56,580 nucleotides of DNA from a virus. Taxonomy: Duplodnaviria > Caudoviricetes. Location: IMG/VR virus record IMGVR_UViG_3300032305_000763, positions 1 through 56,580 of that record, one strand, 5' to 3'. The notes below the pieces were generated by a model, which saw nothing but the letters and a program-made list of their open reading frames with translations, ran no database searches and was not told where the DNA came from. This document shows positions 1-56,580 of the stretch, piece by piece. Made by a program: the position numbers and the translations under genes. Within the stretch, counting starts at the first letter, position 1; each line of letters opens with the position of its first letter.

Positions 1-133
1 CCTTGCGTTGATAAACGCTAAGACCATAAGCGGATTTACATCCACCATTATTCCAATCGTGTAAGATACGATTTTCTAACGCACCAGATATACCTAGTGC
101 TAATCCAATATTAGTTTTATTTAATGTAGTCAT
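1..133 (-). CDS. Small hypothetical early protein, 3'-truncated by the window edge (MTTLNKTNIGLALGISGALENRILHDWNNGG...)
   Basis: ATG at 133, SD AAGAAAGGT upstream, open to position 1, own leftward promoter. Confidence 0.7.
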   Translation of the reverse strand, partial: MTTLNKTNIGLALGISGALENRILHDWNNGGCKSAYGLSVYQRK

Positions 134-184
134 ATTGACCACCTTTCTTTGTTGATAACCTTTATCAACTTTCTTTATACCTCT

Positions 185-222
185 AGTATAACAGGCACCA
201 CTGACATTTCCTCGGCGTGTCG
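185..222 (-). promoter_or_regulatory. Leftward extended -10 promoter (TGTTATACT) with upstream AAATGTCAG and CGACACGCCG (GACAC, WhiA-like box)
   Basis: Reverse complement of 185-193 is TGTTATACT; CGGCGTGTCG at 213-222 is shared with the two rightward promoters. Confidence 0.7.
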
Positions 223-232
223 CAGGTTTTGA

Positions 233-254
233 AGATGAACAACAGATGAACAAC
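233..254. promoter_or_regulatory. 11-bp direct repeat resembling an actinobacterial PHO box (PhoP/RegX3, OmpR family)
   Basis: AGATGAACAAC x2; minus strand reads GTTCA-N6-GTTCA. Confidence 0.55.
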
Positions 255-286
255 AATCCACAGGCTACGTATCACCCTGTGGATAA
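254..286. promoter_or_regulatory. Pair of inverted DnaA boxes
   Basis: TGTGGATAA at 278-286 is a perfect TTATCCACA on the minus strand; CAATCCACA at 254-262 is 7/9; inverted repeat ATCCACAGG/CCTGTGGAT. Confidence 0.6.
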
Positions 287-305
287 CTTCTATGCCGGAA
301 TTTTG

Positions 306-321
306 TGTGGTGTAAATCACT
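306..321. promoter_or_regulatory. CRP/GlxR-like site
   Basis: TGTGG-TGTAAA-TCACT, 8/10 match to TGTGA-N6-TCACA. Confidence 0.5.
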
Positions 322-345
322 AATTACAATGGTGTTATTCACGGC

Positions 346-382
346 GTGTCGACTTGACTTTTTGACATTTCTATGTTATACT
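346..382 (+). promoter_or_regulatory. Strong sigmaA-type promoter P1
   Basis: TTGACT (354-359), 17 bp, TG-n-TATACT (377-382); GTGTC 3 bp upstream of -35. Confidence 0.85.
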
Positions 383-436
383 TACAGTATCAAAAATTAA
401 ATAAGGACAATTTGGCTAATGAGCCTACCAAATAAG

Positions 437-452
437 TCGAACAGATGTTCGA
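437..452. promoter_or_regulatory. LexA (SOS) box, actinobacterial/Gram-positive type
   Basis: TCGAAC-AGAT-GTTCGA, perfect match to the mycobacterial consensus TCGAAC-N4-GTTCGA. Confidence 0.8.
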
Positions 453-468
453 ATGAGCGTAGCAAATA

Positions 469-484
469 AGTGGTCTAAATCACA
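469..484. promoter_or_regulatory. Second CRP/GlxR-like site
   Basis: AGTGG-TCTAAA-TCACA, 8/10 match to consensus and near-identical to 306-321. Confidence 0.5.
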
Positions 485-489
485 CACAA

Positions 490-534
490 GACACGGCGTG
501 TCGTCTTGACTTTTCGGGTATTGTGTGTTATACT
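490..534 (+). promoter_or_regulatory. Strong sigmaA-type promoter P2 with palindromic GACAC-GGC-GTGTC upstream
   Basis: TTGACT (506-511), 17 bp, TG-n-TATACT (529-534); GACACGGCGTGTC at 490-502. Confidence 0.85.
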
Positions 535-650
535 TACAGTATAGAAAATTAAATAAGGCAAAATCCTAGTGAGCCCTACTAAGTAGGCAAATAACCTAGG
601 TCAAGGAAAAAGATAACACAAGGTTATCGCATTAAAGAAAGGTTCATTAA

Positions 651-857
651 ATGAACACTATATATAACGAAATAAAAGACGAGTTTGGTGCTAGTGCTAC
701 TAGTGCTTACTATAAAACTCCTATGCTACCTATTAGAGTAGCACAGCGTATTAACGCTACCTATCCACCTACTCACGAGGGTAGAACAATTATTCTACAC
801 CCTATGGGTATCCGTGTCGCTAAGCGATACATGTCCTTAGTTATGGGGGTAAAGTAA
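651..857 (+). CDS. Hypothetical early protein, 68 aa
   Basis: ORF with SD AAGAAAGG, downstream of P1/P2. Confidence 0.8.
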   Translation: MNTIYNEIKDEFGASATSAYYKTPMLPIRVAQRINATYPPTHEGRTIILHPMGIRVAKRYMSLVMGVK

Positions 858-859
858 TT

Positions 860-979
860 ATGAATCCTTTTACATACGCAATAGATTGGCTAGATGAGAA
901 TGCTGATTACGCTCCAATAGGTGCATTCATCGGTGTAGGCATAGCGATAGCCCTATGTTTTATATTCGGGGGTAACTAA
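860..979 (+). CDS. Small membrane protein, 39 aa (MNPFTYAIDWLDENADYAPIGAFIGVGIAIALCFIFGGN)
   Basis: Manually translated; SD-like GGGGGT; one C-terminal TM helix; tightly packed between neighbours. Confidence 0.7.
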   Translation: MNPFTYAIDWLDENADYAPIGAFIGVGIAIALCFIFGGN

Positions 980-1084
980 ATGAATAGACTACTAACAACC
1001 CTAGTGCAATTAGCACTACTAGCAATTACAATACCTATGGTTATTTCCATAGTGAAAGACATTAAGAATGGAGGTCTCAAATGA
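980..1084 (+). CDS. Small membrane protein, 34 aa (MNRLLTTLVQLALLAITIPMVISIVKDIKNGGLK)
   Basis: Manually translated; abuts the previous stop, ATGA overlap with the next gene; hydrophobic core. Confidence 0.7.
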   Translation: MNRLLTTLVQLALLAITIPMVISIVKDIKNGGLK

Positions 1085-1263
1085 TAGTTACACTCACAAG
1101 TTTCAACGGTAACGTTAAGAAGATTAACTTACCTAACGCTGAATCAGTAAAAACTTTCCTAGTAGAGTTACCTAAGAATACGCCTATGCATACACGATTA
1201 AATTTTAATTGTGATGTCTTAGGGTTTCAAGGTTTCATTACAGGCACTAAGTTAGATAAGTAG
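1081..1263 (+). CDS. Hypothetical protein, 60 aa
   Basis: SD GGAGG, ATGA coupling. Confidence 0.8.
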   Translation: MIVTLTSFNGNVKKINLPNAESVKTFLVELPKNTPMHTRLNFNCDVLGFQGFITGTKLDK

Positions 1264-1267
1264 GCTA

Positions 1268-1284
1268 AGGGGAGCGATCCCCCT
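1268..1284 (+). terminator. Hairpin at end of early operon (GGGGA-GCGA-TCCCC)
   Basis: Short GC stem with GNRA loop just after the stop; T-rich tract is about 12 bp downstream, so atypical. Confidence 0.4.
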
Positions 1285-1409
1285 AGTGTGCTCACTATTT
1301 ATTTTGGTTTTATTTTTTGAATCATGTATCATACATCTGAACAAAATATTCAGATTTTTGGGAAATAAAAATTTTTTCAGATTTCCAGGGAATAGGGTAT
1401 AATTAAACC

Positions 1410-1550
1410 ATGAGCATATTAGACAACCTAGAAAACGCCTGGGATGAAGAATGGCAAACCGAGTCATCTGGCATAATAAAAATATATTCAGATTCATGCT
1501 GTAATGGCTGTACCTGTAAGTCCGAACAAGATCACAAACCTAAAATCTAG
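1410..1550 (+). CDS. Small Cys-rich protein, 46 aa (MSILDNLENAWDEEW...SCCNGCTCKS...), probably leaderless
   Basis: Manually translated; TATAAT at 1398-1403, 6 nt before ATG. Confidence 0.7.
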   Translation: MSILDNLENAWDEEWQTESSGIIKIYSDSCCNGCTCKSEQDHKPKI

Positions 1551-1574
1551 ATATCAAGGTTTGGCAGGGTATAC

Positions 1575-2336
1575 CTACAAGGTAAACGCAGGCTCAACTA
1601 TAAGGTTCTTATTAATCTCTGTTAAAACCTTTTCTCTAAGACCAACCTTATCAAACATAGCATATCTCTGAAGAAGAGATCTTCCACGTCCAAACATATT
1701 TGTGGTCTCAACACAAGAGTTTGCATAGTTAAATAATTTTTCATTCATAGAAAACCTTTTTAACTCTATAGGTCTGTCGGTTTTAAACTCAACATAAAAA
1801 GTAGGTTCGTTTTCTTCAATAGTGAATTCTCCCTTATTTGACCACATTTGTAATTCCAAGTTAAAAGGTCTAAACCATTTTCCAATATTAAACTCTCCTG
1901 GGACTACAGTTCCGTAGTTAGTATATCCTGGCTTATGAAAATATGGTGATGTAAAAAAAGCATCTAGAGGTTCATCTGAAAAGAGCACATAAGATAAATT
2001 AATATAAATACAAGGACCTTGTTTTATAGCAGCATCTCTAAGAACTTGTGCTGCAACTCCATTAGGGTTTTCTAATTGTAAAATTTTGTTATTATTTGAA
2101 AAATCATAAGTATAGTGGGAGTCTACTGGAAAGTTAAAAACAAGTGTTTTTTTAAATTTATTTGCAGTAGCGGGGCATGAAAAGAAATTGTTATTTCCTG
2201 AATCACTGACTTTATTTTTTACCAGTGATGAAAATAACTGATCAGGCTTGGGGTATAAAAAAGACCAATCGCTATGATCTATCTCATTTATAACAAGAGG
2301 CGCCCAGTATACATTTATAGGAGTTTTTTGATTCAT
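1575..2336 (-). CDS. Hypothetical protein, 253 aa, distantly similar in motif layout to 7014-7739
   Basis: Long ORF with own TTGACA...TGCTAATAT promoter; SCPA and VPGEFNIGKWFRP motifs. Confidence 0.8.
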   Translation of the reverse strand: MNQKTPINVYWAPLVINEIDHSDWSFLYPKPDQLFSSLVKNKVSDSGNNNFFSCPATANKFKKTLVFNFPVDSHYTYDFSNNNKILQLENPNGVAAQVLRDAAIKQGPCIYINLSYVLFSDEPLDAFFTSPYFHKPGYTNYGTVVPGEFNIGKWFRPFNLELQMWSNKGEFTIEENEPTFYVEFKTDRPIELKRFSMNEKLFNYANSCVETTNMFGRGRSLLQRYAMFDKVGLREKVLTEINKNLIVEPAFTL

Positions 2337-2371
2337 ATATCAATATTAGCATAAGTCTGGTATTTGTCAAA

Positions 2372-2563
2372 TCACCACTTATCTATAGGACACTTAGCCT
2401 TTTCTAACGTAGTCTTAAGTTTCATAAAACATCCACACTTCTTACAGGTTTGAGTCTTTGGTCTAAAGAATTCACAACCTTTACAGATTTCGAGACGGTA
2501 TGCAGCCAATTCATCTGGCGATCTAGGAGATCCATTAATTAAATCAAAAGGTGTAACATCCAT
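2372..2563 (-). CDS. Small Cys-rich metal-binding protein (DUF6171-like), start revised to MDVTPF
   Basis: RLEICKGC...CKKCGCF...CPIDKW; TATAAT 6 nt upstream of ATG 2563. Confidence 0.8.
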   Translation of the reverse strand: MDVTPFDLINGSPRSPDELAAYRLEICKGCEFFRPKTQTCKKCGCFMKLKTTLEKAKCPIDKW

Positions 2564-2623
2564 CAAACCATTATATCCTATCATCGCCATATAACAAAAC
2601 CTTATCAAACCTTATTCTGGCTA

Positions 2624-2760
2624 TTCGGGATAACTGGTTATCGGGATATCAGGGATAGCAGAGAATATATTCCATACCAGACATATGTGGTTTGTTAAAC
2701 CATTGTTGTCTGTAGGAAGGTTTGCTATCTCTATTTTCGCCTTTGTTGTTTCCCGCCGAA
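2624..2760 (+). ncRNA. Candidate structured intergenic RNA
   Basis: Nested stems 2652-2662/2721-2731, 2670-2673/2715-2718, 2678-2683/2707-2712, 2688-2693/2697-2702; G-U pairs favour the + strand. Confidence 0.35.
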
Positions 2761-2792
2761 ATTTAATCTCAAATAGTGATATAATAATCTTT

Positions 2793-3008
2793 ATGACTCC
2801 ACAAGACTGGGCAGCGCTAATATTATCTATAGCATCTATTTTTGCAATTGTTGCTGGTGGAATCAAGTGGCTCGTAAAACATTATTTAAACGAACTTAAG
2901 CCAAATTCAGGATCCAGTCTAAAAGATTCCGTTAATCGGCTCGAAGAAAAAACTGACAAAATGTTTGATTTATTAATTGAGCATATTAAAGATCATAATA
3001 AAAAATAA
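2793..3008 (+). CDS. Single-TM coiled-coil membrane protein (DUF2746-like, holin-associated in actinophages); start revised to MTPQDW
   Basis: TM helix then ELKPNSGSSLKDSVNRLE; TGATATAAT 7 nt before ATG. Confidence 0.8.
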   Translation: MTPQDWAALILSIASIFAIVAGGIKWLVKHYLNELKPNSGSSLKDSVNRLEEKTDKMFDLLIEHIKDHNKK

Positions 3009-3200
3009 TCTACTATATATAATATATTATAAAAACTAAGTTTAGATATATTCTTTTCTTTATATATTTTAAGTATACACCATAACTACTGGATTTCATA
3101 CTTTTCAAATACTGGACTTTATAACAATTAGGTAACAATTACTTTATATACCTGGACTATAACAATTCGTTACAAACCCCATATATTTTTACAATATTAA
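3009..3200. other. Very AT-rich non-coding tract with short direct repeats, possible replication origin
   Basis: TA-alternating run 3013-3070; CTGGA(C/T)T x3; TAACAATT x3 (3122, 3133, 3160). Confidence 0.35.
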
Positions 3201-3215
3201 TGATATAATCTAAAC

Positions 3216-3275
3216 AGATTAGTCCCTAGGTTGCTCTCTACCCCACCCCACTGCGCCTAGGGATTAATCCTTTTT
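3216..3275 (+). ncRNA. Candidate small RNA: 14-bp stem, C-rich loop, U-tail
   Basis: TGATATAAT at 3201-3209; GATTAGTCCCTAGG (3217-3230) pairs with CCTAGGGATTAATC (3256-3269); loop TCTCTACCCCACCCCAC; followed by TTTTT; no ORF; next gene has its own promoter. Confidence 0.65.
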
Positions 3276-3293
3276 ATGGTATAATCAATTATT

Positions 3294-3698
3294 ATGTGTA
3301 ACTCTTCTATCCAAAAATATGGCGCTAATCCAATAGGCGTAAAATGGAATATTGTGCGTGGAGACACCGCTACACTAGATATTGACTTCCTTGAACTAGA
3401 TGAAATCACAGGCTTTGACTGCACTGGCTGGACCTATAAGGCTACAGCATACGATATCAATGGTGATGTGCTGGATGAACTTATTACAGAGGCTACAGGG
3501 CATTCTGTGACGATTAAGGCACCTGCCTCACTTACCCTTAATTGGGGATCTTCATATAAAAATGTTGTAGCCGAATTACCTTTTGATCTACAAGTTATTA
3601 TTGAAGCAACCAGCGGTCCTGCAGAAGATACAGTTTGGACTCCAATTGTTGGTACAATTACTGTTATAGGAGATGTTTCTCCAGGAGGTAGTCTATGA
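3294..3698 (+). CDS. Virion structural protein, beta-rich RGDT family (BppU-N-like), paralog 1
   Basis: WNIVRGDT...FDLQV...GTITVIGDVS. Confidence 0.8.
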   Translation: MCNSSIQKYGANPIGVKWNIVRGDTATLDIDFLELDEITGFDCTGWTYKATAYDINGDVLDELITEATGHSVTIKAPASLTLNWGSSYKNVVAELPFDLQVIIEATSGPAEDTVWTPIVGTITVIGDVSPGGSL

Positions 3699-3799
3699 GT
3701 ATTCCAACAGATATAGTTATTGCTATTAGTTCTAAGACTGATACGCTACCGTCGATTATTAAAGTTGATAACGTTGTCTACAAGGTACAGGAGTTCTAA
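3695..3799 (+). CDS. Small protein, 34 aa (MSIPTDIVIAISSKTDTLPSIIKVDNVVYKVQEF)
   Basis: ATGA and TAATG overlaps with both neighbours. Confidence 0.7.
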   Translation: MSIPTDIVIAISSKTDTLPSIIKVDNVVYKVQEF

Positions 3800-4143
3800 T
3801 GGCATTTCCAGGAACATATAATTTTAACTACTACCGTGGTGATACAAACCAATTCGTAATCCGTCCAAAAAATGCAAATGGAGGCGCATTTGATTTAACT
3901 GGATACACAGCACAATTTAAAATTGCAAACCGTCGTGGTTCAACTGGTACACAGTATGAAGGACAGGTCACTGTTGATACGACAAATGATTTAGTTACTT
4001 GTACAATTTTGCCAGGTGTAGGAAGAAGCCTTGCTGCAGGAACATTTGTATATGATGTTCAAATTACAACAGGTGCTTCAAATATTATTACAATACTAAC
4101 TGGATCAATTACAGTAACAGATGACATTACGGGTGCTGTCTAA
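3799..4143 (+). CDS. Virion structural protein, RGDT family paralog 2
   Basis: YYRGDT...YDVQI...GSITVTDDIT. Confidence 0.8.
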   Translation: MAFPGTYNFNYYRGDTNQFVIRPKNANGGAFDLTGYTAQFKIANRRGSTGTQYEGQVTVDTTNDLVTCTILPGVGRSLAAGTFVYDVQITTGASNIITILTGSITVTDDITGAV

Positions 4144-4718
4144 TGCCTGATGTTTTATTGTCAAATGATGATGTAACAGTTTTAGGTCCACCAAACACAG
4201 TTGAAGTTTTAGTAGATATTGGTCCAACTGGAACTCGTGGTAGTCAAGTATTTGTTGGCGTTGGAGATCCAAATGTTTTTGAAATTGGTCAAACCCCACT
4301 ATTAAATGATTTATATATAAATGCATCTCCAGGTGCTGACTATGGATATATGTATCAATATGTCTCTGAGCCTGGTGGAGATACCTGGATTCAAATTCTT
4401 GAAATAAGTCCAACACTATATAGCCAACTTCATTCCACAACATATGTTGATGGGGTTGCACAAGTGGTTATACCTATTTCAAACATCGTTACTGTCACTG
4501 GTTCACCATTGGCATCAAATAACTTTGTAGTTCAATATAGCATTGCCCATGATAATCCTACTGCTTCTTCTGTTGCTGTTCCCGCACTTGTCGGGGCTGG
4601 AACAAATTTAGTTCTAAACTTTTCAGCAGTAGAATACACAGGCTCTGTATGGCAAAATCTAGATGAGGAGGTAACCACTCACTTATTTATATCGATTGTT
4701 CTGGACGAAGAGTCATAA
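4143..4718 (+). CDS. Putative virion structural protein, 191 aa
   Basis: Coupled ORF; GPTGTRGS and GDP...NDLYIN motifs typical of fibre N-termini. Confidence 0.75.
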   Translation: MPDVLLSNDDVTVLGPPNTVEVLVDIGPTGTRGSQVFVGVGDPNVFEIGQTPLLNDLYINASPGADYGYMYQYVSEPGGDTWIQILEISPTLYSQLHSTTYVDGVAQVVIPISNIVTVTGSPLASNNFVVQYSIAHDNPTASSVAVPALVGAGTNLVLNFSAVEYTGSVWQNLDEEVTTHLFISIVLDEES

Positions 4719-4762
4719 GAGCAATAAGATTATGGTATAATTTTGTGAAGAGGTGATATATT

Positions 4763-5890
4763 ATGGCAGTTGAATCAATTGGATCGCTCTACCCAACAAA
4801 GATCCCAGGGTATGCGGACGCAGCAGATATTCAGGCAGCACTACGTGCCTACCACTACGGGTCATATACATATGACACAGCAAACACATCAACAGGATCA
4901 CTCGTTGCCAACTCAATGGCAAAATTTTTATTTGATATCGAAACAGATATTGCAGCACTTGAAAACCGTCCATCATCAGGTGGAGAGGTCGACACAGCAG
5001 CCCCTGCAGCAGTAGATTTTACACCAGCAGAAATTCCAGATGGATTTATTTGGGTAGATCAAGATGGATCTATTGGCGGTGGACCAACTGGAGCAACAGC
5101 AGTATTTACAAATAGCGCACCAACAACTTCTATTACAACTGGAACTGTTTGGGTAGACAAAGATGCAACTGCAATCACAGCAAATCCCTTTATCCCACAA
5201 GCACTTATTAATGCTAAGGGTGATTTAATTGCTGGTAGTGCAAATGATACCGCAACAATTTTAGCAATTGGAACAAATGGTTATGTATTAGCAGCAAGTT
5301 CTGCAACAACATCTGGTCTAGTATGGACAGATACCGCAGCATCAACACAAACCCTTACAAATAAGTCAATTTCACTTGGCTCAAACACAGTTACATCAAC
5401 GCTTGCTCAGTTAAATACTGCAGTTAGCGATGCTGACGTAGCCTCTATTGCAGGAACAGAAACACTTACAAACAAAACCTTAACTAATCCATTATTATCT
5501 TCACCAGAAGAATCTGTAAATATTATTGCAGCAGCACCTACAGCAACTCAGAATATTGATTTTGTTACATCTGGTGTTCATTACTTTACATCTAACTCTA
5601 CTTCTAATGTTACCCTAAATTTTAGGGGAGATGCAACACCAACAACACTTAACTCCATGATGGCTATTGGTGGATCGGTTACTATAAGCGTTATGATTAC
5701 AAATGGCTCAACAGCATATCGTGCAACTGCTTTCCAAATTGATGGAAACGCAGTTACTCCAAAATGGTCAGGTGGAACAGCACCTTCTGCTGGAAATGCT
5801 TCTGCAATTGATTTTTATTCGTTTAATATTTTAAAAACAGCAAATGCTGCATTTACAATTTTTGCGTCAGGAGCGAGTAAGTTCGCATGA
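4763..5890 (+). CDS. Tail-fibre/adaptor protein (cassette 1)
   Basis: AKGDLIAG, TLTNKTLT repeats, C-terminal WSGGTAPSAGNASAIDFYSFNILKT domain. Confidence 0.8.
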   Translation: MAVESIGSLYPTKIPGYADAADIQAALRAYHYGSYTYDTANTSTGSLVANSMAKFLFDIETDIAALENRPSSGGEVDTAAPAAVDFTPAEIPDGFIWVDQDGSIGGGPTGATAVFTNSAPTTSITTGTVWVDKDATAITANPFIPQALINAKGDLIAGSANDTATILAIGTNGYVLAASSATTSGLVWTDTAASTQTLTNKSISLGSNTVTSTLAQLNTAVSDADVASIAGTETLTNKTLTNPLLSSPEESVNIIAAAPTATQNIDFVTSGVHYFTSNSTSNVTLNFRGDATPTTLNSMMAIGGSVTISVMITNGSTAYRATAFQIDGNAVTPKWSGGTAPSAGNASAIDFYSFNILKTANAAFTIFASGASKFA

Positions 5891-6633
5891 GTCCTTTATT
5901 TGGATACGGTTTAAGTGGTGGAGCAGGAAAATCTCCAATTGTTGCTACTGGTGGAACAACAAGTTCAGTTGGATTATATACATTTCACACATTTAATAGC
6001 ACTGGATCATTTACAGTATCTTCAAATCCAAGTGCTCTAGATATATACGTCTTAATTATTGGCGGTGGAGGCAATGGATCTACTGGTGGTAGAGGCGACC
6101 AAGTAGGTCGTGGTTATGGAGGAAATCCTGGAGGCGCAAGAGAAGCACTTGTTTCTGCTCCTACCGCAGGATCCTATACAGTAACTGTAGGTGGAGCCGC
6201 TGGAACATCTAGTTTTACAGATAATGCTAATTCAATAACACTATCCGCAACTGGCGGAGCCTCTGGTTCTAACAGTGCAAGTCTTGCAGCCTTAACTTCT
6301 GGATATCCAGGACCAAAACGAAAATCACCTGGTAACGCAGCAGCCGCACAAAATGGTTATCCAACATACTTTAATGGTACATTAGTTACATATGGTGGCG
6401 GTGGTGGAGATGGTGCGGGAAGCAGTTACGGCGGGGGTGAAGCCGCAACAAATGGTATTTATTTTGGCGGTAACGGCGGAGCAGGGGTAGACTCAAGTTC
6501 ATCAGGTGGAAGTGCAAATGGTCCAGGCGGTGCAGGCGGTGCAGGCGCTTCTGGTCAGTTTAACAACTCAGGCGGTGGCGGTGGCGGTTCTGGTGGAACT
6601 GGAATTGTTATTATTAAGTATTTTACGGCGTAA
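5887..6633 (+). CDS. Glycine-rich putative adhesin/fibre tip
   Basis: ATGG...YTFHTF...VLIIGGGG...GGTGIVIIKY. Confidence 0.8.
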   Translation: MSPLFGYGLSGGAGKSPIVATGGTTSSVGLYTFHTFNSTGSFTVSSNPSALDIYVLIIGGGGNGSTGGRGDQVGRGYGGNPGGAREALVSAPTAGSYTVTVGGAAGTSSFTDNANSITLSATGGASGSNSASLAALTSGYPGPKRKSPGNAAAAQNGYPTYFNGTLVTYGGGGGDGAGSSYGGGEAATNGIYFGGNGGAGVDSSSSGGSANGPGGAGGAGASGQFNNSGGGGGGSGGTGIVIIKYFTA

Positions 6634-6643
6634 AGGAATATAA

Positions 6644-6958
6644 ATGAAACAATTTGCAATTATAGTAGATGGAACTGTAGAGAATGTAATTGTTGCTGAC
6701 TCTTTGGAGTCTGCTATTTCTCATACAGGGCTTGACTGTGTAGAAATTACTGAATCTACAGGTCGTCCAAATATTGGCTGTCAATATAGCGATTCTTTAA
6801 ACAAGTTTGCGGAACTGAAACCTTTTACATCTTGGATCTTAAACTCTGAATTTGAATGGAACGCTCCTACAGAATATCCTTCTGATGGTAAATATTATTA
6901 TTGGAATGAGCCTTCTCTAGAATGGCTAGAAGGAAACCAAGCAGCATCTGGTCTATAG
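6644..6958 (+). CDS. Small acidic fibre-associated protein
   Basis: MKQFAII..V.NVIVA, KPFTSW...WNAP..YP..GKYYYWNE. Confidence 0.75.
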   Translation: MKQFAIIVDGTVENVIVADSLESAISHTGLDCVEITESTGRPNIGCQYSDSLNKFAELKPFTSWILNSEFEWNAPTEYPSDGKYYYWNEPSLEWLEGNQAASGL

Positions 6959-7013
6959 TTTATATTTTAAAAATAAACTTGCATAAAAAATAGTCATATG
7001 GTATAGTTGTTTT

Positions 7014-7739
7014 ATGGGGGAAACAATGAAAATAACATTTACAAATACAATTGGCATTCCAGAAGAATACTCTCCAAAACCATCATCTAAATATATTCCA
7101 GATTGGTATAAAAATCTAGAGTCTTATATTGGTGGGGAAAAGAAACCTGCAGGAGATGGAACAACAACAGGAACTATTAAACGCTGTATGCCTGTATTTG
7201 ATGCTATCGATGCTGGGTATATTATTCCTACACCCTGCGATGTTTGGGTAAGGCAAGTTCCTCTTGAAGATGATCCAACAAAAACACAGCCATACTATGA
7301 GTGGGCTAATTTTAGCGTTATCCAGTTTCATCCAATACAGCAAGCACCAGTCCATCCAAATAATAATGGTCACACAAATTCTTATCCTAAGTGGATAAAT
7401 TCTTGGTCAATTAAGACTCCCCCAGGATATTCAGTAGCATTTGTTCAGCCTTGGCATAGAGAGTCTGTATTTACTATCCTTCCAGGAGTTGTTGATACTG
7501 ATACCTATAGCGCTCCAGTAAATTTTCCATTTGTTCTTAATGAGCCAACTACATTTGAAGGTCTTATTTCAGCAGGAACTCCCATGGCTCAAGTTATTCC
7601 ATTTAAGAGAGACTCTTGGGAAATGGAAATTGGAGGGCAAGAAGATTGGGTAAACCAAAATAAGGTAACTAGCCTTCTTAGAACTAAATTCTTTGACTCC
7701 TATAAAACCCAATATAGACAGCCTAAAGAGTATAAGTAA
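7014..7739 (+). CDS. Hypothetical protein (DUF6065-like, possible dUTPase-like fold), independently promoted insertion
   Basis: KRCMPVFDA..GYII, TPPGYS, LPGVVDTD, GTPMAQVIPFKR; TTGCAT...TGGTATAGT promoter; alternative start 7026. Confidence 0.75.
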   Translation: MGETMKITFTNTIGIPEEYSPKPSSKYIPDWYKNLESYIGGEKKPAGDGTTTGTIKRCMPVFDAIDAGYIIPTPCDVWVRQVPLEDDPTKTQPYYEWANFSVIQFHPIQQAPVHPNNNGHTNSYPKWINSWSIKTPPGYSVAFVQPWHRESVFTILPGVVDTDTYSAPVNFPFVLNEPTTFEGLISAGTPMAQVIPFKRDSWEMEIGGQEDWVNQNKVTSLLRTKFFDSYKTQYRQPKEYK

Positions 7740-7812
7740 TCTATGATATAATCAGATTATGATTTTATAGCAATACCCCAAAACCTGCTATAATAAGTAA
7801 CGAGGAGAACCA

Positions 7813-8793
7813 ATGGCAACTTTTAATACAACAGATCCAAAACCAGGATACGTCTATGACGCAGCAGTTGATACTTGGTTTCCACTAGTAGGTATTGCAC
7901 CAGGTTCTTCTGTCTACCGTTGGAGAAAAACAGCAGCAGGATCAGAGACAAGTTTTACTGGCGTAGATGATTTAGGTGCTACTCTTTCATATAATGCGGG
8001 GACTGAACAAGTTTACCTTAATGGAGTATTACTAGTAAGAACAGAAGACTACCTTGCAACAACTGGTACATCTATTACTGGTTTAACTGCCCTTGCCGCT
8101 AGCGATGTAATTGAAGTTATTTCATTTAATGCAACTAACATTCAAGTTACAGACGCTCTTCTAGAAACTGATATTAATGCAAAAGGTGATTTAATTGTAG
8201 GTGCTGCTGTAGATACCGCAACAATTTTAGCATCAGGAACAAATGGTCAAGTATTAAAGGTTAACACAGCAACTACATCTGGACTTGAGTGGGGATCAGA
8301 TTCAACATATGCTCAACCAACTCTTGGTTCAACAGCAATTACATCTGGAGCAACAGTTACAAACATTGCAAACCTAACTGTAACAAAACCAATTTTAGTA
8401 GCACCAATGGAAAGAACATCAGTTTCTACATCTGCTGCAACTGGCACGGTAACAATCAATGTCAACACAGCATCAACACTATATATAACAGCATCATCAA
8501 CAAGCAACTGGGTATTAAATGTTCAAGCAGATGCAACACCAACAACTCTTAACTCTATTATGACTACTGGAGATGCGATTACAGTGGCATTCCTTGCAAC
8601 ACAGGGTGCAACAGCATATTACAATACATCAGTTCAAATTGATGGAACTACATCTGGTGTTACAGTAGAGTGGCAAGGCGGAACTGCTCCAGCAGCAGGA
8701 AACGTAAGCGGTATTGATGCATATGTTTATAACATTATCAAAACAGCATCTGCAACCTATACAGTACTAGCAAGTCAAACAAAGTTTGCGTAA
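7813..8793 (+). CDS. Tail-fibre/adaptor protein (cassette 2)
   Basis: VYLNGVLL, AKGDLIVG, C-terminal WQGGTAPAAGN..IDAYVYNIIKT. Confidence 0.8.
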   Translation: MATFNTTDPKPGYVYDAAVDTWFPLVGIAPGSSVYRWRKTAAGSETSFTGVDDLGATLSYNAGTEQVYLNGVLLVRTEDYLATTGTSITGLTALAASDVIEVISFNATNIQVTDALLETDINAKGDLIVGAAVDTATILASGTNGQVLKVNTATTSGLEWGSDSTYAQPTLGSTAITSGATVTNIANLTVTKPILVAPMERTSVSTSAATGTVTINVNTASTLYITASSTSNWVLNVQADATPTTLNSIMTTGDAITVAFLATQGATAYYNTSVQIDGTTSGVTVEWQGGTAPAAGNVSGIDAYVYNIIKTASATYTVLASQTKFA

Positions 8794-8802
8794 GGAGTTC
8801 TA

Positions 8803-9408
8803 GTGAGTCCAATACTAGAATCCATAGGGTCGGTTAAAGGGTTTGGTTGGGGTGCTTTATTAGCATCTACAGCATTTGAATCTATTGCAACTGTAACTTT
8901 GTCAACTGACGCATCTATAGCAACTTTTAGTTCTATTCCATCAACATTTAAGCATTTGCAAATTAGATGTATGTCTAAACCAGCAAGCGGTGTAACTTCT
9001 TATGGTTATGCATGGATGAAATTAAATGAAACTGCTGGCTACTCAAATCATAGTATTAGTGGAAATGGTTCTAGCGCTTCTGCTGCTGGTGCTACAGGGA
9101 ATTCATTTGCTGAAATTAGAGGCGGAATGCCATATACTGGCGCTGTAGGCACTAACATCTTTGGAGTAGCCATAATTGATATTATTGATTATGCAAGCAC
9201 AACAAAAAACAAAACAATCCGATCTTTTGCAGGATGGGATGGTAATGGAGCAGCAGGGGGAAATGATGGCGTTGTTGGCTTACACTCTAGTCTAGCAACT
9301 GGAATAACAACAACCGCTGTTTCTTCAGTAAGTATGTATTGTTACGCTTCAGGAGCAAATTTTCTTGCAGGGTCAACATTTGCTTTATACGGAATTAAGG
9401 GGGCATAG
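8803..9408 (+). CDS. Fibre-tip paralog A (IAT.TL...FSSIP.T...LYGIK family)
   Basis: Motifs shared with the next two ORFs; GTG start with SD AGGAG. Confidence 0.8.
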   Translation: MSPILESIGSVKGFGWGALLASTAFESIATVTLSTDASIATFSSIPSTFKHLQIRCMSKPASGVTSYGYAWMKLNETAGYSNHSISGNGSSASAAGATGNSFAEIRGGMPYTGAVGTNIFGVAIIDIIDYASTTKNKTIRSFAGWDGNGAAGGNDGVVGLHSSLATGITTTAVSSVSMYCYASGANFLAGSTFALYGIKGA

Positions 9409-9411
9409 ACA

Positions 9412-9912
9412 ATGGCAGCAGGACCAACATACGAGCCAATTGCTACCACGACTTTAGGTAGTGCAGCAAGCACAATAACTTTGTCTAGCATACCCGCAAC
9501 TTACACAGATCTAAAAATTGTGTTGGCTAACGTTTTTACGTCTTATGCTTTAGATACAGTTAAAATTCAATTTAACGGCGATACTGCTACAAATTATTCA
9601 GCGACAGCGTTAATGGGTGATGGCGCTACTGCTCAAAGTTCAAGACAAACTAGCGTCAACAGCGGGTTGCTTGGTCGAGCAGGTTACCAATCTACACGCC
9701 CTTCAATGATTATTGCTGACATCTTCTCTTATGCAGGTTCAACCTACAAGACTTATCTATCTGACTCTGCTGCTGACCAAAATGGTTCAGGTGAAGTTTT
9801 GCGCCACGTTGGTCTATGGCGTTCAACTGCTGCAATTACTTCTATTACTTTAATGAACGTCACCTTTCAAGCAGGTGCGGTCGTCTCTCTGTATGGGATA
9901 AAAAATGCCTAA
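9412..9912 (+). CDS. Fibre-tip paralog B
   Basis: YEPIATTTL...SIPATYTDL...W.STAAITSI...LYGIK. Confidence 0.8.
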   Translation: MAAGPTYEPIATTTLGSAASTITLSSIPATYTDLKIVLANVFTSYALDTVKIQFNGDTATNYSATALMGDGATAQSSRQTSVNSGLLGRAGYQSTRPSMIIADIFSYAGSTYKTYLSDSAADQNGSGEVLRHVGLWRSTAAITSITLMNVTFQAGAVVSLYGIKNA

Positions 9913-10420
9913 TACCTACACACTCATTTCATCCAATGTCCTTGCCAGTTCTGCTGCATCTGTTACCTTCTCGGCGATACCTGCTACCTATACGGATTTG
10001 GTGTTGCGTTATTCTGCTAGGTGTGATGCCGCAGTTACAGAAAGATTGGCTTACATAGAATTAAATGCAACTGCTTCGGGTATTAGTGAAACTTATTTGA
10101 TGGGTGATGGTGCAAGTGCTACTTCTGCTAGAGCAACATCTCAACCCTTTATAGGATATTTGAGAGTTCCAGGAACAAGCGGTACTGCAAGCACCTTTAG
10201 CAGTGGTGAGTTTTATATTCCTTCTTATACTGTCAGTCAAAATAAACCAATGTCTGTATTTGATGTAACAGAAAGAAATAATACTACTGCTTATATTTTG
10301 GCAGAAGCAGTATTATGGTCAAACTCAGCCGCTATAACTCAAATTAAATTTGGCTTAGATGGTTCAGGTTCACTTGTATCAGGCTCATCATTTTATCTAT
10401 ACGGAATCAAGAATACTTAA
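9905..10420 (+). CDS. Fibre-tip paralog C
   Basis: YTLISS..L...IPATYTDL...WSNSAAITQI...LYGIK. Confidence 0.8.
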   Translation: MPNTYTLISSNVLASSAASVTFSAIPATYTDLVLRYSARCDAAVTERLAYIELNATASGISETYLMGDGASATSARATSQPFIGYLRVPGTSGTASTFSSGEFYIPSYTVSQNKPMSVFDVTERNNTTAYILAEAVLWSNSAAITQIKFGLDGSGSLVSGSSFYLYGIKNT

Positions 10421-10435
10421 GGAAAGGAGAAAACT

Positions 10436-10669
10436 ATGTCAGAAACATTAACAGCAGTTGAAGTTAACTGCACAACAGGAGAAGTGACAGAACGTCCACT
10501 TACTGCTGAAGAAATCTCACAGCGTGAGGCAGATGCAGCAGCATTTGCTATTGCAGAAGCAGAGCGTGAAGCAGAAGCCACAGCAGCAGCAGAGGCAAAA
10601 GCCAGCGGTATTGCAAAACTACTAGCACTAGGATTAACTGAATCAGAAGCAAACGCTTTAATCAAGTAA
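10436..10669 (+). CDS. Small helical fibre-associated/chaperone-like protein
   Basis: EVNCTTGE..ER.LT.EE...KLLALGLTE.E; SD AGGAG. Confidence 0.75.
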   Translation: MSETLTAVEVNCTTGEVTERPLTAEEISQREADAAAFAIAEAEREAEATAAAEAKASGIAKLLALGLTESEANALIK

Positions 10670-10705
10670 TCTGCTATAATAGCATAAGGAATGATAGGAG
10701 CATAA

Positions 10706-11266
10706 GTGACTAAAGCAAGAACGAACGCCGATAACGTTACCGCTGATATTGCGGGTATTACAGCCTCGACAGGATTAACAGGTGGCGGTACAAGCGGAAC
10801 CGTAACCTTAGCAATTGATACAGCAACAACTGTAGATTTAGCAACTGCCCAAAATCTTTCAAACAAGGTATTGATTGCTCCAGAAGAGCGCACAACTGTG
10901 TCTACATCTGCTGCTACAGCAACTACTCAGTTTGACGCTGATACTCAAGGGGTATTATATTTAACAGGATCTAATACTAGTAACTGGACTCTTAATGTAA
11001 GAGGATCTGGTTCCACTACCCTGGCTTCTAAACTAGCCGTTGGTGATTCAATGTCAATTATTTTTATGACAACAAATGGTGCTACACCCTACAGACATAC
11101 TGCATTAACAATTGATGGCAATGCACAAACAGTAAACTGGTCAGGTGGCACAGCCCCTGCTGCAGGAAATGCCTCTTCAGTTGACGCCTACTCATTTACA
11201 ATTTTTAAAACAGCAGCAACACCTACCTACACCGTATTTGGTGCGGGACCAGTGAAGTACGCATAA
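10706..11266 (+). CDS. Fibre adaptor protein (cassette 3)
   Basis: MTKAR start, AGTGLTGGG-like segment, C-terminal WSGGTAPAAGNASSVDAYSFTIFKT. Confidence 0.8.
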   Translation: MTKARTNADNVTADIAGITASTGLTGGGTSGTVTLAIDTATTVDLATAQNLSNKVLIAPEERTTVSTSAATATTQFDADTQGVLYLTGSNTSNWTLNVRGSGSTTLASKLAVGDSMSIIFMTTNGATPYRHTALTIDGNAQTVNWSGGTAPAAGNASSVDAYSFTIFKTAATPTYTVFGAGPVKYA

Positions 11267-11275
11267 GGAGACATA

Positions 11276-12070
11276 ATGCCATTAATGAACCTAGTATCTG
11301 CAGGTGGAATTGGTAAGGCTACTGTAACAGGTACGACTGGTTCTCCTAGTATTGATTCATCTACTCGTGCTGGTAAGACTATTTACAGATTTACTGGATC
11401 TGGTTCTATTACTATTGGAACTGCTGGAACAGCAGAAGTTTTAATTGTTGGTGGTGGCGGTAGTTTTCCATCGGGTTTTACTTCTGGTGGCGGTGGTGGT
11501 GGTGGTTATGTATATGATACTTCTGCAATTCTTCCATCAGGAACTTTGACTGTTACTGTTGGAGGTGGCGGTGGCGGCACTACAACAAGCGCTTTGCCAG
11601 GAGAGCCATCAGCGATTGGAATTTTACCTCTTGGTTATCTTGCTCTTGGGGGAGGTGCTGGTGGTTATAGTAATACTGGTCGGGCTGGTGGTTCAGGTGG
11701 TGGTGGCGCCGGTGTCAGTAACAATACGGGCGGAAGTTCACAGTTAAGCCAAGGTTTTTCTGGGGGTCTTGGAAATGATACAGGAAATTCACGAGGCGGC
11801 GGTGGCGGTGGAGCAGGTGGTGTTGGCAGCAACTCAAACGGAACTATTGGGGGAAATGGTGGCATTGGCGCTACTAATTCTATTACTGGCACATCAACGG
11901 TGTATGCTGGTGGAGGAAACGCATACCAGGCTACAGGCGGGGGAAGTGGCGGTGGCGGAACATCAGCAAGCCCTAATGGAACAGCAAACACAGGCGGTGG
12001 CGGTGGCTCTAATGCTTCTTATGCCGCAAGCAGTGGCGGTTCAGGCGTAGTAGTAGTGGTGATTGGATAA
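11276..12070 (+). CDS. Glycine-rich putative adhesin
   Basis: IYRFTGSGS...VLIVGGGG...NTGGGGG...GGSGVVVV. Confidence 0.8.
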   Translation: MPLMNLVSAGGIGKATVTGTTGSPSIDSSTRAGKTIYRFTGSGSITIGTAGTAEVLIVGGGGSFPSGFTSGGGGGGGYVYDTSAILPSGTLTVTVGGGGGGTTTSALPGEPSAIGILPLGYLALGGGAGGYSNTGRAGGSGGGGAGVSNNTGGSSQLSQGFSGGLGNDTGNSRGGGGGGAGGVGSNSNGTIGGNGGIGATNSITGTSTVYAGGGNAYQATGGGSGGGGTSASPNGTANTGGGGGSNASYAASSGGSGVVVVVIG

Positions 12071-12072
12071 TT

Positions 12073-12336
12073 ATGGCACACTTTGCAAGAGTAGAAGATA
12101 ACATTGTTAGACAAGTTATTGCAGTTAATAACGAAGTTTTAGAAAACAAAGAGTTTCCAGAATCAGAAACTATAGGGATTGCATTTTGCAAGTCGCTTTA
12201 TGGTGAAGACACAGAGTGGTTACAAACCTCATATAACTCAAACTTTAGAGGAACATACGCAGGATCAGGAATGACCTATGATCCAGTATTAGATATTTTC
12301 ACATATCCAACGGTAACGGAGGAAGTACCAGAGTAA
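12073..12336 (+). CDS. Small acidic MAHFA-type fibre-associated protein
   Basis: MAHFA...WLQTSYN..FRG.YAG.G.TYD...D.F. Confidence 0.8.
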   Translation: MAHFARVEDNIVRQVIAVNNEVLENKEFPESETIGIAFCKSLYGEDTEWLQTSYNSNFRGTYAGSGMTYDPVLDIFTYPTVTEEVPE

Positions 12337-12355
12337 AATCTGTTATAATAACACT

Positions 12356-13009
12356 ATGGCAATTACATTCGATAATGATGGCAAACCAGCATATATGTTC
12401 AAGCAGGGGGCTTCGTCCTCTGATGGAGTATGGTATGCAGTAGGGGCTAAAGTTGATACTTCTGCTGCTTATGAATTTACTGGAGCCAATAGTTTTACAA
12501 ATACCGTTTTATTTGACGATACAGTTACTGCTACTGCAGGTTGGAATAACTTCCTAAACCCAGCAGCAAGAGACGCAGCATTGGCTACACCAGTAAGAGG
12601 AACAATTTGTTTTGTTCGTCAAGATGCAGGTGGAGCAGCACTAAACCAAATTCAATCATATGATGGATCTGCTTGGGTAGCAAGTGGAGACGTTTTTGGA
12701 GTTACAGCAGGAACAGGTATTTCTGGCGGGGGAACATCAGGAACAGTAACATTATCAGTAGATACTACAGTAGTAGCAACTACAAGCAATACTCTTACAA
12801 TGAGCGGTAAAACTTTAACAACACCAACTATTAATGGTGCTACTATCTCTGGAGCATTTACATCAACTGCTACAGTTTCAGGAGGCACTTATTCTGCTCC
12901 AACACTATCTGGAACAGTAACTGCATCAGGAGATATTAATCTATCTGCTGCAGGTGGACCAGGAAGCGTAATTGACGAACTAACATTGCTCCTTATGGGC
13001 GCAATCTAA
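12356..13009 (+). CDS. Fibre/adaptor protein (cassette 4)
   Basis: ARDAAL..P..G, YDGSAW, AGTGISGGGTSGTVTL; leaderless from TGTTATAAT. Confidence 0.8.
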   Translation: MAITFDNDGKPAYMFKQGASSSDGVWYAVGAKVDTSAAYEFTGANSFTNTVLFDDTVTATAGWNNFLNPAARDAALATPVRGTICFVRQDAGGAALNQIQSYDGSAWVASGDVFGVTAGTGISGGGTSGTVTLSVDTTVVATTSNTLTMSGKTLTTPTINGATISGAFTSTATVSGGTYSAPTLSGTVTASGDINLSAAGGPGSVIDELTLLLMGAI

Positions 13010-13026
13010 ACGAGAGGTAGTAACTA

Positions 13027-13329
13027 ATGGCTACATTAACAAAGGTCCTTGCTCGTACAGCAGCAGCGACATCAAGCACAACACTATATACAGTACCTGC
13101 TTCAACTACAACAGTAGTAAGCAACATTGTTGTTACTAACACTGCAGGAACTGCAGGAACTTTTTCTCTATTGCTAGATGATGTATCACTTCATACAACA
13201 GCAGCAATCGCAGCAAATGCAACAGTATATATTGATCTTAAGCAAGTTCTTGCTACAACTAAGACTATTAAAGGTCTTGCATCAGCAACAACAATTAACT
13301 TTCATATTAGCGGAGTGGAGATTTCCTAA
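13027..13329 (+). CDS. Small beta-rich virion protein
   Basis: TTLYTVPASTTTVV.NI...NFHISGVEI. Confidence 0.8.
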   Translation: MATLTKVLARTAAATSSTTLYTVPASTTTVVSNIVVTNTAGTAGTFSLLLDDVSLHTTAAIAANATVYIDLKQVLATTKTIKGLASATTINFHISGVEIS

Positions 13330-14015
13330 TGGGTCTATCAGTATTTCCTGAATCAAGTGGTGCATCTTACACAGCAGTATCCCCATCTTTAAGGGCTACA
13401 TATACAACTACAACAAATAGCATTACTTACAGTGGAGTCAATGCTGCTTTAGTTATTGCAGCAGGCGGCGGAGGCGGCGGAGGCGGCGGTGCTTCAACTG
13501 GATATGGTGGCGGCTCTGGCAGTTCATATGGAGCAGGCGGTGGTGGTGGTGGCGGTGCTGGTGCAATTTTTGTTGGAACTATGGTTCCTCCTCCAAGTAG
13601 CGTAACAATTGGTGCTGCTGGCAATGGTGGAACTGCCCCTGGCAATAGCGGTTCCAACGGTGGTGCTGGTAATGCAGGTGGATCAACAATACTTTCTGGA
13701 AATATCACTTTGGTTGGTGGTAGCGCTGGTAATGGCGGTAGTACTGCTGGCGCCGGCGGCAACACGGCTAACGCTAACGCTGGAGGAACTGGTGGAACTA
13801 GTGGTGGTGCAAGTGGATGGATTCAGGGAACTGCAACTGCTGGATCAAGCGCTGCTGGTACAACTGGACCAGCAGGTGTTGGAGCCAGCGGATATACTAA
13901 TTATGGAAAAGGTGGCAATGGTGGCACGGGGGGTCCTGGTGGATATAGAGAAGATGTTGGTGCTGGAAGTGTTGGTTCCGCTGGCGGAGCAGGAGTTTTA
14001 CTTGTCCACTACTAA
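13329..14015 (+). CDS. Glycine-rich putative adhesin
   Basis: MGLSVFP start; multiple poly-Gly runs. Confidence 0.8.
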   Translation: MGLSVFPESSGASYTAVSPSLRATYTTTTNSITYSGVNAALVIAAGGGGGGGGGASTGYGGGSGSSYGAGGGGGGGAGAIFVGTMVPPPSSVTIGAAGNGGTAPGNSGSNGGAGNAGGSTILSGNITLVGGSAGNGGSTAGAGGNTANANAGGTGGTSGGASGWIQGTATAGSSAAGTTGPAGVGASGYTNYGKGGNGGTGGPGGYREDVGAGSVGSAGGAGVLLVHY

Positions 14016-14187
14016 TGCTATTAAATCATTTTTAGTAATTAAAGATGACATAATTACTGATTGTTGGATTGCTGATTCAAAAGAAGAGGCTCAGTTAGAC
14101 AATCCTGGTTGTCTCATTGTAGAAATGGATGAACCAAATAAATTTTGGGAAATGGGTTCTAAATATGAAGGAGAAAAACATGCCTAA
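14014..14187 (+). pseudogene. Small fibre-associated ORF whose ATG is out of frame (expected MAIKSFLVIKDD...)
   Basis: Coding-like frame AIKSFLVIKDDIITDCWIADSKEEAQ... lacks an in-frame ATG; TAATG at 14013-14017 is shifted by 1 nt. Confidence 0.5.
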
Positions 14188-14380
14188 TTTTGCAGTTATT
14201 AATAATGAAAATATTGTTGTAAATGTTATTGTTGCTGAGACAAAACAAGATGCTGAAGAGGCTACTTCTATGAATTGTATTCAGTCAGATTCTGCTTTTA
14301 TTGGAGCAGAATATAAAGAAGAAACACAAAGTTTTATTGATCCAAACTATGTAGAACCTGTAGAAGAAGAAACACCATAA
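14180..14380 (+). CDS. Small acidic fibre-associated protein (MPNFAVI...), start revised
   Basis: SD AAGGAG; similar to the N-terminus of 6644-6958. Confidence 0.8.
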   Translation: MPNFAVINNENIVVNVIVAETKQDAEEATSMNCIQSDSAFIGAEYKEETQSFIDPNYVEPVEEETP

Positions 14381-14391
14381 CATTTAATTAT

Positions 14392-14433
14392 AAAAAAAAT
14401 AACCCCCAAGGATTTTTCCAAGGGGGTATTTTT
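14392..14433. terminator. Bidirectional intrinsic terminator
   Basis: A8-TAACCCCC...GGGGGTA-T5 between convergent genes. Confidence 0.8.
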
Positions 14434-14444
14434 ATATTAAATTT

Positions 14445-14996
14445 TTACAATTTACATGGATATTTGTTGTACCATTCCTGATACCGTTTCCCATTGAGGG
14501 ATGACCATGATGACCAATCTGTTCCGCTTTTTGTCATGTGAAGCGCCACCTGTGCATTTGTAACTGGGTTAAATAACTCAGCATTTGACCTTAAGTCAAA
14601 CTTATCTCTGCGATCTGGACCTAACTCACCTATCATGTTTATTTGAAACATTCCGTATGAACTATCTCCAGTTTTTAGATTGCCATTAAATGCAAGTGGG
14701 CGTCCGTTGGATTCAGCCTTAGCGACTGCACAAGCAGATCGTAAAGCCCTTCCTTCAAACCCTACAGCCTTTAATAATTCAATCAACTGCCCATCACTTA
14801 GATTATGAGCATTTTCGTACTTATCTAATGTTTTCTCCTTAGAAACCAAAAAAGCCCCTTTGAGGGCTGCTTCAGATTCCTGCGTAGTTTTTATTAGAGT
14901 TTTAGTTTCAAGAGCATTAGCGGCGTTGCTTAAAGGTGCAAACAACCCAACTAGTGCTATCAAACCTAACCATATTCCTTTATTCTTTTCTCTCAT
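14445..14996 (-). CDS. Exported lysozyme-like/lytic transglycosylase with N-terminal signal peptide or anchor
   Basis: A.AESNG catalytic Glu, GD.SYG.FQIN, LFNPVTNA, W..W motifs. Confidence 0.85.
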   Translation of the reverse strand: MREKNKGIWLGLIALVGLFAPLSNAANALETKTLIKTTQESEAALKGAFLVSKEKTLDKYENAHNLSDGQLIELLKAVGFEGRALRSACAVAKAESNGRPLAFNGNLKTGDSSYGMFQINMIGELGPDRRDKFDLRSNAELFNPVTNAQVALHMTKSGTDWSSWSSLNGKRYQEWYNKYPCKL

Positions 14997-15143
14997 TGTA
15001 AATTACCTCCTAGAGCAAAATTGCTACCCTTCGGTAGCCTTAGTCTAATTGTAGCACGAATTTGTCATCAAAAGCAAGTTTAGATGATATTTTATTTAAT
15101 TTCTTATAATCATACGCTAGGAAGTGGTATAATAATAAATACT

Positions 15144-15686
15144 ATGGCTACTGGTGCAACTAATACTTATGATTTACCATACCCGCTTTTATCTGACCCT
15201 GTAAATGTACACGGGGATATTCAGTCATTAGCAGAACAAATTGAATTAATCCTTCCAAGTTTAGGATTGCCTTATGTTGCACATGAAGTTAAAAATTCTA
15301 GCGGGGCATTAATTACAAAAGGTGATCCAGTATATGCAACAGGATATTCAACCAAGACTACAGTTGCAAAGTCTGTTTCTGGAACACTAGCAACATTTCC
15401 AGTTATTGGTTTAGCACAAACAAATATTACAAATGGAAGCGATGGAGTTATTATTGTTTCTGGTATTTTTGCAGGCACTGCTGACATTCCATTAAACACA
15501 TCTTCATATACCGCTGGTAATATACTTTATGTAGGAAGTTCTGGAGGTCTTACGGCAACACAGCCAGCAGGTGGTTCAGGGGCTGTAGGAGTTGTTTTAA
15601 GGTCAAATGCATCGCTAGGTGTCATAATGGTTGGACAACCAAAAGGTAACGGAACTTGGGGATCAATGAAAGCAGGTTTGGCATAA
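15144..15686 (+). CDS. Virion decoration/fibre-like protein, start revised to MATGAT
   Basis: YDLPYP, KGDPVY...VIGLA...G.IIVSG, LYVG..GGLT; TGGTATAAT upstream. Confidence 0.75.
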   Translation: MATGATNTYDLPYPLLSDPVNVHGDIQSLAEQIELILPSLGLPYVAHEVKNSSGALITKGDPVYATGYSTKTTVAKSVSGTLATFPVIGLAQTNITNGSDGVIIVSGIFAGTADIPLNTSSYTAGNILYVGSSGGLTATQPAGGSGAVGVVLRSNASLGVIMVGQPKGNGTWGSMKAGLA

Positions 15687-16090
15687 TGGCAACATATAGA
15701 GGACAAGGCACAGATTCTTTTTCAATTGGATCAGCCCCACCAAATGTTCTTTGGACATTAGTTCGTGGAGACACAGCAGCATTTAGAGTTTATGTTACAG
15801 ATGAAAATCGTAACCCATTAACTATTGATGACTGGACTATTTCAATGGACATTGCTAGAAGAACCGTTAATAATAACGTAGTAACTTATCCAGTAATTGT
15901 TTCATTAAGTCCAGAAGCAACTTTGGATGACGATGATGGAGAATTTACAGTTTCTCTTACTTCTGGAGAATCAGAAGATCTTGAAACAGGAGATATTTTT
16001 GATATTCAATTATCTGACAATACCCGCACATGGACAATCTGCAAGGGTACAGTAACAGTAATTGAAGATGTAACTTCTGCTGAGAGTTAA
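15686..16090 (+). CDS. Virion structural protein, RGDT family paralog 3, start revised
   Basis: WTLVRGDT...FDIQL...GTVTVIEDVT; TAATG overlap. Confidence 0.8.
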   Translation: MATYRGQGTDSFSIGSAPPNVLWTLVRGDTAAFRVYVTDENRNPLTIDDWTISMDIARRTVNNNVVTYPVIVSLSPEATLDDDDGEFTVSLTSGESEDLETGDIFDIQLSDNTRTWTICKGTVTVIEDVTSAES

Positions 16091-16092
16091 TC

Positions 16093-16317
16093 ATGCCAGT
16101 TGAAAAAATTACTACCCTTGAAATTACGAAGGTATCAGTAAAGCCAACTGAATATACAAATGTAAACATAACAAGAATAGGCACTACTCTTGCAGAGGTT
16201 CAAGGAGTGTATCCTTTTAGAGTTAGGTTTAAAGATTTAGCATATCCTGGTTTTTCTACCAACACTACACCAGGCATTGGTATAGCAGTCATCGGCAGTA
16301 CATTTTATATTTTATGA
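16093..16317 (+). CDS. Hypothetical protein, 74 aa
   Basis: In operon; ends GIGIAVIGSTFYIL. Confidence 0.7.
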   Translation: MPVEKITTLEITKVSVKPTEYTNVNITRIGTTLAEVQGVYPFRVRFKDLAYPGFSTNTTPGIGIAVIGSTFYIL

Positions 16318-16330
16318 TATAATCACTTAT

Positions 16331-16768
16331 ATGGCTATAGTTCCGATTTCTACGTTAAAAACCAAATTTGAGTCTGGAGATAGACCTACTGGACAAGACT
16401 TTACGGATCTTATTGATACAACTTCATACCGTGCAGAATCTCTGGGTGGAGATGGAAATAACTCAGCAACAATAACAGGCATTGAAACAGCCACAGTATT
16501 TGACACAATTGATACAACCGTGTGGAGAACAATAAAGTATCTTATTCAGGTATCACACCCATCCACAAGCGTATACAAAAGCACAGAAATAAACATAGTT
16601 TTTGATGGAACAAATCAAAATATAACAGAGTTTGGCACGGTATCCAATACAACAAATGCTATTGGAAATATCACTGCTAACTTAAATTCTGGTATAATCA
16701 GTATGACGGTAACACCAGCACTATCGCCGATGACCATTCGATATTATCGAACTGGTTTGAAAGCATAA
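16331..16768 (+). CDS. Virion protein sharing its domain with the C-terminus of 16787-18799
   Basis: LK..FESGDRPT..DF.DLID; KYLIQ...EI....G.N..ITEF. Confidence 0.8.
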   Translation: MAIVPISTLKTKFESGDRPTGQDFTDLIDTTSYRAESLGGDGNNSATITGIETATVFDTIDTTVWRTIKYLIQVSHPSTSVYKSTEINIVFDGTNQNITEFGTVSNTTNAIGNITANLNSGIISMTVTPALSPMTIRYYRTGLKA

Positions 16769-16786
16769 CCCCAAAGGAGAAATATA

Positions 16787-18799
16787 ATGGCAACAGTAGA
16801 TAAAGCCTTTAGAATTAAAAATGGCTTAGTTGTTGATGGGGCTACGGCTACCGTTAACACACACGATGTAATTACAAAAGAAATCTTTGACGCAAAAGGT
16901 GACTTGTTAGTTGGTACAGGATCAAACACTGGTACCAGAGTTGCACTAGGAACAAACGGATATGTTCTTACTGCAGACTCAAACGAAACAAATGGCGTTA
17001 AGTGGGCAGCAGCCCCAGCAGTAGGATCATTTGAAACTTCAATTGTATTCGAAGGTGCAACAGCAGATTCATTTGAAACAACACTTCAAGTAACAGACCC
17101 AACAGCAGATCGTACAATTACATTCCCAGACATAACAGGAACTGTAATTACAAATGCTGATTCTGGCACAGTAACTAGCACAATGATTGCAAATGACACA
17201 ATTGTAGATGCAGATATTAACTCAGCAGCAGCAATTGCTAAAACTAAGATTTCAGGAACTGCCATTACTGCAGCAGATTCAGGAACAGTTACATCCGCCA
17301 TGATTGCAGATGGAACAATTGTTGACGGTGATATTAGTGCATCAGCAGCAATAGCACAGTCTAAGATTTCAGGTCTTACTACTGATCTTTCAAATAAGGC
17401 TTCGTCATCAGATCTTACAACTCATACAGGTGCAACAGAAGCACACGGTGCAACTGGTGCTGTAGTTGGAACAACAAACACTCAAACCCTTACAAATAAG
17501 ACACTTACAAGCCCAGTAGTTACTGGTCTTACTCTTAATGACTCAAGCATTGTTTTTGAAGGTTCATCAGCAGATGCCAGCGAAACAACTCTTACAGTAA
17601 CAAACCCTACAGGAGATCGCACTATTACTTTGCCAGATGCTACAGGTACTGTTGCTCTTACAAATAACAAGTTAGATGTTTTTGCAGCAACCACTTCATC
17701 AGAATTAGCAGGAGTTATTTCTGACGAGACTGGTACTGGAGCACTTGTTTTTGCTAATACCCCAACACTTGTAACACCAAACATTGGTGCAGCAACTGGA
17801 ACATCTTTGGTTCTTTCAGGGGACCTAACAGTTAACGGTACAACAACTACAATTAACTCAACAGAAATTACAGTTGATGATAAGAACCTTACACTTGGTT
17901 CAGTAGCAACACCAACCGATGCAGGCGCAGACGGTGGTGGTATTACTCTTAAGGGTGCTACAGATAAGACCATTAACTGGGTAGATGCAACAGATGCATG
18001 GACATTCTCTGAGCACATCAACCTTGCTTCTGGAAAGTCATACTATGCAAATGGTACAGCACTTAAAGATGTTTCAGAAACTCTTACAAACAAGACTCTT
18101 ACATCGCCAGTAGTTTCAGGACTTACACTTTCTGATGCAAGTATTGTTATTGAAGGTTCCACAGCAAATGACTTTGAGACTACACTTACAGTAACTGATC
18201 CAACTGGAGACCGTACAATTACATTCCCAGATGCAACTGGTACTGTAGCCCTTACTTCAGATATTACAGTAAGTGCATCATCAACAAATACATTTACAAA
18301 CAAGTCAATTGCATTAGGAACAAACACAGTATCAGGAACACTTGCAGAATTTAACACTGCAGTTACAGACGCTGATTTTGTTTCACTTGCAGGAACAGAA
18401 ACACTTACAAACAAAACCTTAACATCTCCAACACTTACAACACCAAATATTGGAGCAGCAACTGCAACATCTATTACACTTGCAGACGCTCTTATTGGTT
18501 CTGCCACAACTAGCCTAAGCACAACTAGTGCAACAGTAGTTGACTCATGGTCAGCATCAACTTATTCATCTGCAAAATATATTGTACAAATGAAAAACGG
18601 TGGCGATATTGAAGTTCTAGAAGTTCTAGTAACTGTTAATGGAGCAAACAACGTTTATATCACAGAGTATGCTGATGTAATTAGTAATGCTCAAATTGGC
18701 ACAACAGATGCAGATTACTCAGGTGGCAATGTTCGTCTATTAGTAACAGCAACAGATGGTACAACAGTAAAGGTTCACAAAACGCTTATTGAAGCGTAA
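16787..18799 (+). CDS. Long fibre protein with internal repeats
   Basis: 3x SIVFEG.TA...ETTL.VTDPT.DRTITFPD.TGTV; LSGDLTVNGTTTTINST; TLTNKTLT. Confidence 0.85.
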   Translation: MATVDKAFRIKNGLVVDGATATVNTHDVITKEIFDAKGDLLVGTGSNTGTRVALGTNGYVLTADSNETNGVKWAAAPAVGSFETSIVFEGATADSFETTLQVTDPTADRTITFPDITGTVITNADSGTVTSTMIANDTIVDADINSAAAIAKTKISGTAITAADSGTVTSAMIADGTIVDGDISASAAIAQSKISGLTTDLSNKASSSDLTTHTGATEAHGATGAVVGTTNTQTLTNKTLTSPVVTGLTLNDSSIVFEGSSADASETTLTVTNPTGDRTITLPDATGTVALTNNKLDVFAATTSSELAGVISDETGTGALVFANTPTLVTPNIGAATGTSLVLSGDLTVNGTTTTINSTEITVDDKNLTLGSVATPTDAGADGGGITLKGATDKTINWVDATDAWTFSEHINLASGKSYYANGTALKDVSETLTNKTLTSPVVSGLTLSDASIVIEGSTANDFETTLTVTDPTGDRTITFPDATGTVALTSDITVSASSTNTFTNKSIALGTNTVSGTLAEFNTAVTDADFVSLAGTETLTNKTLTSPTLTTPNIGAATATSITLADALIGSATTSLSTTSATVVDSWSASTYSSAKYIVQMKNGGDIEVLEVLVTVNGANNVYITEYADVISNAQIGTTDADYSGGNVRLLVTATDGTTVKVHKTLIEA

Positions 18800-18826
18800 T
18801 GTGGACTGAAGGGACAGTGAACTTCA

Positions 18827-19249
18827 GTGGCAGCCGAAAGCACAAGAACCAATAAAGACTTTGTTGTAAAACAAGGACTTAAGGTCGCTACTGGAGTCAC
18901 ATTTCCCGACAACTCTGTACAAACAACAGCATTTACTGGAAGTGCAATTACCGTTGGTAGTTCTTTTCCAGGAAGCCCATCAAATGGAGCAATGCATTTA
19001 GATACAAATACAAACCGTATTTATTATTACTATGCTAGTACTTGGTCAGCAATGGCTAATTATGATGATACCTCCTCAGTTACAGATCACAGTCACTATA
19101 CAGGTATTGATGAAAGTGGATTTGTTAAAGATGTTTACCAGTATCAAGGTAATGGCGTTTCTGGTCCATGGCTAGGAACAGTCCTAGATGGTGGAACACC
19201 AGCAACAACTTCCTTTGCTATGGTCATTGATGGCGGTAGCGCAGCATGA
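18827..19249 (+). CDS. Fibre-associated protein
   Basis: KDFVVKQGL, TFPDNSVQTTA, P.SPSNG...LDT, IDGG. Confidence 0.75.
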   Translation: MAAESTRTNKDFVVKQGLKVATGVTFPDNSVQTTAFTGSAITVGSSFPGSPSNGAMHLDTNTNRIYYYYASTWSAMANYDDTSSVTDHSHYTGIDESGFVKDVYQYQGNGVSGPWLGTVLDGGTPATTSFAMVIDGGSAA

Positions 19250-19289
19250 GATACCCTGGTATAATGATTAATATTGTGGAGGTTTACTA

Positions 19290-20672
19290 ATGGCAACTAG
19301 AATTCAAGTCCGTAGAGGTACTACGAGTCAATGGAATACAGCAGATCCAGTCCTTAACGAAGGTGAAATTGGATACAATAGTAACCTTGGTCAAATAAAA
19401 GTTGGTGACGGAACAACTATTTGGTCTGAGTTAGACTACCTTGTTAGCACAGGGTCATTAGATACTAGCCTTGGATCATATATTCCAGATACTGAAAAAA
19501 GTGCAGTTAGTGGTGTAGCAGAACTTGACGCATCTAAAAATATTCTTGCTCCAGCAGGCATTATTTTTGAAGGTACAGCAGATGCCCACGAAACAACTTT
19601 AACGATAACAGACCCAACTGCTGATCGCACAATTACTCTTCCAAATACTAGCGGTACAGTTATTACAACTGGAAACCTTTCAGACATTACAAACATTGGT
19701 GTATTTAGTTCAACAATTACAATGGAAGGTTCAACAGCAAATGATTTTGAACTTACCCTTTCAGCAGGAGATCCAACCGCTGATCGTACTATAACATTCC
19801 CTGACGAAACAGGAACAGTTCAACTTAGAGTAACTGATGTTTCAGATACCGAAATTGGATATCTTAATGGAGTAACCTCTGCTATTCAAACACAGTTAGA
19901 TGCCAGAGTAGAAGAATCTTTATTTGACGCAAAGGGAGACATTTTAGTTGCGTCTGCAGATAACACTCCAGCAAAATTAAGTGTTGGAACAAACGGATAT
20001 ATTCTTACAGCAAACACCTCAGCAGCAACTGGTATAGAGTGGGCTGCAGCACCTGTTGGCTACTCTCCTCCAACATTGGGATCTACTCAGATAGGTTCTG
20101 GTGCTACGGTAACAACAATTTCAGGTCTTACACTTTCAAGCCCAATAGTTTCTGGACTTGCAGTTTCAGATGCGTCTATAGTATTTGAAGGCGCAACAGC
20201 AAACGATTTTGAAACAACTTTAACTGTTACAGACCCTACTGAAGATAGAATCATTACTTTTCCAAATGCTACAGGCACAGTTGCTTTAGCAGAAAATGTG
20301 GCAGCGCTTTCAGGTGCTACCTTTACAGGTGCTATCTCTGGAACAAGCCTAACGCTTTCAGGGGACTTAACAATAAATGGAACAACCACAACAATTAATT
20401 CAACTACCCTTACAGTAGATGATAAGAACATTGTTTTGGCAGATGGAAATACATCAGATGCTTCAGCAGATGGTGGCGGTATTACATTATCAGGTGCTAC
20501 AAGCAAAACCTTTAATTGGGTAGACGCTACTGATGCTTGGACATCTTCAGAACATATGAACTTGCTTACAGGCAAATCTTATAAGATTAACGGCACTTCA
20601 ATTTCAACAGCCTTACCAGCCCTTACATGGGCAGATGTTAAAAATGGTAAGTCTGGTTTAACAATTAGTTAA
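19290..20672 (+). CDS. Fibre protein with major-tropism-determinant-type N-terminal domain
   Basis: MATRIQVRRGT..QW....PVL.EGEIG......KVGDG...W..L; same 3x repeat module as 16787-18799. Confidence 0.85.
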   Translation: MATRIQVRRGTTSQWNTADPVLNEGEIGYNSNLGQIKVGDGTTIWSELDYLVSTGSLDTSLGSYIPDTEKSAVSGVAELDASKNILAPAGIIFEGTADAHETTLTITDPTADRTITLPNTSGTVITTGNLSDITNIGVFSSTITMEGSTANDFELTLSAGDPTADRTITFPDETGTVQLRVTDVSDTEIGYLNGVTSAIQTQLDARVEESLFDAKGDILVASADNTPAKLSVGTNGYILTANTSAATGIEWAAAPVGYSPPTLGSTQIGSGATVTTISGLTLSSPIVSGLAVSDASIVFEGATANDFETTLTVTDPTEDRIITFPNATGTVALAENVAALSGATFTGAISGTSLTLSGDLTINGTTTTINSTTLTVDDKNIVLADGNTSDASADGGGITLSGATSKTFNWVDATDAWTSSEHMNLLTGKSYKINGTSISTALPALTWADVKNGKSGLTIS

Positions 20673-20674
20673 AC

Positions 20675-20793
20675 TACTTTGTAAAACATAAAGTGCTTAA
20701 CCCTCAAGTAAATATTTAGTGTATTTTTTGTGCGTAATTAACTTATAAAAATTTATGATATACTTATAGTACTTTACGATTTGTAAAGTGCTA
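20675..20793 (+). promoter_or_regulatory. RNR promoter (TGATATACT 20756-20764) flanked by two TACTTT-N9-AAAGTGCT inverted repeats
   Basis: Copies at 20675-20697 and 20770-20792. Confidence 0.55.
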
Positions 20794-20825
20794 ATTGCTT
20801 TTATTACTAGAGAGTTGGAATTTTA

Positions 20826-22856
20826 ATGTCAGAGGTCTTTTCATTTCGTTTATCAGATGAGTTTATAACAAAGTATGCGGGGATTCCAGCCCCATTTGGA
20901 TTTTCAGACGCTGGATCAAACTCATTAGGAGAGATTACGTTTATTCGTACATACTCTCGTATGAAAGAAGACGGAACTAAAGAACGCTGGCATGAGGTTT
21001 GTCGTCGTGTAATCGAGGGTATGTATTCAGTACAGAAAAATCATGCTAAAGATAACCGTCTACCATGGAATGACAATAAGGCTCAGAAGTCTGCTCAAGA
21101 AGCATATCAAAGAATGTTTGAATTAAAGTGGACACCACCAGGTCGTGGTCTCTGGGCATTTGGAACTCCTATGACTATGGAAAGACGTAACTCTGCTTCC
21201 CTTCAAAATTGTGCAATGGTCTCTACTCGTGATATTGATCGTAATGATCCAGGTGCTTTGTTTGCCTGGGTAATGGATGCTTTGATGTTAGGTATAGGTG
21301 TAGGGTTTGATACCCTTGGACAAGAAAAGCAAATGCCTATCTACGCACCAACAGAACCAGTATCTACATATGAAATTCCAGATACTCGTGAAGGCTGGGT
21401 TGAATCTTTAAGAATGCTTATAAACTCATTCTTGAGACAAAATCAGCCTATTCAAGAGTTTGACTACAGTCTTATCCGTCCTCTAGGTGCCCCTATTAAA
21501 GGCTTTGGAGGCGTTGCAAGCGGTCCAGCACCACTTATAGACCTCCATACACGGATTCGTAATGTTATTGGTTCTAGAGCGGGAGAAGTTCTAGATAGCC
21601 GTGCTATTGTTGATCTTGTAAATCTTATTGGAACTTGTGTTGTTTCTGGAAATGTTCGTCGCTCTGCTACATTAGCATTGGGTGCTCCTGGAGATGAAGA
21701 CTTTATTAATTTAAAAAATGGTGAGGTTTTCCCAGAAAGAAACTCATACGATTCAGAAAAACCAGGTTGGGCTTGGATGAGTAATAACTCTATTTCAGCA
21801 ACCGTTGGAACTAAGTATGAAGACTATGTTGATTTAATTGCTGATAATGGAGAGCCAGGATTTATTTGGCTAGATGTTGCAAGAGATTACGGTCGTCTTG
21901 CTGATGCGCCAGACTATAAAGATTCTAGAATTATGGGATTCAATCCTTGTGCGGAGCAGCCATTAGAGTCATACGAACTTTGTACACTTGTAGAAGTGCA
22001 CTTAAATCGTCATGAATCTAAAGAGGACTTCCTTAAAACATTAAAGTTTGCATACCTATATGGTAAGACTGTAACTCTTATGCCAACACATTGGCAACAG
22101 ACAAATGGTATTATGCAACGCAATCGTCGTATTGGAACATCTCTTACAGGCATTGCTGCATTTGCTGATGAGCATGGTCTTCCAACTGTCCGTGAATGGA
22201 TGGATGAAGGATATAACAAGATTCGTCATTATGATCACCAGTATTCAGAATGGCTTTGTGTTCGTGAATCAGTTCGTGTAACAACTGTTAAACCTTCAGG
22301 ATCTGTATCACTTCTTTCTGGTGCTACACCTGGAGTTCACTGGGGACCTGGTGGAGAATTCTATCTTCGTGCTATAAGGTTTGGTAATACAGACCCAATG
22401 ATGCATTTGTTTAAAGCAGCAGGGTATAAGATTGAAGATGACGTAGTATCAGCAAATACCCAAGTGGTATATTTCCCAGTAGCATCAGGACATAAGCGTT
22501 CTGAAAAAGAAGTTAGCCTATTTGAAAAAATTGGTTTGGCAGCAACTGCTCAAAAGTACTGGTCAGATAATGGTGTTTCTGTTACCCTTTCATTTGATAA
22601 GGAAGAAGAAACTAAGTTTGTTGCTCCAGCACTTAATATGTATGAGGGTCAACTAAAGGCAGTTTCATTCCTTCCAATGGGAAATAAGACTTATCCACAA
22701 CAACCTTATACTGAAATTACTCGTGAAGAATATAATGCCTATGTGGGCACAATTGGCAAGATTGATTGGTCTGCTATTTATGATGGAGTAGAAAATCTTG
22801 AGGCTGAAGGAGAAGCATATTGCTCTACAGATGCCTGTGAGATTAAATTATATTAA
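20826..22856 (+). CDS. nrdJ: Class II adenosylcobalamin-dependent ribonucleotide reductase (monomeric RTPR type)
   Basis: RTYSR, PPGRGLW, QNC, GNVRRSA, NPCAEQPL..YELCTL, TTVKPSG, C-terminal CSTDAC. Confidence 0.95.
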   Translation: MSEVFSFRLSDEFITKYAGIPAPFGFSDAGSNSLGEITFIRTYSRMKEDGTKERWHEVCRRVIEGMYSVQKNHAKDNRLPWNDNKAQKSAQEAYQRMFELKWTPPGRGLWAFGTPMTMERRNSASLQNCAMVSTRDIDRNDPGALFAWVMDALMLGIGVGFDTLGQEKQMPIYAPTEPVSTYEIPDTREGWVESLRMLINSFLRQNQPIQEFDYSLIRPLGAPIKGFGGVASGPAPLIDLHTRIRNVIGSRAGEVLDSRAIVDLVNLIGTCVVSGNVRRSATLALGAPGDEDFINLKNGEVFPERNSYDSEKPGWAWMSNNSISATVGTKYEDYVDLIADNGEPGFIWLDVARDYGRLADAPDYKDSRIMGFNPCAEQPLESYELCTLVEVHLNRHESKEDFLKTLKFAYLYGKTVTLMPTHWQQTNGIMQRNRRIGTSLTGIAAFADEHGLPTVREWMDEGYNKIRHYDHQYSEWLCVRESVRVTTVKPSGSVSLLSGATPGVHWGPGGEFYLRAIRFGNTDPMMHLFKAAGYKIEDDVVSANTQVVYFPVASGHKRSEKEVSLFEKIGLAATAQKYWSDNGVSVTLSFDKEEETKFVAPALNMYEGQLKAVSFLPMGNKTYPQQPYTEITREEYNAYVGTIGKIDWSAIYDGVENLEAEGEAYCSTDACEIKLY

Positions 22857-22883
22857 TCCTCATCCTGCTATAATAGACTTACT

Positions 22884-25800
22884 ATGTCTAACCCATCAAA
22901 CCTATATGCAGAAAAGATTTATTCAGAACATCCATTAGTTCTTTGGGCGTTAGACGATAAGGCTGACTATATCAGTTTGATATCTGAAACAAACAGAGAT
23001 CTTGAAAATGAGTGGACAGTTACTGGCGGTACTGCTACAGAGGCAACAATAGACAATGAACCATTTCCAGACAGCATTACAACAAATATAACTGGAAGTG
23101 TTCCTGCAGGTGCTACCAATGACATTATTTGCATTAGTCCTGAACTTGTAAACTTTACTAATTTAAATTCAGATCTTGGAACTTTTTCTGTAGGAGGGTA
23201 TTTTTACTCTAACAGTGCATACCTATCATCAGTATCTATTGGGTATGAATATACAGATACAACATCATCTTTAGTTGTACAAAAACTAAAAACATTCCCA
23301 ACTACCATATTCCAAAACTGGTCTTTTGTTTCAGAAACATTTGAGATTCCAGATGAAAATACAATGCTAAGGCTTGTCTTTAAGATAAGCACAACTAGTG
23401 GCGGTGCTACATCTGCAGACTATATTTTTTATGTTAATGGATTAACTCTTGGTCAATGGTCAGAAGAGTTTAATACAACATCTCTTGGAATTGAGCCAGA
23501 GGCTTTCCCATCAACTATTGCACTTACTACAACTAGTGAGGCTGTTCCAACTGCAGCGTATGGTATATCATCTGATGAGGGATACTATCTTGTTAATGAT
23601 AGTTCTCTTGTAGCAAAAAATTCTAGCATTCCTATGGTATTTGGAGCAAGTGGAGTAACAATTCTAACACCAAACACTGGTGGAGATCCATCACTTATTT
23701 TGCCAGGTAAAGGATTTTTAAACGAATTAGGAAGATATAAAGAATATACAGTAGAGTTTTGGGCAAGAATAAACTCTGATTCTTCTACCCCTAAAAGAAT
23801 CTTTGGTCCTATAACTGGAACAGATGGTTTGTATGTTGAAGGTGGTTTTTTAACTTTAGTTATTGGAGATAAATTTAGTTCTCACTTTGTTGGAGAATGG
23901 TTTAGACCAATGCTTATTCATATACGTTTAATTAGAAACTCTGTCAGCCTTTTACTTAATGGAGAAGAAGTTCTATCTTTTGCTATTGATACTGAATCAT
24001 TGGTTTTACCAGATCCTACATACCTTGGAGACTCCCAAGACTGGCTTGGATTTTATTCTTATTTAGATGTAACCCCAATAGAAATAGACTGTGTTGCTAT
24101 TTATCCATACCAAGTTCCAGTAACTGTTGCAAAACGTAGATGGGTATATGGACAGGGAGTTCTTTCTCCTGAAGGAATTAACTCAGCATATGGTGGAACA
24201 TCAGCATTTATTGATTATCCATTTGCAGACTATACATCTAACTACAACTATCCAGATTTTGCTCAATGGCAGCAAGGTAGTTTTGACAATCTTACAACAA
24301 CAAATACAGCCTTAACAACTCCAGAATATCAGTTACCAGAAATCTTTTTAGAATCAAAAACACTATCTCAACTGTATACCGATAATCAAGAAATTCAAGA
24401 AGTTGCTTCTGGCACAATAGTTCCAAATAAGTTTATAACCTTTAGACCAGATAATACCTGGAATTCAGAACAGTGTTACTTTAACTTTCCACAATTTAAT
24501 GTTTTAAATGATCAAATCAGGTCTGTCTATGCAGTTTTTAGTACAACCGATATTGGACCAGAATCTGGCACGGTGCAGCCACAAACACTTCTTAAAATAT
24601 ATAACTCTCTAAATAGTGATTTTTTTATTGTTAGACAAGAAGAAGATTTAATTAAATATGTTTTAAAGTATAACGGAGTAGAAGAGTTACTTTACACAAC
24701 ACCAAGTCTTGAATCAGACCAGTTGTTTTCGGTAGGAATAAACCTTCAAACAATAGCAAGTACATTTGGAGAAAACATTTCATCTTTTTTTGGGAATCAA
24801 AGCGGATTAAAACTATATGTAGCAGGAGATGAAGAGGCAGAAAATACCTTTACTGGTAAAATTTATTCTGTTGGATTATCCACTGCATCTAATACGGTTG
24901 AAATAGAAGATTACTTTGACGAAGAAGGTTTTGTATTATTTGATGATTTATCAGAAAGCGGAGTAACGGAAGAAACCTCTGTAGCATTAATTGACCATAC
25001 TGCAAGTTACACGCTACTTCCAACAGAAGCCTACGGACAATTTTTCCTAGATATTGGTGTATCTGGATACTGGCAAGACTACCTACCTCTTTCATATTTT
25101 GCCCAGTATGTAGCAAATGACATTGGTAATCAATACTATGACCTTGACTTTTTACAATTTAATATTGGATACCCTGGACCATCGTCTAATTCTCAGTCAG
25201 AAGAGGTTGCAGAGTCTTGGACTTATCAACAATTAAAGGATCAATTTGAGTCTCCAGAACAAAAGACATATTATCACTTTGACAACTTATTATTTACTGG
25301 ATGGTCTAATTATGAAGACGTTCAGCAAAAGTCTGTTAAGTTTTATCAGTATGATACCGATAATGCATCAATCAGAAGTTATGTAACCTTTCAGTATATT
25401 CAAGATGGAGCAAATGCTCCACAAACAAGTTTTGATAGACTAGAAGCAGCAAAGTCTACACGCATTGTGGATATGGATGAACATCCACTGTGGGCAACAA
25501 CAAAGTTTGAGGTTGTTGATAATACATTAATCTATCCAACAAAGACTATTGACTTTAATGAACTTGCAATTGTATACCACCTTGAGTTTAATATTAGAAG
25601 TATTCTTACAAAACCAATTGCTCTTCGTAGACTTGAGTTTGCTTCTCAAGCGTTAAATGATAACTCGTTCAACCCAATTGGAACACGATTTGGTCTTGAC
25701 ATGTTCCCATATAAGAGATCTGGTTTATACTATGATTATAAGTCTAAAAACCCATTTAGCATTTATAAGGGAAGCACACCGTATCTTTATCTAAATAGAA

Positions 25801-26534
25801 AAACTGGAATTGAAGTCCGTGGAACATTTGACCCACAGGTTAGTCGTGGAATTGCAGTTCCTATCAATCAGGCATCTGCTGCAGAATATCGTGTTAGCGC
25901 TGCTCAAATATGGATGAGATATGATGATGATTATTTCCCAGGAACTCCTACAGAACTATTTGAGATTGAGTATAAAGGCGACACAATTAAGTTTTATATG
26001 GTTGCAGATAGTTCAAAAGGCTCTAGGGCTAGAATATTTGCACGTAGCCAAAACACAGGATTAGACTTTAATGGTCTTGCATATTTTTGGAATGGATCCC
26101 TAGTTCGTGAACCAGTTATTACTAAAAAGGAATGGGGAGTTCTTGGAATTGCATTCTCCACAGCCCTAAACTTTGATGGCTACCTTGGCGGTATAAATTT
26201 GACTGGTCCAATGATATTTAATAATATTGCATACTACCAGGCAAATAATCTACAGCAGGTTCAAAGTACGCTCACAAGACCTTGGCTTCAGGTTAAAACA
26301 GACGGAGTTACTAATTTTCAGTGGGAGTATTGGCTTAATAACTTTGTATGGCAAGGCGTGTTAGTCATCTCAGCCTCAGATCTATATGGCGTTAGCCCAT
26401 CAGATGTCTACAAGACCTATGTGGGAACTAATAAGATTATCATTGATGATAATGAGGGCATGATATTTGATGCTGAAAAACTTAAAATCTATGCAGATAC
26501 TACTTGGCAGACCACAGTCAAGATTCCAGTGTAA
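22884..26534 (+). CDS. Large virion protein, 1216 aa, with a ConA/LamG-like segment
   Basis: EHPLVLWALDD, YTVEFWARI, LLLNGEEV; beta-rich and acidic; lies next to head genes. Confidence 0.65.
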   Translation: MSNPSNLYAEKIYSEHPLVLWALDDKADYISLISETNRDLENEWTVTGGTATEATIDNEPFPDSITTNITGSVPAGATNDIICISPELVNFTNLNSDLGTFSVGGYFYSNSAYLSSVSIGYEYTDTTSSLVVQKLKTFPTTIFQNWSFVSETFEIPDENTMLRLVFKISTTSGGATSADYIFYVNGLTLGQWSEEFNTTSLGIEPEAFPSTIALTTTSEAVPTAAYGISSDEGYYLVNDSSLVAKNSSIPMVFGASGVTILTPNTGGDPSLILPGKGFLNELGRYKEYTVEFWARINSDSSTPKRIFGPITGTDGLYVEGGFLTLVIGDKFSSHFVGEWFRPMLIHIRLIRNSVSLLLNGEEVLSFAIDTESLVLPDPTYLGDSQDWLGFYSYLDVTPIEIDCVAIYPYQVPVTVAKRRWVYGQGVLSPEGINSAYGGTSAFIDYPFADYTSNYNYPDFAQWQQGSFDNLTTTNTALTTPEYQLPEIFLESKTLSQLYTDNQEIQEVASGTIVPNKFITFRPDNTWNSEQCYFNFPQFNVLNDQIRSVYAVFSTTDIGPESGTVQPQTLLKIYNSLNSDFFIVRQEEDLIKYVLKYNGVEELLYTTPSLESDQLFSVGINLQTIASTFGENISSFFGNQSGLKLYVAGDEEAENTFTGKIYSVGLSTASNTVEIEDYFDEEGFVLFDDLSESGVTEETSVALIDHTASYTLLPTEAYGQFFLDIGVSGYWQDYLPLSYFAQYVANDIGNQYYDLDFLQFNIGYPGPSSNSQSEEVAESWTYQQLKDQFESPEQKTYYHFDNLLFTGWSNYEDVQQKSVKFYQYDTDNASIRSYVTFQYIQDGANAPQTSFDRLEAAKSTRIVDMDEHPLWATTKFEVVDNTLIYPTKTIDFNELAIVYHLEFNIRSILTKPIALRRLEFASQALNDNSFNPIGTRFGLDMFPYKRSGLYYDYKSKNPFSIYKGSTPYLYLNRKTGIEVRGTFDPQVSRGIAVPINQASAAEYRVSAAQIWMRYDDDYFPGTPTELFEIEYKGDTIKFYMVADSSKGSRARIFARSQNTGLDFNGLAYFWNGSLVREPVITKKEWGVLGIAFSTALNFDGYLGGINLTGPMIFNNIAYYQANNLQQVQSTLTRPWLQVKTDGVTNFQWEYWLNNFVWQGVLVISASDLYGVSPSDVYKTYVGTNKIIIDDNEGMIFDAEKLKIYADTTWQTTVKIPV

Positions 26535-26552
26535 TATGGTATACTTGTGGTT

Positions 26553-26924
26553 ATGGATAATGAAATTCTTAAAAAAGTTGGCAATGTCCGACGCAAAGTA
26601 ATAGAAAAAGACTATAACTGGGGTCTCTATGTGTACAAAAAATCTAATGGATCTTGGTTTACAGATGGTGAAGGAAGCATCTTAAATATAGAATCAATGC
26701 GTGGGGACATCTCAAAAATTTCAGAACTTAAAAAGGTTGCAATGCATTATGGTGATGATGGAGAAGGAAAAGCAGTTTTTGTTCCAGGACTCACAAGAAT
26801 TAGTGAAGAAGAATATTCAGAGCAAGTAGATAGAATGAAGAACGGTTTGATTCCTTCTATGAACGACCACGGTGCTTGGGTAGCAGCACGACAAACCTAT
26901 GATAAGTATGGTAGCGATGACTGA
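26553..26924 (+). CDS. Hypothetical protein upstream of portal, start revised to MDNEIL
   Basis: TGGTATACT 7 nt upstream of ATG 26553. Confidence 0.75.
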   Translation: MDNEILKKVGNVRRKVIEKDYNWGLYVYKKSNGSWFTDGEGSILNIESMRGDISKISELKKVAMHYGDDGEGKAVFVPGLTRISEEEYSEQVDRMKNGLIPSMNDHGAWVAARQTYDKYGSDD

Positions 26925-28515
26925 TGACTATATAAGAGTTGGATTAAACACCCAACATAAAGATGAAAACCCATTTAGTGACCAAGATCCTTTTATTAAG
27001 TCTTGGGATAATCTTAAAGACTACAATGGACTAAACCAAAACTTTCGTAGAAAAACTTCACGGAATGTAGCAAAGGCAATAGTAGTTGCAACAGATGCAT
27101 ACCTTGATTCAGCAAATGCTACACCTTCAGGAGTGGATGCTTCATCAAAGGCTATCAATCCTGGAACTGTATATCGTAATGGATATGGTCTATTTGATGT
27201 AATTACTCCTCCATACAATATGTATGAGTTGGCTAACTTTTATGACACCTCTTTTGCTAATCATGCTGCTATTGATGCAAAGGTAGAAAACGTTGTTGGT
27301 CTTGGCTATTCATTTGAAGTAGCAGGCAGAACTATGCTAAGGTTTGAAATGAACGATGACCAAGGAGCAGTTGATCGTGCTCGTCGTCGTATTGAAAGAA
27401 TGAAATTAGAACTACGTGACTGGCTTGAAAACCTTAACGATGATGACTCTTTTACAAAGACAATGGAAAAGTTTTATACAGATGTTCAGGCTACAGGAAA
27501 TGGTTTTCTTGAAATTGGAAGAACTGTCACTGGAGAAATTGGATACATAGGTCATATACCAGCAACTACCGTTCGTGTTAGACGTTTACGTGATGGTTTT
27601 GTTCAGATCATTGGAAACTCTGTAGTTTATTTTAGAAATTTTGGGGCTAAGAATCAAAACCCAATGACAGCAGATACTCGTCCAAATGAGATCATTCACT
27701 ATAAAGAATACTCACCATTAAATACCTATTACGGTATTCCAGATATTATTGCTGCGCTACCATCTCTAATTGGAGATCAACTTGCATCACAATATAATAT
27801 TGATTACTTTGAAAACAAGGCTGTCCCAAGATATGTTGTAACCCTAAAGGGTGCAAAGTTGTCTGCCGATGGAGAAGACAAGATGTTCCGATTCCTTCAG
27901 ACTGGTCTAAAGTCTCAGTCACATAGAACTCTATACATCCCTCTTCCTGGTGATACAGATCAAAATAAGGTTGAGTTCAAGATGGAGGCTGTTGAAAACG
28001 GCATTCAAGATGGATCCTTTAAAGAGTATCGTAAGCAAAATCGTGATGACATTTTTATTGCTCATCAAATGCCTATGTCTAAAATTGGTGGATCTGAGGG
28101 AGCAGGTGTTGCAGCGGCAATTTCTCAAGACCGCACATTTAAAGAGCAGGTTTGTCGTCCAGCACAGAGCCATCTTGCCAAGGTAGTAAATAAAATTATT
28201 AAAGAAAAAACAGATATTCTTGAACTTAAGTTTAAAGAATTCACTCTTACTGATGAAATTGCCCAGTCACAAATTCTTGAGCGCTATGTAAAGACTCAGG
28301 TTATGATGCCTAACGAGGCTCGTGAAGCAATTGGTCTTCCACAAATTCCAAATGGTGATGAGCCATTTATTATGTCTCCACGTCAGTCAACCGATGCTAG
28401 AGCAAATTTAGCAGGGACTCGTCAAAGAGATTCAGAAAGAACAAATAACAACTCTGATTCTACAACAACAGTTGCTGGACGTAATGCACAAGGAGAAGGT
28501 AGGTCATCTCAGTAA
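26917..28515 (+). CDS. Portal protein (HK97/PBSX-like)
   Basis: D...TGNGFLEI.R...G....HIP..TVR, NEIIH, YYG.P, YFEN.A.P; position before protease and capsid. Confidence 0.9.
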   Translation: MTDDYIRVGLNTQHKDENPFSDQDPFIKSWDNLKDYNGLNQNFRRKTSRNVAKAIVVATDAYLDSANATPSGVDASSKAINPGTVYRNGYGLFDVITPPYNMYELANFYDTSFANHAAIDAKVENVVGLGYSFEVAGRTMLRFEMNDDQGAVDRARRRIERMKLELRDWLENLNDDDSFTKTMEKFYTDVQATGNGFLEIGRTVTGEIGYIGHIPATTVRVRRLRDGFVQIIGNSVVYFRNFGAKNQNPMTADTRPNEIIHYKEYSPLNTYYGIPDIIAALPSLIGDQLASQYNIDYFENKAVPRYVVTLKGAKLSADGEDKMFRFLQTGLKSQSHRTLYIPLPGDTDQNKVEFKMEAVENGIQDGSFKEYRKQNRDDIFIAHQMPMSKIGGSEGAGVAAAISQDRTFKEQVCRPAQSHLAKVVNKIIKEKTDILELKFKEFTLTDEIAQSQILERYVKTQVMMPNEAREAIGLPQIPNGDEPFIMSPRQSTDARANLAGTRQRDSERTNNNSDSTTTVAGRNAQGEGRSSQ

Positions 28516-28555
28516 TTGAGATAAAGTTGAAAATGTTTGGTATAATGGTAACGAT

Positions 28556-29854
28556 ATGTTAATAAATAAGGCTCATTGGGTGACTAATGGCGACAACGTT
28601 CGTCTATCGATGCCTATTGGAAAAGTTGATATTGAGCGCCGTATGGTGTCAGGTTTTGCAACCCTAGATAATATTGATAAACAGGGTGACATCGTAACAA
28701 CAGAATCAAGCATAAATGCTTTTAAGAATTTCCGTGGAAACCTTCGTGAAATGCACCAACCTTCAGCCGTTGGTAAGATTGTATCTTTTAAAGAGGATCG
28801 TTATTTTGATCCAAACACAAAAAAGTTTTATAGTGGAGTATATGTTTCAGCATATGTTTCAAAAGGTGCACAGGATGCCTGGGAAAAAGTTCTAGATGGA
28901 ACATACACAGGATTCTCTATTGGTGGAAACATCAAGACCTGGGATGACGCATTTAATGAAGAGATGGACAAGTCTATTCGTGTTATTAAAGAATATGATC
29001 TTTATGAACTGTCATTAGTTGACTCACCAGCAAATCAATTTGCAAGCATTGTATCAATTGAAAAACAAAATGGTCATAATGTAATTAGTGGCTTAATTTC
29101 AAAGGTAGATACAGAAAATATTTTTTATGATTCAGAATCTGGAATGGTAATAGTATCAGACTCAGAAATGGTGACCCATCCCATTACAGAAAAACAAATG
29201 AAAAACATTGGTTTTGTTGAAAAAAATGATACAGATAAAGCAAACATGATAAAGTTCTTAGTTGATAGTGCTAAAGGCATTAGTACAATTAAGATTACAA
29301 AGGAGGTAAACCCTATGTCAGAAACAACAGAAACAGCAGTTGATGCTGTAGTTGATAATGCAGAGGTTGCTCCAGAGGCACAGCCAGCAGCAGTTGAAGA
29401 AACTCCTGCAGTCGTTAATGAAGCACCTGCAGTTGAAGAACTTGCAATTGCTAAATCAGATGATGGTAGTGCAAATTCTTCTGTAGAAAAAACAGAAGAG
29501 GGAGAAGTTGTTGCAACAGAAACTGTTGTAGCAAAGGCTGATGAAGCAATTGTTGAGGCAATTGCAGAAATCAAGAATTCTCTTACAAATGCCTTTGGCG
29601 ATCTAACTGCAACTGTTAAGTCTCTTCATGAGCAGGTAGCAGCAGTAACAAAGTCTCTTGATAATGTAACAGGTGATGTTAATAACATCAAGGGTAACTT
29701 TAATGAGTTTGGAAAGAGAGTAGATGCCGTAGAGCAAGATACCGCTTTCCGCAAGTCTGGCGATCTAGGCGAGATCGTGCAGTTTGAACCTACAAAGGTT
29801 CAGAAATCCCTATGGGGCGGTCGTTTCCTCACAAATACCGACCTATTTAACTAA
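28556..29854 (+). CDS. Prohead protease (HK97 family) fused to C-terminal scaffold
   Basis: VSGFAT....D.QGD, EMH, GFSIGG, L.ELSLVDSPAN; acidic coiled-coil tail. Confidence 0.9.
   Translation: MLINKAHWVTNGDNVRLSMPIGKVDIERRMVSGFATLDNIDKQGDIVTTESSINAFKNFRGNLREMHQPSAVGKIVSFKEDRYFDPNTKKFYSGVYVSAYVSKGAQDAWEKVLDGTYTGFSIGGNIKTWDDAFNEEMDKSIRVIKEYDLYELSLVDSPANQFASIVSIEKQNGHNVISGLISKVDTENIFYDSESGMVIVSDSEMVTHPITEKQMKNIGFVEKNDTDKANMIKFLVDSAKGISTIKITKEVNPMSETTETAVDAVVDNAEVAPEAQPAAVEETPAVVNEAPAVEELAIAKSDDGSANSSVEKTEEGEVVATETVVAKADEAIVEAIAEIKNSLTNAFGDLTATVKSLHEQVAAVTKSLDNVTGDVNNIKGNFNEFGKRVDAVEQDTAFRKSGDLGEIVQFEPTKVQKSLWGGRFLTNTDLFN
29315..29854 (+). CDS. Nested in-frame scaffold protein (MSETTE...), 179 aa
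   Basis: SD AAGGAGGT at 29300-29307 before in-frame ATG 29315. Confidence 0.7.
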   Translation: MSETTETAVDAVVDNAEVAPEAQPAAVEETPAVVNEAPAVEELAIAKSDDGSANSSVEKTEEGEVVATETVVAKADEAIVEAIAEIKNSLTNAFGDLTATVKSLHEQVAAVTKSLDNVTGDVNNIKGNFNEFGKRVDAVEQDTAFRKSGDLGEIVQFEPTKVQKSLWGGRFLTNTDLFN

Positions 29855-29881
29855 GGTAAAAATCACTAGGAGGTGAACAAT

Positions 29882-31033
29882 ATGTCGGAACAAAATAACA
29901 ATCTAGAAAAGAACTACCCTGGATCAGCCGGAGCAGGCAATGAGATTAACTCTCAGGGCGGCTTCGTATCTGGTGGTGTTGGTAGTGCAACTGGTTTGGA
30001 CTCTGCAGCAGCGTCTGTAGGATCACAACTCGGTAACACTGCAACTGCAGCATTCGGATCAACATCTGGAGCAAACGCAGTAAACCCAACAGGCGTCGCA
30101 GGTGGTATTCTAGCACCAGAGCAGGCTCGTCGCTTCATCGACTACGTGTGGGATGCAACAGTTCTCGCCAAAGACGGTCGTAGAGTTACAATGCGTGCAA
30201 ACACAATGGAAATCGAAAAGGTTAACGTTGGAGAGCGTGTAATCCGTGCTGCTGCTCAAGGAGCACCAGACTACACAAACGCAGGTGCTACATTCACAAA
30301 GGTAGAATTGACAACCAAAAAGATTCGTCTTGACTGGGAAGTCTCTACTGAAGCACTAGAAGACAATATTGAAGGCGGTGCACTTGAAGATCATCTAGTT
30401 CGCTTGATGACCAATGCATTTGCTAATGATATTGAAGATCTTGCTATTAACGGTGTAGGATCAGGCAACGATGCCTTCCTATCCATCATGCCTGGCTTCG
30501 TTCGTCAGGTAAACCAAGTTCAGGGCAATGATGCACATGAATATGCTGCAACAGTTGCTGATAACAACTACACAACATCAGTTATGCAGGGCTTGCTTCT
30601 AGCAATGCCACGCAAGTATCGTGCACTTAAGTCAAACCTTAAGTTCTACGCTGGTACTGATGCTTTTGCTGGTATCGTTCGCAATAACGGTACTCTTGCA
30701 GATGCAATCTCAGCATCATTTGCTGATCGCATTGGTAGCACACAAGCAAACCGTCAAGAATTCCTTGATGGAACTGCACAAACACTAGGTAACTCACGTA
30801 CAACTCGTGTACTTGGTGTAGATGTTCTTGAGGTTCCTTACTACCCTGCAGGTTATGTCGACTTGACATTCCCTCAGAACCGTGTATGGGGCTTCCAACG
30901 TGATATCACAGTAAATCGTGAATATCGTGCTAAGAAGGACACAATCGAATACACAGTATTCGTACGCTTTGGTATTCAATGGGAAGAACTAGATGCAGTC
31001 GCTTATGTCGACTCAGATAGCACTGACTCATAA
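29882..31033 (+). CDS. Major capsid protein (HK97 fold)
   Basis: GGILAPEQARRFID, VELTTKK.RL..EVS.E.LEDNIEG, D.EDLAING; SD AGGAGGTG. Confidence 0.93.
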   Translation: MSEQNNNLEKNYPGSAGAGNEINSQGGFVSGGVGSATGLDSAAASVGSQLGNTATAAFGSTSGANAVNPTGVAGGILAPEQARRFIDYVWDATVLAKDGRRVTMRANTMEIEKVNVGERVIRAAAQGAPDYTNAGATFTKVELTTKKIRLDWEVSTEALEDNIEGGALEDHLVRLMTNAFANDIEDLAINGVGSGNDAFLSIMPGFVRQVNQVQGNDAHEYAATVADNNYTTSVMQGLLLAMPRKYRALKSNLKFYAGTDAFAGIVRNNGTLADAISASFADRIGSTQANRQEFLDGTAQTLGNSRTTRVLGVDVLEVPYYPAGYVDLTFPQNRVWGFQRDITVNREYRAKKDTIEYTVFVRFGIQWEELDAVAYVDSDSTDS

Positions 31034-31052
31034 AGATTAACCAATAAATATA

Positions 31053-31091
31053 AGGGAGGGCGGAGTCAAAACCGTCCTCCTTTATTCTTTT
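31053..31091 (+). terminator. Intrinsic terminator after capsid gene
   Basis: GGAGGGCGG/CCGTCCTCC stem followed by TTTATTCTTTT. Confidence 0.85.
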
Positions 31092-31123
31092 CTGGTATAA
31101 TTACAATTAAGCATAGGAGAATT

Positions 31124-31465
31124 ATGAAGCCAACAATGGAAGAGTTATCAAAAAAGACTGTAATGGAACTAAAGTCCTATGCCAAAAAAAATGGAATTGA
31201 TCTTTATGGATCAAACACTAAGTTAGAAATCTTAGAAGTTATTGCATCATTTTTTCCACCAATTATAAACGGTATCGAAGTAAAGCCAGAAGATCCAAAA
31301 GAAAAAGTTGCAATCTACTCACAAAGAAATTTACATATGGATAACCTTAAACCTATTACGGTAGGTTACAACATCGTCTCAAGGGAGGCATCGGAAAAGT
31401 GGCTCACTCACAGGCTAGTGCGAACAGCATCTCCTGAAGAAGTAGCCTCATACTACGGTAAATAA
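31124..31465 (+). CDS. Protein with Rho-N/HeH-like helical N-terminus
   Basis: LSKKTVMELKSYAKKNGI......K.EIL. Confidence 0.7.
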   Translation: MKPTMEELSKKTVMELKSYAKKNGIDLYGSNTKLEILEVIASFFPPIINGIEVKPEDPKEKVAIYSQRNLHMDNLKPITVGYNIVSREASEKWLTHRLVRTASPEEVASYYGK

Positions 31466-31467
31466 AA

Positions 31468-32454
31468 ATGCAGATATTACGTCTTCCACCATACCCTCTT
31501 TCTGTAACCTACACAGTTCCAGATGCTAATGCTGACTATATTATTGTTATTGAAAATGTTTCAGAATTAACAGAAATTGAAGAAACCATTGAGTCTAATG
31601 CTACTAAAAAAATAACTTATTCTTTAGATGATGACTTTGTTAAGTACGATAAGTCATATGCTTTAACAATTTATGAAGATGCTGGATCCTCTGGAGCAAA
31701 CCTTGTGCGTGGTGATATTGTAGTACAGGATAATTTAGAGATTATGAGACCATACGTAGATCCAACATCTTTGGCTACATCTGGTACGGCAACCGACATA
31801 GCACTTTATACAGGTTATGAAAATTTAGCAAGAGCAATTATTGATGCTGCTGTTGGTGGGTTTTATTATGATAGAACATACTTAGAGGTTGTTGGACAAG
31901 GAAATGATTACCTACCACTTTGGAAAAAAACACACAAAATTTTAAAGGTATATGAAAATGCACAACTAGTTTACGATATAGACAACGCAGATGGAGCAGA
32001 ATTATTGGATTACACTTTTTTAATTACTAAAGATAAAACAGCAATTACTAAAGACCCAATAGAAGTAGTTGATTCTATAAATCGTGCAGAGCGAAGATAT
32101 TCACGCATTCCACTAGGGCATTCAGATTCGATTAGTATGTTTGACACAGAAGATAGTGGAAACACCCAAACCGTCGTGCCTGGAGTTGCATTTCCAGAAG
32201 GAGCAGATTATATTATGTTGCTAGAAACTGGGTATAAGGTTGTTCCTTATGATATCCAAGATGCAACATTAATGTTAATTGATGACATTAAGTGTGGAAA
32301 AATGGATTACTATAAGCGGTATATAAAGAATTATAGTACAGACCAGTTTAAAATTGAGTATGACAAGAGAATGATAGAGGGTACTGGAAACATATTAGTA
32401 GATAAGATTTTAGAAAAATATAAAGAGAATATTATCCGTCCAGGAGTATTATAA
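31468..32454 (+). CDS. Head-tail adaptor/connector
   Basis: E.LARAIID, GY..VP.DIQDA..ML, LVD.IL..Y; synteny. Confidence 0.7.
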   Translation: MQILRLPPYPLSVTYTVPDANADYIIVIENVSELTEIEETIESNATKKITYSLDDDFVKYDKSYALTIYEDAGSSGANLVRGDIVVQDNLEIMRPYVDPTSLATSGTATDIALYTGYENLARAIIDAAVGGFYYDRTYLEVVGQGNDYLPLWKKTHKILKVYENAQLVYDIDNADGAELLDYTFLITKDKTAITKDPIEVVDSINRAERRYSRIPLGHSDSISMFDTEDSGNTQTVVPGVAFPEGADYIMLLETGYKVVPYDIQDATLMLIDDIKCGKMDYYKRYIKNYSTDQFKIEYDKRMIEGTGNILVDKILEKYKENIIRPGVL

Positions 32455-32903
32455 TGGAATGCTGTCCAGAAACAGACTTCATGTATCCTATGAAGGCTGA
32501 TATTTATTATCCAATCATAAAACAAACTCAGTATGGTCAAGCAACAAAAGACTGGGTGTTTGATAGAACTATAATTTGTAATGCAACAAGCGTTGGTGGT
32601 GCAGGGACTGAAGACATTAAGCCAGAAACATTTCTTCAATATGAAAACAAACTTATTGCCAGGACCAAGAATGATCCAAGAATGTCGTCTACTAATTCTG
32701 AAAATGCTATAACTAATATTTTAGTAACCAATGTTCGTGATGCCTATGACAATATGATCTACAAAGAAACAGCAGGTCCAAGGTCTGGCAGAGGAACTAT
32801 TTATGAAATGGCTACAGTAGAACCCTTTATGGGACCATTTGGAAATATTGAATTCTTTAAGATGCTCTGGCGTAGAACAGAGAATCAAACAGTGGGTGAC
32901 TAA
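32454..32903 (+). CDS. Putative head closure protein
   Basis: Size and synteny. Confidence 0.6.
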   Translation: MECCPETDFMYPMKADIYYPIIKQTQYGQATKDWVFDRTIICNATSVGGAGTEDIKPETFLQYENKLIARTKNDPRMSSTNSENAITNILVTNVRDAYDNMIYKETAGPRSGRGTIYEMATVEPFMGPFGNIEFFKMLWRRTENQTVGD

Positions 32904-33580
32904 TGAGAGTAGTTACAAACTCAAAACAGTTTGAGTCTCAATTAAATAATATTATTAATTATTCAATAGGCTTCCTAGACGGAGTTCAAAAAGGAAAGTC
33001 AGTATTTTTAAAAAACCTTGGTGCTGGAACAATACAGGCTATGGCTGCATATGTTGATGTTTCTGCCAAAGGTAATCCAAATGCACTACACCATGTTTAT
33101 GAGTGGTATCAAACAGGAAGCCCAGAAGCAAGACTATTTGATATAGACTATACAGTCAGCAATGCAGGCTTAACCTTTAACTCAAAATTTAGACAGTCAA
33201 GAACTTTAAAAGAAGATTCAAATGTGCCATTTTATAATAAGGCAAGCATTATGGAGAACGGGGTACCAGTTACAATTTCTCCTAAAAAGTCTTCAGTGTT
33301 GGTTTTTGAAGAGGGTGGAAATACAGTATTTACTAAAGGGTCTATCACAGTAAGAAATCCAGGAGGTCAGTACGTAACTGGATCATTTGAAAGAACAATA
33401 GATGAGTTTATCCTAAGATATTTTAAACAGTCGTTTTTACGTGCTAGCGGAATATATGACTATATCAAGAAGCCAGTTCTATATAAAAAGAACTTCAAGG
33501 CTGGATCAAAACTAGGAAAATCTAAGGGAGTCGATACTGGCTTCAAGTGGATTGCCAATGCAAAGATTAGTGTAGAATAG
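32903..33580 (+). CDS. Putative neck/tail completion protein
   Basis: Basic protein, A..ME.G motif; synteny. Confidence 0.55.
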   Translation: MRVVTNSKQFESQLNNIINYSIGFLDGVQKGKSVFLKNLGAGTIQAMAAYVDVSAKGNPNALHHVYEWYQTGSPEARLFDIDYTVSNAGLTFNSKFRQSRTLKEDSNVPFYNKASIMENGVPVTISPKKSSVLVFEEGGNTVFTKGSITVRNPGGQYVTGSFERTIDEFILRYFKQSFLRASGIYDYIKKPVLYKKNFKAGSKLGKSKGVDTGFKWIANAKISVE

Positions 33581-33584
33581 GACT

Positions 33585-34163
33585 ATGACCCTTAATACAT
33601 ATACCCAGACTGGTTTCCCACCAACATTTCTTAACGCTTATATTAATAGCGAGTTAAAAGAATTTGGATTAATCCCAGATGGACCAAACCCATTTCAACC
33701 ATTCTTCCCAGCACAAAGCCCAATGAATATAGAAGATATTTATAACGATAGCGTATATATTAAAAACAATCCAAATGCTATTGTGGTTATGTTTGACAGA
33801 CTAGTCAGATTTAGACCAAGCACTTTCTATAGACACAAAAGAGAACAACTTGTTTATTTTATATATGCCCCAGATCTAAGCCAACTTTTTGACTCTACAA
33901 GAGTAATTATTGACTGCCTTGATAGAGAAGATGCCGCTGCCCAAGATCTTAATGCCTGGATTTCATTAAATGATATTACAGATGAAAATGATAATGTTAT
34001 TACACCAAACGTAATGTTTCATAATATAAAGGTATACCAGGCAGATGAGGCACGGGATATAGCCGAACTAGCCTCAGCAAGAACCCTATTTTTGAACAAA
34101 CTTGTAATTGAGTATGACTACCATACGATAGATACCCTAGGGACTTCTCAAAGATACACATAA
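33585..34163 (+). CDS. Putative tail terminator
   Basis: Immediately before tail tube. Confidence 0.55.
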   Translation: MTLNTYTQTGFPPTFLNAYINSELKEFGLIPDGPNPFQPFFPAQSPMNIEDIYNDSVYIKNNPNAIVVMFDRLVRFRPSTFYRHKREQLVYFIYAPDLSQLFDSTRVIIDCLDREDAAAQDLNAWISLNDITDENDNVITPNVMFHNIKVYQADEARDIAELASARTLFLNKLVIEYDYHTIDTLGTSQRYT

Positions 34164-34240
34164 AAATGCTGTTATAATTATCTTGAGGAAACACAAACGC
34201 CGTACAACTTAATATCTATTCTTAAGGAAGAGGTGAATAA

Positions 34241-34879
34241 ATGGCATACAGTCGTGGAACGTCGTCCAACATTATCGTTGGTGCAGCAGCACTATTCGTT
34301 GCAGACACAACCCTAACTCCAAGCACATTGGAGTCTTTTAGTACTGAGGTATCATTCAGAGAGACACTCTCAGATGATGCAGCATATACAAACGTTGGTT
34401 ACACCATGAACGGTCTAGAAATGCAGTTCCAACCAGACTTCGGTGAAGTCCAGGTAGACCAAATTCTTGACGTTGCAAAACTTTACAAGCAAGGCATGCA
34501 AGTTAATCTTGCAACTGCTTTTGCTGAAGCAACACTAGAGAACCTTCTCTTAGCGTTGGCATTCAGTTCTGATGAACTAACTGGAAACGTCGCAACTCAC
34601 ACAGGTAAGACATTAAACTTATCTGCAGGAGAACTCGGTGAATGTCCAGTAGAGCGTGGAATTGTTGCAATAGGACCTGGTACAGGTGACTGTGCAGACT
34701 CTCCATTCGTGGAACGTGTTTACACAGCATACCGTGCTTTGTCAATCGAAAACGTAACAGTTTCAGCAAAGCGTGATGAGGCTTCAATGTTTGAAGTTTC
34801 TTTCCGTTTGCTACCAGAAGATACATCAGGCTCATATGGTAAGATCGTTGATCGTACCTTCGGAGACCTATTATCATAA
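34241..34879 (+). CDS. Major tail tube protein
   Basis: NIIVGAA.LF, VGYT..G, VDQ, AEATLENL, FEVSFRLLP; strong SD, own promoter and terminator. Confidence 0.85.
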   Translation: MAYSRGTSSNIIVGAAALFVADTTLTPSTLESFSTEVSFRETLSDDAAYTNVGYTMNGLEMQFQPDFGEVQVDQILDVAKLYKQGMQVNLATAFAEATLENLLLALAFSSDELTGNVATHTGKTLNLSAGELGECPVERGIVAIGPGTGDCADSPFVERVYTAYRALSIENVTVSAKRDEASMFEVSFRLLPEDTSGSYGKIVDRTFGDLLS

Positions 34880-34897
34880 TAGTTTAACTATACATTA

Positions 34898-34931
34898 GAG
34901 CCCATATCTTCGGATGTGGGCTTTTTTGTTT
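34898..34931 (+). terminator. Intrinsic terminator with UUCG loop
   Basis: GAGCCCATATC-TTCG-GATGTGGGCTT followed by a T-tract. Confidence 0.9.
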
Positions 34932-34951
34932 TGTGGTAGAATAGAATTTCT

Positions 34952-35647
34952 ATGGCAACTACAATATATAAAAGCGAAATCGTATATTTATTTGATGGTA
35001 CAGAATTAGAAATAGTCCCATTAAAGATTAAATATCTACGTGAATTTATGCAGGCATTTGAAAATGTCAAGGTAACTAAAAATGATGATGAAGCCATCGC
35101 TGCATTAGTAGAATGTGTAAGGGTATGTATGAAGCAATATTATCCAACCATATCTGGAAGTGTTGAGGATGTAGAAGATAGCATTGACATGCCTACCATC
35201 TATAAGGTTTTAGATGTGTCTGCTGGAATTAGAATTAATAAAAAATCTGAAGAGCCAGTCAAGGATCAGGCTTTAGAAAGTGGTTCTACTTGGGATGACC
35301 TAGATCTTGCCAAATTAGAATCAGAAGTATTTTTGCTGGGTATCTGGAAAGATTATCAAGAACTAGAATTATCACTATCTATGCCAGAACTCATGGCTAC
35401 TCTTGAAGTTAGTAGAGAATTAGATTATGCAGAAAAGAAATTTATGGCTGCCATTCAAGGTGTTGACCTAGACGCAGAGTCTGGAAAAGGCAAGGGACAG
35501 CAAGAATGGGAAGAAATGAAAGCAAGAGTATTTAGTAAAGGACAAACAAGTGATGCAAATGATATCCTATCCTTCCAAGGACCTAAAGCCCAGAAAGCAG
35601 GGTTTGGTATTGGGATGGGATTAGACTACGAAAATTTAACACAATAA
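34952..35647 (+). CDS. Tail assembly chaperone, long form (gpG-T-like)
   Basis: Between tube and TMP; N-half paralogous to 35690-36022. Confidence 0.75.
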   Translation: MATTIYKSEIVYLFDGTELEIVPLKIKYLREFMQAFENVKVTKNDDEAIAALVECVRVCMKQYYPTISGSVEDVEDSIDMPTIYKVLDVSAGIRINKKSEEPVKDQALESGSTWDDLDLAKLESEVFLLGIWKDYQELELSLSMPELMATLEVSRELDYAEKKFMAAIQGVDLDAESGKGKGQQEWEEMKARVFSKGQTSDANDILSFQGPKAQKAGFGIGMGLDYENLTQ

Positions 35648-35689
35648 GCGTTTTATGCTATAATTGAGTTAACCTATATAGGAGGAACA

Positions 35690-36022
35690 ATGGCAACAAC
35701 AGTACATGAGGGCACAGAACTAACTCTTATGGATGGGTCAAAGATTAAGGTACGTCCACTTAAAATCTCTTTGCTTCGTCCATTTATGAAGAAGTTTGAA
35801 CAGGTAGCAGGGGTGGCAGAAGATAACGAGAAGTCAATGACTCTTCTTATTGAATGTGTACAAATTGCAATGGAGCAGTACAATCCAGACTTGTCTACAG
35901 ATATCAACAAACTAGAGGAGATCCTAGATCTTCCAACAGTTTACAAAGTTATTGAAGCCGCTTCTGGAGTTAAACTAACAGACGCAAATACTCTTTTAAA
36001 TACAGTACTTGCAAATAACTAA
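35690..36022 (+). CDS. Tail assembly chaperone, short form (gpG-like)
   Basis: MATT...L.DG.....PLKI..LR.FM..FE...D.PT.YKV; SD AGGAGG. Confidence 0.75.
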   Translation: MATTVHEGTELTLMDGSKIKVRPLKISLLRPFMKKFEQVAGVAEDNEKSMTLLIECVQIAMEQYNPDLSTDINKLEEILDLPTVYKVIEAASGVKLTDANTLLNTVLANN

Positions 36023-36044
36023 TACTTAAAAGAGGTGTAAATGA

Positions 36045-39000
36045 ATGGCTGATGTAAATGCTAATATTGGCGTACATATTGATACGTCAGCGGCACTGGC
36101 AGAACTTAAAAACTTACAGCGTCAATTAGCCAACTTCCATTCTTCTGTAGCAAAAAATAGTGCGGCTTCAGCAGCAGCACAGAAAAACCTACAGACTAAC
36201 CTTTTAAACGCTATCAACGCCACTGGCAAATTTTCTGCCCAGATGGGGTTGGTAAGAACTTCAACGGAGTCGTTTACTCACGCACTGGAGAAAAATAAAC
36301 TCTCTATGCGTGAGTATTTCCGTTATGCAGGCGGATCTACTAAATCATTTGGAAAGTTATTTAGACAAGAATTTGACACAATTGGCAAGGTAGCCGAAGA
36401 ACGTGTTAAGAAGATGCAAACCCAATATATCAAGATGGGTCGTGATGCATCTGGTGCTATGAAGGCAATGGCAATCACACCAAGAACATTGGACATGAAT
36501 GACTATGCCACAAAAACAGCATTAGCAGCACAGAAGCAAGCGTTATTTAATCAACTAGTAAAACAAGGATCAACCAACCTTTTAAACTTTGGTAAGAATA
36601 CTCAGTGGGCTGGTCGCCAGTTGATGGTTGGCTTTACAGTTCCACTTGCATATTTTGGTACAGCAGCAGCAAAAACATTTATGGATCTTGAAGCACAGGC
36701 TATTAAGTTCAAACGTGTTTATGGTGATATGTTTACTACAACAGATCAAACAAATAAGGCTCTTGACGATATTAGAGCATTGGCTGAAGAATTTACAAAG
36801 TATGGAGTTGCTGTTTCAAAGACTATGGAAATGGCAGCAAGTGCTGCAGCAATGGGTAAAACTGGAGCAGATCTTACAGCACAGGTAGCAGAGGCAACCA
36901 GACTTGCAGTCCTTGGTGGAGTAGAACAAGAGCAAGCACTTGAAACAACAATATCTCTTACAAATGCTTTTGGTACAGCATCAGAAGATTTAGCAAAGAA
37001 AATAAATTTCCTTAACTCTGTAGAAAACCAAACTGTTGTATCTATTGAAGACTTAACAATTGCAATTCCAAAGGCTGGTCCAGTTGTTCAGCAACTTGGT
37101 GGAGATGTAGAAGATTTAGCCTTCTTCCTTACAGCAATGAAGGAAGGTGGAATTAATGCATCAGAAGGTGCTAACGCACTTAAATCTGGTCTTGCATCTT
37201 TAATTAATCCAACTAAAAAAGCATCTGAAATGCTTGCAGGGTATGGCATTAATATTAAAGGAATTGTTGAAGCAAATAAGGGTGACATTAGAAATACAGT
37301 TATTGGATTTGCACAAGCACTTGATACAATTGATCCACTTAATCGTGCTCGTGCTATTGAACAGTTATTTGGTAAGTTCCAGTTTGCACGTCTATCTACA
37401 TTATTTCAAAACGTAACTAAAGATGGAACACAAGCATCAAGAGTTTTACAACTTGCAGGAGCATCTGTTGAAGAGTTAGCAATCTTATCGGAACGAGAGT
37501 TAGCAACAGTTGAAGATGCTGTTGGAGTTAAATTTAAATCAGCAGTAGAAGAACTTAAGTTAGCAATTGCTCCAATTGGAGAAACATTTTTAAAGGCAGT
37601 AACTCCAATAGTCAGGGTTATAGGAGACTTACTTGATAAGTTTAATAATCTTGGAGATGGAACAAAGAAGTTTATTGTAATAGCATCTACTCTTGTTGGA
37701 ATTATTGGACCAACTCTTTTAATGACATTTGGTCTTGTTGCTAACGGCGTAGCAAACATTATTAAGTTATTCCTTGCACTTCGTGGTGGATTCTTAAAGG
37801 CTGGTGGAAGCACTAAGATACTTGCAGAACAAACCAACTATATGAATTCAGAACAGATGGAGTCTGCAACTGTTGCTGCTTCTCTTAATCAAGCACACAC
37901 AAGACTTACACAATCATTTACAGCAGAAACTTCTGCAGTTAGACTGCTTCGTCAAGCATACATTGATGCCACCGTAGCAGCAGCAAACTTTGCTAGAGCA
38001 AATCCAGGAATGATGATGCCAGGAAGTAAGGGCGCCACACCAAAGAAATTTGCAAAGGGCTCTCCATATGTTCCAGGCACAGGCACTGGAGATACTGTTG
38101 CATCACTATTAACTCCTGGTGAAGCAGTTATTCCAAGAGACATTGCCCAAAATCCTCAGTTCCAACCACTTATTGAAGCACTTGTATCTGGAGAAATTCA
38201 AAAATATGAAGAGGGAACCGTCAACGTAGGTGGTAAATCATTTACAACAAGAAGCCAATCTGCAGCGTTAAATCTTCAAAAGAAAATTGAAGAGTTAAAG
38301 ACCAAGGGTTATTCAGAAGATAAAATCTTAAAGGCTTTAGAGAGAAATGCTGAACGTGGTAGACCAATGACGGCATCACAACTTGAAAGAAGACTTTCAG
38401 TTGGTAGAGGTGCAGGAACTGGAACGTCAGCACCATCAGCAATTAGAAATCTTGCAAAACAATCACAGTCTGGCTTTATGTCAGAAACTCGTGCAATAAA
38501 AGAAGTATTAAAGCGTCAAGGAATTGTTTTAACTCCAGCACAAGAAAAGAATTTATTTAATGTTCAAGCATCCCATATTGAAGAAGTTAGAAACTCAGGA
38601 GTAAAAGAATGGAAATCTAGCAATCTTGTTGCAGACCTTGGATATGTAAATAATTATCTAAATACCGTAAAGGGTAAACTTGGTCAACAACTGCTTGGAA
38701 TGTCTGATGAACAACTTAAGTCAATGGGAATAGACAGAAATGAACTTAAGAAGTTACAGTCTGGAACACATCCAACAAATGCTAGAGCAGCAGAAACATT
38801 ACGTGCTGTTGCTAGATATGATGCATCAATTAATCCAAATTCTTATCAAGCAAAGGCTGTCCTTGCTGGATTAGAATATCGCTCAAAGAGTAATTTTTAT
38901 TCACAGCCAATGAAAACTTTGGCAGATATAGCATCAACAAAAATAAAAAATATTAAGAATGGTGTTGTTGATGGTCAAACAGGTAAGGCAAAATCTCCAG

Positions 39001-42000
39001 CACTAAGTGTAGTTGGTGGTGGCGCTGCAGATAGACGACAAGTTGCTGTTGGTAAGGGAGAAACAATCCTTAACAAAAAAACAACAAATGCAATTAGAAG
39101 TGGACGTCCAGCATTTATTCCAGGTCTTGGAAGAATTAGAATTGCTGGAGCACAAGATGGTATTCCAACAGGACAAAAAACTGGAAGCACCACAGTTGGA
39201 GCGGTATCCCAATCAGCACAACTATCTAGGGCACAGTTAATAGCAGCAACAGAAAAGATAAGTTTAAAAGAAGCCAAGCGTAGAATAGCAGCAGAAACAA
39301 GACTTGCTAATGCTATGGATGATACAACCAAGGCTCAGCAAACAACAAGAGAAAAGTTAACACAATTTAGTTCAAAAGCAGGGATGGGTGTTGGAGCACT
39401 TAGTGGTTTGACAATCGCAGCATCCTTTGCTGGTGGAAAAGTTGGAGAAATGGCTCAAACCATTATGCCATTTGTTTTTGGTTTACAAGGAATACTAATG
39501 CTTCTACCAATGCTTGCAAATCCTTGGGTTGCAGCAGTTGCTGGATTAACAGCCCTTGTTGTTGGATTTAAGATGGTTGAATCAAATAATAGAAAGATGG
39601 CTCAAAAACAATCAGACTATATTGATTCTATTTCTGGAACAACAGATAAGATGAAAAAAATTGGTGAAATTACTGGTAAAGTAGGCGCCTCAGAAATTAT
39701 GTCTAGACGCAGAGAAGGCTCTTCTCCAGATGCGTTTAGCAAAGGATACAATAGAGCAGGTCAACAATTTGGAACTAACTTTATGGGCTCTGATGTTGGA
39801 AAACAAATTGCTAAAGGTTTTGGAGATAGTCTATTAACTCAAGATAGATCTGCAGCAGTAAAGCAATTTGCCCTACAGTTATCTGCGTATGTATCTGATG
39901 GAGTAATTGATGGTGTTCAGGCTGGAGATATTGCTAGACAGTTAGCGGTTGATTTCCAGGATATGAGTTTATACCCAAGCATAATTGGTCAACTAACAAG
40001 CATTATAGGACCAGATGGTGCTAACATACTAACAGACCCACTTAAAGTTAGAATGCAAATAATTAATGAACAAGGAAGTTTTTCTAAACTAATCTCAGAA
40101 GGAATAAATTCTGGAGATAGTGGAATAATTGGTAAAGCAGAAACAAGCAAGGCAAGATCAGCCGCCGCTGCTGGTACAGCCGCTGCCTATTCACAATCTT
40201 TAGAATTAGCAAAAGCACAAATAGATGCAACTAATTTACAGTATCAAAAAGATTTACAAGTTTTAGAAACTAAAAAGAATATTGCACAAACTGATAAAGA
40301 ACGTGTATCTATTCAGTCACAAATAACAACACTAAATGAAAAAAATCAAAAAGATAGCATTAAACTTGGATCTCAAGTTACAAAAATATTAAAAGACCAA
40401 GAGGCTGCTTTTGATAAAACATCAAGATCTTCACAAGGTTTGCGTCCTGGTCAAATCAATTTTGCACAAAATGCATTTATTGAGGCAAGCAAAAAACAAG
40501 TAATAGCAAAATTTGAAGGAAGTAAACTAGCAGAGCAGATACCAGCATTTTTAGAGACAACTAAAAATCTTGAAAGTAAAGACTTAGAGATTAAGATTAA
40601 TGCAATAGCAGCATCGGGAACAAATCCAGTACTGTTAACATCTTTAATGAAAATGTTTAAGGGTGATGAAAAAACATTAAATAAAGAAATAGACTTAGGA
40701 ATTGCAACAAGAGGTGCTGATGAAACTATTAATTTAATTGGAAGCCTTGGAATTTTAAAGGATGATAAAGTTAAGAAAGATTTATTCCTTAAGATTAACT
40801 CAGTATCAGACAAGACAAAGTTCGGTGATCTACAATCAACACTTACTAAAATTACTGAAATGGCTGGTAAAGATTTTGATGTAAATACATATTTAAAAAT
40901 TAATGGTTTTGAAAAATTAAATGCTCTTTCTGAAAAATTGAGACAAATTCAAAATGTTCCAGATCCGATAGTAAAAACTACACAACTAGAAAACTTAGGT
41001 CTAAGTTCAGAACAGTTCCAAGGAATTATTGCAAACTGGGAATACTTTATGTCATTGCCAGAAACTATTCGTAAGAATGCAATTACTACATACATAACTG
41101 CTTTTGAAATGACTGGACAAGAGGCTGTTGATGCAGAAATTAATAAGAGACTAGGAAAGTCTAAAGGTAGTTTACGTGCAAGAGCAAAAGCAGGATTGTC
41201 TACTCCTGAATCAAGAGCAAAAATTCAAGCAGAACTTGCAGCCCGTGCAACAAAACCACAATATCTTCCAGGTCAGACACCACCTAAAAAACCAGTAGGT
41301 GGAGATGGCGGTGACGGAGATACAGGTTCAAGAGATACCACACTTGACAATATTCTAAACCGTTTAAAGATGGTTCGTGAGCAATCGATCAAGGCTACTG
41401 GCGGAGTAAAAGAATTATTAAGGGTAACTGGTGGTAAAGGTTTAACTCAATTTGGTGGAGTTATGCAAGATCTACTTAAAACTCCTGGCGGAATAAATAG
41501 AGAGTTCCTTGACTTTATTAATCAAATGGATGATAAGACTCGTAAAATTTATTTAACAGAAAAAAATGGTACTGCAATATTAACAAGTAAAGGTAAGGCA
41601 CTTAAAGAGGCATATGATGAAGCAATAATTGGTGAGTATCAGTATTCACAACAGGAAAGTTTAGATGCCGCTAAGGGTCAACTTGCTGCCCTTCAAAAAT
41701 TAAAGGCTGCTGGAGTTCCTACTGCACAGGCAGTTGAAATGGTTGCTGATGCTGCACTTGCAGTTGCTATAAATAGCACAGATATTAGTTCTGAAGAATT
41801 AAAGAGGATGGCGGCAAACGCTAAGACAGCCGCAGATGAGTTAGAAAGAGTTGGTCTTGCTCTAAGTATGTCAACTGCTGCTGGAAAAATAGATATAGTT
41901 CAGGGAGAAGCATCAAAGGCAAATGATTACTTTGATAAACAAGGTGCTCTAATTGAACAACAAAGAAGCGCATCTCCAGAGTATAAAGCATTAACTTCTC

Positions 42001-43529
42001 AAATTGAAAATCAAACTGCAGCAATTGATAAGGCTAATGCTGCAATAGATGGATATCAATCAAGCATTGATGCTGCTCAACGTGATCTTGAAGTAAATGC
42101 TGTTTATGGTAGTCGAGTAATTGACAATCTTAATGCACAGGTTGATACATTAAATAGAACTGCTGAAATTAATTTTGATAGACCACTTGCACTTCTAAGC
42201 GATGAATCTAACATTTTGTCTAACACCCTTGGTCTTATTGATAGAGCAGAAGAAGGAATAAATAAAAAGTATGATGCTCAAGAAGAAGCATTATCTAAAA
42301 TCTCACAACTTAACTCTGAAATTGCTGCACAAGAAAAACAAAGACTAACACTTGCTGATGCATTAAGCCAAGGAGATATATCTGCTGCTGCTGCCGCTGC
42401 TCAAGACATGAGAACTGCTGCTGCAGAGGCTGCTACACGTAGAGCATCTGGAACATTAGACGCTGCCCGTCAGGGAGAACTTGAAGCAGTATCCGTTAAT
42501 GGAATGACAAGAACACAAATTCAAGAACGTCAATTCCAAATAAGTCAACAAACATTTGCATTAGAGCAACAACGTCAAGTAGTTGAAGCACAGATACTTG
42601 CAATACAAGATCAGATTTATCTTAAGGAACAATTAAGACTTCCACAAATCGCAGCCATTCGTGGATACCAAGACCAGATATATACAGTACAAACCAATCA
42701 ACTTATACCTGCACAACAACTTCTTGAAAAGGCAATGTTCTCAAAAGATGCTTATGAAAAAATGACTACAGAGTTAATTGCACAACAAACCTATCTTGGA
42801 CTAACAAAAGATGGATGGACCAATATAACTACTGAATTAATTGCTGCAGAGTCTATGAATAAAAAAATTGAAGATGAGACTTCTGCAACTGCTATCGCAG
42901 CGAAGGCTATATTAGATAGTTGGACAAATACTAAACCAGCACTTGATAATGCTGAAAAGCCAGCAACCACACTTAAAGATATTACATCTGCAACTGCAAT
43001 AAAAGCAGCGGGAATTCTTGCATCTTGGAATGCATTAAATAGAACATTTACCACAACACATATAATTAAAACTATTTATGTAAGTGAGGGTAAAACTGAT
43101 ACACAAAAGAAAATGTATGGTGGAGAAATTATGCCAATGAACTATGGTGGAATGGTTCCTAAGTATATGGCTATGGGTGGTGCAGTTGGATCTGATACCG
43201 TCCCCGCAATGCTTACACCTGGAGAGTTCGTAATGAATAAGGCTGCAACCAAGAGATTTGGTCCAATGCTTTCTGAAATGAACAACTCCAAATTCCCTTC
43301 AATGATTCAAGACATGACTCCAGCAGTCTACTCATCTAATAATTCATCTGTCGTAATGCCTACAATAACCTCAGTAGCAACAACTGTCTCAGATAGTTCT
43401 AGCACCATGTATAATTATAATATTGGAATTACAGTTCCACAATCAAATGCAAGTTCTAATGACATTGCTAGATCAGTTATTAGTCAGATTAAGTATATTG
43501 ATTCACAGAGAATTAGAGGGCAGAAATAA
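36045..43529 (+). CDS. Tape measure protein, 2494 aa
   Basis: TP901-type core, TM-like segments, long coiled coils, GSDTVPAMLTPGEFVMN motif. Confidence 0.95.
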   Translation: MADVNANIGVHIDTSAALAELKNLQRQLANFHSSVAKNSAASAAAQKNLQTNLLNAINATGKFSAQMGLVRTSTESFTHALEKNKLSMREYFRYAGGSTKSFGKLFRQEFDTIGKVAEERVKKMQTQYIKMGRDASGAMKAMAITPRTLDMNDYATKTALAAQKQALFNQLVKQGSTNLLNFGKNTQWAGRQLMVGFTVPLAYFGTAAAKTFMDLEAQAIKFKRVYGDMFTTTDQTNKALDDIRALAEEFTKYGVAVSKTMEMAASAAAMGKTGADLTAQVAEATRLAVLGGVEQEQALETTISLTNAFGTASEDLAKKINFLNSVENQTVVSIEDLTIAIPKAGPVVQQLGGDVEDLAFFLTAMKEGGINASEGANALKSGLASLINPTKKASEMLAGYGINIKGIVEANKGDIRNTVIGFAQALDTIDPLNRARAIEQLFGKFQFARLSTLFQNVTKDGTQASRVLQLAGASVEELAILSERELATVEDAVGVKFKSAVEELKLAIAPIGETFLKAVTPIVRVIGDLLDKFNNLGDGTKKFIVIASTLVGIIGPTLLMTFGLVANGVANIIKLFLALRGGFLKAGGSTKILAEQTNYMNSEQMESATVAASLNQAHTRLTQSFTAETSAVRLLRQAYIDATVAAANFARANPGMMMPGSKGATPKKFAKGSPYVPGTGTGDTVASLLTPGEAVIPRDIAQNPQFQPLIEALVSGEIQKYEEGTVNVGGKSFTTRSQSAALNLQKKIEELKTKGYSEDKILKALERNAERGRPMTASQLERRLSVGRGAGTGTSAPSAIRNLAKQSQSGFMSETRAIKEVLKRQGIVLTPAQEKNLFNVQASHIEEVRNSGVKEWKSSNLVADLGYVNNYLNTVKGKLGQQLLGMSDEQLKSMGIDRNELKKLQSGTHPTNARAAETLRAVARYDASINPNSYQAKAVLAGLEYRSKSNFYSQPMKTLADIASTKIKNIKNGVVDGQTGKAKSPALSVVGGGAADRRQVAVGKGETILNKKTTNAIRSGRPAFIPGLGRIRIAGAQDGIPTGQKTGSTTVGAVSQSAQLSRAQLIAATEKISLKEAKRRIAAETRLANAMDDTTKAQQTTREKLTQFSSKAGMGVGALSGLTIAASFAGGKVGEMAQTIMPFVFGLQGILMLLPMLANPWVAAVAGLTALVVGFKMVESNNRKMAQKQSDYIDSISGTTDKMKKIGEITGKVGASEIMSRRREGSSPDAFSKGYNRAGQQFGTNFMGSDVGKQIAKGFGDSLLTQDRSAAVKQFALQLSAYVSDGVIDGVQAGDIARQLAVDFQDMSLYPSIIGQLTSIIGPDGANILTDPLKVRMQIINEQGSFSKLISEGINSGDSGIIGKAETSKARSAAAAGTAAAYSQSLELAKAQIDATNLQYQKDLQVLETKKNIAQTDKERVSIQSQITTLNEKNQKDSIKLGSQVTKILKDQEAAFDKTSRSSQGLRPGQINFAQNAFIEASKKQVIAKFEGSKLAEQIPAFLETTKNLESKDLEIKINAIAASGTNPVLLTSLMKMFKGDEKTLNKEIDLGIATRGADETINLIGSLGILKDDKVKKDLFLKINSVSDKTKFGDLQSTLTKITEMAGKDFDVNTYLKINGFEKLNALSEKLRQIQNVPDPIVKTTQLENLGLSSEQFQGIIANWEYFMSLPETIRKNAITTYITAFEMTGQEAVDAEINKRLGKSKGSLRARAKAGLSTPESRAKIQAELAARATKPQYLPGQTPPKKPVGGDGGDGDTGSRDTTLDNILNRLKMVREQSIKATGGVKELLRVTGGKGLTQFGGVMQDLLKTPGGINREFLDFINQMDDKTRKIYLTEKNGTAILTSKGKALKEAYDEAIIGEYQYSQQESLDAAKGQLAALQKLKAAGVPTAQAVEMVADAALAVAINSTDISSEELKRMAANAKTAADELERVGLALSMSTAAGKIDIVQGEASKANDYFDKQGALIEQQRSASPEYKALTSQIENQTAAIDKANAAIDGYQSSIDAAQRDLEVNAVYGSRVIDNLNAQVDTLNRTAEINFDRPLALLSDESNILSNTLGLIDRAEEGINKKYDAQEEALSKISQLNSEIAAQEKQRLTLADALSQGDISAAAAAAQDMRTAAAEAATRRASGTLDAARQGELEAVSVNGMTRTQIQERQFQISQQTFALEQQRQVVEAQILAIQDQIYLKEQLRLPQIAAIRGYQDQIYTVQTNQLIPAQQLLEKAMFSKDAYEKMTTELIAQQTYLGLTKDGWTNITTELIAAESMNKKIEDETSATAIAAKAILDSWTNTKPALDNAEKPATTLKDITSATAIKAAGILASWNALNRTFTTTHIIKTIYVSEGKTDTQKKMYGGEIMPMNYGGMVPKYMAMGGAVGSDTVPAMLTPGEFVMNKAATKRFGPMLSEMNNSKFPSMIQDMTPAVYSSNNSSVVMPTITSVATTVSDSSSTMYNYNIGITVPQSNASSNDIARSVISQIKYIDSQRIRGQK

Positions 43530-44170
43530 TGGCTACCGCAGCATATTTAACAGGTCGTCGTAGATACCAGAGACCACAGGCTCTCCTTTGGTCTGAGAAT
43601 GCAGGAACTCTTGTAGATGGACTTTATGTACCAACAGGCTATGAAATAGGCACAGACGCACCAGAGGGGGCTGCTGAAGCCCTTCTAGACCAGTTCCTAA
43701 TACTCTCTGACCATAATCGAGGGGAACTTCAATTTAAACCAACAAGAATAGAACAACGTCAAAGGACTATCAATGGAAGAATGAGATCCTATCATATTGC
43801 AGATAAACTAACCATGTCATTATTCTGGAATAATCTACCATCTAGAGGTTTTTATTTACCAGCAGATTTTAATTCTACAACTGGCACATCTCCATATAAG
43901 AATGTTGCTGGTCAAGAATATACAGCAGATGGTGGAGCAGGTGGAGTTGAACTACTTGACTGGTATGAAAATCATAAAGGTCCGTTTTGGATGTATCTAG
44001 CATACGATAAGTATAATAATTTTGGTAAAGATAATAATGCTTATACCCATCTAGCACAATATAATCAAATTATGCAGGTTTACTTTGCCGACTTTAACTA
44101 TACCGTTGTAAAACGTGGTGGGGCTAACCATGATCTTTGGAATATTTCGGTAACCCTGGAAGAGGTCTAG
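43529..44170 (+). CDS. Putative distal tail (Dit-like) protein
   Basis: Directly after TMP; RTINGRMRSY, WNISVTLEEV. Confidence 0.7.
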   Translation: MATAAYLTGRRRYQRPQALLWSENAGTLVDGLYVPTGYEIGTDAPEGAAEALLDQFLILSDHNRGELQFKPTRIEQRQRTINGRMRSYHIADKLTMSLFWNNLPSRGFYLPADFNSTTGTSPYKNVAGQEYTADGGAGGVELLDWYENHKGPFWMYLAYDKYNNFGKDNNAYTHLAQYNQIMQVYFADFNYTVVKRGGANHDLWNISVTLEEV

Positions 44171-44171
44171 A

Positions 44172-47100
44172 GTGTTTGTCAATGAAGCGCTAAAGACTCA
44201 CCTAGAAACATCTGCAACAGTTAAGTTGCAATCACTTATTTTGGCTGAGTGGAATATGAATATGCCAGATAATATTTATAAACTTGGAAACTATAGATAT
44301 AGACCAACAGATACTTCATCTCAATATTTTACTTTGCCAAATGATTTTGATCAACTTGACTCAGGAAACTATTTTACTGGAGCAACAGATGCAGATGTTG
44401 TAGTAGACGGTGGTTTTACAAATGCTGATGTTCCTCAATTATTTACATCCACTAAAGATAAAATGAAGATGATTTATTCATTAGAAGATTGTTTAAAGCC
44501 ATTTAGACCAAGATCAGGAATTAATAAGCCGCTATATTTTAATAATAAGTTTCTAGCAAACTCTGGTGCTTCGATGGCACAAAGACCAAGATATTATATG
44601 CCATCAAGATATGATGAGTTTAAGTATTGGACATCATATAGAACAGAAAACAATGTTGAACGTGGTATTGCTAAAAATATATCAAATGATTTATACTACA
44701 TAGATGATGCAGTTCCATTTGTAGTTTATAAAGAAAATGTTCCAACAAATCGTATTGTTGTAAAAATGCAAACAAATGTTGGAGATGTTGACCTTGGTCC
44801 TTTTGCTACATCGTCAACACCTATAGCAGATCCATTATTTGGAACTACAAACAAAACAACGCCAGCAAGATGGAAAATTCAATACTTAAAAGACAATGGA
44901 TGGATCGATGCATACTCATTTAGAGAAACCGATACACGTAGTTCTGGAGATCCAATTATTGATACAGATGGATATGTTGAACTTGAGTATGGATTAAAAA
45001 TACCAGAAGAGTATCAATCATCATTTATTTTTGCTGAAACACTTTCTTCAGATACATTATTGCCAGAAGCAAGCATAGAAGGATACGCATACCTTATAAT
45101 TGAAAATGAAGGTGATCGTGGAACATTTCATATATGGACAAATGGTGCATATGCTACCTTTACTCCAGAGTATGGATGGAAACTTGGGGCAGAGGAAGTA
45201 GCAAATAATACTAATTTTGTAACAGACCTAACATCTCCAGACTCATTTGATAATGATATTGAAGGCGGTATAGTATATAGAGAGTTTGAATATGTGCGGG
45301 GTATTCGTATTGTTGTAGATACAATGAATAAGTTTGACTCTACATTCGATCTAATTGAAATGTCACCTAGACTGGTAGTTGATATATCAGATAAGGCTAT
45401 TGATTTTAAAATTACTAAAACACTTTCTGATATTGGAATTACATCTTTACCTGTTGGACAGTTGCTTGCATCTAATGGGGAGATATCATTATTTGATGAT
45501 GACCAAGCGTTTAATGATCAGAATTCATCAAGCATAGTTGCAAATTATGTTAGAAAAAATATTAAGTTTAATTTTTATGAAGTCATCCTGGACATTGACG
45601 GTTTTGATTATTATGTTCCTATAAAGACTCTATACTCAGAAGGCTTTCCACAGGCAGACGTTACTGCTGGAACTATATCTATTCAACTAAGAGATTTCTT
45701 TTTCTTCTTGGAGTCTATGCCAGCACCAAGATTATTAACTACACAAACATCATTAAGTTATGCTATAACAACATTACTAGACTATATTGGATTTACAAAT
45801 TATGTCTTTAGACGTGTAACTGGAGAATCAGATCCTATCATCCCATACTTTTTTGTAGCACCAGATCAAAACGTAGCACAGGTTTTAAATCAACTAGCGC
45901 TTGCAACTCAAACCGCTATGTTTTTTGATGAGTATAATAATTTCATAGTTATGAGCAAAGACTATTTGATGCCTACAGAAGCACAGAGAGAAACAGACTT
46001 TGTATTTTCTGGTTCAAATAATCAAACAGATTCTGGAGTAACTGAAAATGCTACATCTGGAAATCTTCCAAACATTCTATCAATTGCATCAAAAGATAAA
46101 AAGATTTATAATGATGGAAAGATTAACTATACAACCAGATATATTCAAAGATCAACTGGAAGCCTTAAACAGTCAAGTATGATTGACCAGAATAAAACAT
46201 GGATATATAAGCCATCGCTATTATGGGAAGTTTCAGGAACAGATAATACAAAAACTATTAATGAGATAGCATCAAAGCAGGGTAGTTATGTATTAGGAGC
46301 AATGCCACTAAACTCTTTAATTCCCCCAACAGCACCAACAGTTATTAATCATGCTATTACTAACAACGTCTTAGATCTTGGAGAAAATATTTATTGGCTA
46401 ACAAGATATAACGGATACCTATACTCAAATGGAGAGATTATTAGATATGATGCCGCTGAGTTTAACGTAACTGGAACTGGTAATGTTTGGATTAGCAGTA
46501 ACCAAGAGTATCAAAGATATTTTGCATCAATACCATTTAATGGAAAAATATACCCAACGGGCTTAGTTAGAATTTATTCAATACCATACTATGAGACTGT
46601 TGATGGAATAACAAGGCTACAAAATGGGGCTGTTGTTGAACATGGTCGTGGACAATTTGGCACAACCATTACAACACATACCGCTGGTATTAATGACTAT
46701 TGGTCTAATAATAATTATGTTCGTGGATGCAATATGCAGGCTGGGTATATGTTTACAACAAGGTTAGATGAAGATGTTACCTATCCAGCAACTACTGTTG
46801 GAGCAGCGGGAGTTGATAATGTTACCGCAAGACAAACAACACGCAATGGAATTATTAAAAACTTTATGGCAACTAATTATTTAACTGAGACACAAACAAA
46901 TAATTTAAAAAGCACTGAAACTGGAACAATTCAATCTTCTGCATTAGTTATGAATGGTCCATCTTTTAAAACTACAGACACTCCATTAAACTTTGTGTCT
47001 TATGTTTATAAAGAGTTAAACAGTGCATATAAGCATTTTGGAACAAGAGTTAGAATTGTTGGCAAGGTAGAAAATAATACAAGTAGAACTCAGACCCCAA

Positions 47101-48482
47101 TAGGAAGTACAACATATTATCAAACTTCTGGAAGTCAGCCAGATCAAAATGTAAATATTGGTGGTGGCTCAGGAGGTCTTGCAGTATTGCTTAATCCAGA
47201 AACAAATAATGGATACTACTTTGAGATTATTGCATTAACTGAAGATAACGTTAATTCATACTTAAAATTAAATACAAAAGGTCAGGCTGAAAAATCTATA
47301 AACAATGTAGTTTTTTATAAAGTTAAAAAAGATGCTGCAAATAATAATGCCATCCCCGTTAAACTTTGGGGAGGTCTTTCAAAAATTCTTGTAGATGATG
47401 GAAGATTTACTGGTCAATATAGAATGGCTGGAGAAGACAATCCAACAGTATATGATTTGTCTGTAGAGTATCAGGACATTGGAAAAACTAGAAGATTCTT
47501 TTTATATATTAACAATAAGTTAATTAAGATTGTTGACGATACAGATCCACTGCCAATTTATAACAACATGGCTTTATTTACTCGTGGTTCATCAAGATGT
47601 ATGTTTGAAAATATATATGCTTTATCAGAAAACTACTCACAAAATAGTGTGTTTACTGTTGGAGATACTCTAGCCTCTTCATTATCAGAGGGCAAGATTA
47701 ACGCAAATGAATCATTTAGAAAATATGCTATGAGTGGTATTGTTCAGTCTACTTATCTATCTGGAATTAGTGCACAAGAACCACCAAAATATAACATGTA
47801 TTTTGAAGAGTTTGGCTCAATCATGCGTGAATGTGCTTACTTTAATGTAAAGTATGATCGTGCATACCCAGCATTATATGCACAACTATCACCAACATTT
47901 AATAGAATTAAAGGATATACAACATCTGGATTCCAAGCAGATTCATACGGGGCAGAGTTCTTAATATTTAATGCTACAGATAAAGCCTTAAGTCTTGATG
48001 AAACAACTGGAAACTTTTTAAGAATTCAGGGTATTACTTTTACTCAAGATACAACACACGAATTAACAGTTGATGAATATTTTAAAAAGCGTGGCAACCT
48101 TTCAGATCCAGAGTTTAAAGGAGATACATTGGTATACTCTCCTCTAGTCGAAAAGGCTAAGTATGATGAAATAAGACAAAGCCGAATGATTTACGGCAAG
48201 AATGATTTTACAATTGATAGTATTTATATTCAAACACCAGATGATGCTGAAGCATTGATGGGGTGGATCATCAATAAAATTATGCATCCTAAAAAATCTA
48301 TTGGAGTTAACCTATTCTCTATTCCAACACTACAACTTGGAGACATAGTTACAATTGATTATAAGGATTCTACTGGATTAGAACTTGTTGCATCCGATAC
48401 AAGTAGATTTGTAGTATATAATATTGAGTATTCAAGAGGAAATGATGGACCAAACATGACTGCATATTTGAGCGAGGTGTAA
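44172..48482 (+). CDS. Large tail tip/baseplate hub protein, 1436 aa
   Basis: L..LA.ATQ..MFFDE..N, P.LQLGD.VTI, F.V..I; synteny. Confidence 0.75.
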   Translation: MFVNEALKTHLETSATVKLQSLILAEWNMNMPDNIYKLGNYRYRPTDTSSQYFTLPNDFDQLDSGNYFTGATDADVVVDGGFTNADVPQLFTSTKDKMKMIYSLEDCLKPFRPRSGINKPLYFNNKFLANSGASMAQRPRYYMPSRYDEFKYWTSYRTENNVERGIAKNISNDLYYIDDAVPFVVYKENVPTNRIVVKMQTNVGDVDLGPFATSSTPIADPLFGTTNKTTPARWKIQYLKDNGWIDAYSFRETDTRSSGDPIIDTDGYVELEYGLKIPEEYQSSFIFAETLSSDTLLPEASIEGYAYLIIENEGDRGTFHIWTNGAYATFTPEYGWKLGAEEVANNTNFVTDLTSPDSFDNDIEGGIVYREFEYVRGIRIVVDTMNKFDSTFDLIEMSPRLVVDISDKAIDFKITKTLSDIGITSLPVGQLLASNGEISLFDDDQAFNDQNSSSIVANYVRKNIKFNFYEVILDIDGFDYYVPIKTLYSEGFPQADVTAGTISIQLRDFFFFLESMPAPRLLTTQTSLSYAITTLLDYIGFTNYVFRRVTGESDPIIPYFFVAPDQNVAQVLNQLALATQTAMFFDEYNNFIVMSKDYLMPTEAQRETDFVFSGSNNQTDSGVTENATSGNLPNILSIASKDKKIYNDGKINYTTRYIQRSTGSLKQSSMIDQNKTWIYKPSLLWEVSGTDNTKTINEIASKQGSYVLGAMPLNSLIPPTAPTVINHAITNNVLDLGENIYWLTRYNGYLYSNGEIIRYDAAEFNVTGTGNVWISSNQEYQRYFASIPFNGKIYPTGLVRIYSIPYYETVDGITRLQNGAVVEHGRGQFGTTITTHTAGINDYWSNNNYVRGCNMQAGYMFTTRLDEDVTYPATTVGAAGVDNVTARQTTRNGIIKNFMATNYLTETQTNNLKSTETGTIQSSALVMNGPSFKTTDTPLNFVSYVYKELNSAYKHFGTRVRIVGKVENNTSRTQTPIGSTTYYQTSGSQPDQNVNIGGGSGGLAVLLNPETNNGYYFEIIALTEDNVNSYLKLNTKGQAEKSINNVVFYKVKKDAANNNAIPVKLWGGLSKILVDDGRFTGQYRMAGEDNPTVYDLSVEYQDIGKTRRFFLYINNKLIKIVDDTDPLPIYNNMALFTRGSSRCMFENIYALSENYSQNSVFTVGDTLASSLSEGKINANESFRKYAMSGIVQSTYLSGISAQEPPKYNMYFEEFGSIMRECAYFNVKYDRAYPALYAQLSPTFNRIKGYTTSGFQADSYGAEFLIFNATDKALSLDETTGNFLRIQGITFTQDTTHELTVDEYFKKRGNLSDPEFKGDTLVYSPLVEKAKYDEIRQSRMIYGKNDFTIDSIYIQTPDDAEALMGWIINKIMHPKKSIGVNLFSIPTLQLGDIVTIDYKDSTGLELVASDTSRFVVYNIEYSRGNDGPNMTAYLSEV

Positions 48483-48483
48483 T

Positions 48484-49449
48484 ATGGGTGCTTATGATGA
48501 TGGAGCATTTACCCAAGCCATTAATGCTGCCAAGGCTGCTGGAATTCCAACACAAAGCGCAGCAAAGGCTGCACCTATTAAAGTAACTGTTGAAAAAGGA
48601 GATACCTTATCTTCTATTGCAAAAGAAAATAATACTACAGTAAAAGCAATTCTTGCAGCAAATCCAAAATTTACTGAAGATGCTAAATATAAAAATGGAA
48701 ATATGATATGGTCTGGGACAACTGTAAAGATTCCACCTAAAGTTTCAACACCACCTAAGACTCCTATAGTTAAAACTCCAGAGACACCATTAGTACCAGC
48801 AACAACATCTGATGCAACAACATCTGATACGACTACATCAAGTTCTACAACAAGCAGCACAGATACGTCAACAACTACTACTACAACTACGACTACGACG
48901 ACTACTACAACTGATACAGGATCATCCTGGGGTGGTAACACAAATTCAACGCCATTAACTCCAGCAGATATAACTACAGCATCTGTTGCTGCAGCACTAC
49001 CTCCACCACCACCTGTTAAGACAGCACCAATAGATACTGTTTTGTTTAATAGTGATGAACTTCCTATTGAGGTTATGACAGATCTAATATTTGAAAATAT
49101 TGGTGGGCATGAGTTAATAAATATTGCTCGTAATGATATTATAAATGGTCAACAAGTTTCATACCAGCCAATTAAAAATCTATCATCTATTCAGCAACAA
49201 TACAACCCTAATAATATAGTTAGTCTTCAGTCTACATCAGATAAATATTTTGCTAATTTTCCAATCAAACTAGAGAATAAAATTCCTAACCCTGGAACTG
49301 GTCCAAATAATCGTTACGTATACCTTGATCCTAATAATGGAAACCTTGTTATTGAGGCTGTTAATTTAGAGATTGATGAACAGATTGAGGTAGAAGTGAC
49401 GGTAAGTGGTACAATATATGAAGCGGAATTTGGAGAAATAGTCTCATGA
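48484..49449 (+). CDS. LysM-domain tail protein with Thr/Ser/Pro-rich linker
   Basis: V.KGDTLSSIA.....TV..I..AN......I..G..VKIP; poly-Thr. Confidence 0.85.
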   Translation: MGAYDDGAFTQAINAAKAAGIPTQSAAKAAPIKVTVEKGDTLSSIAKENNTTVKAILAANPKFTEDAKYKNGNMIWSGTTVKIPPKVSTPPKTPIVKTPETPLVPATTSDATTSDTTTSSSTTSSTDTSTTTTTTTTTTTTTTDTGSSWGGNTNSTPLTPADITTASVAAALPPPPPVKTAPIDTVLFNSDELPIEVMTDLIFENIGGHELINIARNDIINGQQVSYQPIKNLSSIQQQYNPNNIVSLQSTSDKYFANFPIKLENKIPNPGTGPNNRYVYLDPNNGNLVIEAVNLEIDEQIEVEVTVSGTIYEAEFGEIVS

Positions 49450-50615
49450 TAACCAACACAGGTAAAAGCATTATAGGTAAATATATGCTTGGTCAGGCTC
49501 CTGCCTATGCATCATTTATTGCTGTAGGCTGTGGTCCTACCCCACTTGATACACCAGATACACCAGGAGATTTTTCTACAAAAGAAGCACTAGATTTTGA
49601 AATGTTTAGAGTTCCAATCTCTTCTAGAGGGTTTGTTAACGAATCAGGAGTAAATAAAATTGTCCTTACAGCAGAACTGCCAACAGAAGAAAGATATGAA
49701 ATAACAGAAATTGGCTTATACTCAGCAGGATCTAACCCATCTGCTGGAGCATATGATAGCAAAACTGTTTTTGCATTCACCACTGCTGAAAACTGGCAGC
49801 ATCATACTTCTAGTGCAGCAACGGCAATAACGTCATATTCATCACCACTTGATGATCCAGAAGATGATAATGTTATAGCAGTTGCAGATGCTGTATTTCA
49901 AACAAATGCTGATAACTCTATATTTTATAAAACAAACCGTGCATCTAGATATGAAAGATGTAGATTTTTAAATAACACAATTTTTATTCAGGGAGACGAT
50001 TCTGATTTAACTATTAGTCAAGATAGTGGTCCAACAGAAGATCACTTTGTTGTTGAGGCTGGCTCAAACCATATACACTTAACAGGAGCAGCCGTTGACT
50101 TTACAAGAAACTCACCAATAGATGAATTAAAGTTAGCATTTTCCTTAGTAAATAAGAATGGAGATTCTAACGCAATTCCAGAAACAGTTAGAGTTCTTAT
50201 TGATTTTTCATCAACCGATGATGGCTCTGGAGAATATGCTAGATTTGAAGCAGAGATAAATCATGGTACATCTGGAAACCCAGATCTAGTTCAAGATTTT
50301 GAAACTAATAGATATTTTGTAATAACAAAACAACTACAAGAACTTTATACAAGTGCTAACTTTACTTGGAATGCTGTAACTGTTGTTAAAATTTATGCAT
50401 GTGTGCTTGCTGAAGATAGTGGACCATCACCAATGCCATCATCAAATTATTATATTGCTTTAGATGCTCTTAGACTAGAAAATGTTGCAACCGTTAACCC
50501 TTTATATGGTATGACTGGATACTCAATTATTAAAACAGATGGTGCTGAAACAATTGTTAAATCACCAAACACAAGTAATTATATTGAATTTAGATTTTCA
50601 GTCGGAGTTACATAA
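49446..50615 (+). CDS. Putative baseplate/tail protein
   Basis: MITNTGK, IAVGCG, L.FE.FRVPI, ITEIGLY. Confidence 0.7.
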   Translation: MITNTGKSIIGKYMLGQAPAYASFIAVGCGPTPLDTPDTPGDFSTKEALDFEMFRVPISSRGFVNESGVNKIVLTAELPTEERYEITEIGLYSAGSNPSAGAYDSKTVFAFTTAENWQHHTSSAATAITSYSSPLDDPEDDNVIAVADAVFQTNADNSIFYKTNRASRYERCRFLNNTIFIQGDDSDLTISQDSGPTEDHFVVEAGSNHIHLTGAAVDFTRNSPIDELKLAFSLVNKNGDSNAIPETVRVLIDFSSTDDGSGEYARFEAEINHGTSGNPDLVQDFETNRYFVITKQLQELYTSANFTWNAVTVVKIYACVLAEDSGPSPMPSSNYYIALDALRLENVATVNPLYGMTGYSIIKTDGAETIVKSPNTSNYIEFRFSVGVT

Positions 50616-51031
50616 TGGCTGTAAAAAAAGCAATTATTCAAAAAGAATCTTTGCCTCCAATTGATTCTGAAAGTGCGGGATATGTAGTAAGATATAGAAT
50701 CATATCTGAAGATAAAAACAGAACATCACACTGGTCTCCAATATTTGTTACAAATTCTGTAGCAGTTGAGTCAGTGAATGGGGCTTTGTCAATTACAGAA
50801 ACAATTATTACTGCAGTATGGGGTGATGAATTAAATAGACCATCTTATGATGTCTTTGTTAAATTTGACTCAGGAAGTTTTGCCTATCATGGAACATCAA
50901 CAGTTCATAGTTATTCATTTTTAAATACAGGAACTACATCTGTTCACGTTAAGGTGCAGATAGCATCTTCAATAAAAGAAGTAAAAGCAGGACTAGTTAT
51001 CTTTGACTCAGGCTTAGAGTCTTTGGTATAA
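50615..51031 (+). CDS. Putative tail protein (FN3-like)
   Basis: YVVRYRI......R.S.WS. Confidence 0.6.
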   Translation: MAVKKAIIQKESLPPIDSESAGYVVRYRIISEDKNRTSHWSPIFVTNSVAVESVNGALSITETIITAVWGDELNRPSYDVFVKFDSGSFAYHGTSTVHSYSFLNTGTTSVHVKVQIASSIKEVKAGLVIFDSGLESLV

Positions 51032-51048
51032 TTAAGTAGGAGGAATAC

Positions 51049-51492
51049 ATGGCTAAAGTACCGCTACCAGAACGAGGACAACCACTAGATGTTACATACA
51101 TCTATCAGTTGGCTGATACTATTAATGATCTGTCAACTCAGGTTTCATCAGCAACCTATAACTATACAACTGTAGATACAGTTAGTGCAGGAAAACAAAG
51201 CGTTAAAACTTCTGAGGCTAGAATGATTGGTGGATATGTTGAAATTGCAAACAACTCAACAGTATCTGCTGGAAACGAAAAAACATTTTCATATGACTTT
51301 CCAAGCGACTTTAAGTATCAACCAATAGCAACTGCTACCTTGGTTAACGTTGGAAATACTCCTGCTGGTCAAAATGCAAATGTTATTTTAAAGGTAGTTA
51401 CAACATCTAGAGTAGAAGGAATCGTAAGGTTCGGTGCTTCTGGAGATCTATCTTTAGCAGTTAATTTAATTATTCTTGGCATACCAAACTAA
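51049..51492 (+). CDS. Putative tail/fibre protein
   Basis: P.RGQPLD, F...F...P...AT, V..I..G C-terminus. Confidence 0.65.
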   Translation: MAKVPLPERGQPLDVTYIYQLADTINDLSTQVSSATYNYTTVDTVSAGKQSVKTSEARMIGGYVEIANNSTVSAGNEKTFSYDFPSDFKYQPIATATLVNVGNTPAGQNANVILKVVTTSRVEGIVRFGASGDLSLAVNLIILGIPN

Positions 51493-51507
51493 CATTAAGG
51501 GTGGGAA

Positions 51508-51699
51508 ATGGTTTTTTGCAAAAAATGCAAAGGTCGTATGTTTGTTGATAGACAATACAGTACGGTTGATCACATGGAAATATTTTGTATGTCTTGTGGA
51601 GAAAGAAAATTTTTTCACCCTCCTTCAGAAAGTGAGCAAGGTAGATGGATACTGCAAAAGGAAAAATCCAGAGCCAACAGTACAATAACGACCCTGTAA
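51508..51699 (+). CDS. Zinc-ribbon protein
   Basis: CKKCKG...CMSCG. Confidence 0.75.
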   Translation: MVFCKKCKGRMFVDRQYSTVDHMEIFCMSCGERKFFHPPSESEQGRWILQKEKSRANSTITTL

Positions 51700-52187
51700 T
51701 AAAAGGAAATCAAAAAGTTTGGTTTCTTAATGGGGATCTTGTAAGGTTGTATCATAGTTCACGTTCTACTGGGATGGTTACAGTTTATAACATTAACAAA
51801 GATAGAATAGAAACATGCCTAAGATCTGACTTTAGAAAAAATAGACAACGAGCATATACAGTTGCTGAGACTGCTAAATTAATTAATCGTCATAGGAAAT
51901 ACATGCCAAGTTTAATTAAACGAGGAGTGATTCCAAGACCAGTTGGTTCTAGCATTGATGGTAAAACTGGATTTCAGATTAGATCCTATTACTCAGAAGA
52001 TCACGTTAGAGAGATTCGTGCTATACTTGCAAGTATACATATAGGACAACCAAGAAAAGATGGACTAATAACAAATAATAGTACGCCCACAAGCCAGGAG
52101 TTGACAAGGCGAATGGGAGACGGTATACTTACATATACGAAGACTGAAGATGGAAGATTTATTCCTGTTTGGTCTGAAAGTATTTAA
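51645..52187 (+). CDS. MerR/Xis-like HTH DNA-binding protein
   Basis: YTVAETAKLINRH......I..G.IP.P...R.YYSEDHV. Confidence 0.7.
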   Translation: MDTAKGKIQSQQYNNDPVIKGNQKVWFLNGDLVRLYHSSRSTGMVTVYNINKDRIETCLRSDFRKNRQRAYTVAETAKLINRHRKYMPSLIKRGVIPRPVGSSIDGKTGFQIRSYYSEDHVREIRAILASIHIGQPRKDGLITNNSTPTSQELTRRMGDGILTYTKTEDGRFIPVWSESI

Positions 52188-52208
52188 AACTATGAAATGG
52201 GTGGGGTA

Positions 52209-52418
52209 ATGGAAAATAATTCAACAAAGGTAAATGTAACTCTAGGCTATACGCTAAACCTTGGAAATTTTCAATCTCTAAGGCTGGACCTTGGAGTTAT
52301 TGATAATAAGCGTGAGGATGAGACTACAGATCAAGCATTTGAACGTGTTTATAAATTTGTAGAAGATAAACTCACTGAGAAGATTAAAGAAGCACAAGAA
52401 GAGGCTGCCGAAGCATAA
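52209..52418 (+). CDS. Small conserved-looking hypothetical protein, start revised to MENNST
   Basis: V.VTLGYTLNLGNFQSLR.D. Confidence 0.75.
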   Translation: MENNSTKVNVTLGYTLNLGNFQSLRLDLGVIDNKREDETTDQAFERVYKFVEDKLTEKIKEAQEEAAEA

Positions 52419-52726
52419 TGCCTGAACGCAAAGACCGCATGGCTTTGCTTAGTAGGTATAGTAAATTACATACAGCAAAGTATGAGCAAAAGCCATCTTT
52501 AAACTTAAACGTAGAACAATGGGCTTCCGATGCTTTAATAGAATCTTATGGTATTAGCAATTGTTACGAACTTCTTGAGTATTACTTTAGTGTTGCACAA
52601 GAACCTAGTTGGAATTATTTTGCATATAATGCAGAAAAAATTATTAATGGAAAAAAAGATTATGAGTTAGATTTGCAAGAGCGCAAAGAGCGCAGAGCAA
52701 TGGCGAGGAAGTGGCTTAGTGAATAA
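52418..52726 (+). CDS. Hypothetical protein (possible helicase loader)
   Basis: Coupled directly to the helicase gene; function inferred from position only. Confidence 0.65.
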   Translation: MPERKDRMALLSRYSKLHTAKYEQKPSLNLNVEQWASDALIESYGISNCYELLEYYFSVAQEPSWNYFAYNAEKIINGKKDYELDLQERKERRAMARKWLSE

Positions 52727-53942
52727 TACAGAAGCAAGAGTAATATCAGCGCTACTTGAAGATAAACAAATGCATGTTTTGCTGCAGGCAAATGTTGAGA
52801 ATCTTCTTAGAACTCATAATGATATCTGGAATTTTATACGTCTATACTTTGAAAACAATGGACGTGTTCCACCAGTATCTTTGGTTGTAGAAAAGTTCAG
52901 AGACTTTGAACCAGTTGCTGGTATTGGTGCAACAAAGCATCATCTTGAAGAATTACAAACTGAGTATTTAAACGATAGTCTAAAGGATATATTAAGATCT
53001 GCAGCAGGTGAAGTTCAGGGTGGCGAAGGAACAAAAGCCCTTGATGAATTGATAACTAAGACTTCTGAATTAAAGAAGAATACCTCTGCTATACGTGATA
53101 TTGATGCAACTGACCTAGATTCTGCAATAGCATACTATGAGAATGTACAAAAACAAAAAGAGAATGGTCAACTTGGAATTAAAACTAACTTGCCAGGTTT
53201 TGATAATTACTTACCTTCTGGAATTATGCCAGGTCAACTAGGAGTCTTTCTTGCCTATCCTGGAATTGGTAAGTCTTGGATGGCTCTTTATTTTGCTGTT
53301 CAAGCATGGAAACAAGGAAAGTCTCCACTAGTTATTTCTCTTGAAATGTCTGAGACAGAAGTTCGTAATAGAGTTTTTGCAATTATGGGTGAGGGCGTTT
53401 GGTCACATAGAAAACTTAGCAACGGAGAAGTTGAATTAGATATGCTAAAGAATTGGCATAAGAATAAAGTAGAAGGCAGACCAGAGTTTCACATTATTTC
53501 AAACGATAATGGCGGTGAAGTAACCCCATCTGTTATTCGTGGAAAGATTGATCAATACAAGCCAGACTTTGTTATTGTAGACTACTTGCAACTTATGAGT
53601 CCAAACCAAAAGTCAGATAATGAAACGGTACGAATGAAAAACCTTTCACGAGAACTTAAACTTATGGCTATTAGCGAAGAGGTTCCTATCATTGCTATCT
53701 CATCTGCAACACCAGATGATGTTAAAGATCTTAGCAGCGCACCTACACTAGGTCAAACTGCATGGTCTAGACAGATTGCTTATGATGCTGACTGGGTAAT
53801 GGCACTTGGTCGTGCTAGCAATAGTGACATTATTGAATGCGTATTTAGAAAAAATCGTAATGGATTTATGGGTGATTTTTTAGTGCAAGTAGATTTTGAT
53901 AAAGGATACTATCGTTACAAAGACTATGAAGATGGCAAGTAA
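52719..53942 (+). CDS. dnaB: DnaB-like replicative helicase
   Basis: Walker A AYPGIGKS, SLEMS, IVDYLQLM, SRELK, I..DAD, KNRNG. Confidence 0.95.
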   Translation: MNNTEARVISALLEDKQMHVLLQANVENLLRTHNDIWNFIRLYFENNGRVPPVSLVVEKFRDFEPVAGIGATKHHLEELQTEYLNDSLKDILRSAAGEVQGGEGTKALDELITKTSELKKNTSAIRDIDATDLDSAIAYYENVQKQKENGQLGIKTNLPGFDNYLPSGIMPGQLGVFLAYPGIGKSWMALYFAVQAWKQGKSPLVISLEMSETEVRNRVFAIMGEGVWSHRKLSNGEVELDMLKNWHKNKVEGRPEFHIISNDNGGEVTPSVIRGKIDQYKPDFVIVDYLQLMSPNQKSDNETVRMKNLSRELKLMAISEEVPIIAISSATPDDVKDLSSAPTLGQTAWSRQIAYDADWVMALGRASNSDIIECVFRKNRNGFMGDFLVQVDFDKGYYRYKDYEDGK

Positions 53943-54864
53943 TATGACTGATATATACACAGAAGATCAAATTAGAAAAGTCTTAAATGGAGTTGGCGTA
54001 GATGTTGAGGCTGAGTTTGGCAATGAGTTAATTGTCTATTGTCCTTATCACAATAACAGCAGAACACCAGCAGGTGAAATATCTAAAGAGCATGGAAGAT
54101 TTTTCTGTTTTGGTTGCCAAATTACAAAAGGTTTAGATGAATTTGTTATGACAGTATCTAATAGAACATACTTTGAGGCAGTTAGATATATTCGCAGCAA
54201 GGGACAAGAAACAGACTTAACAAGTGTAATTAATAAAACACTTTATAGTCCACCAGACTTTGTTCAATATGACGAGTTATTAATTAAAAGATTAAACAAC
54301 CAGGCTATGGAATCACCAAGAGCCGTCAGATATTTTGAAGGCAGAAAGATTACAAAAGATTCTATGATTAAGTTTGCACTTGGATATTCTGAAAAGCAAG
54401 ATTCAGTTACTGTCCCAATGCACAATCACGAAAGCATGTGTCTTGGTTTTGTTGCTAGAACAATTGAAGGCAAGGACTTTAAAAATACACCAGGATTACC
54501 TAAAAGTAAAATTTTGTTTAATCTAAATAGAATTAAAGCATCAAGCATAGTATATGTAGTTGAATCATCTTTTGATGCAATTCGACTAGATCAAATAGGT
54601 TTCCCAGCAGTTGCAACTCTGGGTGCTAATGTGTCTGTATCACAGATCAGACTATTAGAGAAGTACTTCAACAACGTTGTACTAATAGCAGACAACGATG
54701 AAGCAGGAGTTATCATGACTGAGAAGTTAATTGAAAAACTTGGGTCAAGGGTAACTGTTATTCATCTAGACAAAAAATATAAAGATATAGGTGATATGGA
54801 TGATGAGTCAATAAGAAAACTTGAATTTCAGTTTGACAATTCTATATCGTCTATGCTAAACTAA
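53932..54864 (+). CDS. dnaG: DNA primase (CHC2 Zn finger + TOPRIM)
   Basis: CPYH...TP......FFCFGC; VVESSFDA; DNDEAG; KDIGD; start could be 53932 or 53944. Confidence 0.92.
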   Translation: MASNMTDIYTEDQIRKVLNGVGVDVEAEFGNELIVYCPYHNNSRTPAGEISKEHGRFFCFGCQITKGLDEFVMTVSNRTYFEAVRYIRSKGQETDLTSVINKTLYSPPDFVQYDELLIKRLNNQAMESPRAVRYFEGRKITKDSMIKFALGYSEKQDSVTVPMHNHESMCLGFVARTIEGKDFKNTPGLPKSKILFNLNRIKASSIVYVVESSFDAIRLDQIGFPAVATLGANVSVSQIRLLEKYFNNVVLIADNDEAGVIMTEKLIEKLGSRVTVIHLDKKYKDIGDMDDESIRKLEFQFDNSISSMLN

Positions 54865-54888
54865 ATATAACAAACAAAGGAGAAATAT

Positions 54889-55545
54889 ATGAGCGTAGTA
54901 AAGGGACTCAAAAATATTAATGCCCTGCTCGACAAGCCAAAGTATGATGAAAACTCACCAAAGGTAAAGTGGTTAAAACTTGCCGACGGTCAATCAGTAA
55001 AAATTCGTTTCATTGAGGAACTAGATGAAGACTCTGCAAACTATAATGCAGAACGTGGTCTTGCTCTAGTTGTTAAAGAACACACAAATCCAAAAGACTA
55101 TAAGCGTAAGGCTGTAGACACTATGGAATCAGAAGGTCGTGACTGGGCAGAAGAAATGCATCGCAAGGATCCAAAGGCTGGCTGGAGAGGTCGCCTTCGT
55201 TTCTATTGCAACGTCTTGGTAGATGATGGCATTGAAGCACCTTATGTTGCAATCTGGTCTATGGGTGTTAGCAAGCAATCTGCATTTAATACAATTCGTG
55301 AGTATGCTCTTGAAACAGGAAGCATCTCAAATGTAACTTGGAAAGTAAAGCGTAATGGTCAGGGAACTGAAACATCTTACACAACTATTCCAGGTGCACC
55401 AGACACAGAGCCATTTAACTGGGGAGATATCAAGCCTTATCCTCTTGAGTTAGCATTAAAAAATATTCCTTATGCTGAACAAGAAGCATTCTATCTAGGC
55501 TTTGACGGTCCATCAACTTCTTCTGCTACCAATATCGACTGGTAG
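54889..55545 (+). CDS. Single-stranded DNA-binding protein (T4 gp32-like)
   Basis: WLKL.DG....IRF, R.YCNV, K.KR.G.G..T.Y, acidic-aromatic C-terminus IDW. Confidence 0.75.
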   Translation: MSVVKGLKNINALLDKPKYDENSPKVKWLKLADGQSVKIRFIEELDEDSANYNAERGLALVVKEHTNPKDYKRKAVDTMESEGRDWAEEMHRKDPKAGWRGRLRFYCNVLVDDGIEAPYVAIWSMGVSKQSAFNTIREYALETGSISNVTWKVKRNGQGTETSYTTIPGAPDTEPFNWGDIKPYPLELALKNIPYAEQEAFYLGFDGPSTSSATNIDW

Positions 55546-55548
55546 TAG

Positions 55549-56580
55549 ATGAATTACGTAGGCTTACACGTACATACACACTATTCATTATTTGATGGTG
55601 TTGCTACTCCAGAAGAATATATTGACCGAGCAGTTGAACTGGGCATGCCAGCATTGGCTATCACAGATCACGGAACTTTATCTGGGCATCGAGAACTGTA
55701 TCGAATTGCAAAAGCAAAAGGTGTAAAGCCAATTCTTGGCGTAGAAGGATATTTTTGTCCTGATCGATTTGATAAGAGGGCAAAAGCAGAACGCACTGAG
55801 CCAACTGATATGGTGTATAACCATATTATCCTTCTTGCTAAGAATCAACTTGGTTTAGAGAATCTAAACAAGATCAATGAAATCGCTTGGACTGAAGGAT
55901 ATTTCAGTAAGCCACGTTTTGACTTTGAAGTTCTTGAAAAGTATAGCGAAGGTATTATTGTTTTATCTGGATGTCTAAGCGGTATCATTGCTAAGGCATT
56001 AGAGCATGGTGAATATGCTCAAGCAAAAAAACATATTGAATGGTTTAAACGTGTCTTTGCAGATGATTTTTATATGGAACTAATGCCACACAATGGAGCA
56101 GAAGTAAATAAACAACTAGCAGATTTAGCAGATGAGTTTAAGGTTCAAACTGTAGTTACTCCAGACTGTCACCATGTTGATGAATCACAAAAAGAAATAC
56201 AAGAGTTTAAACTTCTTATGAACTCTCATGCCAAAGTACAAAAAGATACAACATATGAAAAGTCAAAGAAGCAAGATGGAATGATGAAGCGTCTTGATTA
56301 TTTATATGGCGAAGACAGACAAATGTCATTTAATAAGTTTGATATTCACCTACTTTCATATGATGAGATGAAGGTTGCCATGGAATCCCAGGGTATAGTT
56401 AGAGAAGATATGTATATTAACTGTATGACTATTGCCGATAAGGTAGAAGACTACGATATTAAAGATGGTCTTAATTTACTTCCAGTCCAGTATAAAAATC
56501 CAGACCAAGAATTAGCAAACCTAGCCTTTGCTGCTTTAGAAGAAAAAAGATTAAACTCTAACTGGCTTGGTAATGACATC
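55549..56580 (+). CDS. dnaE: DNA polymerase III alpha subunit (PHP domain), 3'-truncated
   Basis: Manually translated: LHVHTHYSLFDG, ALAITDHG, KPILGVEGY, HIILLAKN..G..NL, LSGCLSG, T.DCH. Confidence 0.95.
   Translation, partial: MNYVGLHVHTHYSLFDGVATPEEYIDRAVELGMPALAITDHGTLSGHRELYRIAKAKGVKPILGVEGYFCPDRFDKRAKAERTEPTDMVYNHIILLAKNQLGLENLNKINEIAWTEGYFSKPRFDFEVLEKYSEGIIVLSGCLSGIIAKALEHGEYAQAKKHIEWFKRVFADDFYMELMPHNGAEVNKQLADLADEFKVQTVVTPDCHHVDESQKEIQEFKLLMNSHAKVQKDTTYEKSKKQDGMMKRLDYLYGEDRQMSFNKFDIHLLSYDEMKVAMESQGIVREDMYINCMTIADKVEDYDIKDGLNLLPVQYKNPDQELANLAFAALEEKRLNSNWLGNDI

Follow-up and report, generated by a model that had tools for sequence, protein, structure and literature searches.

A divergent early control region

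The window (the whole stretch of 56,580 nucleotides that was analysed) is a fragmentary actinophage contig with about 37% G+C and a completeness of about 52%. Judged from its sequence, the tract at 132-650 serves an uncultured low-G+C phage of Actinomycetota as its divergent early-promoter control region (Table 1). The ATG of the first leftward gene is preceded by AAAGGTGG, and the gene has no Pfam or PHROG match. Both rightward promoters, P1 and P2, have a near-consensus -35 and an extended -10 (each scores 10/12 plus the TG); they are tandem units of 152 bp, 85% identical over 67 nt, and their transcripts would start near position 389 (P1) and near position 541 (P2). All motifs that an earlier note had listed for this DNA were found where it had placed them. 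Of its three strong promoters, P1 and P2 stand as -35/-10 promoters; the third (PL, minus-strand positions 206-185) lacks a -35. The orphan palindrome between P1's CRP-type site and WhiA-type box is present with at most one mismatch at the same place in the related loci L012, L013, L024, L028 and L032.

Table 1. Features of the control region and its flanking genes (positions in the window; a dot marks features given without strand)
Feature	Position	Strand	Remarks
First leftward gene, 5' part, 44 codons	2..133	-	ORF list; ATG 133-131; runs off the contig end
Promoter PL: TGTCAG (206-201), N10, TATACT (190-185)	185..206	-	TG at 193-192; no -35
WhiA-type box 1, CGGCGTGTCG (reverse complement of CGACACGCCG)	213..222	+	7 nt upstream of PL TGTCAG
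Two direct 11-nt repeats AGATGAACAAC	233..254	+	minus strand: GTTCA-N6-GTTCA
Inverted repeat ATCCACAGG-N11-CCTGTGGAT	256..286	.	holds the DnaA-type box
Perfect DnaA-type box TTATCCACA (top strand TGTGGATAA)	278..286	-	
CRP/GlxR-type palindrome 1, TGTGGTGTAAATCACT	306..321	.	centre 40 bp before P1 -35
Orphan palindrome AATTACA-N4-TGTTATT	322..339	.	between CRP-type site and WhiA-type box 2
WhiA-type box 2, CGGCGTGTCG	342..351	+	2 nt before P1 -35
Promoter P1: TTGACT, 17 nt, TG-n-TATACT	354..382	+	promoter scan
Two-copy RNA module GAGC-CTAC-CAAATAAG / GAGC-GTAG-CAAATAAG	421..470	+	encloses the SOS-box palindrome
Perfect SOS-box palindrome TCGAAC-AGAT-GTTCGA (TCGAACAGATGTTCGA)	437..452		
CRP/GlxR-type palindrome 2, AGTGGTCTAAATCACA	469..484	.	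centre 29 bp before P2 -35
WhiA-type box 3, CGGCGTGTCG	494..503	+	2 nt before P2 -35
Promoter P2: TTGACT, 17 nt, TG-n-TATACT	506..534	+	promoter scan
Leader RNA hairpin CCTAG, TGAGC, C-CTAC-taa-GTAG-G, CAAATAA, C, CTAGG	565..600	+	covariation
Second leader hairpin GATAAC-acaag-GTTATC	612..628	+	closely followed by AAAGAAAGG (634-642)
First rightward gene, 68 aa, without known family	651..857	+	ORF list, family searches

With the 68-aa protein of the first rightward gene as probe, 40 related viral loci were recovered, 31 of them non-redundant; the related records are all fragments (37-86% complete) and the probe protein is only 39-67% identical between the loci. Motif words were counted in 32 sequences (226,297 bp), with letter-permuted words or permuted arms as controls. 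The family counts were 16- to 480-fold above these composition-matched controls, and since the relatives were recovered via an adjacent gene, part of this conservation reflects shared descent. In the related loci, promoters have one strict layout in common: a CRP-type palindrome is followed by CGACACGCCG, in either orientation and 6 or 16 bp before the -35, and then by TTGACT-17-TGnTAnnnT. The words recur across the related loci with fixed spacing, and both family counts and spacing place these actinobacterial-type regulator words far from chance, as the earlier note had supposed. In the window alone, comparison with a shuffled background bears this out for the WhiA 10-mer and the SOS 16-mer and not for the DnaA box and the CRP-like sites, which are significant only because of the related loci. 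It is plausible that the array extends further left, as the note suggested: in relatives, additional boxes occur as far as about 2.6 kb in this direction.

WhiA-type boxes lie at all three promoters

CGGCGTGTCG occurs three times in the window (0.17 expected), a number that none of 100 shuffled sequences reached, and the third copy is extended into the palindrome GACACG-G-CGTGTC at 490-502. Its reverse complement, CGACACGCCG, is quoted in PMC13473873 as the top motif from the WhiA ChIP data of Minch et al. for mycobacteria; the WhiA motif that PMC13473873 itself obtained by ChIP-seq and IDAP-seq is GACACGCC. The three 10-mers of the window match the published WhiA motif letter for letter, and the assignment to WhiA is therefore much stronger than the five-letter match on which the earlier note had based it: it is the whole 10-mer that equals the published CGACACGCCG.

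Across the 32 sequences, the WhiA 8-mer was found 105 times (2.0 for permuted words) and the 10-mer 72 times (0.15 for permuted words). Among the 105 copies, 50 are arranged as GGCGTGTC-N3-TTG and 15 as GACACGCC-N10-TTG, so that the GACAC core precedes the -35 by 6 or 16 bp. Known targets of WhiA/WhiB carry GACAC on either strand, at a distance upstream of the -35 that varies (PMC10243135). Minus-strand, terminator-like hairpins at 508-487, 502-490 and 452-437 were considered as terminators and rejected, because the same words occur in both orientations at a fixed distance from the -35.

A related arrangement exists in cellular genomes: the composite CGGCGTGTCG-NN-TTGACTTTT adjoins orthologous genes for secreted CHAP-domain proteins in 9 of 22 genome hits, all of them in Propionibacteriales or other Actinomycetota, with the composite co-oriented and upstream in 8. 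A sample of 301 Actinomycetota genomes shows no enrichment of GGCGTGTC-N3-TTGAC (17 matches spread over 16 genomes, including one match each from the unpublished genomes G245 and G107, versus 14 matches for the reversed control), so that the exact composite of WhiA box and -35 is not a general host grammar, and this reading was abandoned. The idea that the boxes are common to cultured relatives was not borne out for Streptomyces phage Yaboi, the nearest cultured relative checked, which has one GACACGCC in 131 kb, equal to the control.

CRP/GlxR-type palindromes are phased with the promoters

Each of the two CRP-like sites of the window matches 8 of 10 positions of TGTGA-N6-TCACA, and sites with up to two mismatches are not enriched in the window alone (16 versus 38.6 expected). 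The family provides the signal: perfect TGTGA-N6-TCACA was found 63 times, compared to 2.7 times for permuted arms (32 sequences), and 59 of 65 promoters with a WhiA box have a CRP-type site (at most two mismatches) centred either 29-30 bp (41 sites) or 38-40 bp (18 sites) before the -35. The two registers are one helical turn (about 10 bp) apart. In these 59 phased sites, G2, T3 and G4 and the opposite C, A and C are invariant in 58-59; a GntR/DasR-like reading of GTGGTCTA was dropped in favour of the CRP-type consensus derived from them. The centre at about 29.5 bp before the -35 (about -64.5) is some 3 bp farther upstream than what we take to be the class I position of E. coli.

The leftward promoter has a PafBC-type layout

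The hexamer at the -35 place of PL is GAGGAA. Promoters with the '-26 element' of PafBC have the consensus tGTCgg(N10)tA(N3)T (PMC8635444), and TGTCAG-N10-TATACT of PL fits this geometry, that of a hybrid promoter, without a -35. In the family, 34 of 35 TGTCRGTG words are followed by a TAnnnT with a spacer of exactly 8 nt. This PafBC-type promoter would be a sixth input, one that is absent from the earlier note.

DnaA-type boxes and 11-nt repeats

The earlier note had described a perfect DnaA box with an inverted partner. The box is indeed perfect, its partner at 254-262 (CAATCCACA) matches only 7 of 9 positions, and the true symmetry of ATCCACAGG-N11-CCTGTGGAT spans 256-284. TTATCCACA is one base off TTGTCCACA, which is listed as the high-affinity box of M. 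tuberculosis and S. coelicolor. Its two copies in the window (0.77 expected) are not significant, as 15 of 100 shuffled sequences reached two; in the family, 57 perfect copies were found (2.9 for the control), distributed over 24 of the 32 sequences and often as tandem pairs 11-13 bp apart.

The two 11-nt units at 233-254 are exact repeats, as the earlier note had it, and resemble a response-regulator site of the OmpR/PhoB kind. Their assignment to a PHO box has become the weakest item: the unit matches 9 of 11 positions of what we take to be the Streptomyces PHO-box consensus, which consists of at least two 11-nt direct repeats of the GTTCA type, and the two-unit repeat was seen in only 6-7 of 32 sequences. 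GATGAACA-N3-GATGAACA is present in 6 of the 32, always adjoining the WhiA box of PL. A LexA site of the alphaproteobacterial type (GAAC-N7-GAAC within 233-254) was also considered and dropped, given that portal protein, WhiB and WhiA motif all point to Actinomycetota.

A perfect SOS box within a structured leader RNA

The palindrome at 437-452 is identical at 16 of 16 positions to the SOS consensus of M. tuberculosis, TCGAAC(N4)GTTCGA (PMC3381160). This 16-mer is found once in the window (0.00 expected), and perfect CGAAC-N4-GTTCG is found 13 times in the 32 sequences (0.8 for permuted arms). To this extent the LexA site of the earlier note holds, with the qualification that the box neither overlaps nor abuts a core promoter. 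It is found about 55 nt past the -10 of P1 (about +48 to +63 from the predicted start), with its centre 61.5 bp before the -35 of P2 (about -97 from P2), and it doubles as the hairpin of an RNA module. The same is true for ten of the 13 family copies, in which the SOS box is the inner hairpin of a covarying leader-RNA module; the other three (L009, L012 and L013) sit outside any module.

The module consists of UGAGC-NNNN-CAAAUAAG, a hairpin, and UGAGC-N'N'N'N'-CAAAUAAG. A scan of 40 sequences (the window, the 31 loci and 8 phage-like contigs) identified 26 modules, all with complementary 4-nt cores: CTAC/GTAG in 15, CTAG/CTAG in 8 and CTAT/ATAG in 3. The inner slot holds invariant CGAAC/GTTCG arms with varying loops (AGAT, AAAT, AAGT, ATCT, AACT) in 10 of the 26, unrelated hairpins in 12 and a CRP-type palindrome in 4.

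The leader RNA hairpin downstream of P2 is a separate, undescribed structured RNA with an internal loop of UGAGC and CAAAUAA: in alignment A1, 89.1% of cells are paired versus 68.7% after shuffling, and 9 of 11 pairs have two-sided changes. At the place of the second leader hairpin, relatives show different yet complementary stems when inspected by eye. Rfam searches returned no family at E values up to 10 beyond sub-threshold chance matches, and a single-sequence fold of 386-660 was uninformative (z = -1.8).

The host is probably actinobacterial

The best cultured matches of the portal protein are Streptomyces phages of about 130 kb (44-46% identity, 95-100% query cover, E values of about 1e-146 to 1e-149), and 127 of the 251 portal-matching records are Streptomyces phages. 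Among 13 related viral records, all fragments, 3 have a WhiB (PF02467) that scores above the cut-off, with a sequence that shows the Cys and GVWGG motifs; the window itself, at a completeness of 52%, gave none. Wbl proteins have been described as confined to Actinobacteria. From the portal matches and the WhiB of relatives we infer an actinobacterial host lineage, and a cyanobacterial or firmicute host was dropped, as portal matches, WhiB and the WhiA motif point to Actinomycetota. At the DNA level, positions 1-8000 of the window share just three pieces of about 150 bp with cultured phages. tRNA genes were not found. In the 4 cases examined, the 400 nt upstream of a relative's WhiB gene are free of WhiA boxes.

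A model for the control region and its alternatives

The reading that we favour, with some reserve, is that the control region has three promoters for the housekeeping RNA polymerase, each wired to regulators of the host; the phage probably times its first genes by the state of the cell. At P1 and P2, the WhiA word abutting the -35 and the CRP/GlxR-type palindrome one or two turns upstream would be presented on the same face of the DNA. Host WhiA would bind its boxes together with a WhiB-family partner on region 4 of sigma-A, and this partner could be a host protein or, in relatives with the gene, the WhiB of the phage itself; the palindromes would be bound by a CRP-family dimer. WhiA/WhiB and CRP would in this way couple early phage transcription to the division or growth state of the host and to cAMP, PafBC and LexA would add inputs from DNA damage, and DnaA would either add a replication input or mark an origin. 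Because P1 and P2 are near consensus, they may not need an activator, and the boxes could instead mediate repression or competition.

Several other explanations must be weighed against host regulation. One is that the motif matches are chance products of many searches with short consensus sequences in an AT-rich intergenic tract, and the missing enrichment of CRP-like sites and of TTATCCACA in the window alone would fit this, as does a PHO reading that depends on 9 of 11 consensus positions. For the WhiA, CRP-type, SOS, DnaA-type and PafBC-type words, family counts and sharp spacing distributions refute it, and as a general explanation it is extremely improbable; for the PHO reading, a chance origin is possible. 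The earlier note had set a sensor panel that ties early transcription to host signals against a decoy array, in which the amplified phage genome titrates host regulators, induces SOS and blocks oriC firing and division. The words are indeed exact and of the high-affinity type, and phage DNA at high copy number could conceivably, as a side effect, titrate a low-abundance factor such as WhiA to some extent. Its proposed distinction by fixed or variable spacing could be drawn: distances to the promoters are fixed and helically phased, which favours regulation over a decoy. The boxes are also few, with one SOS box in the window and 3-5 WhiA 8-mers per record of 57-92 kb, 20 of 21 of which lie at promoters in one cluster of at most 3 kb per record; we regard the decoy as very unlikely.

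It is unlikely, if less so, that the words serve phage-encoded regulators as operators, an early-to-middle switch protein being one example, and only resemble host sites. Phage control regions usually carry several copies of a phage operator, most early genes here belong to no family and could include one for a DNA-binding protein, all records are fragments, and the cultured relative Yaboi lacks the boxes. However, exact matches to published host motifs are seen for no fewer than four independent words (the WhiA 10-mer, the SOS 16-mer, the PafBC geometry and the DnaA 9-mer), and they are conserved despite the divergence of the neighbouring protein, unlike phage operators, which as a rule diverge with immunity type. 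The cellular CHAP genes also carry the WhiA word plus -35, and a search of 5 records of 52-86% completeness gave no HTH_WhiA, HTH_Crp_2 or Bac_DnaA_C domain. For the 'LexA box' a further reading is quite conceivable, if on the improbable side: it may be no operator but only a stable hairpin in a structured non-coding leader RNA transcribed from P1. The complementary cores of all modules, a slot that also accepts unrelated hairpins and CRP-type palindromes, the strong covariation of the single-copy leader form and the position away from a promoter all agree with this. Against it stand SOS arms that are invariant while the loop varies, the boxes outside modules, the excess of perfect boxes over permuted arms and the full match of the window copy to the mycobacterial consensus. 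The operator and hairpin readings are compatible with each other.

Under the favoured reading of host regulation, a more specific and rather doubtful scheme would be that phage WhiB on host sigma-A recruits the constitutively present host WhiA to CGACACGCCG boxes. Actinophage whiB may then serve promoters of this kind and switch on a small phage promoter cluster regardless of the level of host WhiB, and the CRP, PafBC, LexA and DnaA sites would gate the switch by cAMP, DNA damage and replication state. Our literature searches identified no paper on phage early promoters built from such host-regulator sites; as judged from these searches, the promoters would, if host WhiA and its partners bind, be the first known from a phage to take part in the WhiA/WhiB division switch. 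In that case, the whiB genes that are widespread in actinophages would gain a concrete role, a few early promoters would let abundant lake phages read signals of host division, cAMP, DNA damage and replication, and work in Actinobacteria would gain compact natural promoters with defined WhiA, CRP, PafBC and LexA inputs.

Comparison with known systems

Host control of phage genes by LexA is known from the Bacillus phage GIL01, CTXphi and coliphage 186. The window resembles these in having a perfect 16/16 SOS box in a phage control region and differs in that the box is off the core promoter and inside a structured RNA module. Cis-acting leader RNAs are found in early phage operons, such as lambda nut and HK022 put. 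Like these, the leader RNAs described here follow early promoters directly and have conserved stem-loops, frequently with a GNRA loop; unlike them, they have a conserved internal loop of UGAGC / CAAAUAA, and there is no sequence or Rfam relation.

PL has the same geometry as the mycobacterial PafBC-dependent (RecA-NDp) 'sigma adaptation' promoters (PMC8635444). In contrast to these, it has A in place of g at position 5 and a WhiA word 7 nt upstream, and as a phage promoter it drives small genes of unknown function, whereas the mycobacterial promoters drive repair genes. P1 and P2 have a 16-bp palindrome upstream of the -35 in common with class I promoters of CAP/CRP and with actinobacterial GlxR/CRP sites (PMC10187061); they differ in that the WhiA site fills the gap that is held by the alpha-CTD in class I CRP promoters.

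The closest likeness in the arrangement of WhiA words is to host promoters of the WhiA/WhiB type, such as S. venezuelae sepX (PMC10243135) and the WhiA/WhiB2 regulon of M. tuberculosis (PMC13473873): the GACAC core is just upstream of the -35, the full GACACGCC / CGACACGCCG is used on either strand, the promoter is of the housekeeping-sigma type, and related phages have a gene of the WhiB family. Unlike these host promoters, the phage promoters are borne by a virus, have a near-consensus -35, use only two or three fixed registers and have a CRP-type palindrome attached in 59 of 65 cases.

Control tract and gene context

The window is the whole of a record of 56,580 bp, linear and cut at both ends, with a CheckV completeness of 52% and a G+C content of about 37% overall (31-48% across 1-kb windows). 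It encodes portal, prohead protease, capsid and tape-measure proteins, as well as class II ribonucleotide reductase, DnaB, primase, SSB and the PHP domain of the PolIII alpha subunit. Among cultured phages, the portal is matched best by Streptomyces phages about 130 kb long (44-46% identity, 95-100% query coverage, E about 1e-146 to 1e-149), and Streptomyces phages account for 127 of the 251 records matching it. A protein with an Mtd_N domain (N-terminal domain of the major tropism determinant, E 4.8e-14) is encoded next to several tail-fibre-like and glycine-rich proteins.

The control tract is a 519-bp gap separating two genes. It contains two 152-bp tandem promoter units, with the promoters P1 and P2, and a third promoter, PL, that points leftward and has no -35. 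Each motif that the earlier note had listed was found where it had been placed. The 10-mer CGGCGTGTCG (3 in the window vs 0.17 expected) and the SOS-box 16-mer (1 vs 0.00) are far above chance; TTATCCACA is not (2 vs 0.77 expected, and 15 of 100 shuffles reach 2), and CRP-like sites with at most two mismatches show no enrichment in the window (16 vs 38.6 expected).

In the window as well as in related loci, an inverted repeat immediately after the -10 hexamer mirrors it (for example TATACT-tac-AGTATA): in 76 of 144 promoters a mirror arm 5 nt or longer overlaps the hexamer (mean 7.8, maximum 14 when the downstream 20 nt are shuffled), and the arms covary with the -10 variant. The ribosome-binding word is AAAGAAAGG(T), not GGAGG, here and at most gene starts of related loci (28 of 31 upstream regions). 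A second intergenic tract has direct and inverted repeats and a promoter-like site; no WhiA word is present in it.

Features of the window
Feature	Position	Strand
Leftward gene	start 133, off contig end	minus
First rightward gene, 68-aa product	651-857	plus
P1, TTGACT-17-TGnTATACT	354-382	plus
P2, TTGACT-17-TGnTATACT	506-534	plus
PL, TGTCAG-N10-TATACT, GAGGAA at the -35 place	206-185	minus
-10 mirrors	377-390, 529-543	
-10 mirror	176-190	minus
WhiA-type 10-mer boxes	213-222, 342-351, 494-503	
Orphan palindrome AATTACA-N4-TGTAATT	322-339	
SOS box	437-452	
Module enclosing the SOS box	421-470	
Single-copy module form in the leader	565-600	
Ribosome-binding word	634-642	
Second intergenic tract	1263-1410	
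27-nt direct repeats	1340-1393	
TATAAT promoter-like site	1374-1403	
Tail-fibre-like and glycine-rich proteins	4763-14015	
Mtd_N protein gene	19290-20672	

A promoter layout shared by related loci

Relatives were chosen via the neighbouring gene, and all records are fragments: with the 68-aa product as probe, 40 viral loci were found (39-83% identity over the best-matching segment), of which 31 remained after removal of 7 near-duplicates and 2 loci without upstream DNA. Adding the window gives 32 sequences (226,297 bp).

The common layout begins with a TGTGA-N6-TCACA palindrome; then come a spacer of 21 or about 31 bp, with the 10-mer inside it, CTTGACTTTT, 17 bp and TGnTAnnnT. Fifty of the GACACGCC copies occur as GGCGTGTC-N3-TTG and 15 as GACACGCC-N10-TTG; the centre of the GACAC core is thus 6 or 16 bp ahead of the -35, two positions that differ by one helical turn. 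A CRP-type site (at most two mismatches) is present at 59 of these 65 WhiA-word promoters; 41 of them have its centre 29-30 bp ahead of the -35, and 18 have it 38-40 bp ahead.

Words in the 32 sequences and in letter-permuted controls
Word	Found	Control
GACACGCC	105	2.0
CGACACGCCG	72	0.15
Perfect TGTGA-N6-TCACA	63	2.7
TTATCCACA	57	2.9
Perfect CGAAC-N4-GTTCG	13	0.8

The PL type of promoter recurs too: TGTCRGTG-N8-TAnnnT has 34 copies in 23 of the 32 sequences, and the spacer to TAnnnT is exactly N8 in 34 of 35 TGTCRGTG words. DnaA-type boxes of the family often form tandem pairs with a distance of 11-13 bp, or are joined directly to half of a CRP-type site; they may serve regulation or mark an origin. 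Paired AGATGAACAAC units, a possible PHO box, are kept in 6 of the 32 sequences, each time next to the WhiA box of PL.

Further recurrent words belong to the relatives (for example the related loci L002, L006, L014, L016, L019 and L030). ATGTCCGAT, absent from the window tract, has 25 copies in 18 of the 32 sequences (1.4 for permuted words) and often appears as AATGTCCGATTTGTCCG; TGAGCGTCTCA, likewise missing from the window tract, lies ahead of some promoters. The orphan palindrome between CRP-type site and WhiA box is shared with loci L012, L013, L024, L028 and L032, and in three Propionibacteriales genomes (cellular loci L042, L057 and L059) a similar word precedes the WhiA 10-mer of the CHAP-domain gene by 21-25 nt.

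The SOS box and a structured leader RNA

The SOS box matches the M. tuberculosis LexA consensus TCGAAC(N4)GTTCGA at 16 of 16 positions (PMC3381160) and does not overlap a core promoter. It is enclosed by a module of the form GAGC-CTAC-CAAATAAG, hairpin, GAGC-GTAG-CAAATAAG. Such modules number 26 in a set of 40 sequences, made up of the 32 above and the 8 phage-like contigs of the genome scan described below, and the 4-nt cores are complementary in all of them: CTAC/GTAG in 15, CTAG/CTAG in 8 and CTAT/ATAG in 3. Ten modules have CGAAC-N4-GTTCG as their inner hairpin, 4 have TGTGA-N6-TCACA and 12 have another. For the single-copy form in the leader, 89.1% of cells are paired in a MAFFT alignment of 17 sequences, vs 68.7% in shuffled alignments (0 of 500 shuffles reach the observed value), and both sides change in 9 of 11 pairs; slid controls give 21-47%. 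Core complementarity and leader covariation together indicate that the SOS-box palindrome belongs to a real structured RNA. On the other hand, the arms of the palindrome stay constant while the loop changes, and of the 13 perfect boxes 3 lie outside modules, so that the palindrome may serve LexA besides forming an RNA hairpin.

The leader RNA, with helices flanked 5' by UGAGC and 3' by CAAAUAA(G) in one to several nested copies and with strong covariation, has no Rfam match and is an undescribed structured RNA.

The WhiA word in cellular genomes

When one genome from each prokaryote species was scanned for CGGCGTGTCG-NN-TTGACTTTT, 22 loci came up. Phage-like contigs of low G+C, binned into various MAGs, account for 8 of them and high-G+C Actinomycetota for 10; the other 4 look like chance matches. 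In 9 of the 10 Actinomycetota loci the word adjoins an orthologous gene for a secreted CHAP-domain protein, and in 8 it lies upstream of that gene in the same orientation; the 9 loci (L041, L042, L044, L056-L059, L061 and L062) are from Nocardioides-type genomes, with the word near the gene start. The gene is a candidate WhiA-controlled cell-wall hydrolase.

Two results count against the WhiA reading. Across a sample of 301 Actinomycetota genomes, GGCGTGTC-N3-TTGAC shows no enrichment: 16 genomes contain 17 matches in all (including one each in the unpublished genomes G245 and G107), vs 14 for the reversed control. In addition, the 131 kb of Streptomyces phage Yaboi contain a single GACACGCC.

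Readings of the tract and comparison with known regulators

With moderate confidence, and judging from motif content and spacing, we read the tract as early promoters that would be wired to host factors. The earlier note had also considered a decoy array titrating host regulators, to be told from regulation by variable rather than fixed site spacing. The spacing is fixed and phased to the promoters, which speaks for regulation, and the sites are few: five long records have 3-5 WhiA 8-mers each, 20 of 21 within one cluster of at most 3 kb per record. Both points argue against a decoy. Purely phage-encoded readers of these words are also improbable, as at least four published host motifs are matched exactly by these words and the WhiA word also lies at the cellular CHAP genes. 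Since P1 and P2 are already near-consensus, host WhiA and CRP could activate, repress or aid the phage in competing for RNA polymerase.

Among 13 related viral records, all of them fragmentary, 3 have a WhiB (PF02467) above cut-off, and these proteins carry the Wbl Cys and GVWGG motifs; none is above cut-off in the window (52% complete). WhiA HTH, CRP HTH and DnaA C-terminal domains were not found in the five records searched. Literature searches, with most subscription journals outside their coverage, found nothing in print on WhiA boxes at phage promoters.

Table 1 of PMC4285127 gives TTATCCACA as the high-affinity DnaA box of E. coli and B. subtilis and TTGTCCACA as that of M. tuberculosis and S. 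coelicolor. PL fits the PafBC consensus tGTCgg(N10)tA(N3)T of hybrid promoters that have a -26 element and a -10 without a -35 (PMC8635444). For WhiA, the primary motif in M. tuberculosis by ChIP-seq and IDAP-seq is GACACGCC, the same as for WhiB2 (PMC13473873); this source also quotes 'cGACACGc' for M. smegmatis WhiB2 and 'CGACACGCCGn' as the top WhiA motif of Minch et al., of which the phage 10-mer is the exact complement. GACAC may lie on either strand, and its spacing varies; upstream of the -35 it is read by the C-terminal domain of WhiA, and WhiB bridges WhiA to region 4 of sigma-A (PMC10243135).

Follow-up and report, generated by a model that had tools for sequence, protein, structure and literature searches.

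Several bacterial small RNAs (sRNAs), including RNAIII hairpins, SprX, and RsaE/RoxS of S. aureus and the actinobacterial 6C RNA, pair a C-rich loop with the Shine-Dalgarno sequence of an mRNA and block initiation; 6C RNA reportedly acts without a chaperone. In plasmid R1, CopA, a small hairpin RNA encoded antisense to its target CopT with full complementarity, blocks the short upstream frame tap, whose translation is coupled to that of repA. Among phages, the C4 RNA of P1 and P7 masks a ribosome-binding site (RBS) via loop sequences, and P22 sar and lambda OOP are cis-antisense RNAs. Intrinsic terminators, finally, usually have loops of 3-8 nt. C-rich-loop sRNAs of Gram-positive bacteria are covered in PMC6486639, PMC2837412, and PMC4005690. 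According to PMC12197685, VpdS (phage VP882) and PreS (lambda) are Hfq-dependent enterobacterial or Vibrio sRNAs, with PreS acting on host dnaN, and characterized phage sRNAs come nearly all from a few enterobacterial, Vibrio, Pseudomonas, and Staphylococcus model phages.

We analyzed a stretch of viral DNA of 56,580 nucleotides (IMGVR_UViG_3300032305_000763:1-56580, hereafter the window), which covers roughly half the genome of a tailed phage of ~100 kb (completeness rating of the record, 52%). A hairpin encoded near its left end offers, like RNAIII, SprX, RsaE, and 6C, an unpaired C-rich loop to a G-rich start region. Unlike those sRNAs, it is encoded by a phage whose own replication operon its loop matches, is a single hairpin predicted to double as terminator, lacks an Rfam sequence or structure match to them, and in half of its family (type D) would pair via a GGGUAUGA-like segment instead of a plain G-run. 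As with CopA, tap, and repA, the start of a short first frame would be blocked, with replication genes coupled behind it (a coupling predicted here from gene overlaps), and constitutive synthesis would make the level of the RNA report gene dosage. In contrast to CopA, the RNA gene is 40-60 kb from its target and the predicted pairing extends over 7-10 nt, and unlike the tap leader peptide, the first frame encodes a strongly conserved 69-aa protein. The hairpin shares with C4, sar, OOP, VpdS, and PreS the properties of a phage-encoded small RNA, with predicted base pairing to genes related to phage development or replication, but it has no Rfam 15 match and, unlike OOP and sar, is not cis-antisense. 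A cis-antisense RNA would be encoded on the strand opposite its target; the hairpin gene and the target are on the same strand of the window, and in six whole genomes they are 40-60 kb apart.

No family matched the whole window in Rfam 15 at the gathering threshold, and at E <=10 the region 3100-3400 gave only noise (E >=2.9, <=16 bits), 6C, RsaE/RoxS, and C4 not being matched. A blastn search of 2600-4200 against deposited phage genomes returned only two 159-nt matches (72%), inside the upstream gene. Nothing like the hairpin RNA family was found in the literature, leaving aside the 38 phage sRNAs of no known function in Supplementary Table S1 of PMC12197685, which might include something related. 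As judged from sequence, it is a new RNA family of putative trans-acting, start-occluding sRNAs that are encoded by a phage and directed against its replication operon, and it is present in hundreds of contigs of uncultured phages.

The RNA gene and its surroundings comprise the following features.

3201-3209, + strand: P1, extended -10 promoter TGATATAAT of the small RNA (from sequence)
3216-3275, + strand: predicted ~60-nt small RNA, hairpin and U-tail (fold; 75.6 bits with covariance model R1)
3217-3231, + strand: 5' arm of the stem (fold and covariation)
3235-3252, + strand: apical loop UCUCUACCCCACCCCACU, 18 nt, C-rich (fold; conserved core ACCC(C)ACC)
3239-3248, + strand: seed, the target-complementary loop stretch TACCCCACCC (exact complement of 52199-52208)
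3255-3269, + strand: 3' arm of the stem (fold and covariation)
3271-3275, + strand: U-tract TTTTT, preceded by a single C after the stem (from sequence)
3277-3285, + strand: P2, extended -10 promoter TGGTATAAT, 8 nt ahead of ATG 3294
3294-3698, + strand: downstream gene, 134 aa, phrog_1084, function not assigned (PHROG)

The first-pass annotation had proposed a dedicated promoter, a stem-loop with a U-tail, and no ORF at this locus, and each of these held: TGATATAAT is present at 3201-3209, 15 stem pairs and an 18-nt loop are followed by five T, and the + strand of the hairpin region contains no ORF of >=30 aa. Two further inner G-C pairs of hairpin 3217-3269 are optional. The + strand folds at -25.0 kcal/mol (z = -4.2; none of 200 shuffles was as stable), and the - strand fold is weaker (-20.2 kcal/mol, z = -1.5). 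P1 resembles other promoters of the structural region, and since the hairpin base is located 7 nt past its hexamer, transcription is predicted to start at ~3216-3217. At the sequence level, the unit is thus delimited by its own promoter and terminator as a short non-coding transcript. The U-tailed hairpin is predicted to be the intrinsic terminator of its own RNA: it has the G+C-containing stem and T-run of such terminators (15 bp, -25 kcal/mol, C then TTTTT), but instead of a short unconstrained loop it carries one of 18 nt with a conserved core (17-25 nt in the family), and its own promoter is placed for a start at the stem base. A terminator scan allowing loops of 3-8 nt did not list hairpin 3217-3269. 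P2, from its position, is the predicted promoter of a leaderless or nearly leaderless mRNA.

Relatives were sought in viral contigs with the protein of gene 3294-3698, yielding 54 loci (46-87% identity), and the same layout was seen upstream of the homologues. A covariance model, R1, built from 33 distinct hairpin copies detected a single hairpin in each of 53 of these loci; the remaining one, L055, lacks upstream DNA, and the hairpin of L027 is ~800 nt further upstream. Each of six whole or near-whole genomes (600,211 bases) contains one copy. In the 33-copy alignment, 12 of 14 stem pairs show compensatory changes, and 81.2% of cells are paired versus 66.8 +/- 1.5% in shuffles, falling to 42-65% when the partner is shifted by one column; the covariation score was reached by none of 500 shuffles. 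G:U pairs are frequent in the stem, in keeping with an RNA read from the + strand. The stem drifts freely and the loop, 17-25 nt across the family, retains the core ACCC(C)ACC with CCCAC invariant in all 33 distinct copies, which bears out the loop conservation on which the original proposal depended. As in sRNAs, a conserved single-stranded seed is found inside a covarying structure. With R1, 50 records bearing the target gene described below gave two copies, and at least two real copies (G044 and G056, recognized by synteny) were below threshold.

Two DNA patterns combining loop core and P2 matched at least 120 viral contigs each (at least 240 matches), from which 190 distinct related regions were taken for a survey of promoters and tails. 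A -10-like hexamer is present upstream of the hairpin in 166 of these regions, with a TG extension in 157 of the 166, and it ends 5-9 nt (most commonly 6 nt) ahead of the hairpin base in 140 of the 166; this fixed distance suggests that transcription would begin at the stem base. At least four T occur within 10 nt past the hairpin in 158/190 regions, and the gap from the P2 TATAAT to the ATG is 6-9 nt in 157/190. Metatranscriptome contigs from four runs cover relatives of the hairpin region, one of them bridging 3199-3742 through the hairpin RNA into the next gene; such contigs show no ends, strand, or level, and a lack of contig cover elsewhere has no meaning. Taken together, we regard 3216-3275 as almost certainly a conserved structured RNA gene.

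Elsewhere in the window, R1 gave only a weak match at 14390-14433 on the - strand (18.8 bits, E = 0.04), which coincides with a terminator-like hairpin between convergent genes and is probably merely a terminator. A minus-strand ORF starting in the loop was rejected, being found in G006 only and not conserved. The type-D DNA pattern also matched two larger records, G076 (483 kb) and G096 (312 kb), from which the target gene is absent.

The family belongs to uncultured ~100-kb siphovirus-like phages. A near-identical complete relative of the window, G001, is 101.5 kb long with terminal repeats. The window encodes a tape-measure protein, portal, protease, major capsid protein, class II-like ribonucleotide reductase, DnaB-like helicase, primase, SSB, and DNA polymerase, with nearly all genes on the + strand, and a tRNA/tmRNA scan found none. 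Eighteen TGnTATAAT motifs (TGNTATAAT) occur in the whole window, all on the + strand, versus 5.5 expected, and about nine genes begin 6-11 nt past one. Since the motif is often 6-9 nt ahead of the ATG, such genes are taken to be leaderless, and leaderless mRNAs would be common in the phage. The remaining genes have Shine-Dalgarno sequences of the AGGAG/GAGGTG type, in agreement with the earlier statement that structural genes are mostly leaderless or use AGGAG(G). Two full promoters (TTGACT-17-TATACT with TG) at 354-382 and 506-534 are possibly early promoters; no others in the first 20 kb have a good -35.

The proposed target is the start of the first gene of the replication module, at the other end of the window.

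52199-52208, + strand: target site GGGTGGGGTA, -10 to -1 of the start region (complement of the loop)
52209-52418, + strand: target gene, 69 aa, phrog_5189, first of the replication module (PHROG)
52418-54864, + strand: overlapping chain downstream of the target gene (coordinates, overlaps, PHROG names)
52418-52726, + strand: 102-aa gene, overlapping the end of the target gene (ATAATG, 52416-52420)
52719-53942, + strand: DnaB-like helicase (GTG 52719 inside the preceding gene)
53896-54864, + strand: primase (start 53896 inside the helicase gene)

Expression of the 102-aa gene, helicase, and primase may depend on translation of the target gene, as the overlaps suggest. The 69-aa protein is strongly conserved (mean column identity of 85% over 22 sequences) and its gene is very common, with more than 599 pattern matches. 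Discrete forms precede the gene, namely GGGTGGGGTAATG, GGGTGGGTAATG, AGGTGGGGTATG, GAAGGGTATGAAATG, and GAAGGGTATAAAATG, and rarely GGGAGGG. The protein has no Pfam family, belongs to a PHROG family of no assigned function, and falls into hypothetical viral clusters only in the Atlas. Its AlphaFold2 model is poor (pLDDT 67.5, with a C-terminal helix only). Its profile gave weak matches in the PDB to RecA residues 193-234 (the ...RLD... region), confined to multi-copy RecA fusion chains, no single stretch being significant. Eight loci with relatives of the gene (L473-L480) are in metagenome bins of seven unrelated taxa (Acidimicrobiaceae, Beijerinckiaceae, Bifidobacterium, Flavobacterium, Polynucleobacter, Acetobacteraceae, and Methylococcus) and are therefore uninformative on the host; they are most likely mis-binned phage contigs. 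One 101-kb record, G006 (L141, L470, L472), has several stops in the target and DNA-polymerase genes and is either degraded or error-rich.

The claim that loop bases 3239-3248 are the exact 10-nt complement of 52199-52208, adjoining ATG 52209, proved correct. In the window, GGGTGGGG occurs twice versus 0.40 expected, and five of 100 shuffles reach two. Given the resemblance of C-rich loops to the anti-Shine-Dalgarno, G-rich start regions should match them to some extent by nature. Among random 31-nt windows of the same genomes, 1.2-2.6% have a perfect loop match of >=7 nt, 0.2-0.55% one of >=8 nt, and ~0.03% one of >=10 nt. The target gene was sought in 78 hairpin-RNA-bearing records and found in 29; those without it are mostly fragments <70% complete. 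Four extra pairs came from target-bearing records holding a hairpin RNA, giving, with the window, 34 genomes. The match was measured as the longest perfect Watson-Crick run between the loop apex and positions -25 to +6 of the 69-aa gene. It was >=7 nt in 32 of the 34 genomes, >=8 nt in 22, and 10 nt in six; the DNA-polymerase start region, used as a control, matched over 4-5 nt only in 28/28 genomes. The 7-nt matches of type-C genomes are individually weak. The duplex proper extends from -11 to -2 in most relatives and takes in the AUG itself in G008 and G074.

An unbiased scan of seven genomes, in which loop matches adjoining start codons were clustered by orthology, singled out the 69-aa gene: no other orthologue group was matched at its start over >=7 nt in both loop families. 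As a type-D target, the DNA-polymerase start codon was rejected, the site being an internal ATG in G007 and belonging to a different gene in G008. When the window was scanned with the loop by raw RNAduplex energy, the target ranked ~10th: Gly-rich coding repeats GGTGGCGGTGG outscore it when G:U is allowed, and a scan dominated by these Gly-codon repeats is therefore unfit as a target finder. The repeats are located in tail-fibre-like genes (6388-6594, 11441-12051, and 13460-13555).

Loop and target change together. Loop UACCCCACCC corresponds to target GGGTGGGGTA in the window, G001, and G020, loop UACCCCACC to target GGTGGGGTA, loop UACCCACC to target GGTGGGTA in G107, and longer loops such as CUUCAUACCC to GGGTATGAAG in G082. 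Among type-D genomes, loop CAUACCC faces GGGTATG in 15 of 16 and loop UAUACCC faces GGGTATA in six of seven. Exceptions are G083, where loop CAUACCC meets GGGTATA and pairs over 6 nt because the loop C faces a target A, and G072, where a canonical GGAGGGG has replaced the usual target (5 nt); in G002 the loop is that of the window and the target has lost one G, which cuts the match from 10 nt to 7. For the 27 distinct combinations, loops matched their own targets over a mean of 7.89 nt and targets of other genomes over 6.66 nt; none of 20,000 permutations reached the own-target mean. Co-variation of loop and target RBS, which the first-pass annotation had listed among the checks on its proposal, is thus seen in the family. 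In a tree of 25 genomes built from the N-terminal part of the DNA polymerase, there are three changes of loop family and three at the C/U position, and the target shifts in the same direction in an average of 2.8 and 2.6 of three independent pairs, respectively, and never in the opposite one; with only three independent pairs per trait, a sign test cannot reach significance (median p = 0.25). Four C-rich-loop genomes (G046, G111, G005, and G108) nest in the type-D clade with targets still matched, suggesting that, in these mosaic genomes, selection keeps two widely separated sites matched. Co-variation of loop and target allows the target to be named from sequence alone, and the natural allele pairs CAUACCC/GGGUAUG, UAUACCC/GGGUAUA, and UACCCCACC/GGUGGGGUA could serve as built-in compensatory controls. 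With this conserved and co-varying complementarity between distant loci, we have good confidence that the loop pairs with the start region of 52209.

The wider set of targets proposed earlier fared less well. GGGTGGG is present at 51499-51505, ahead of ATG 51508, and GGGGGTA at 845-851 and 968-974. GGGTGGG is not enriched in the window (three versus 2.1 expected), and the 7-nt match at 51499, like the 6-nt matches at 845 and 968, is at or near chance, >=7 nt having a probability of ~2% per random window of this genome. The match ahead of the Zn-ribbon gene at 51508 is 7 nt in three nearly identical type-A genomes only and drops to 3-4 nt in three other genomes with the gene, of which no homologue is present in G008. 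Early genes 860 and 980 have 6-nt matches only, which are not conserved: gene 860 has a single homologue in six genomes, with a start match of 4 nt, and gene 980 has none. The first-pass interpretation is therefore supported in part. Conservation, stem covariation, and loop-target co-variation in 34 genomes favor a dedicated sRNA whose loop is matched to the RBS of 52209, and the wider regulon was not borne out.

Co-variation would be equally expected if the hairpin were a terminator or insulator for P2 and the loop and the 52199 motif were two inverted sites of one protein with co-evolving specificity, read as dsDNA at both loci or as RNA at one, with no RNA-RNA pairing. The position of the hairpin, 8 nt ahead of P2 in every relative, the clean 5' end that a leaderless mRNA requires, the terminator-like stem and U-tract, and operator-like repeats just upstream are all consistent with this explanation. 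However, termination requires neither a loop of 17-25 nt nor conservation of its sequence, a hairpin is superfluous for a DNA site, and stem covariation with G:U pairs points to constraint at the RNA level. P1, placed for a start at the hairpin base, would be needless for insulation from upstream, the matching segment shifts its position and grows longer (7-10 nt, in some cases with the AUG) in a manner typical of base pairing, and no candidate protein was identified among the window ORFs scanned. We consider this explanation unlikely.

The loop is longer than the 7-10 nt used, and its conserved parts CUCU and CACUGC have no conserved phage partner. These features would fit an sRNA that mainly targets host mRNAs with G-rich starts, or another host RNA, with the phage gene secondary; C-rich-loop sRNAs such as 6C are known to have many start regions as targets (PMC6486639). 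Such an explanation leaves unaccounted for the correspondence between loop variants and the start region in the phage itself, and we judge it quite unlikely.

Predicted energies of the loop:target duplex are -22.3 kcal/mol for the window and between -11.8 and -17.9 kcal/mol for six relatives, and a generic anti-Shine-Dalgarno gives -6 to -9 kcal/mol on the same leaders (-7.4 in the window). This weak Shine-Dalgarno contact could be taken to mean that the RNA pairs with the 52209 start and activates it, by opening a structure or, as the first-pass annotation had offered as its alternative, by serving as an adaptor for a non-canonical Shine-Dalgarno. The duplex, however, covers -11 to -2, plus the AUG in G008 and G074, which is where the 30S subunit must bind, and there is little structure to open (predicted at -5.4 kcal/mol over 76 nt of leader), making activation very improbable. 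A promoter-proximal terminated leader like lambda PR'-6S-tR', in which an antiterminator would let P1 read through into the structural genes, would suit a short terminated transcript directly upstream of a long structural-gene block but is the least probable of the explanations considered, as it leaves the loop-target match unexplained, the strong conserved P2 with its leaderless start past the terminator means that read-through is not needed and would give an untranslatable first gene, and no Q-like protein was found with PHROGs/Pfam in 41 and 16 ORFs of the window, itself about half of the genome.

We therefore return to a trans-acting sRNA that occludes the RBS of 52209. Host RNA polymerase would start at P1 and stop at the RNA's own hairpin and U-tract, giving a ~60-nt RNA whose long, freely varying stem would merely display the C-rich loop. 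The loop would pair with the mRNA of the replication module, transcribed from a locus 40-60 kb away, at about -11 to -2. Because the loop duplex (-12 to -22 kcal/mol) is stronger than the Shine-Dalgarno contact (-6 to -9 kcal/mol), the 30S subunit would be kept off the start of the 69-aa gene and its translation lowered, and because the following genes overlap it, translation of the 102-aa protein, helicase, and primase should fall too. We infer from these features a discrete RNA species, repression rather than activation, and spread by coupling; the late action put forward in the first-pass annotation is conjectural. The RNA thus probably throttles translation of the phage's own DNA-replication operon, and the full model, repression included, is the reading that we favor with modest confidence. 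It offers a directly testable case of a virus controlling its own replication operon via a trans-acting RNA.

A more tentative extension, which we hold to be doubtful, is that the RNA is a gene-dosage sensor providing copy-number control of the helicase-primase operon in trans. If so, constitutive RNA from every genome copy would titrate the start of the first coupled gene, and the supply of replication proteins would fall with rising copy number, a plasmid-style control like that of CopA, tap, and repA acting in trans over 40-60 kb. The hairpin would also insulate the neighboring leaderless late promoter, and the lock-and-key match of loop and target could bar cross-regulation by co-infecting relatives.

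The family marks a conserved regulatory hub of operator-like repeats, sRNA, and leaderless late promoter. Operator-like palindromes TATAAC-N5-GTTA are located upstream of P1 at 3120-3134 and 3158-3172 and also occur at 612-626 and 20657-20671 (11 matches versus 6.5 expected); relatives of the second loop family have TGTCCGnnTTGT instead, just ahead of the -10 of the RNA. The position of these repeats suggests that P1 may be regulated. About 150 nt upstream of the hairpin RNA, a block TTCTTTTCTTTATATATTTTAAGTATACACCAT at 3040-3085 is conserved over both loop families (the regular expression GTATACACC matched 24 of 55 loci, two in unrelated contexts). Contigs of four metatranscriptome runs pile up on 3031-3084, and the block could be another promoter or small transcript.

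Two further recurrent loop matches were seen in type-A genomes, G001 and G002, beyond the window's half of the genome (coordinates with the sRNA on the plus strand, G001 being the reverse complement of its record). (A)GCAGTGGGGT occurs 12 nt into a gene for a 288-aa signal-peptide protein (G001 72278, G002 72391), and GGGGTAGA or GGGTAGAG is present in the start region of a 61-62-aa gene (G001 77360, G002 77692).
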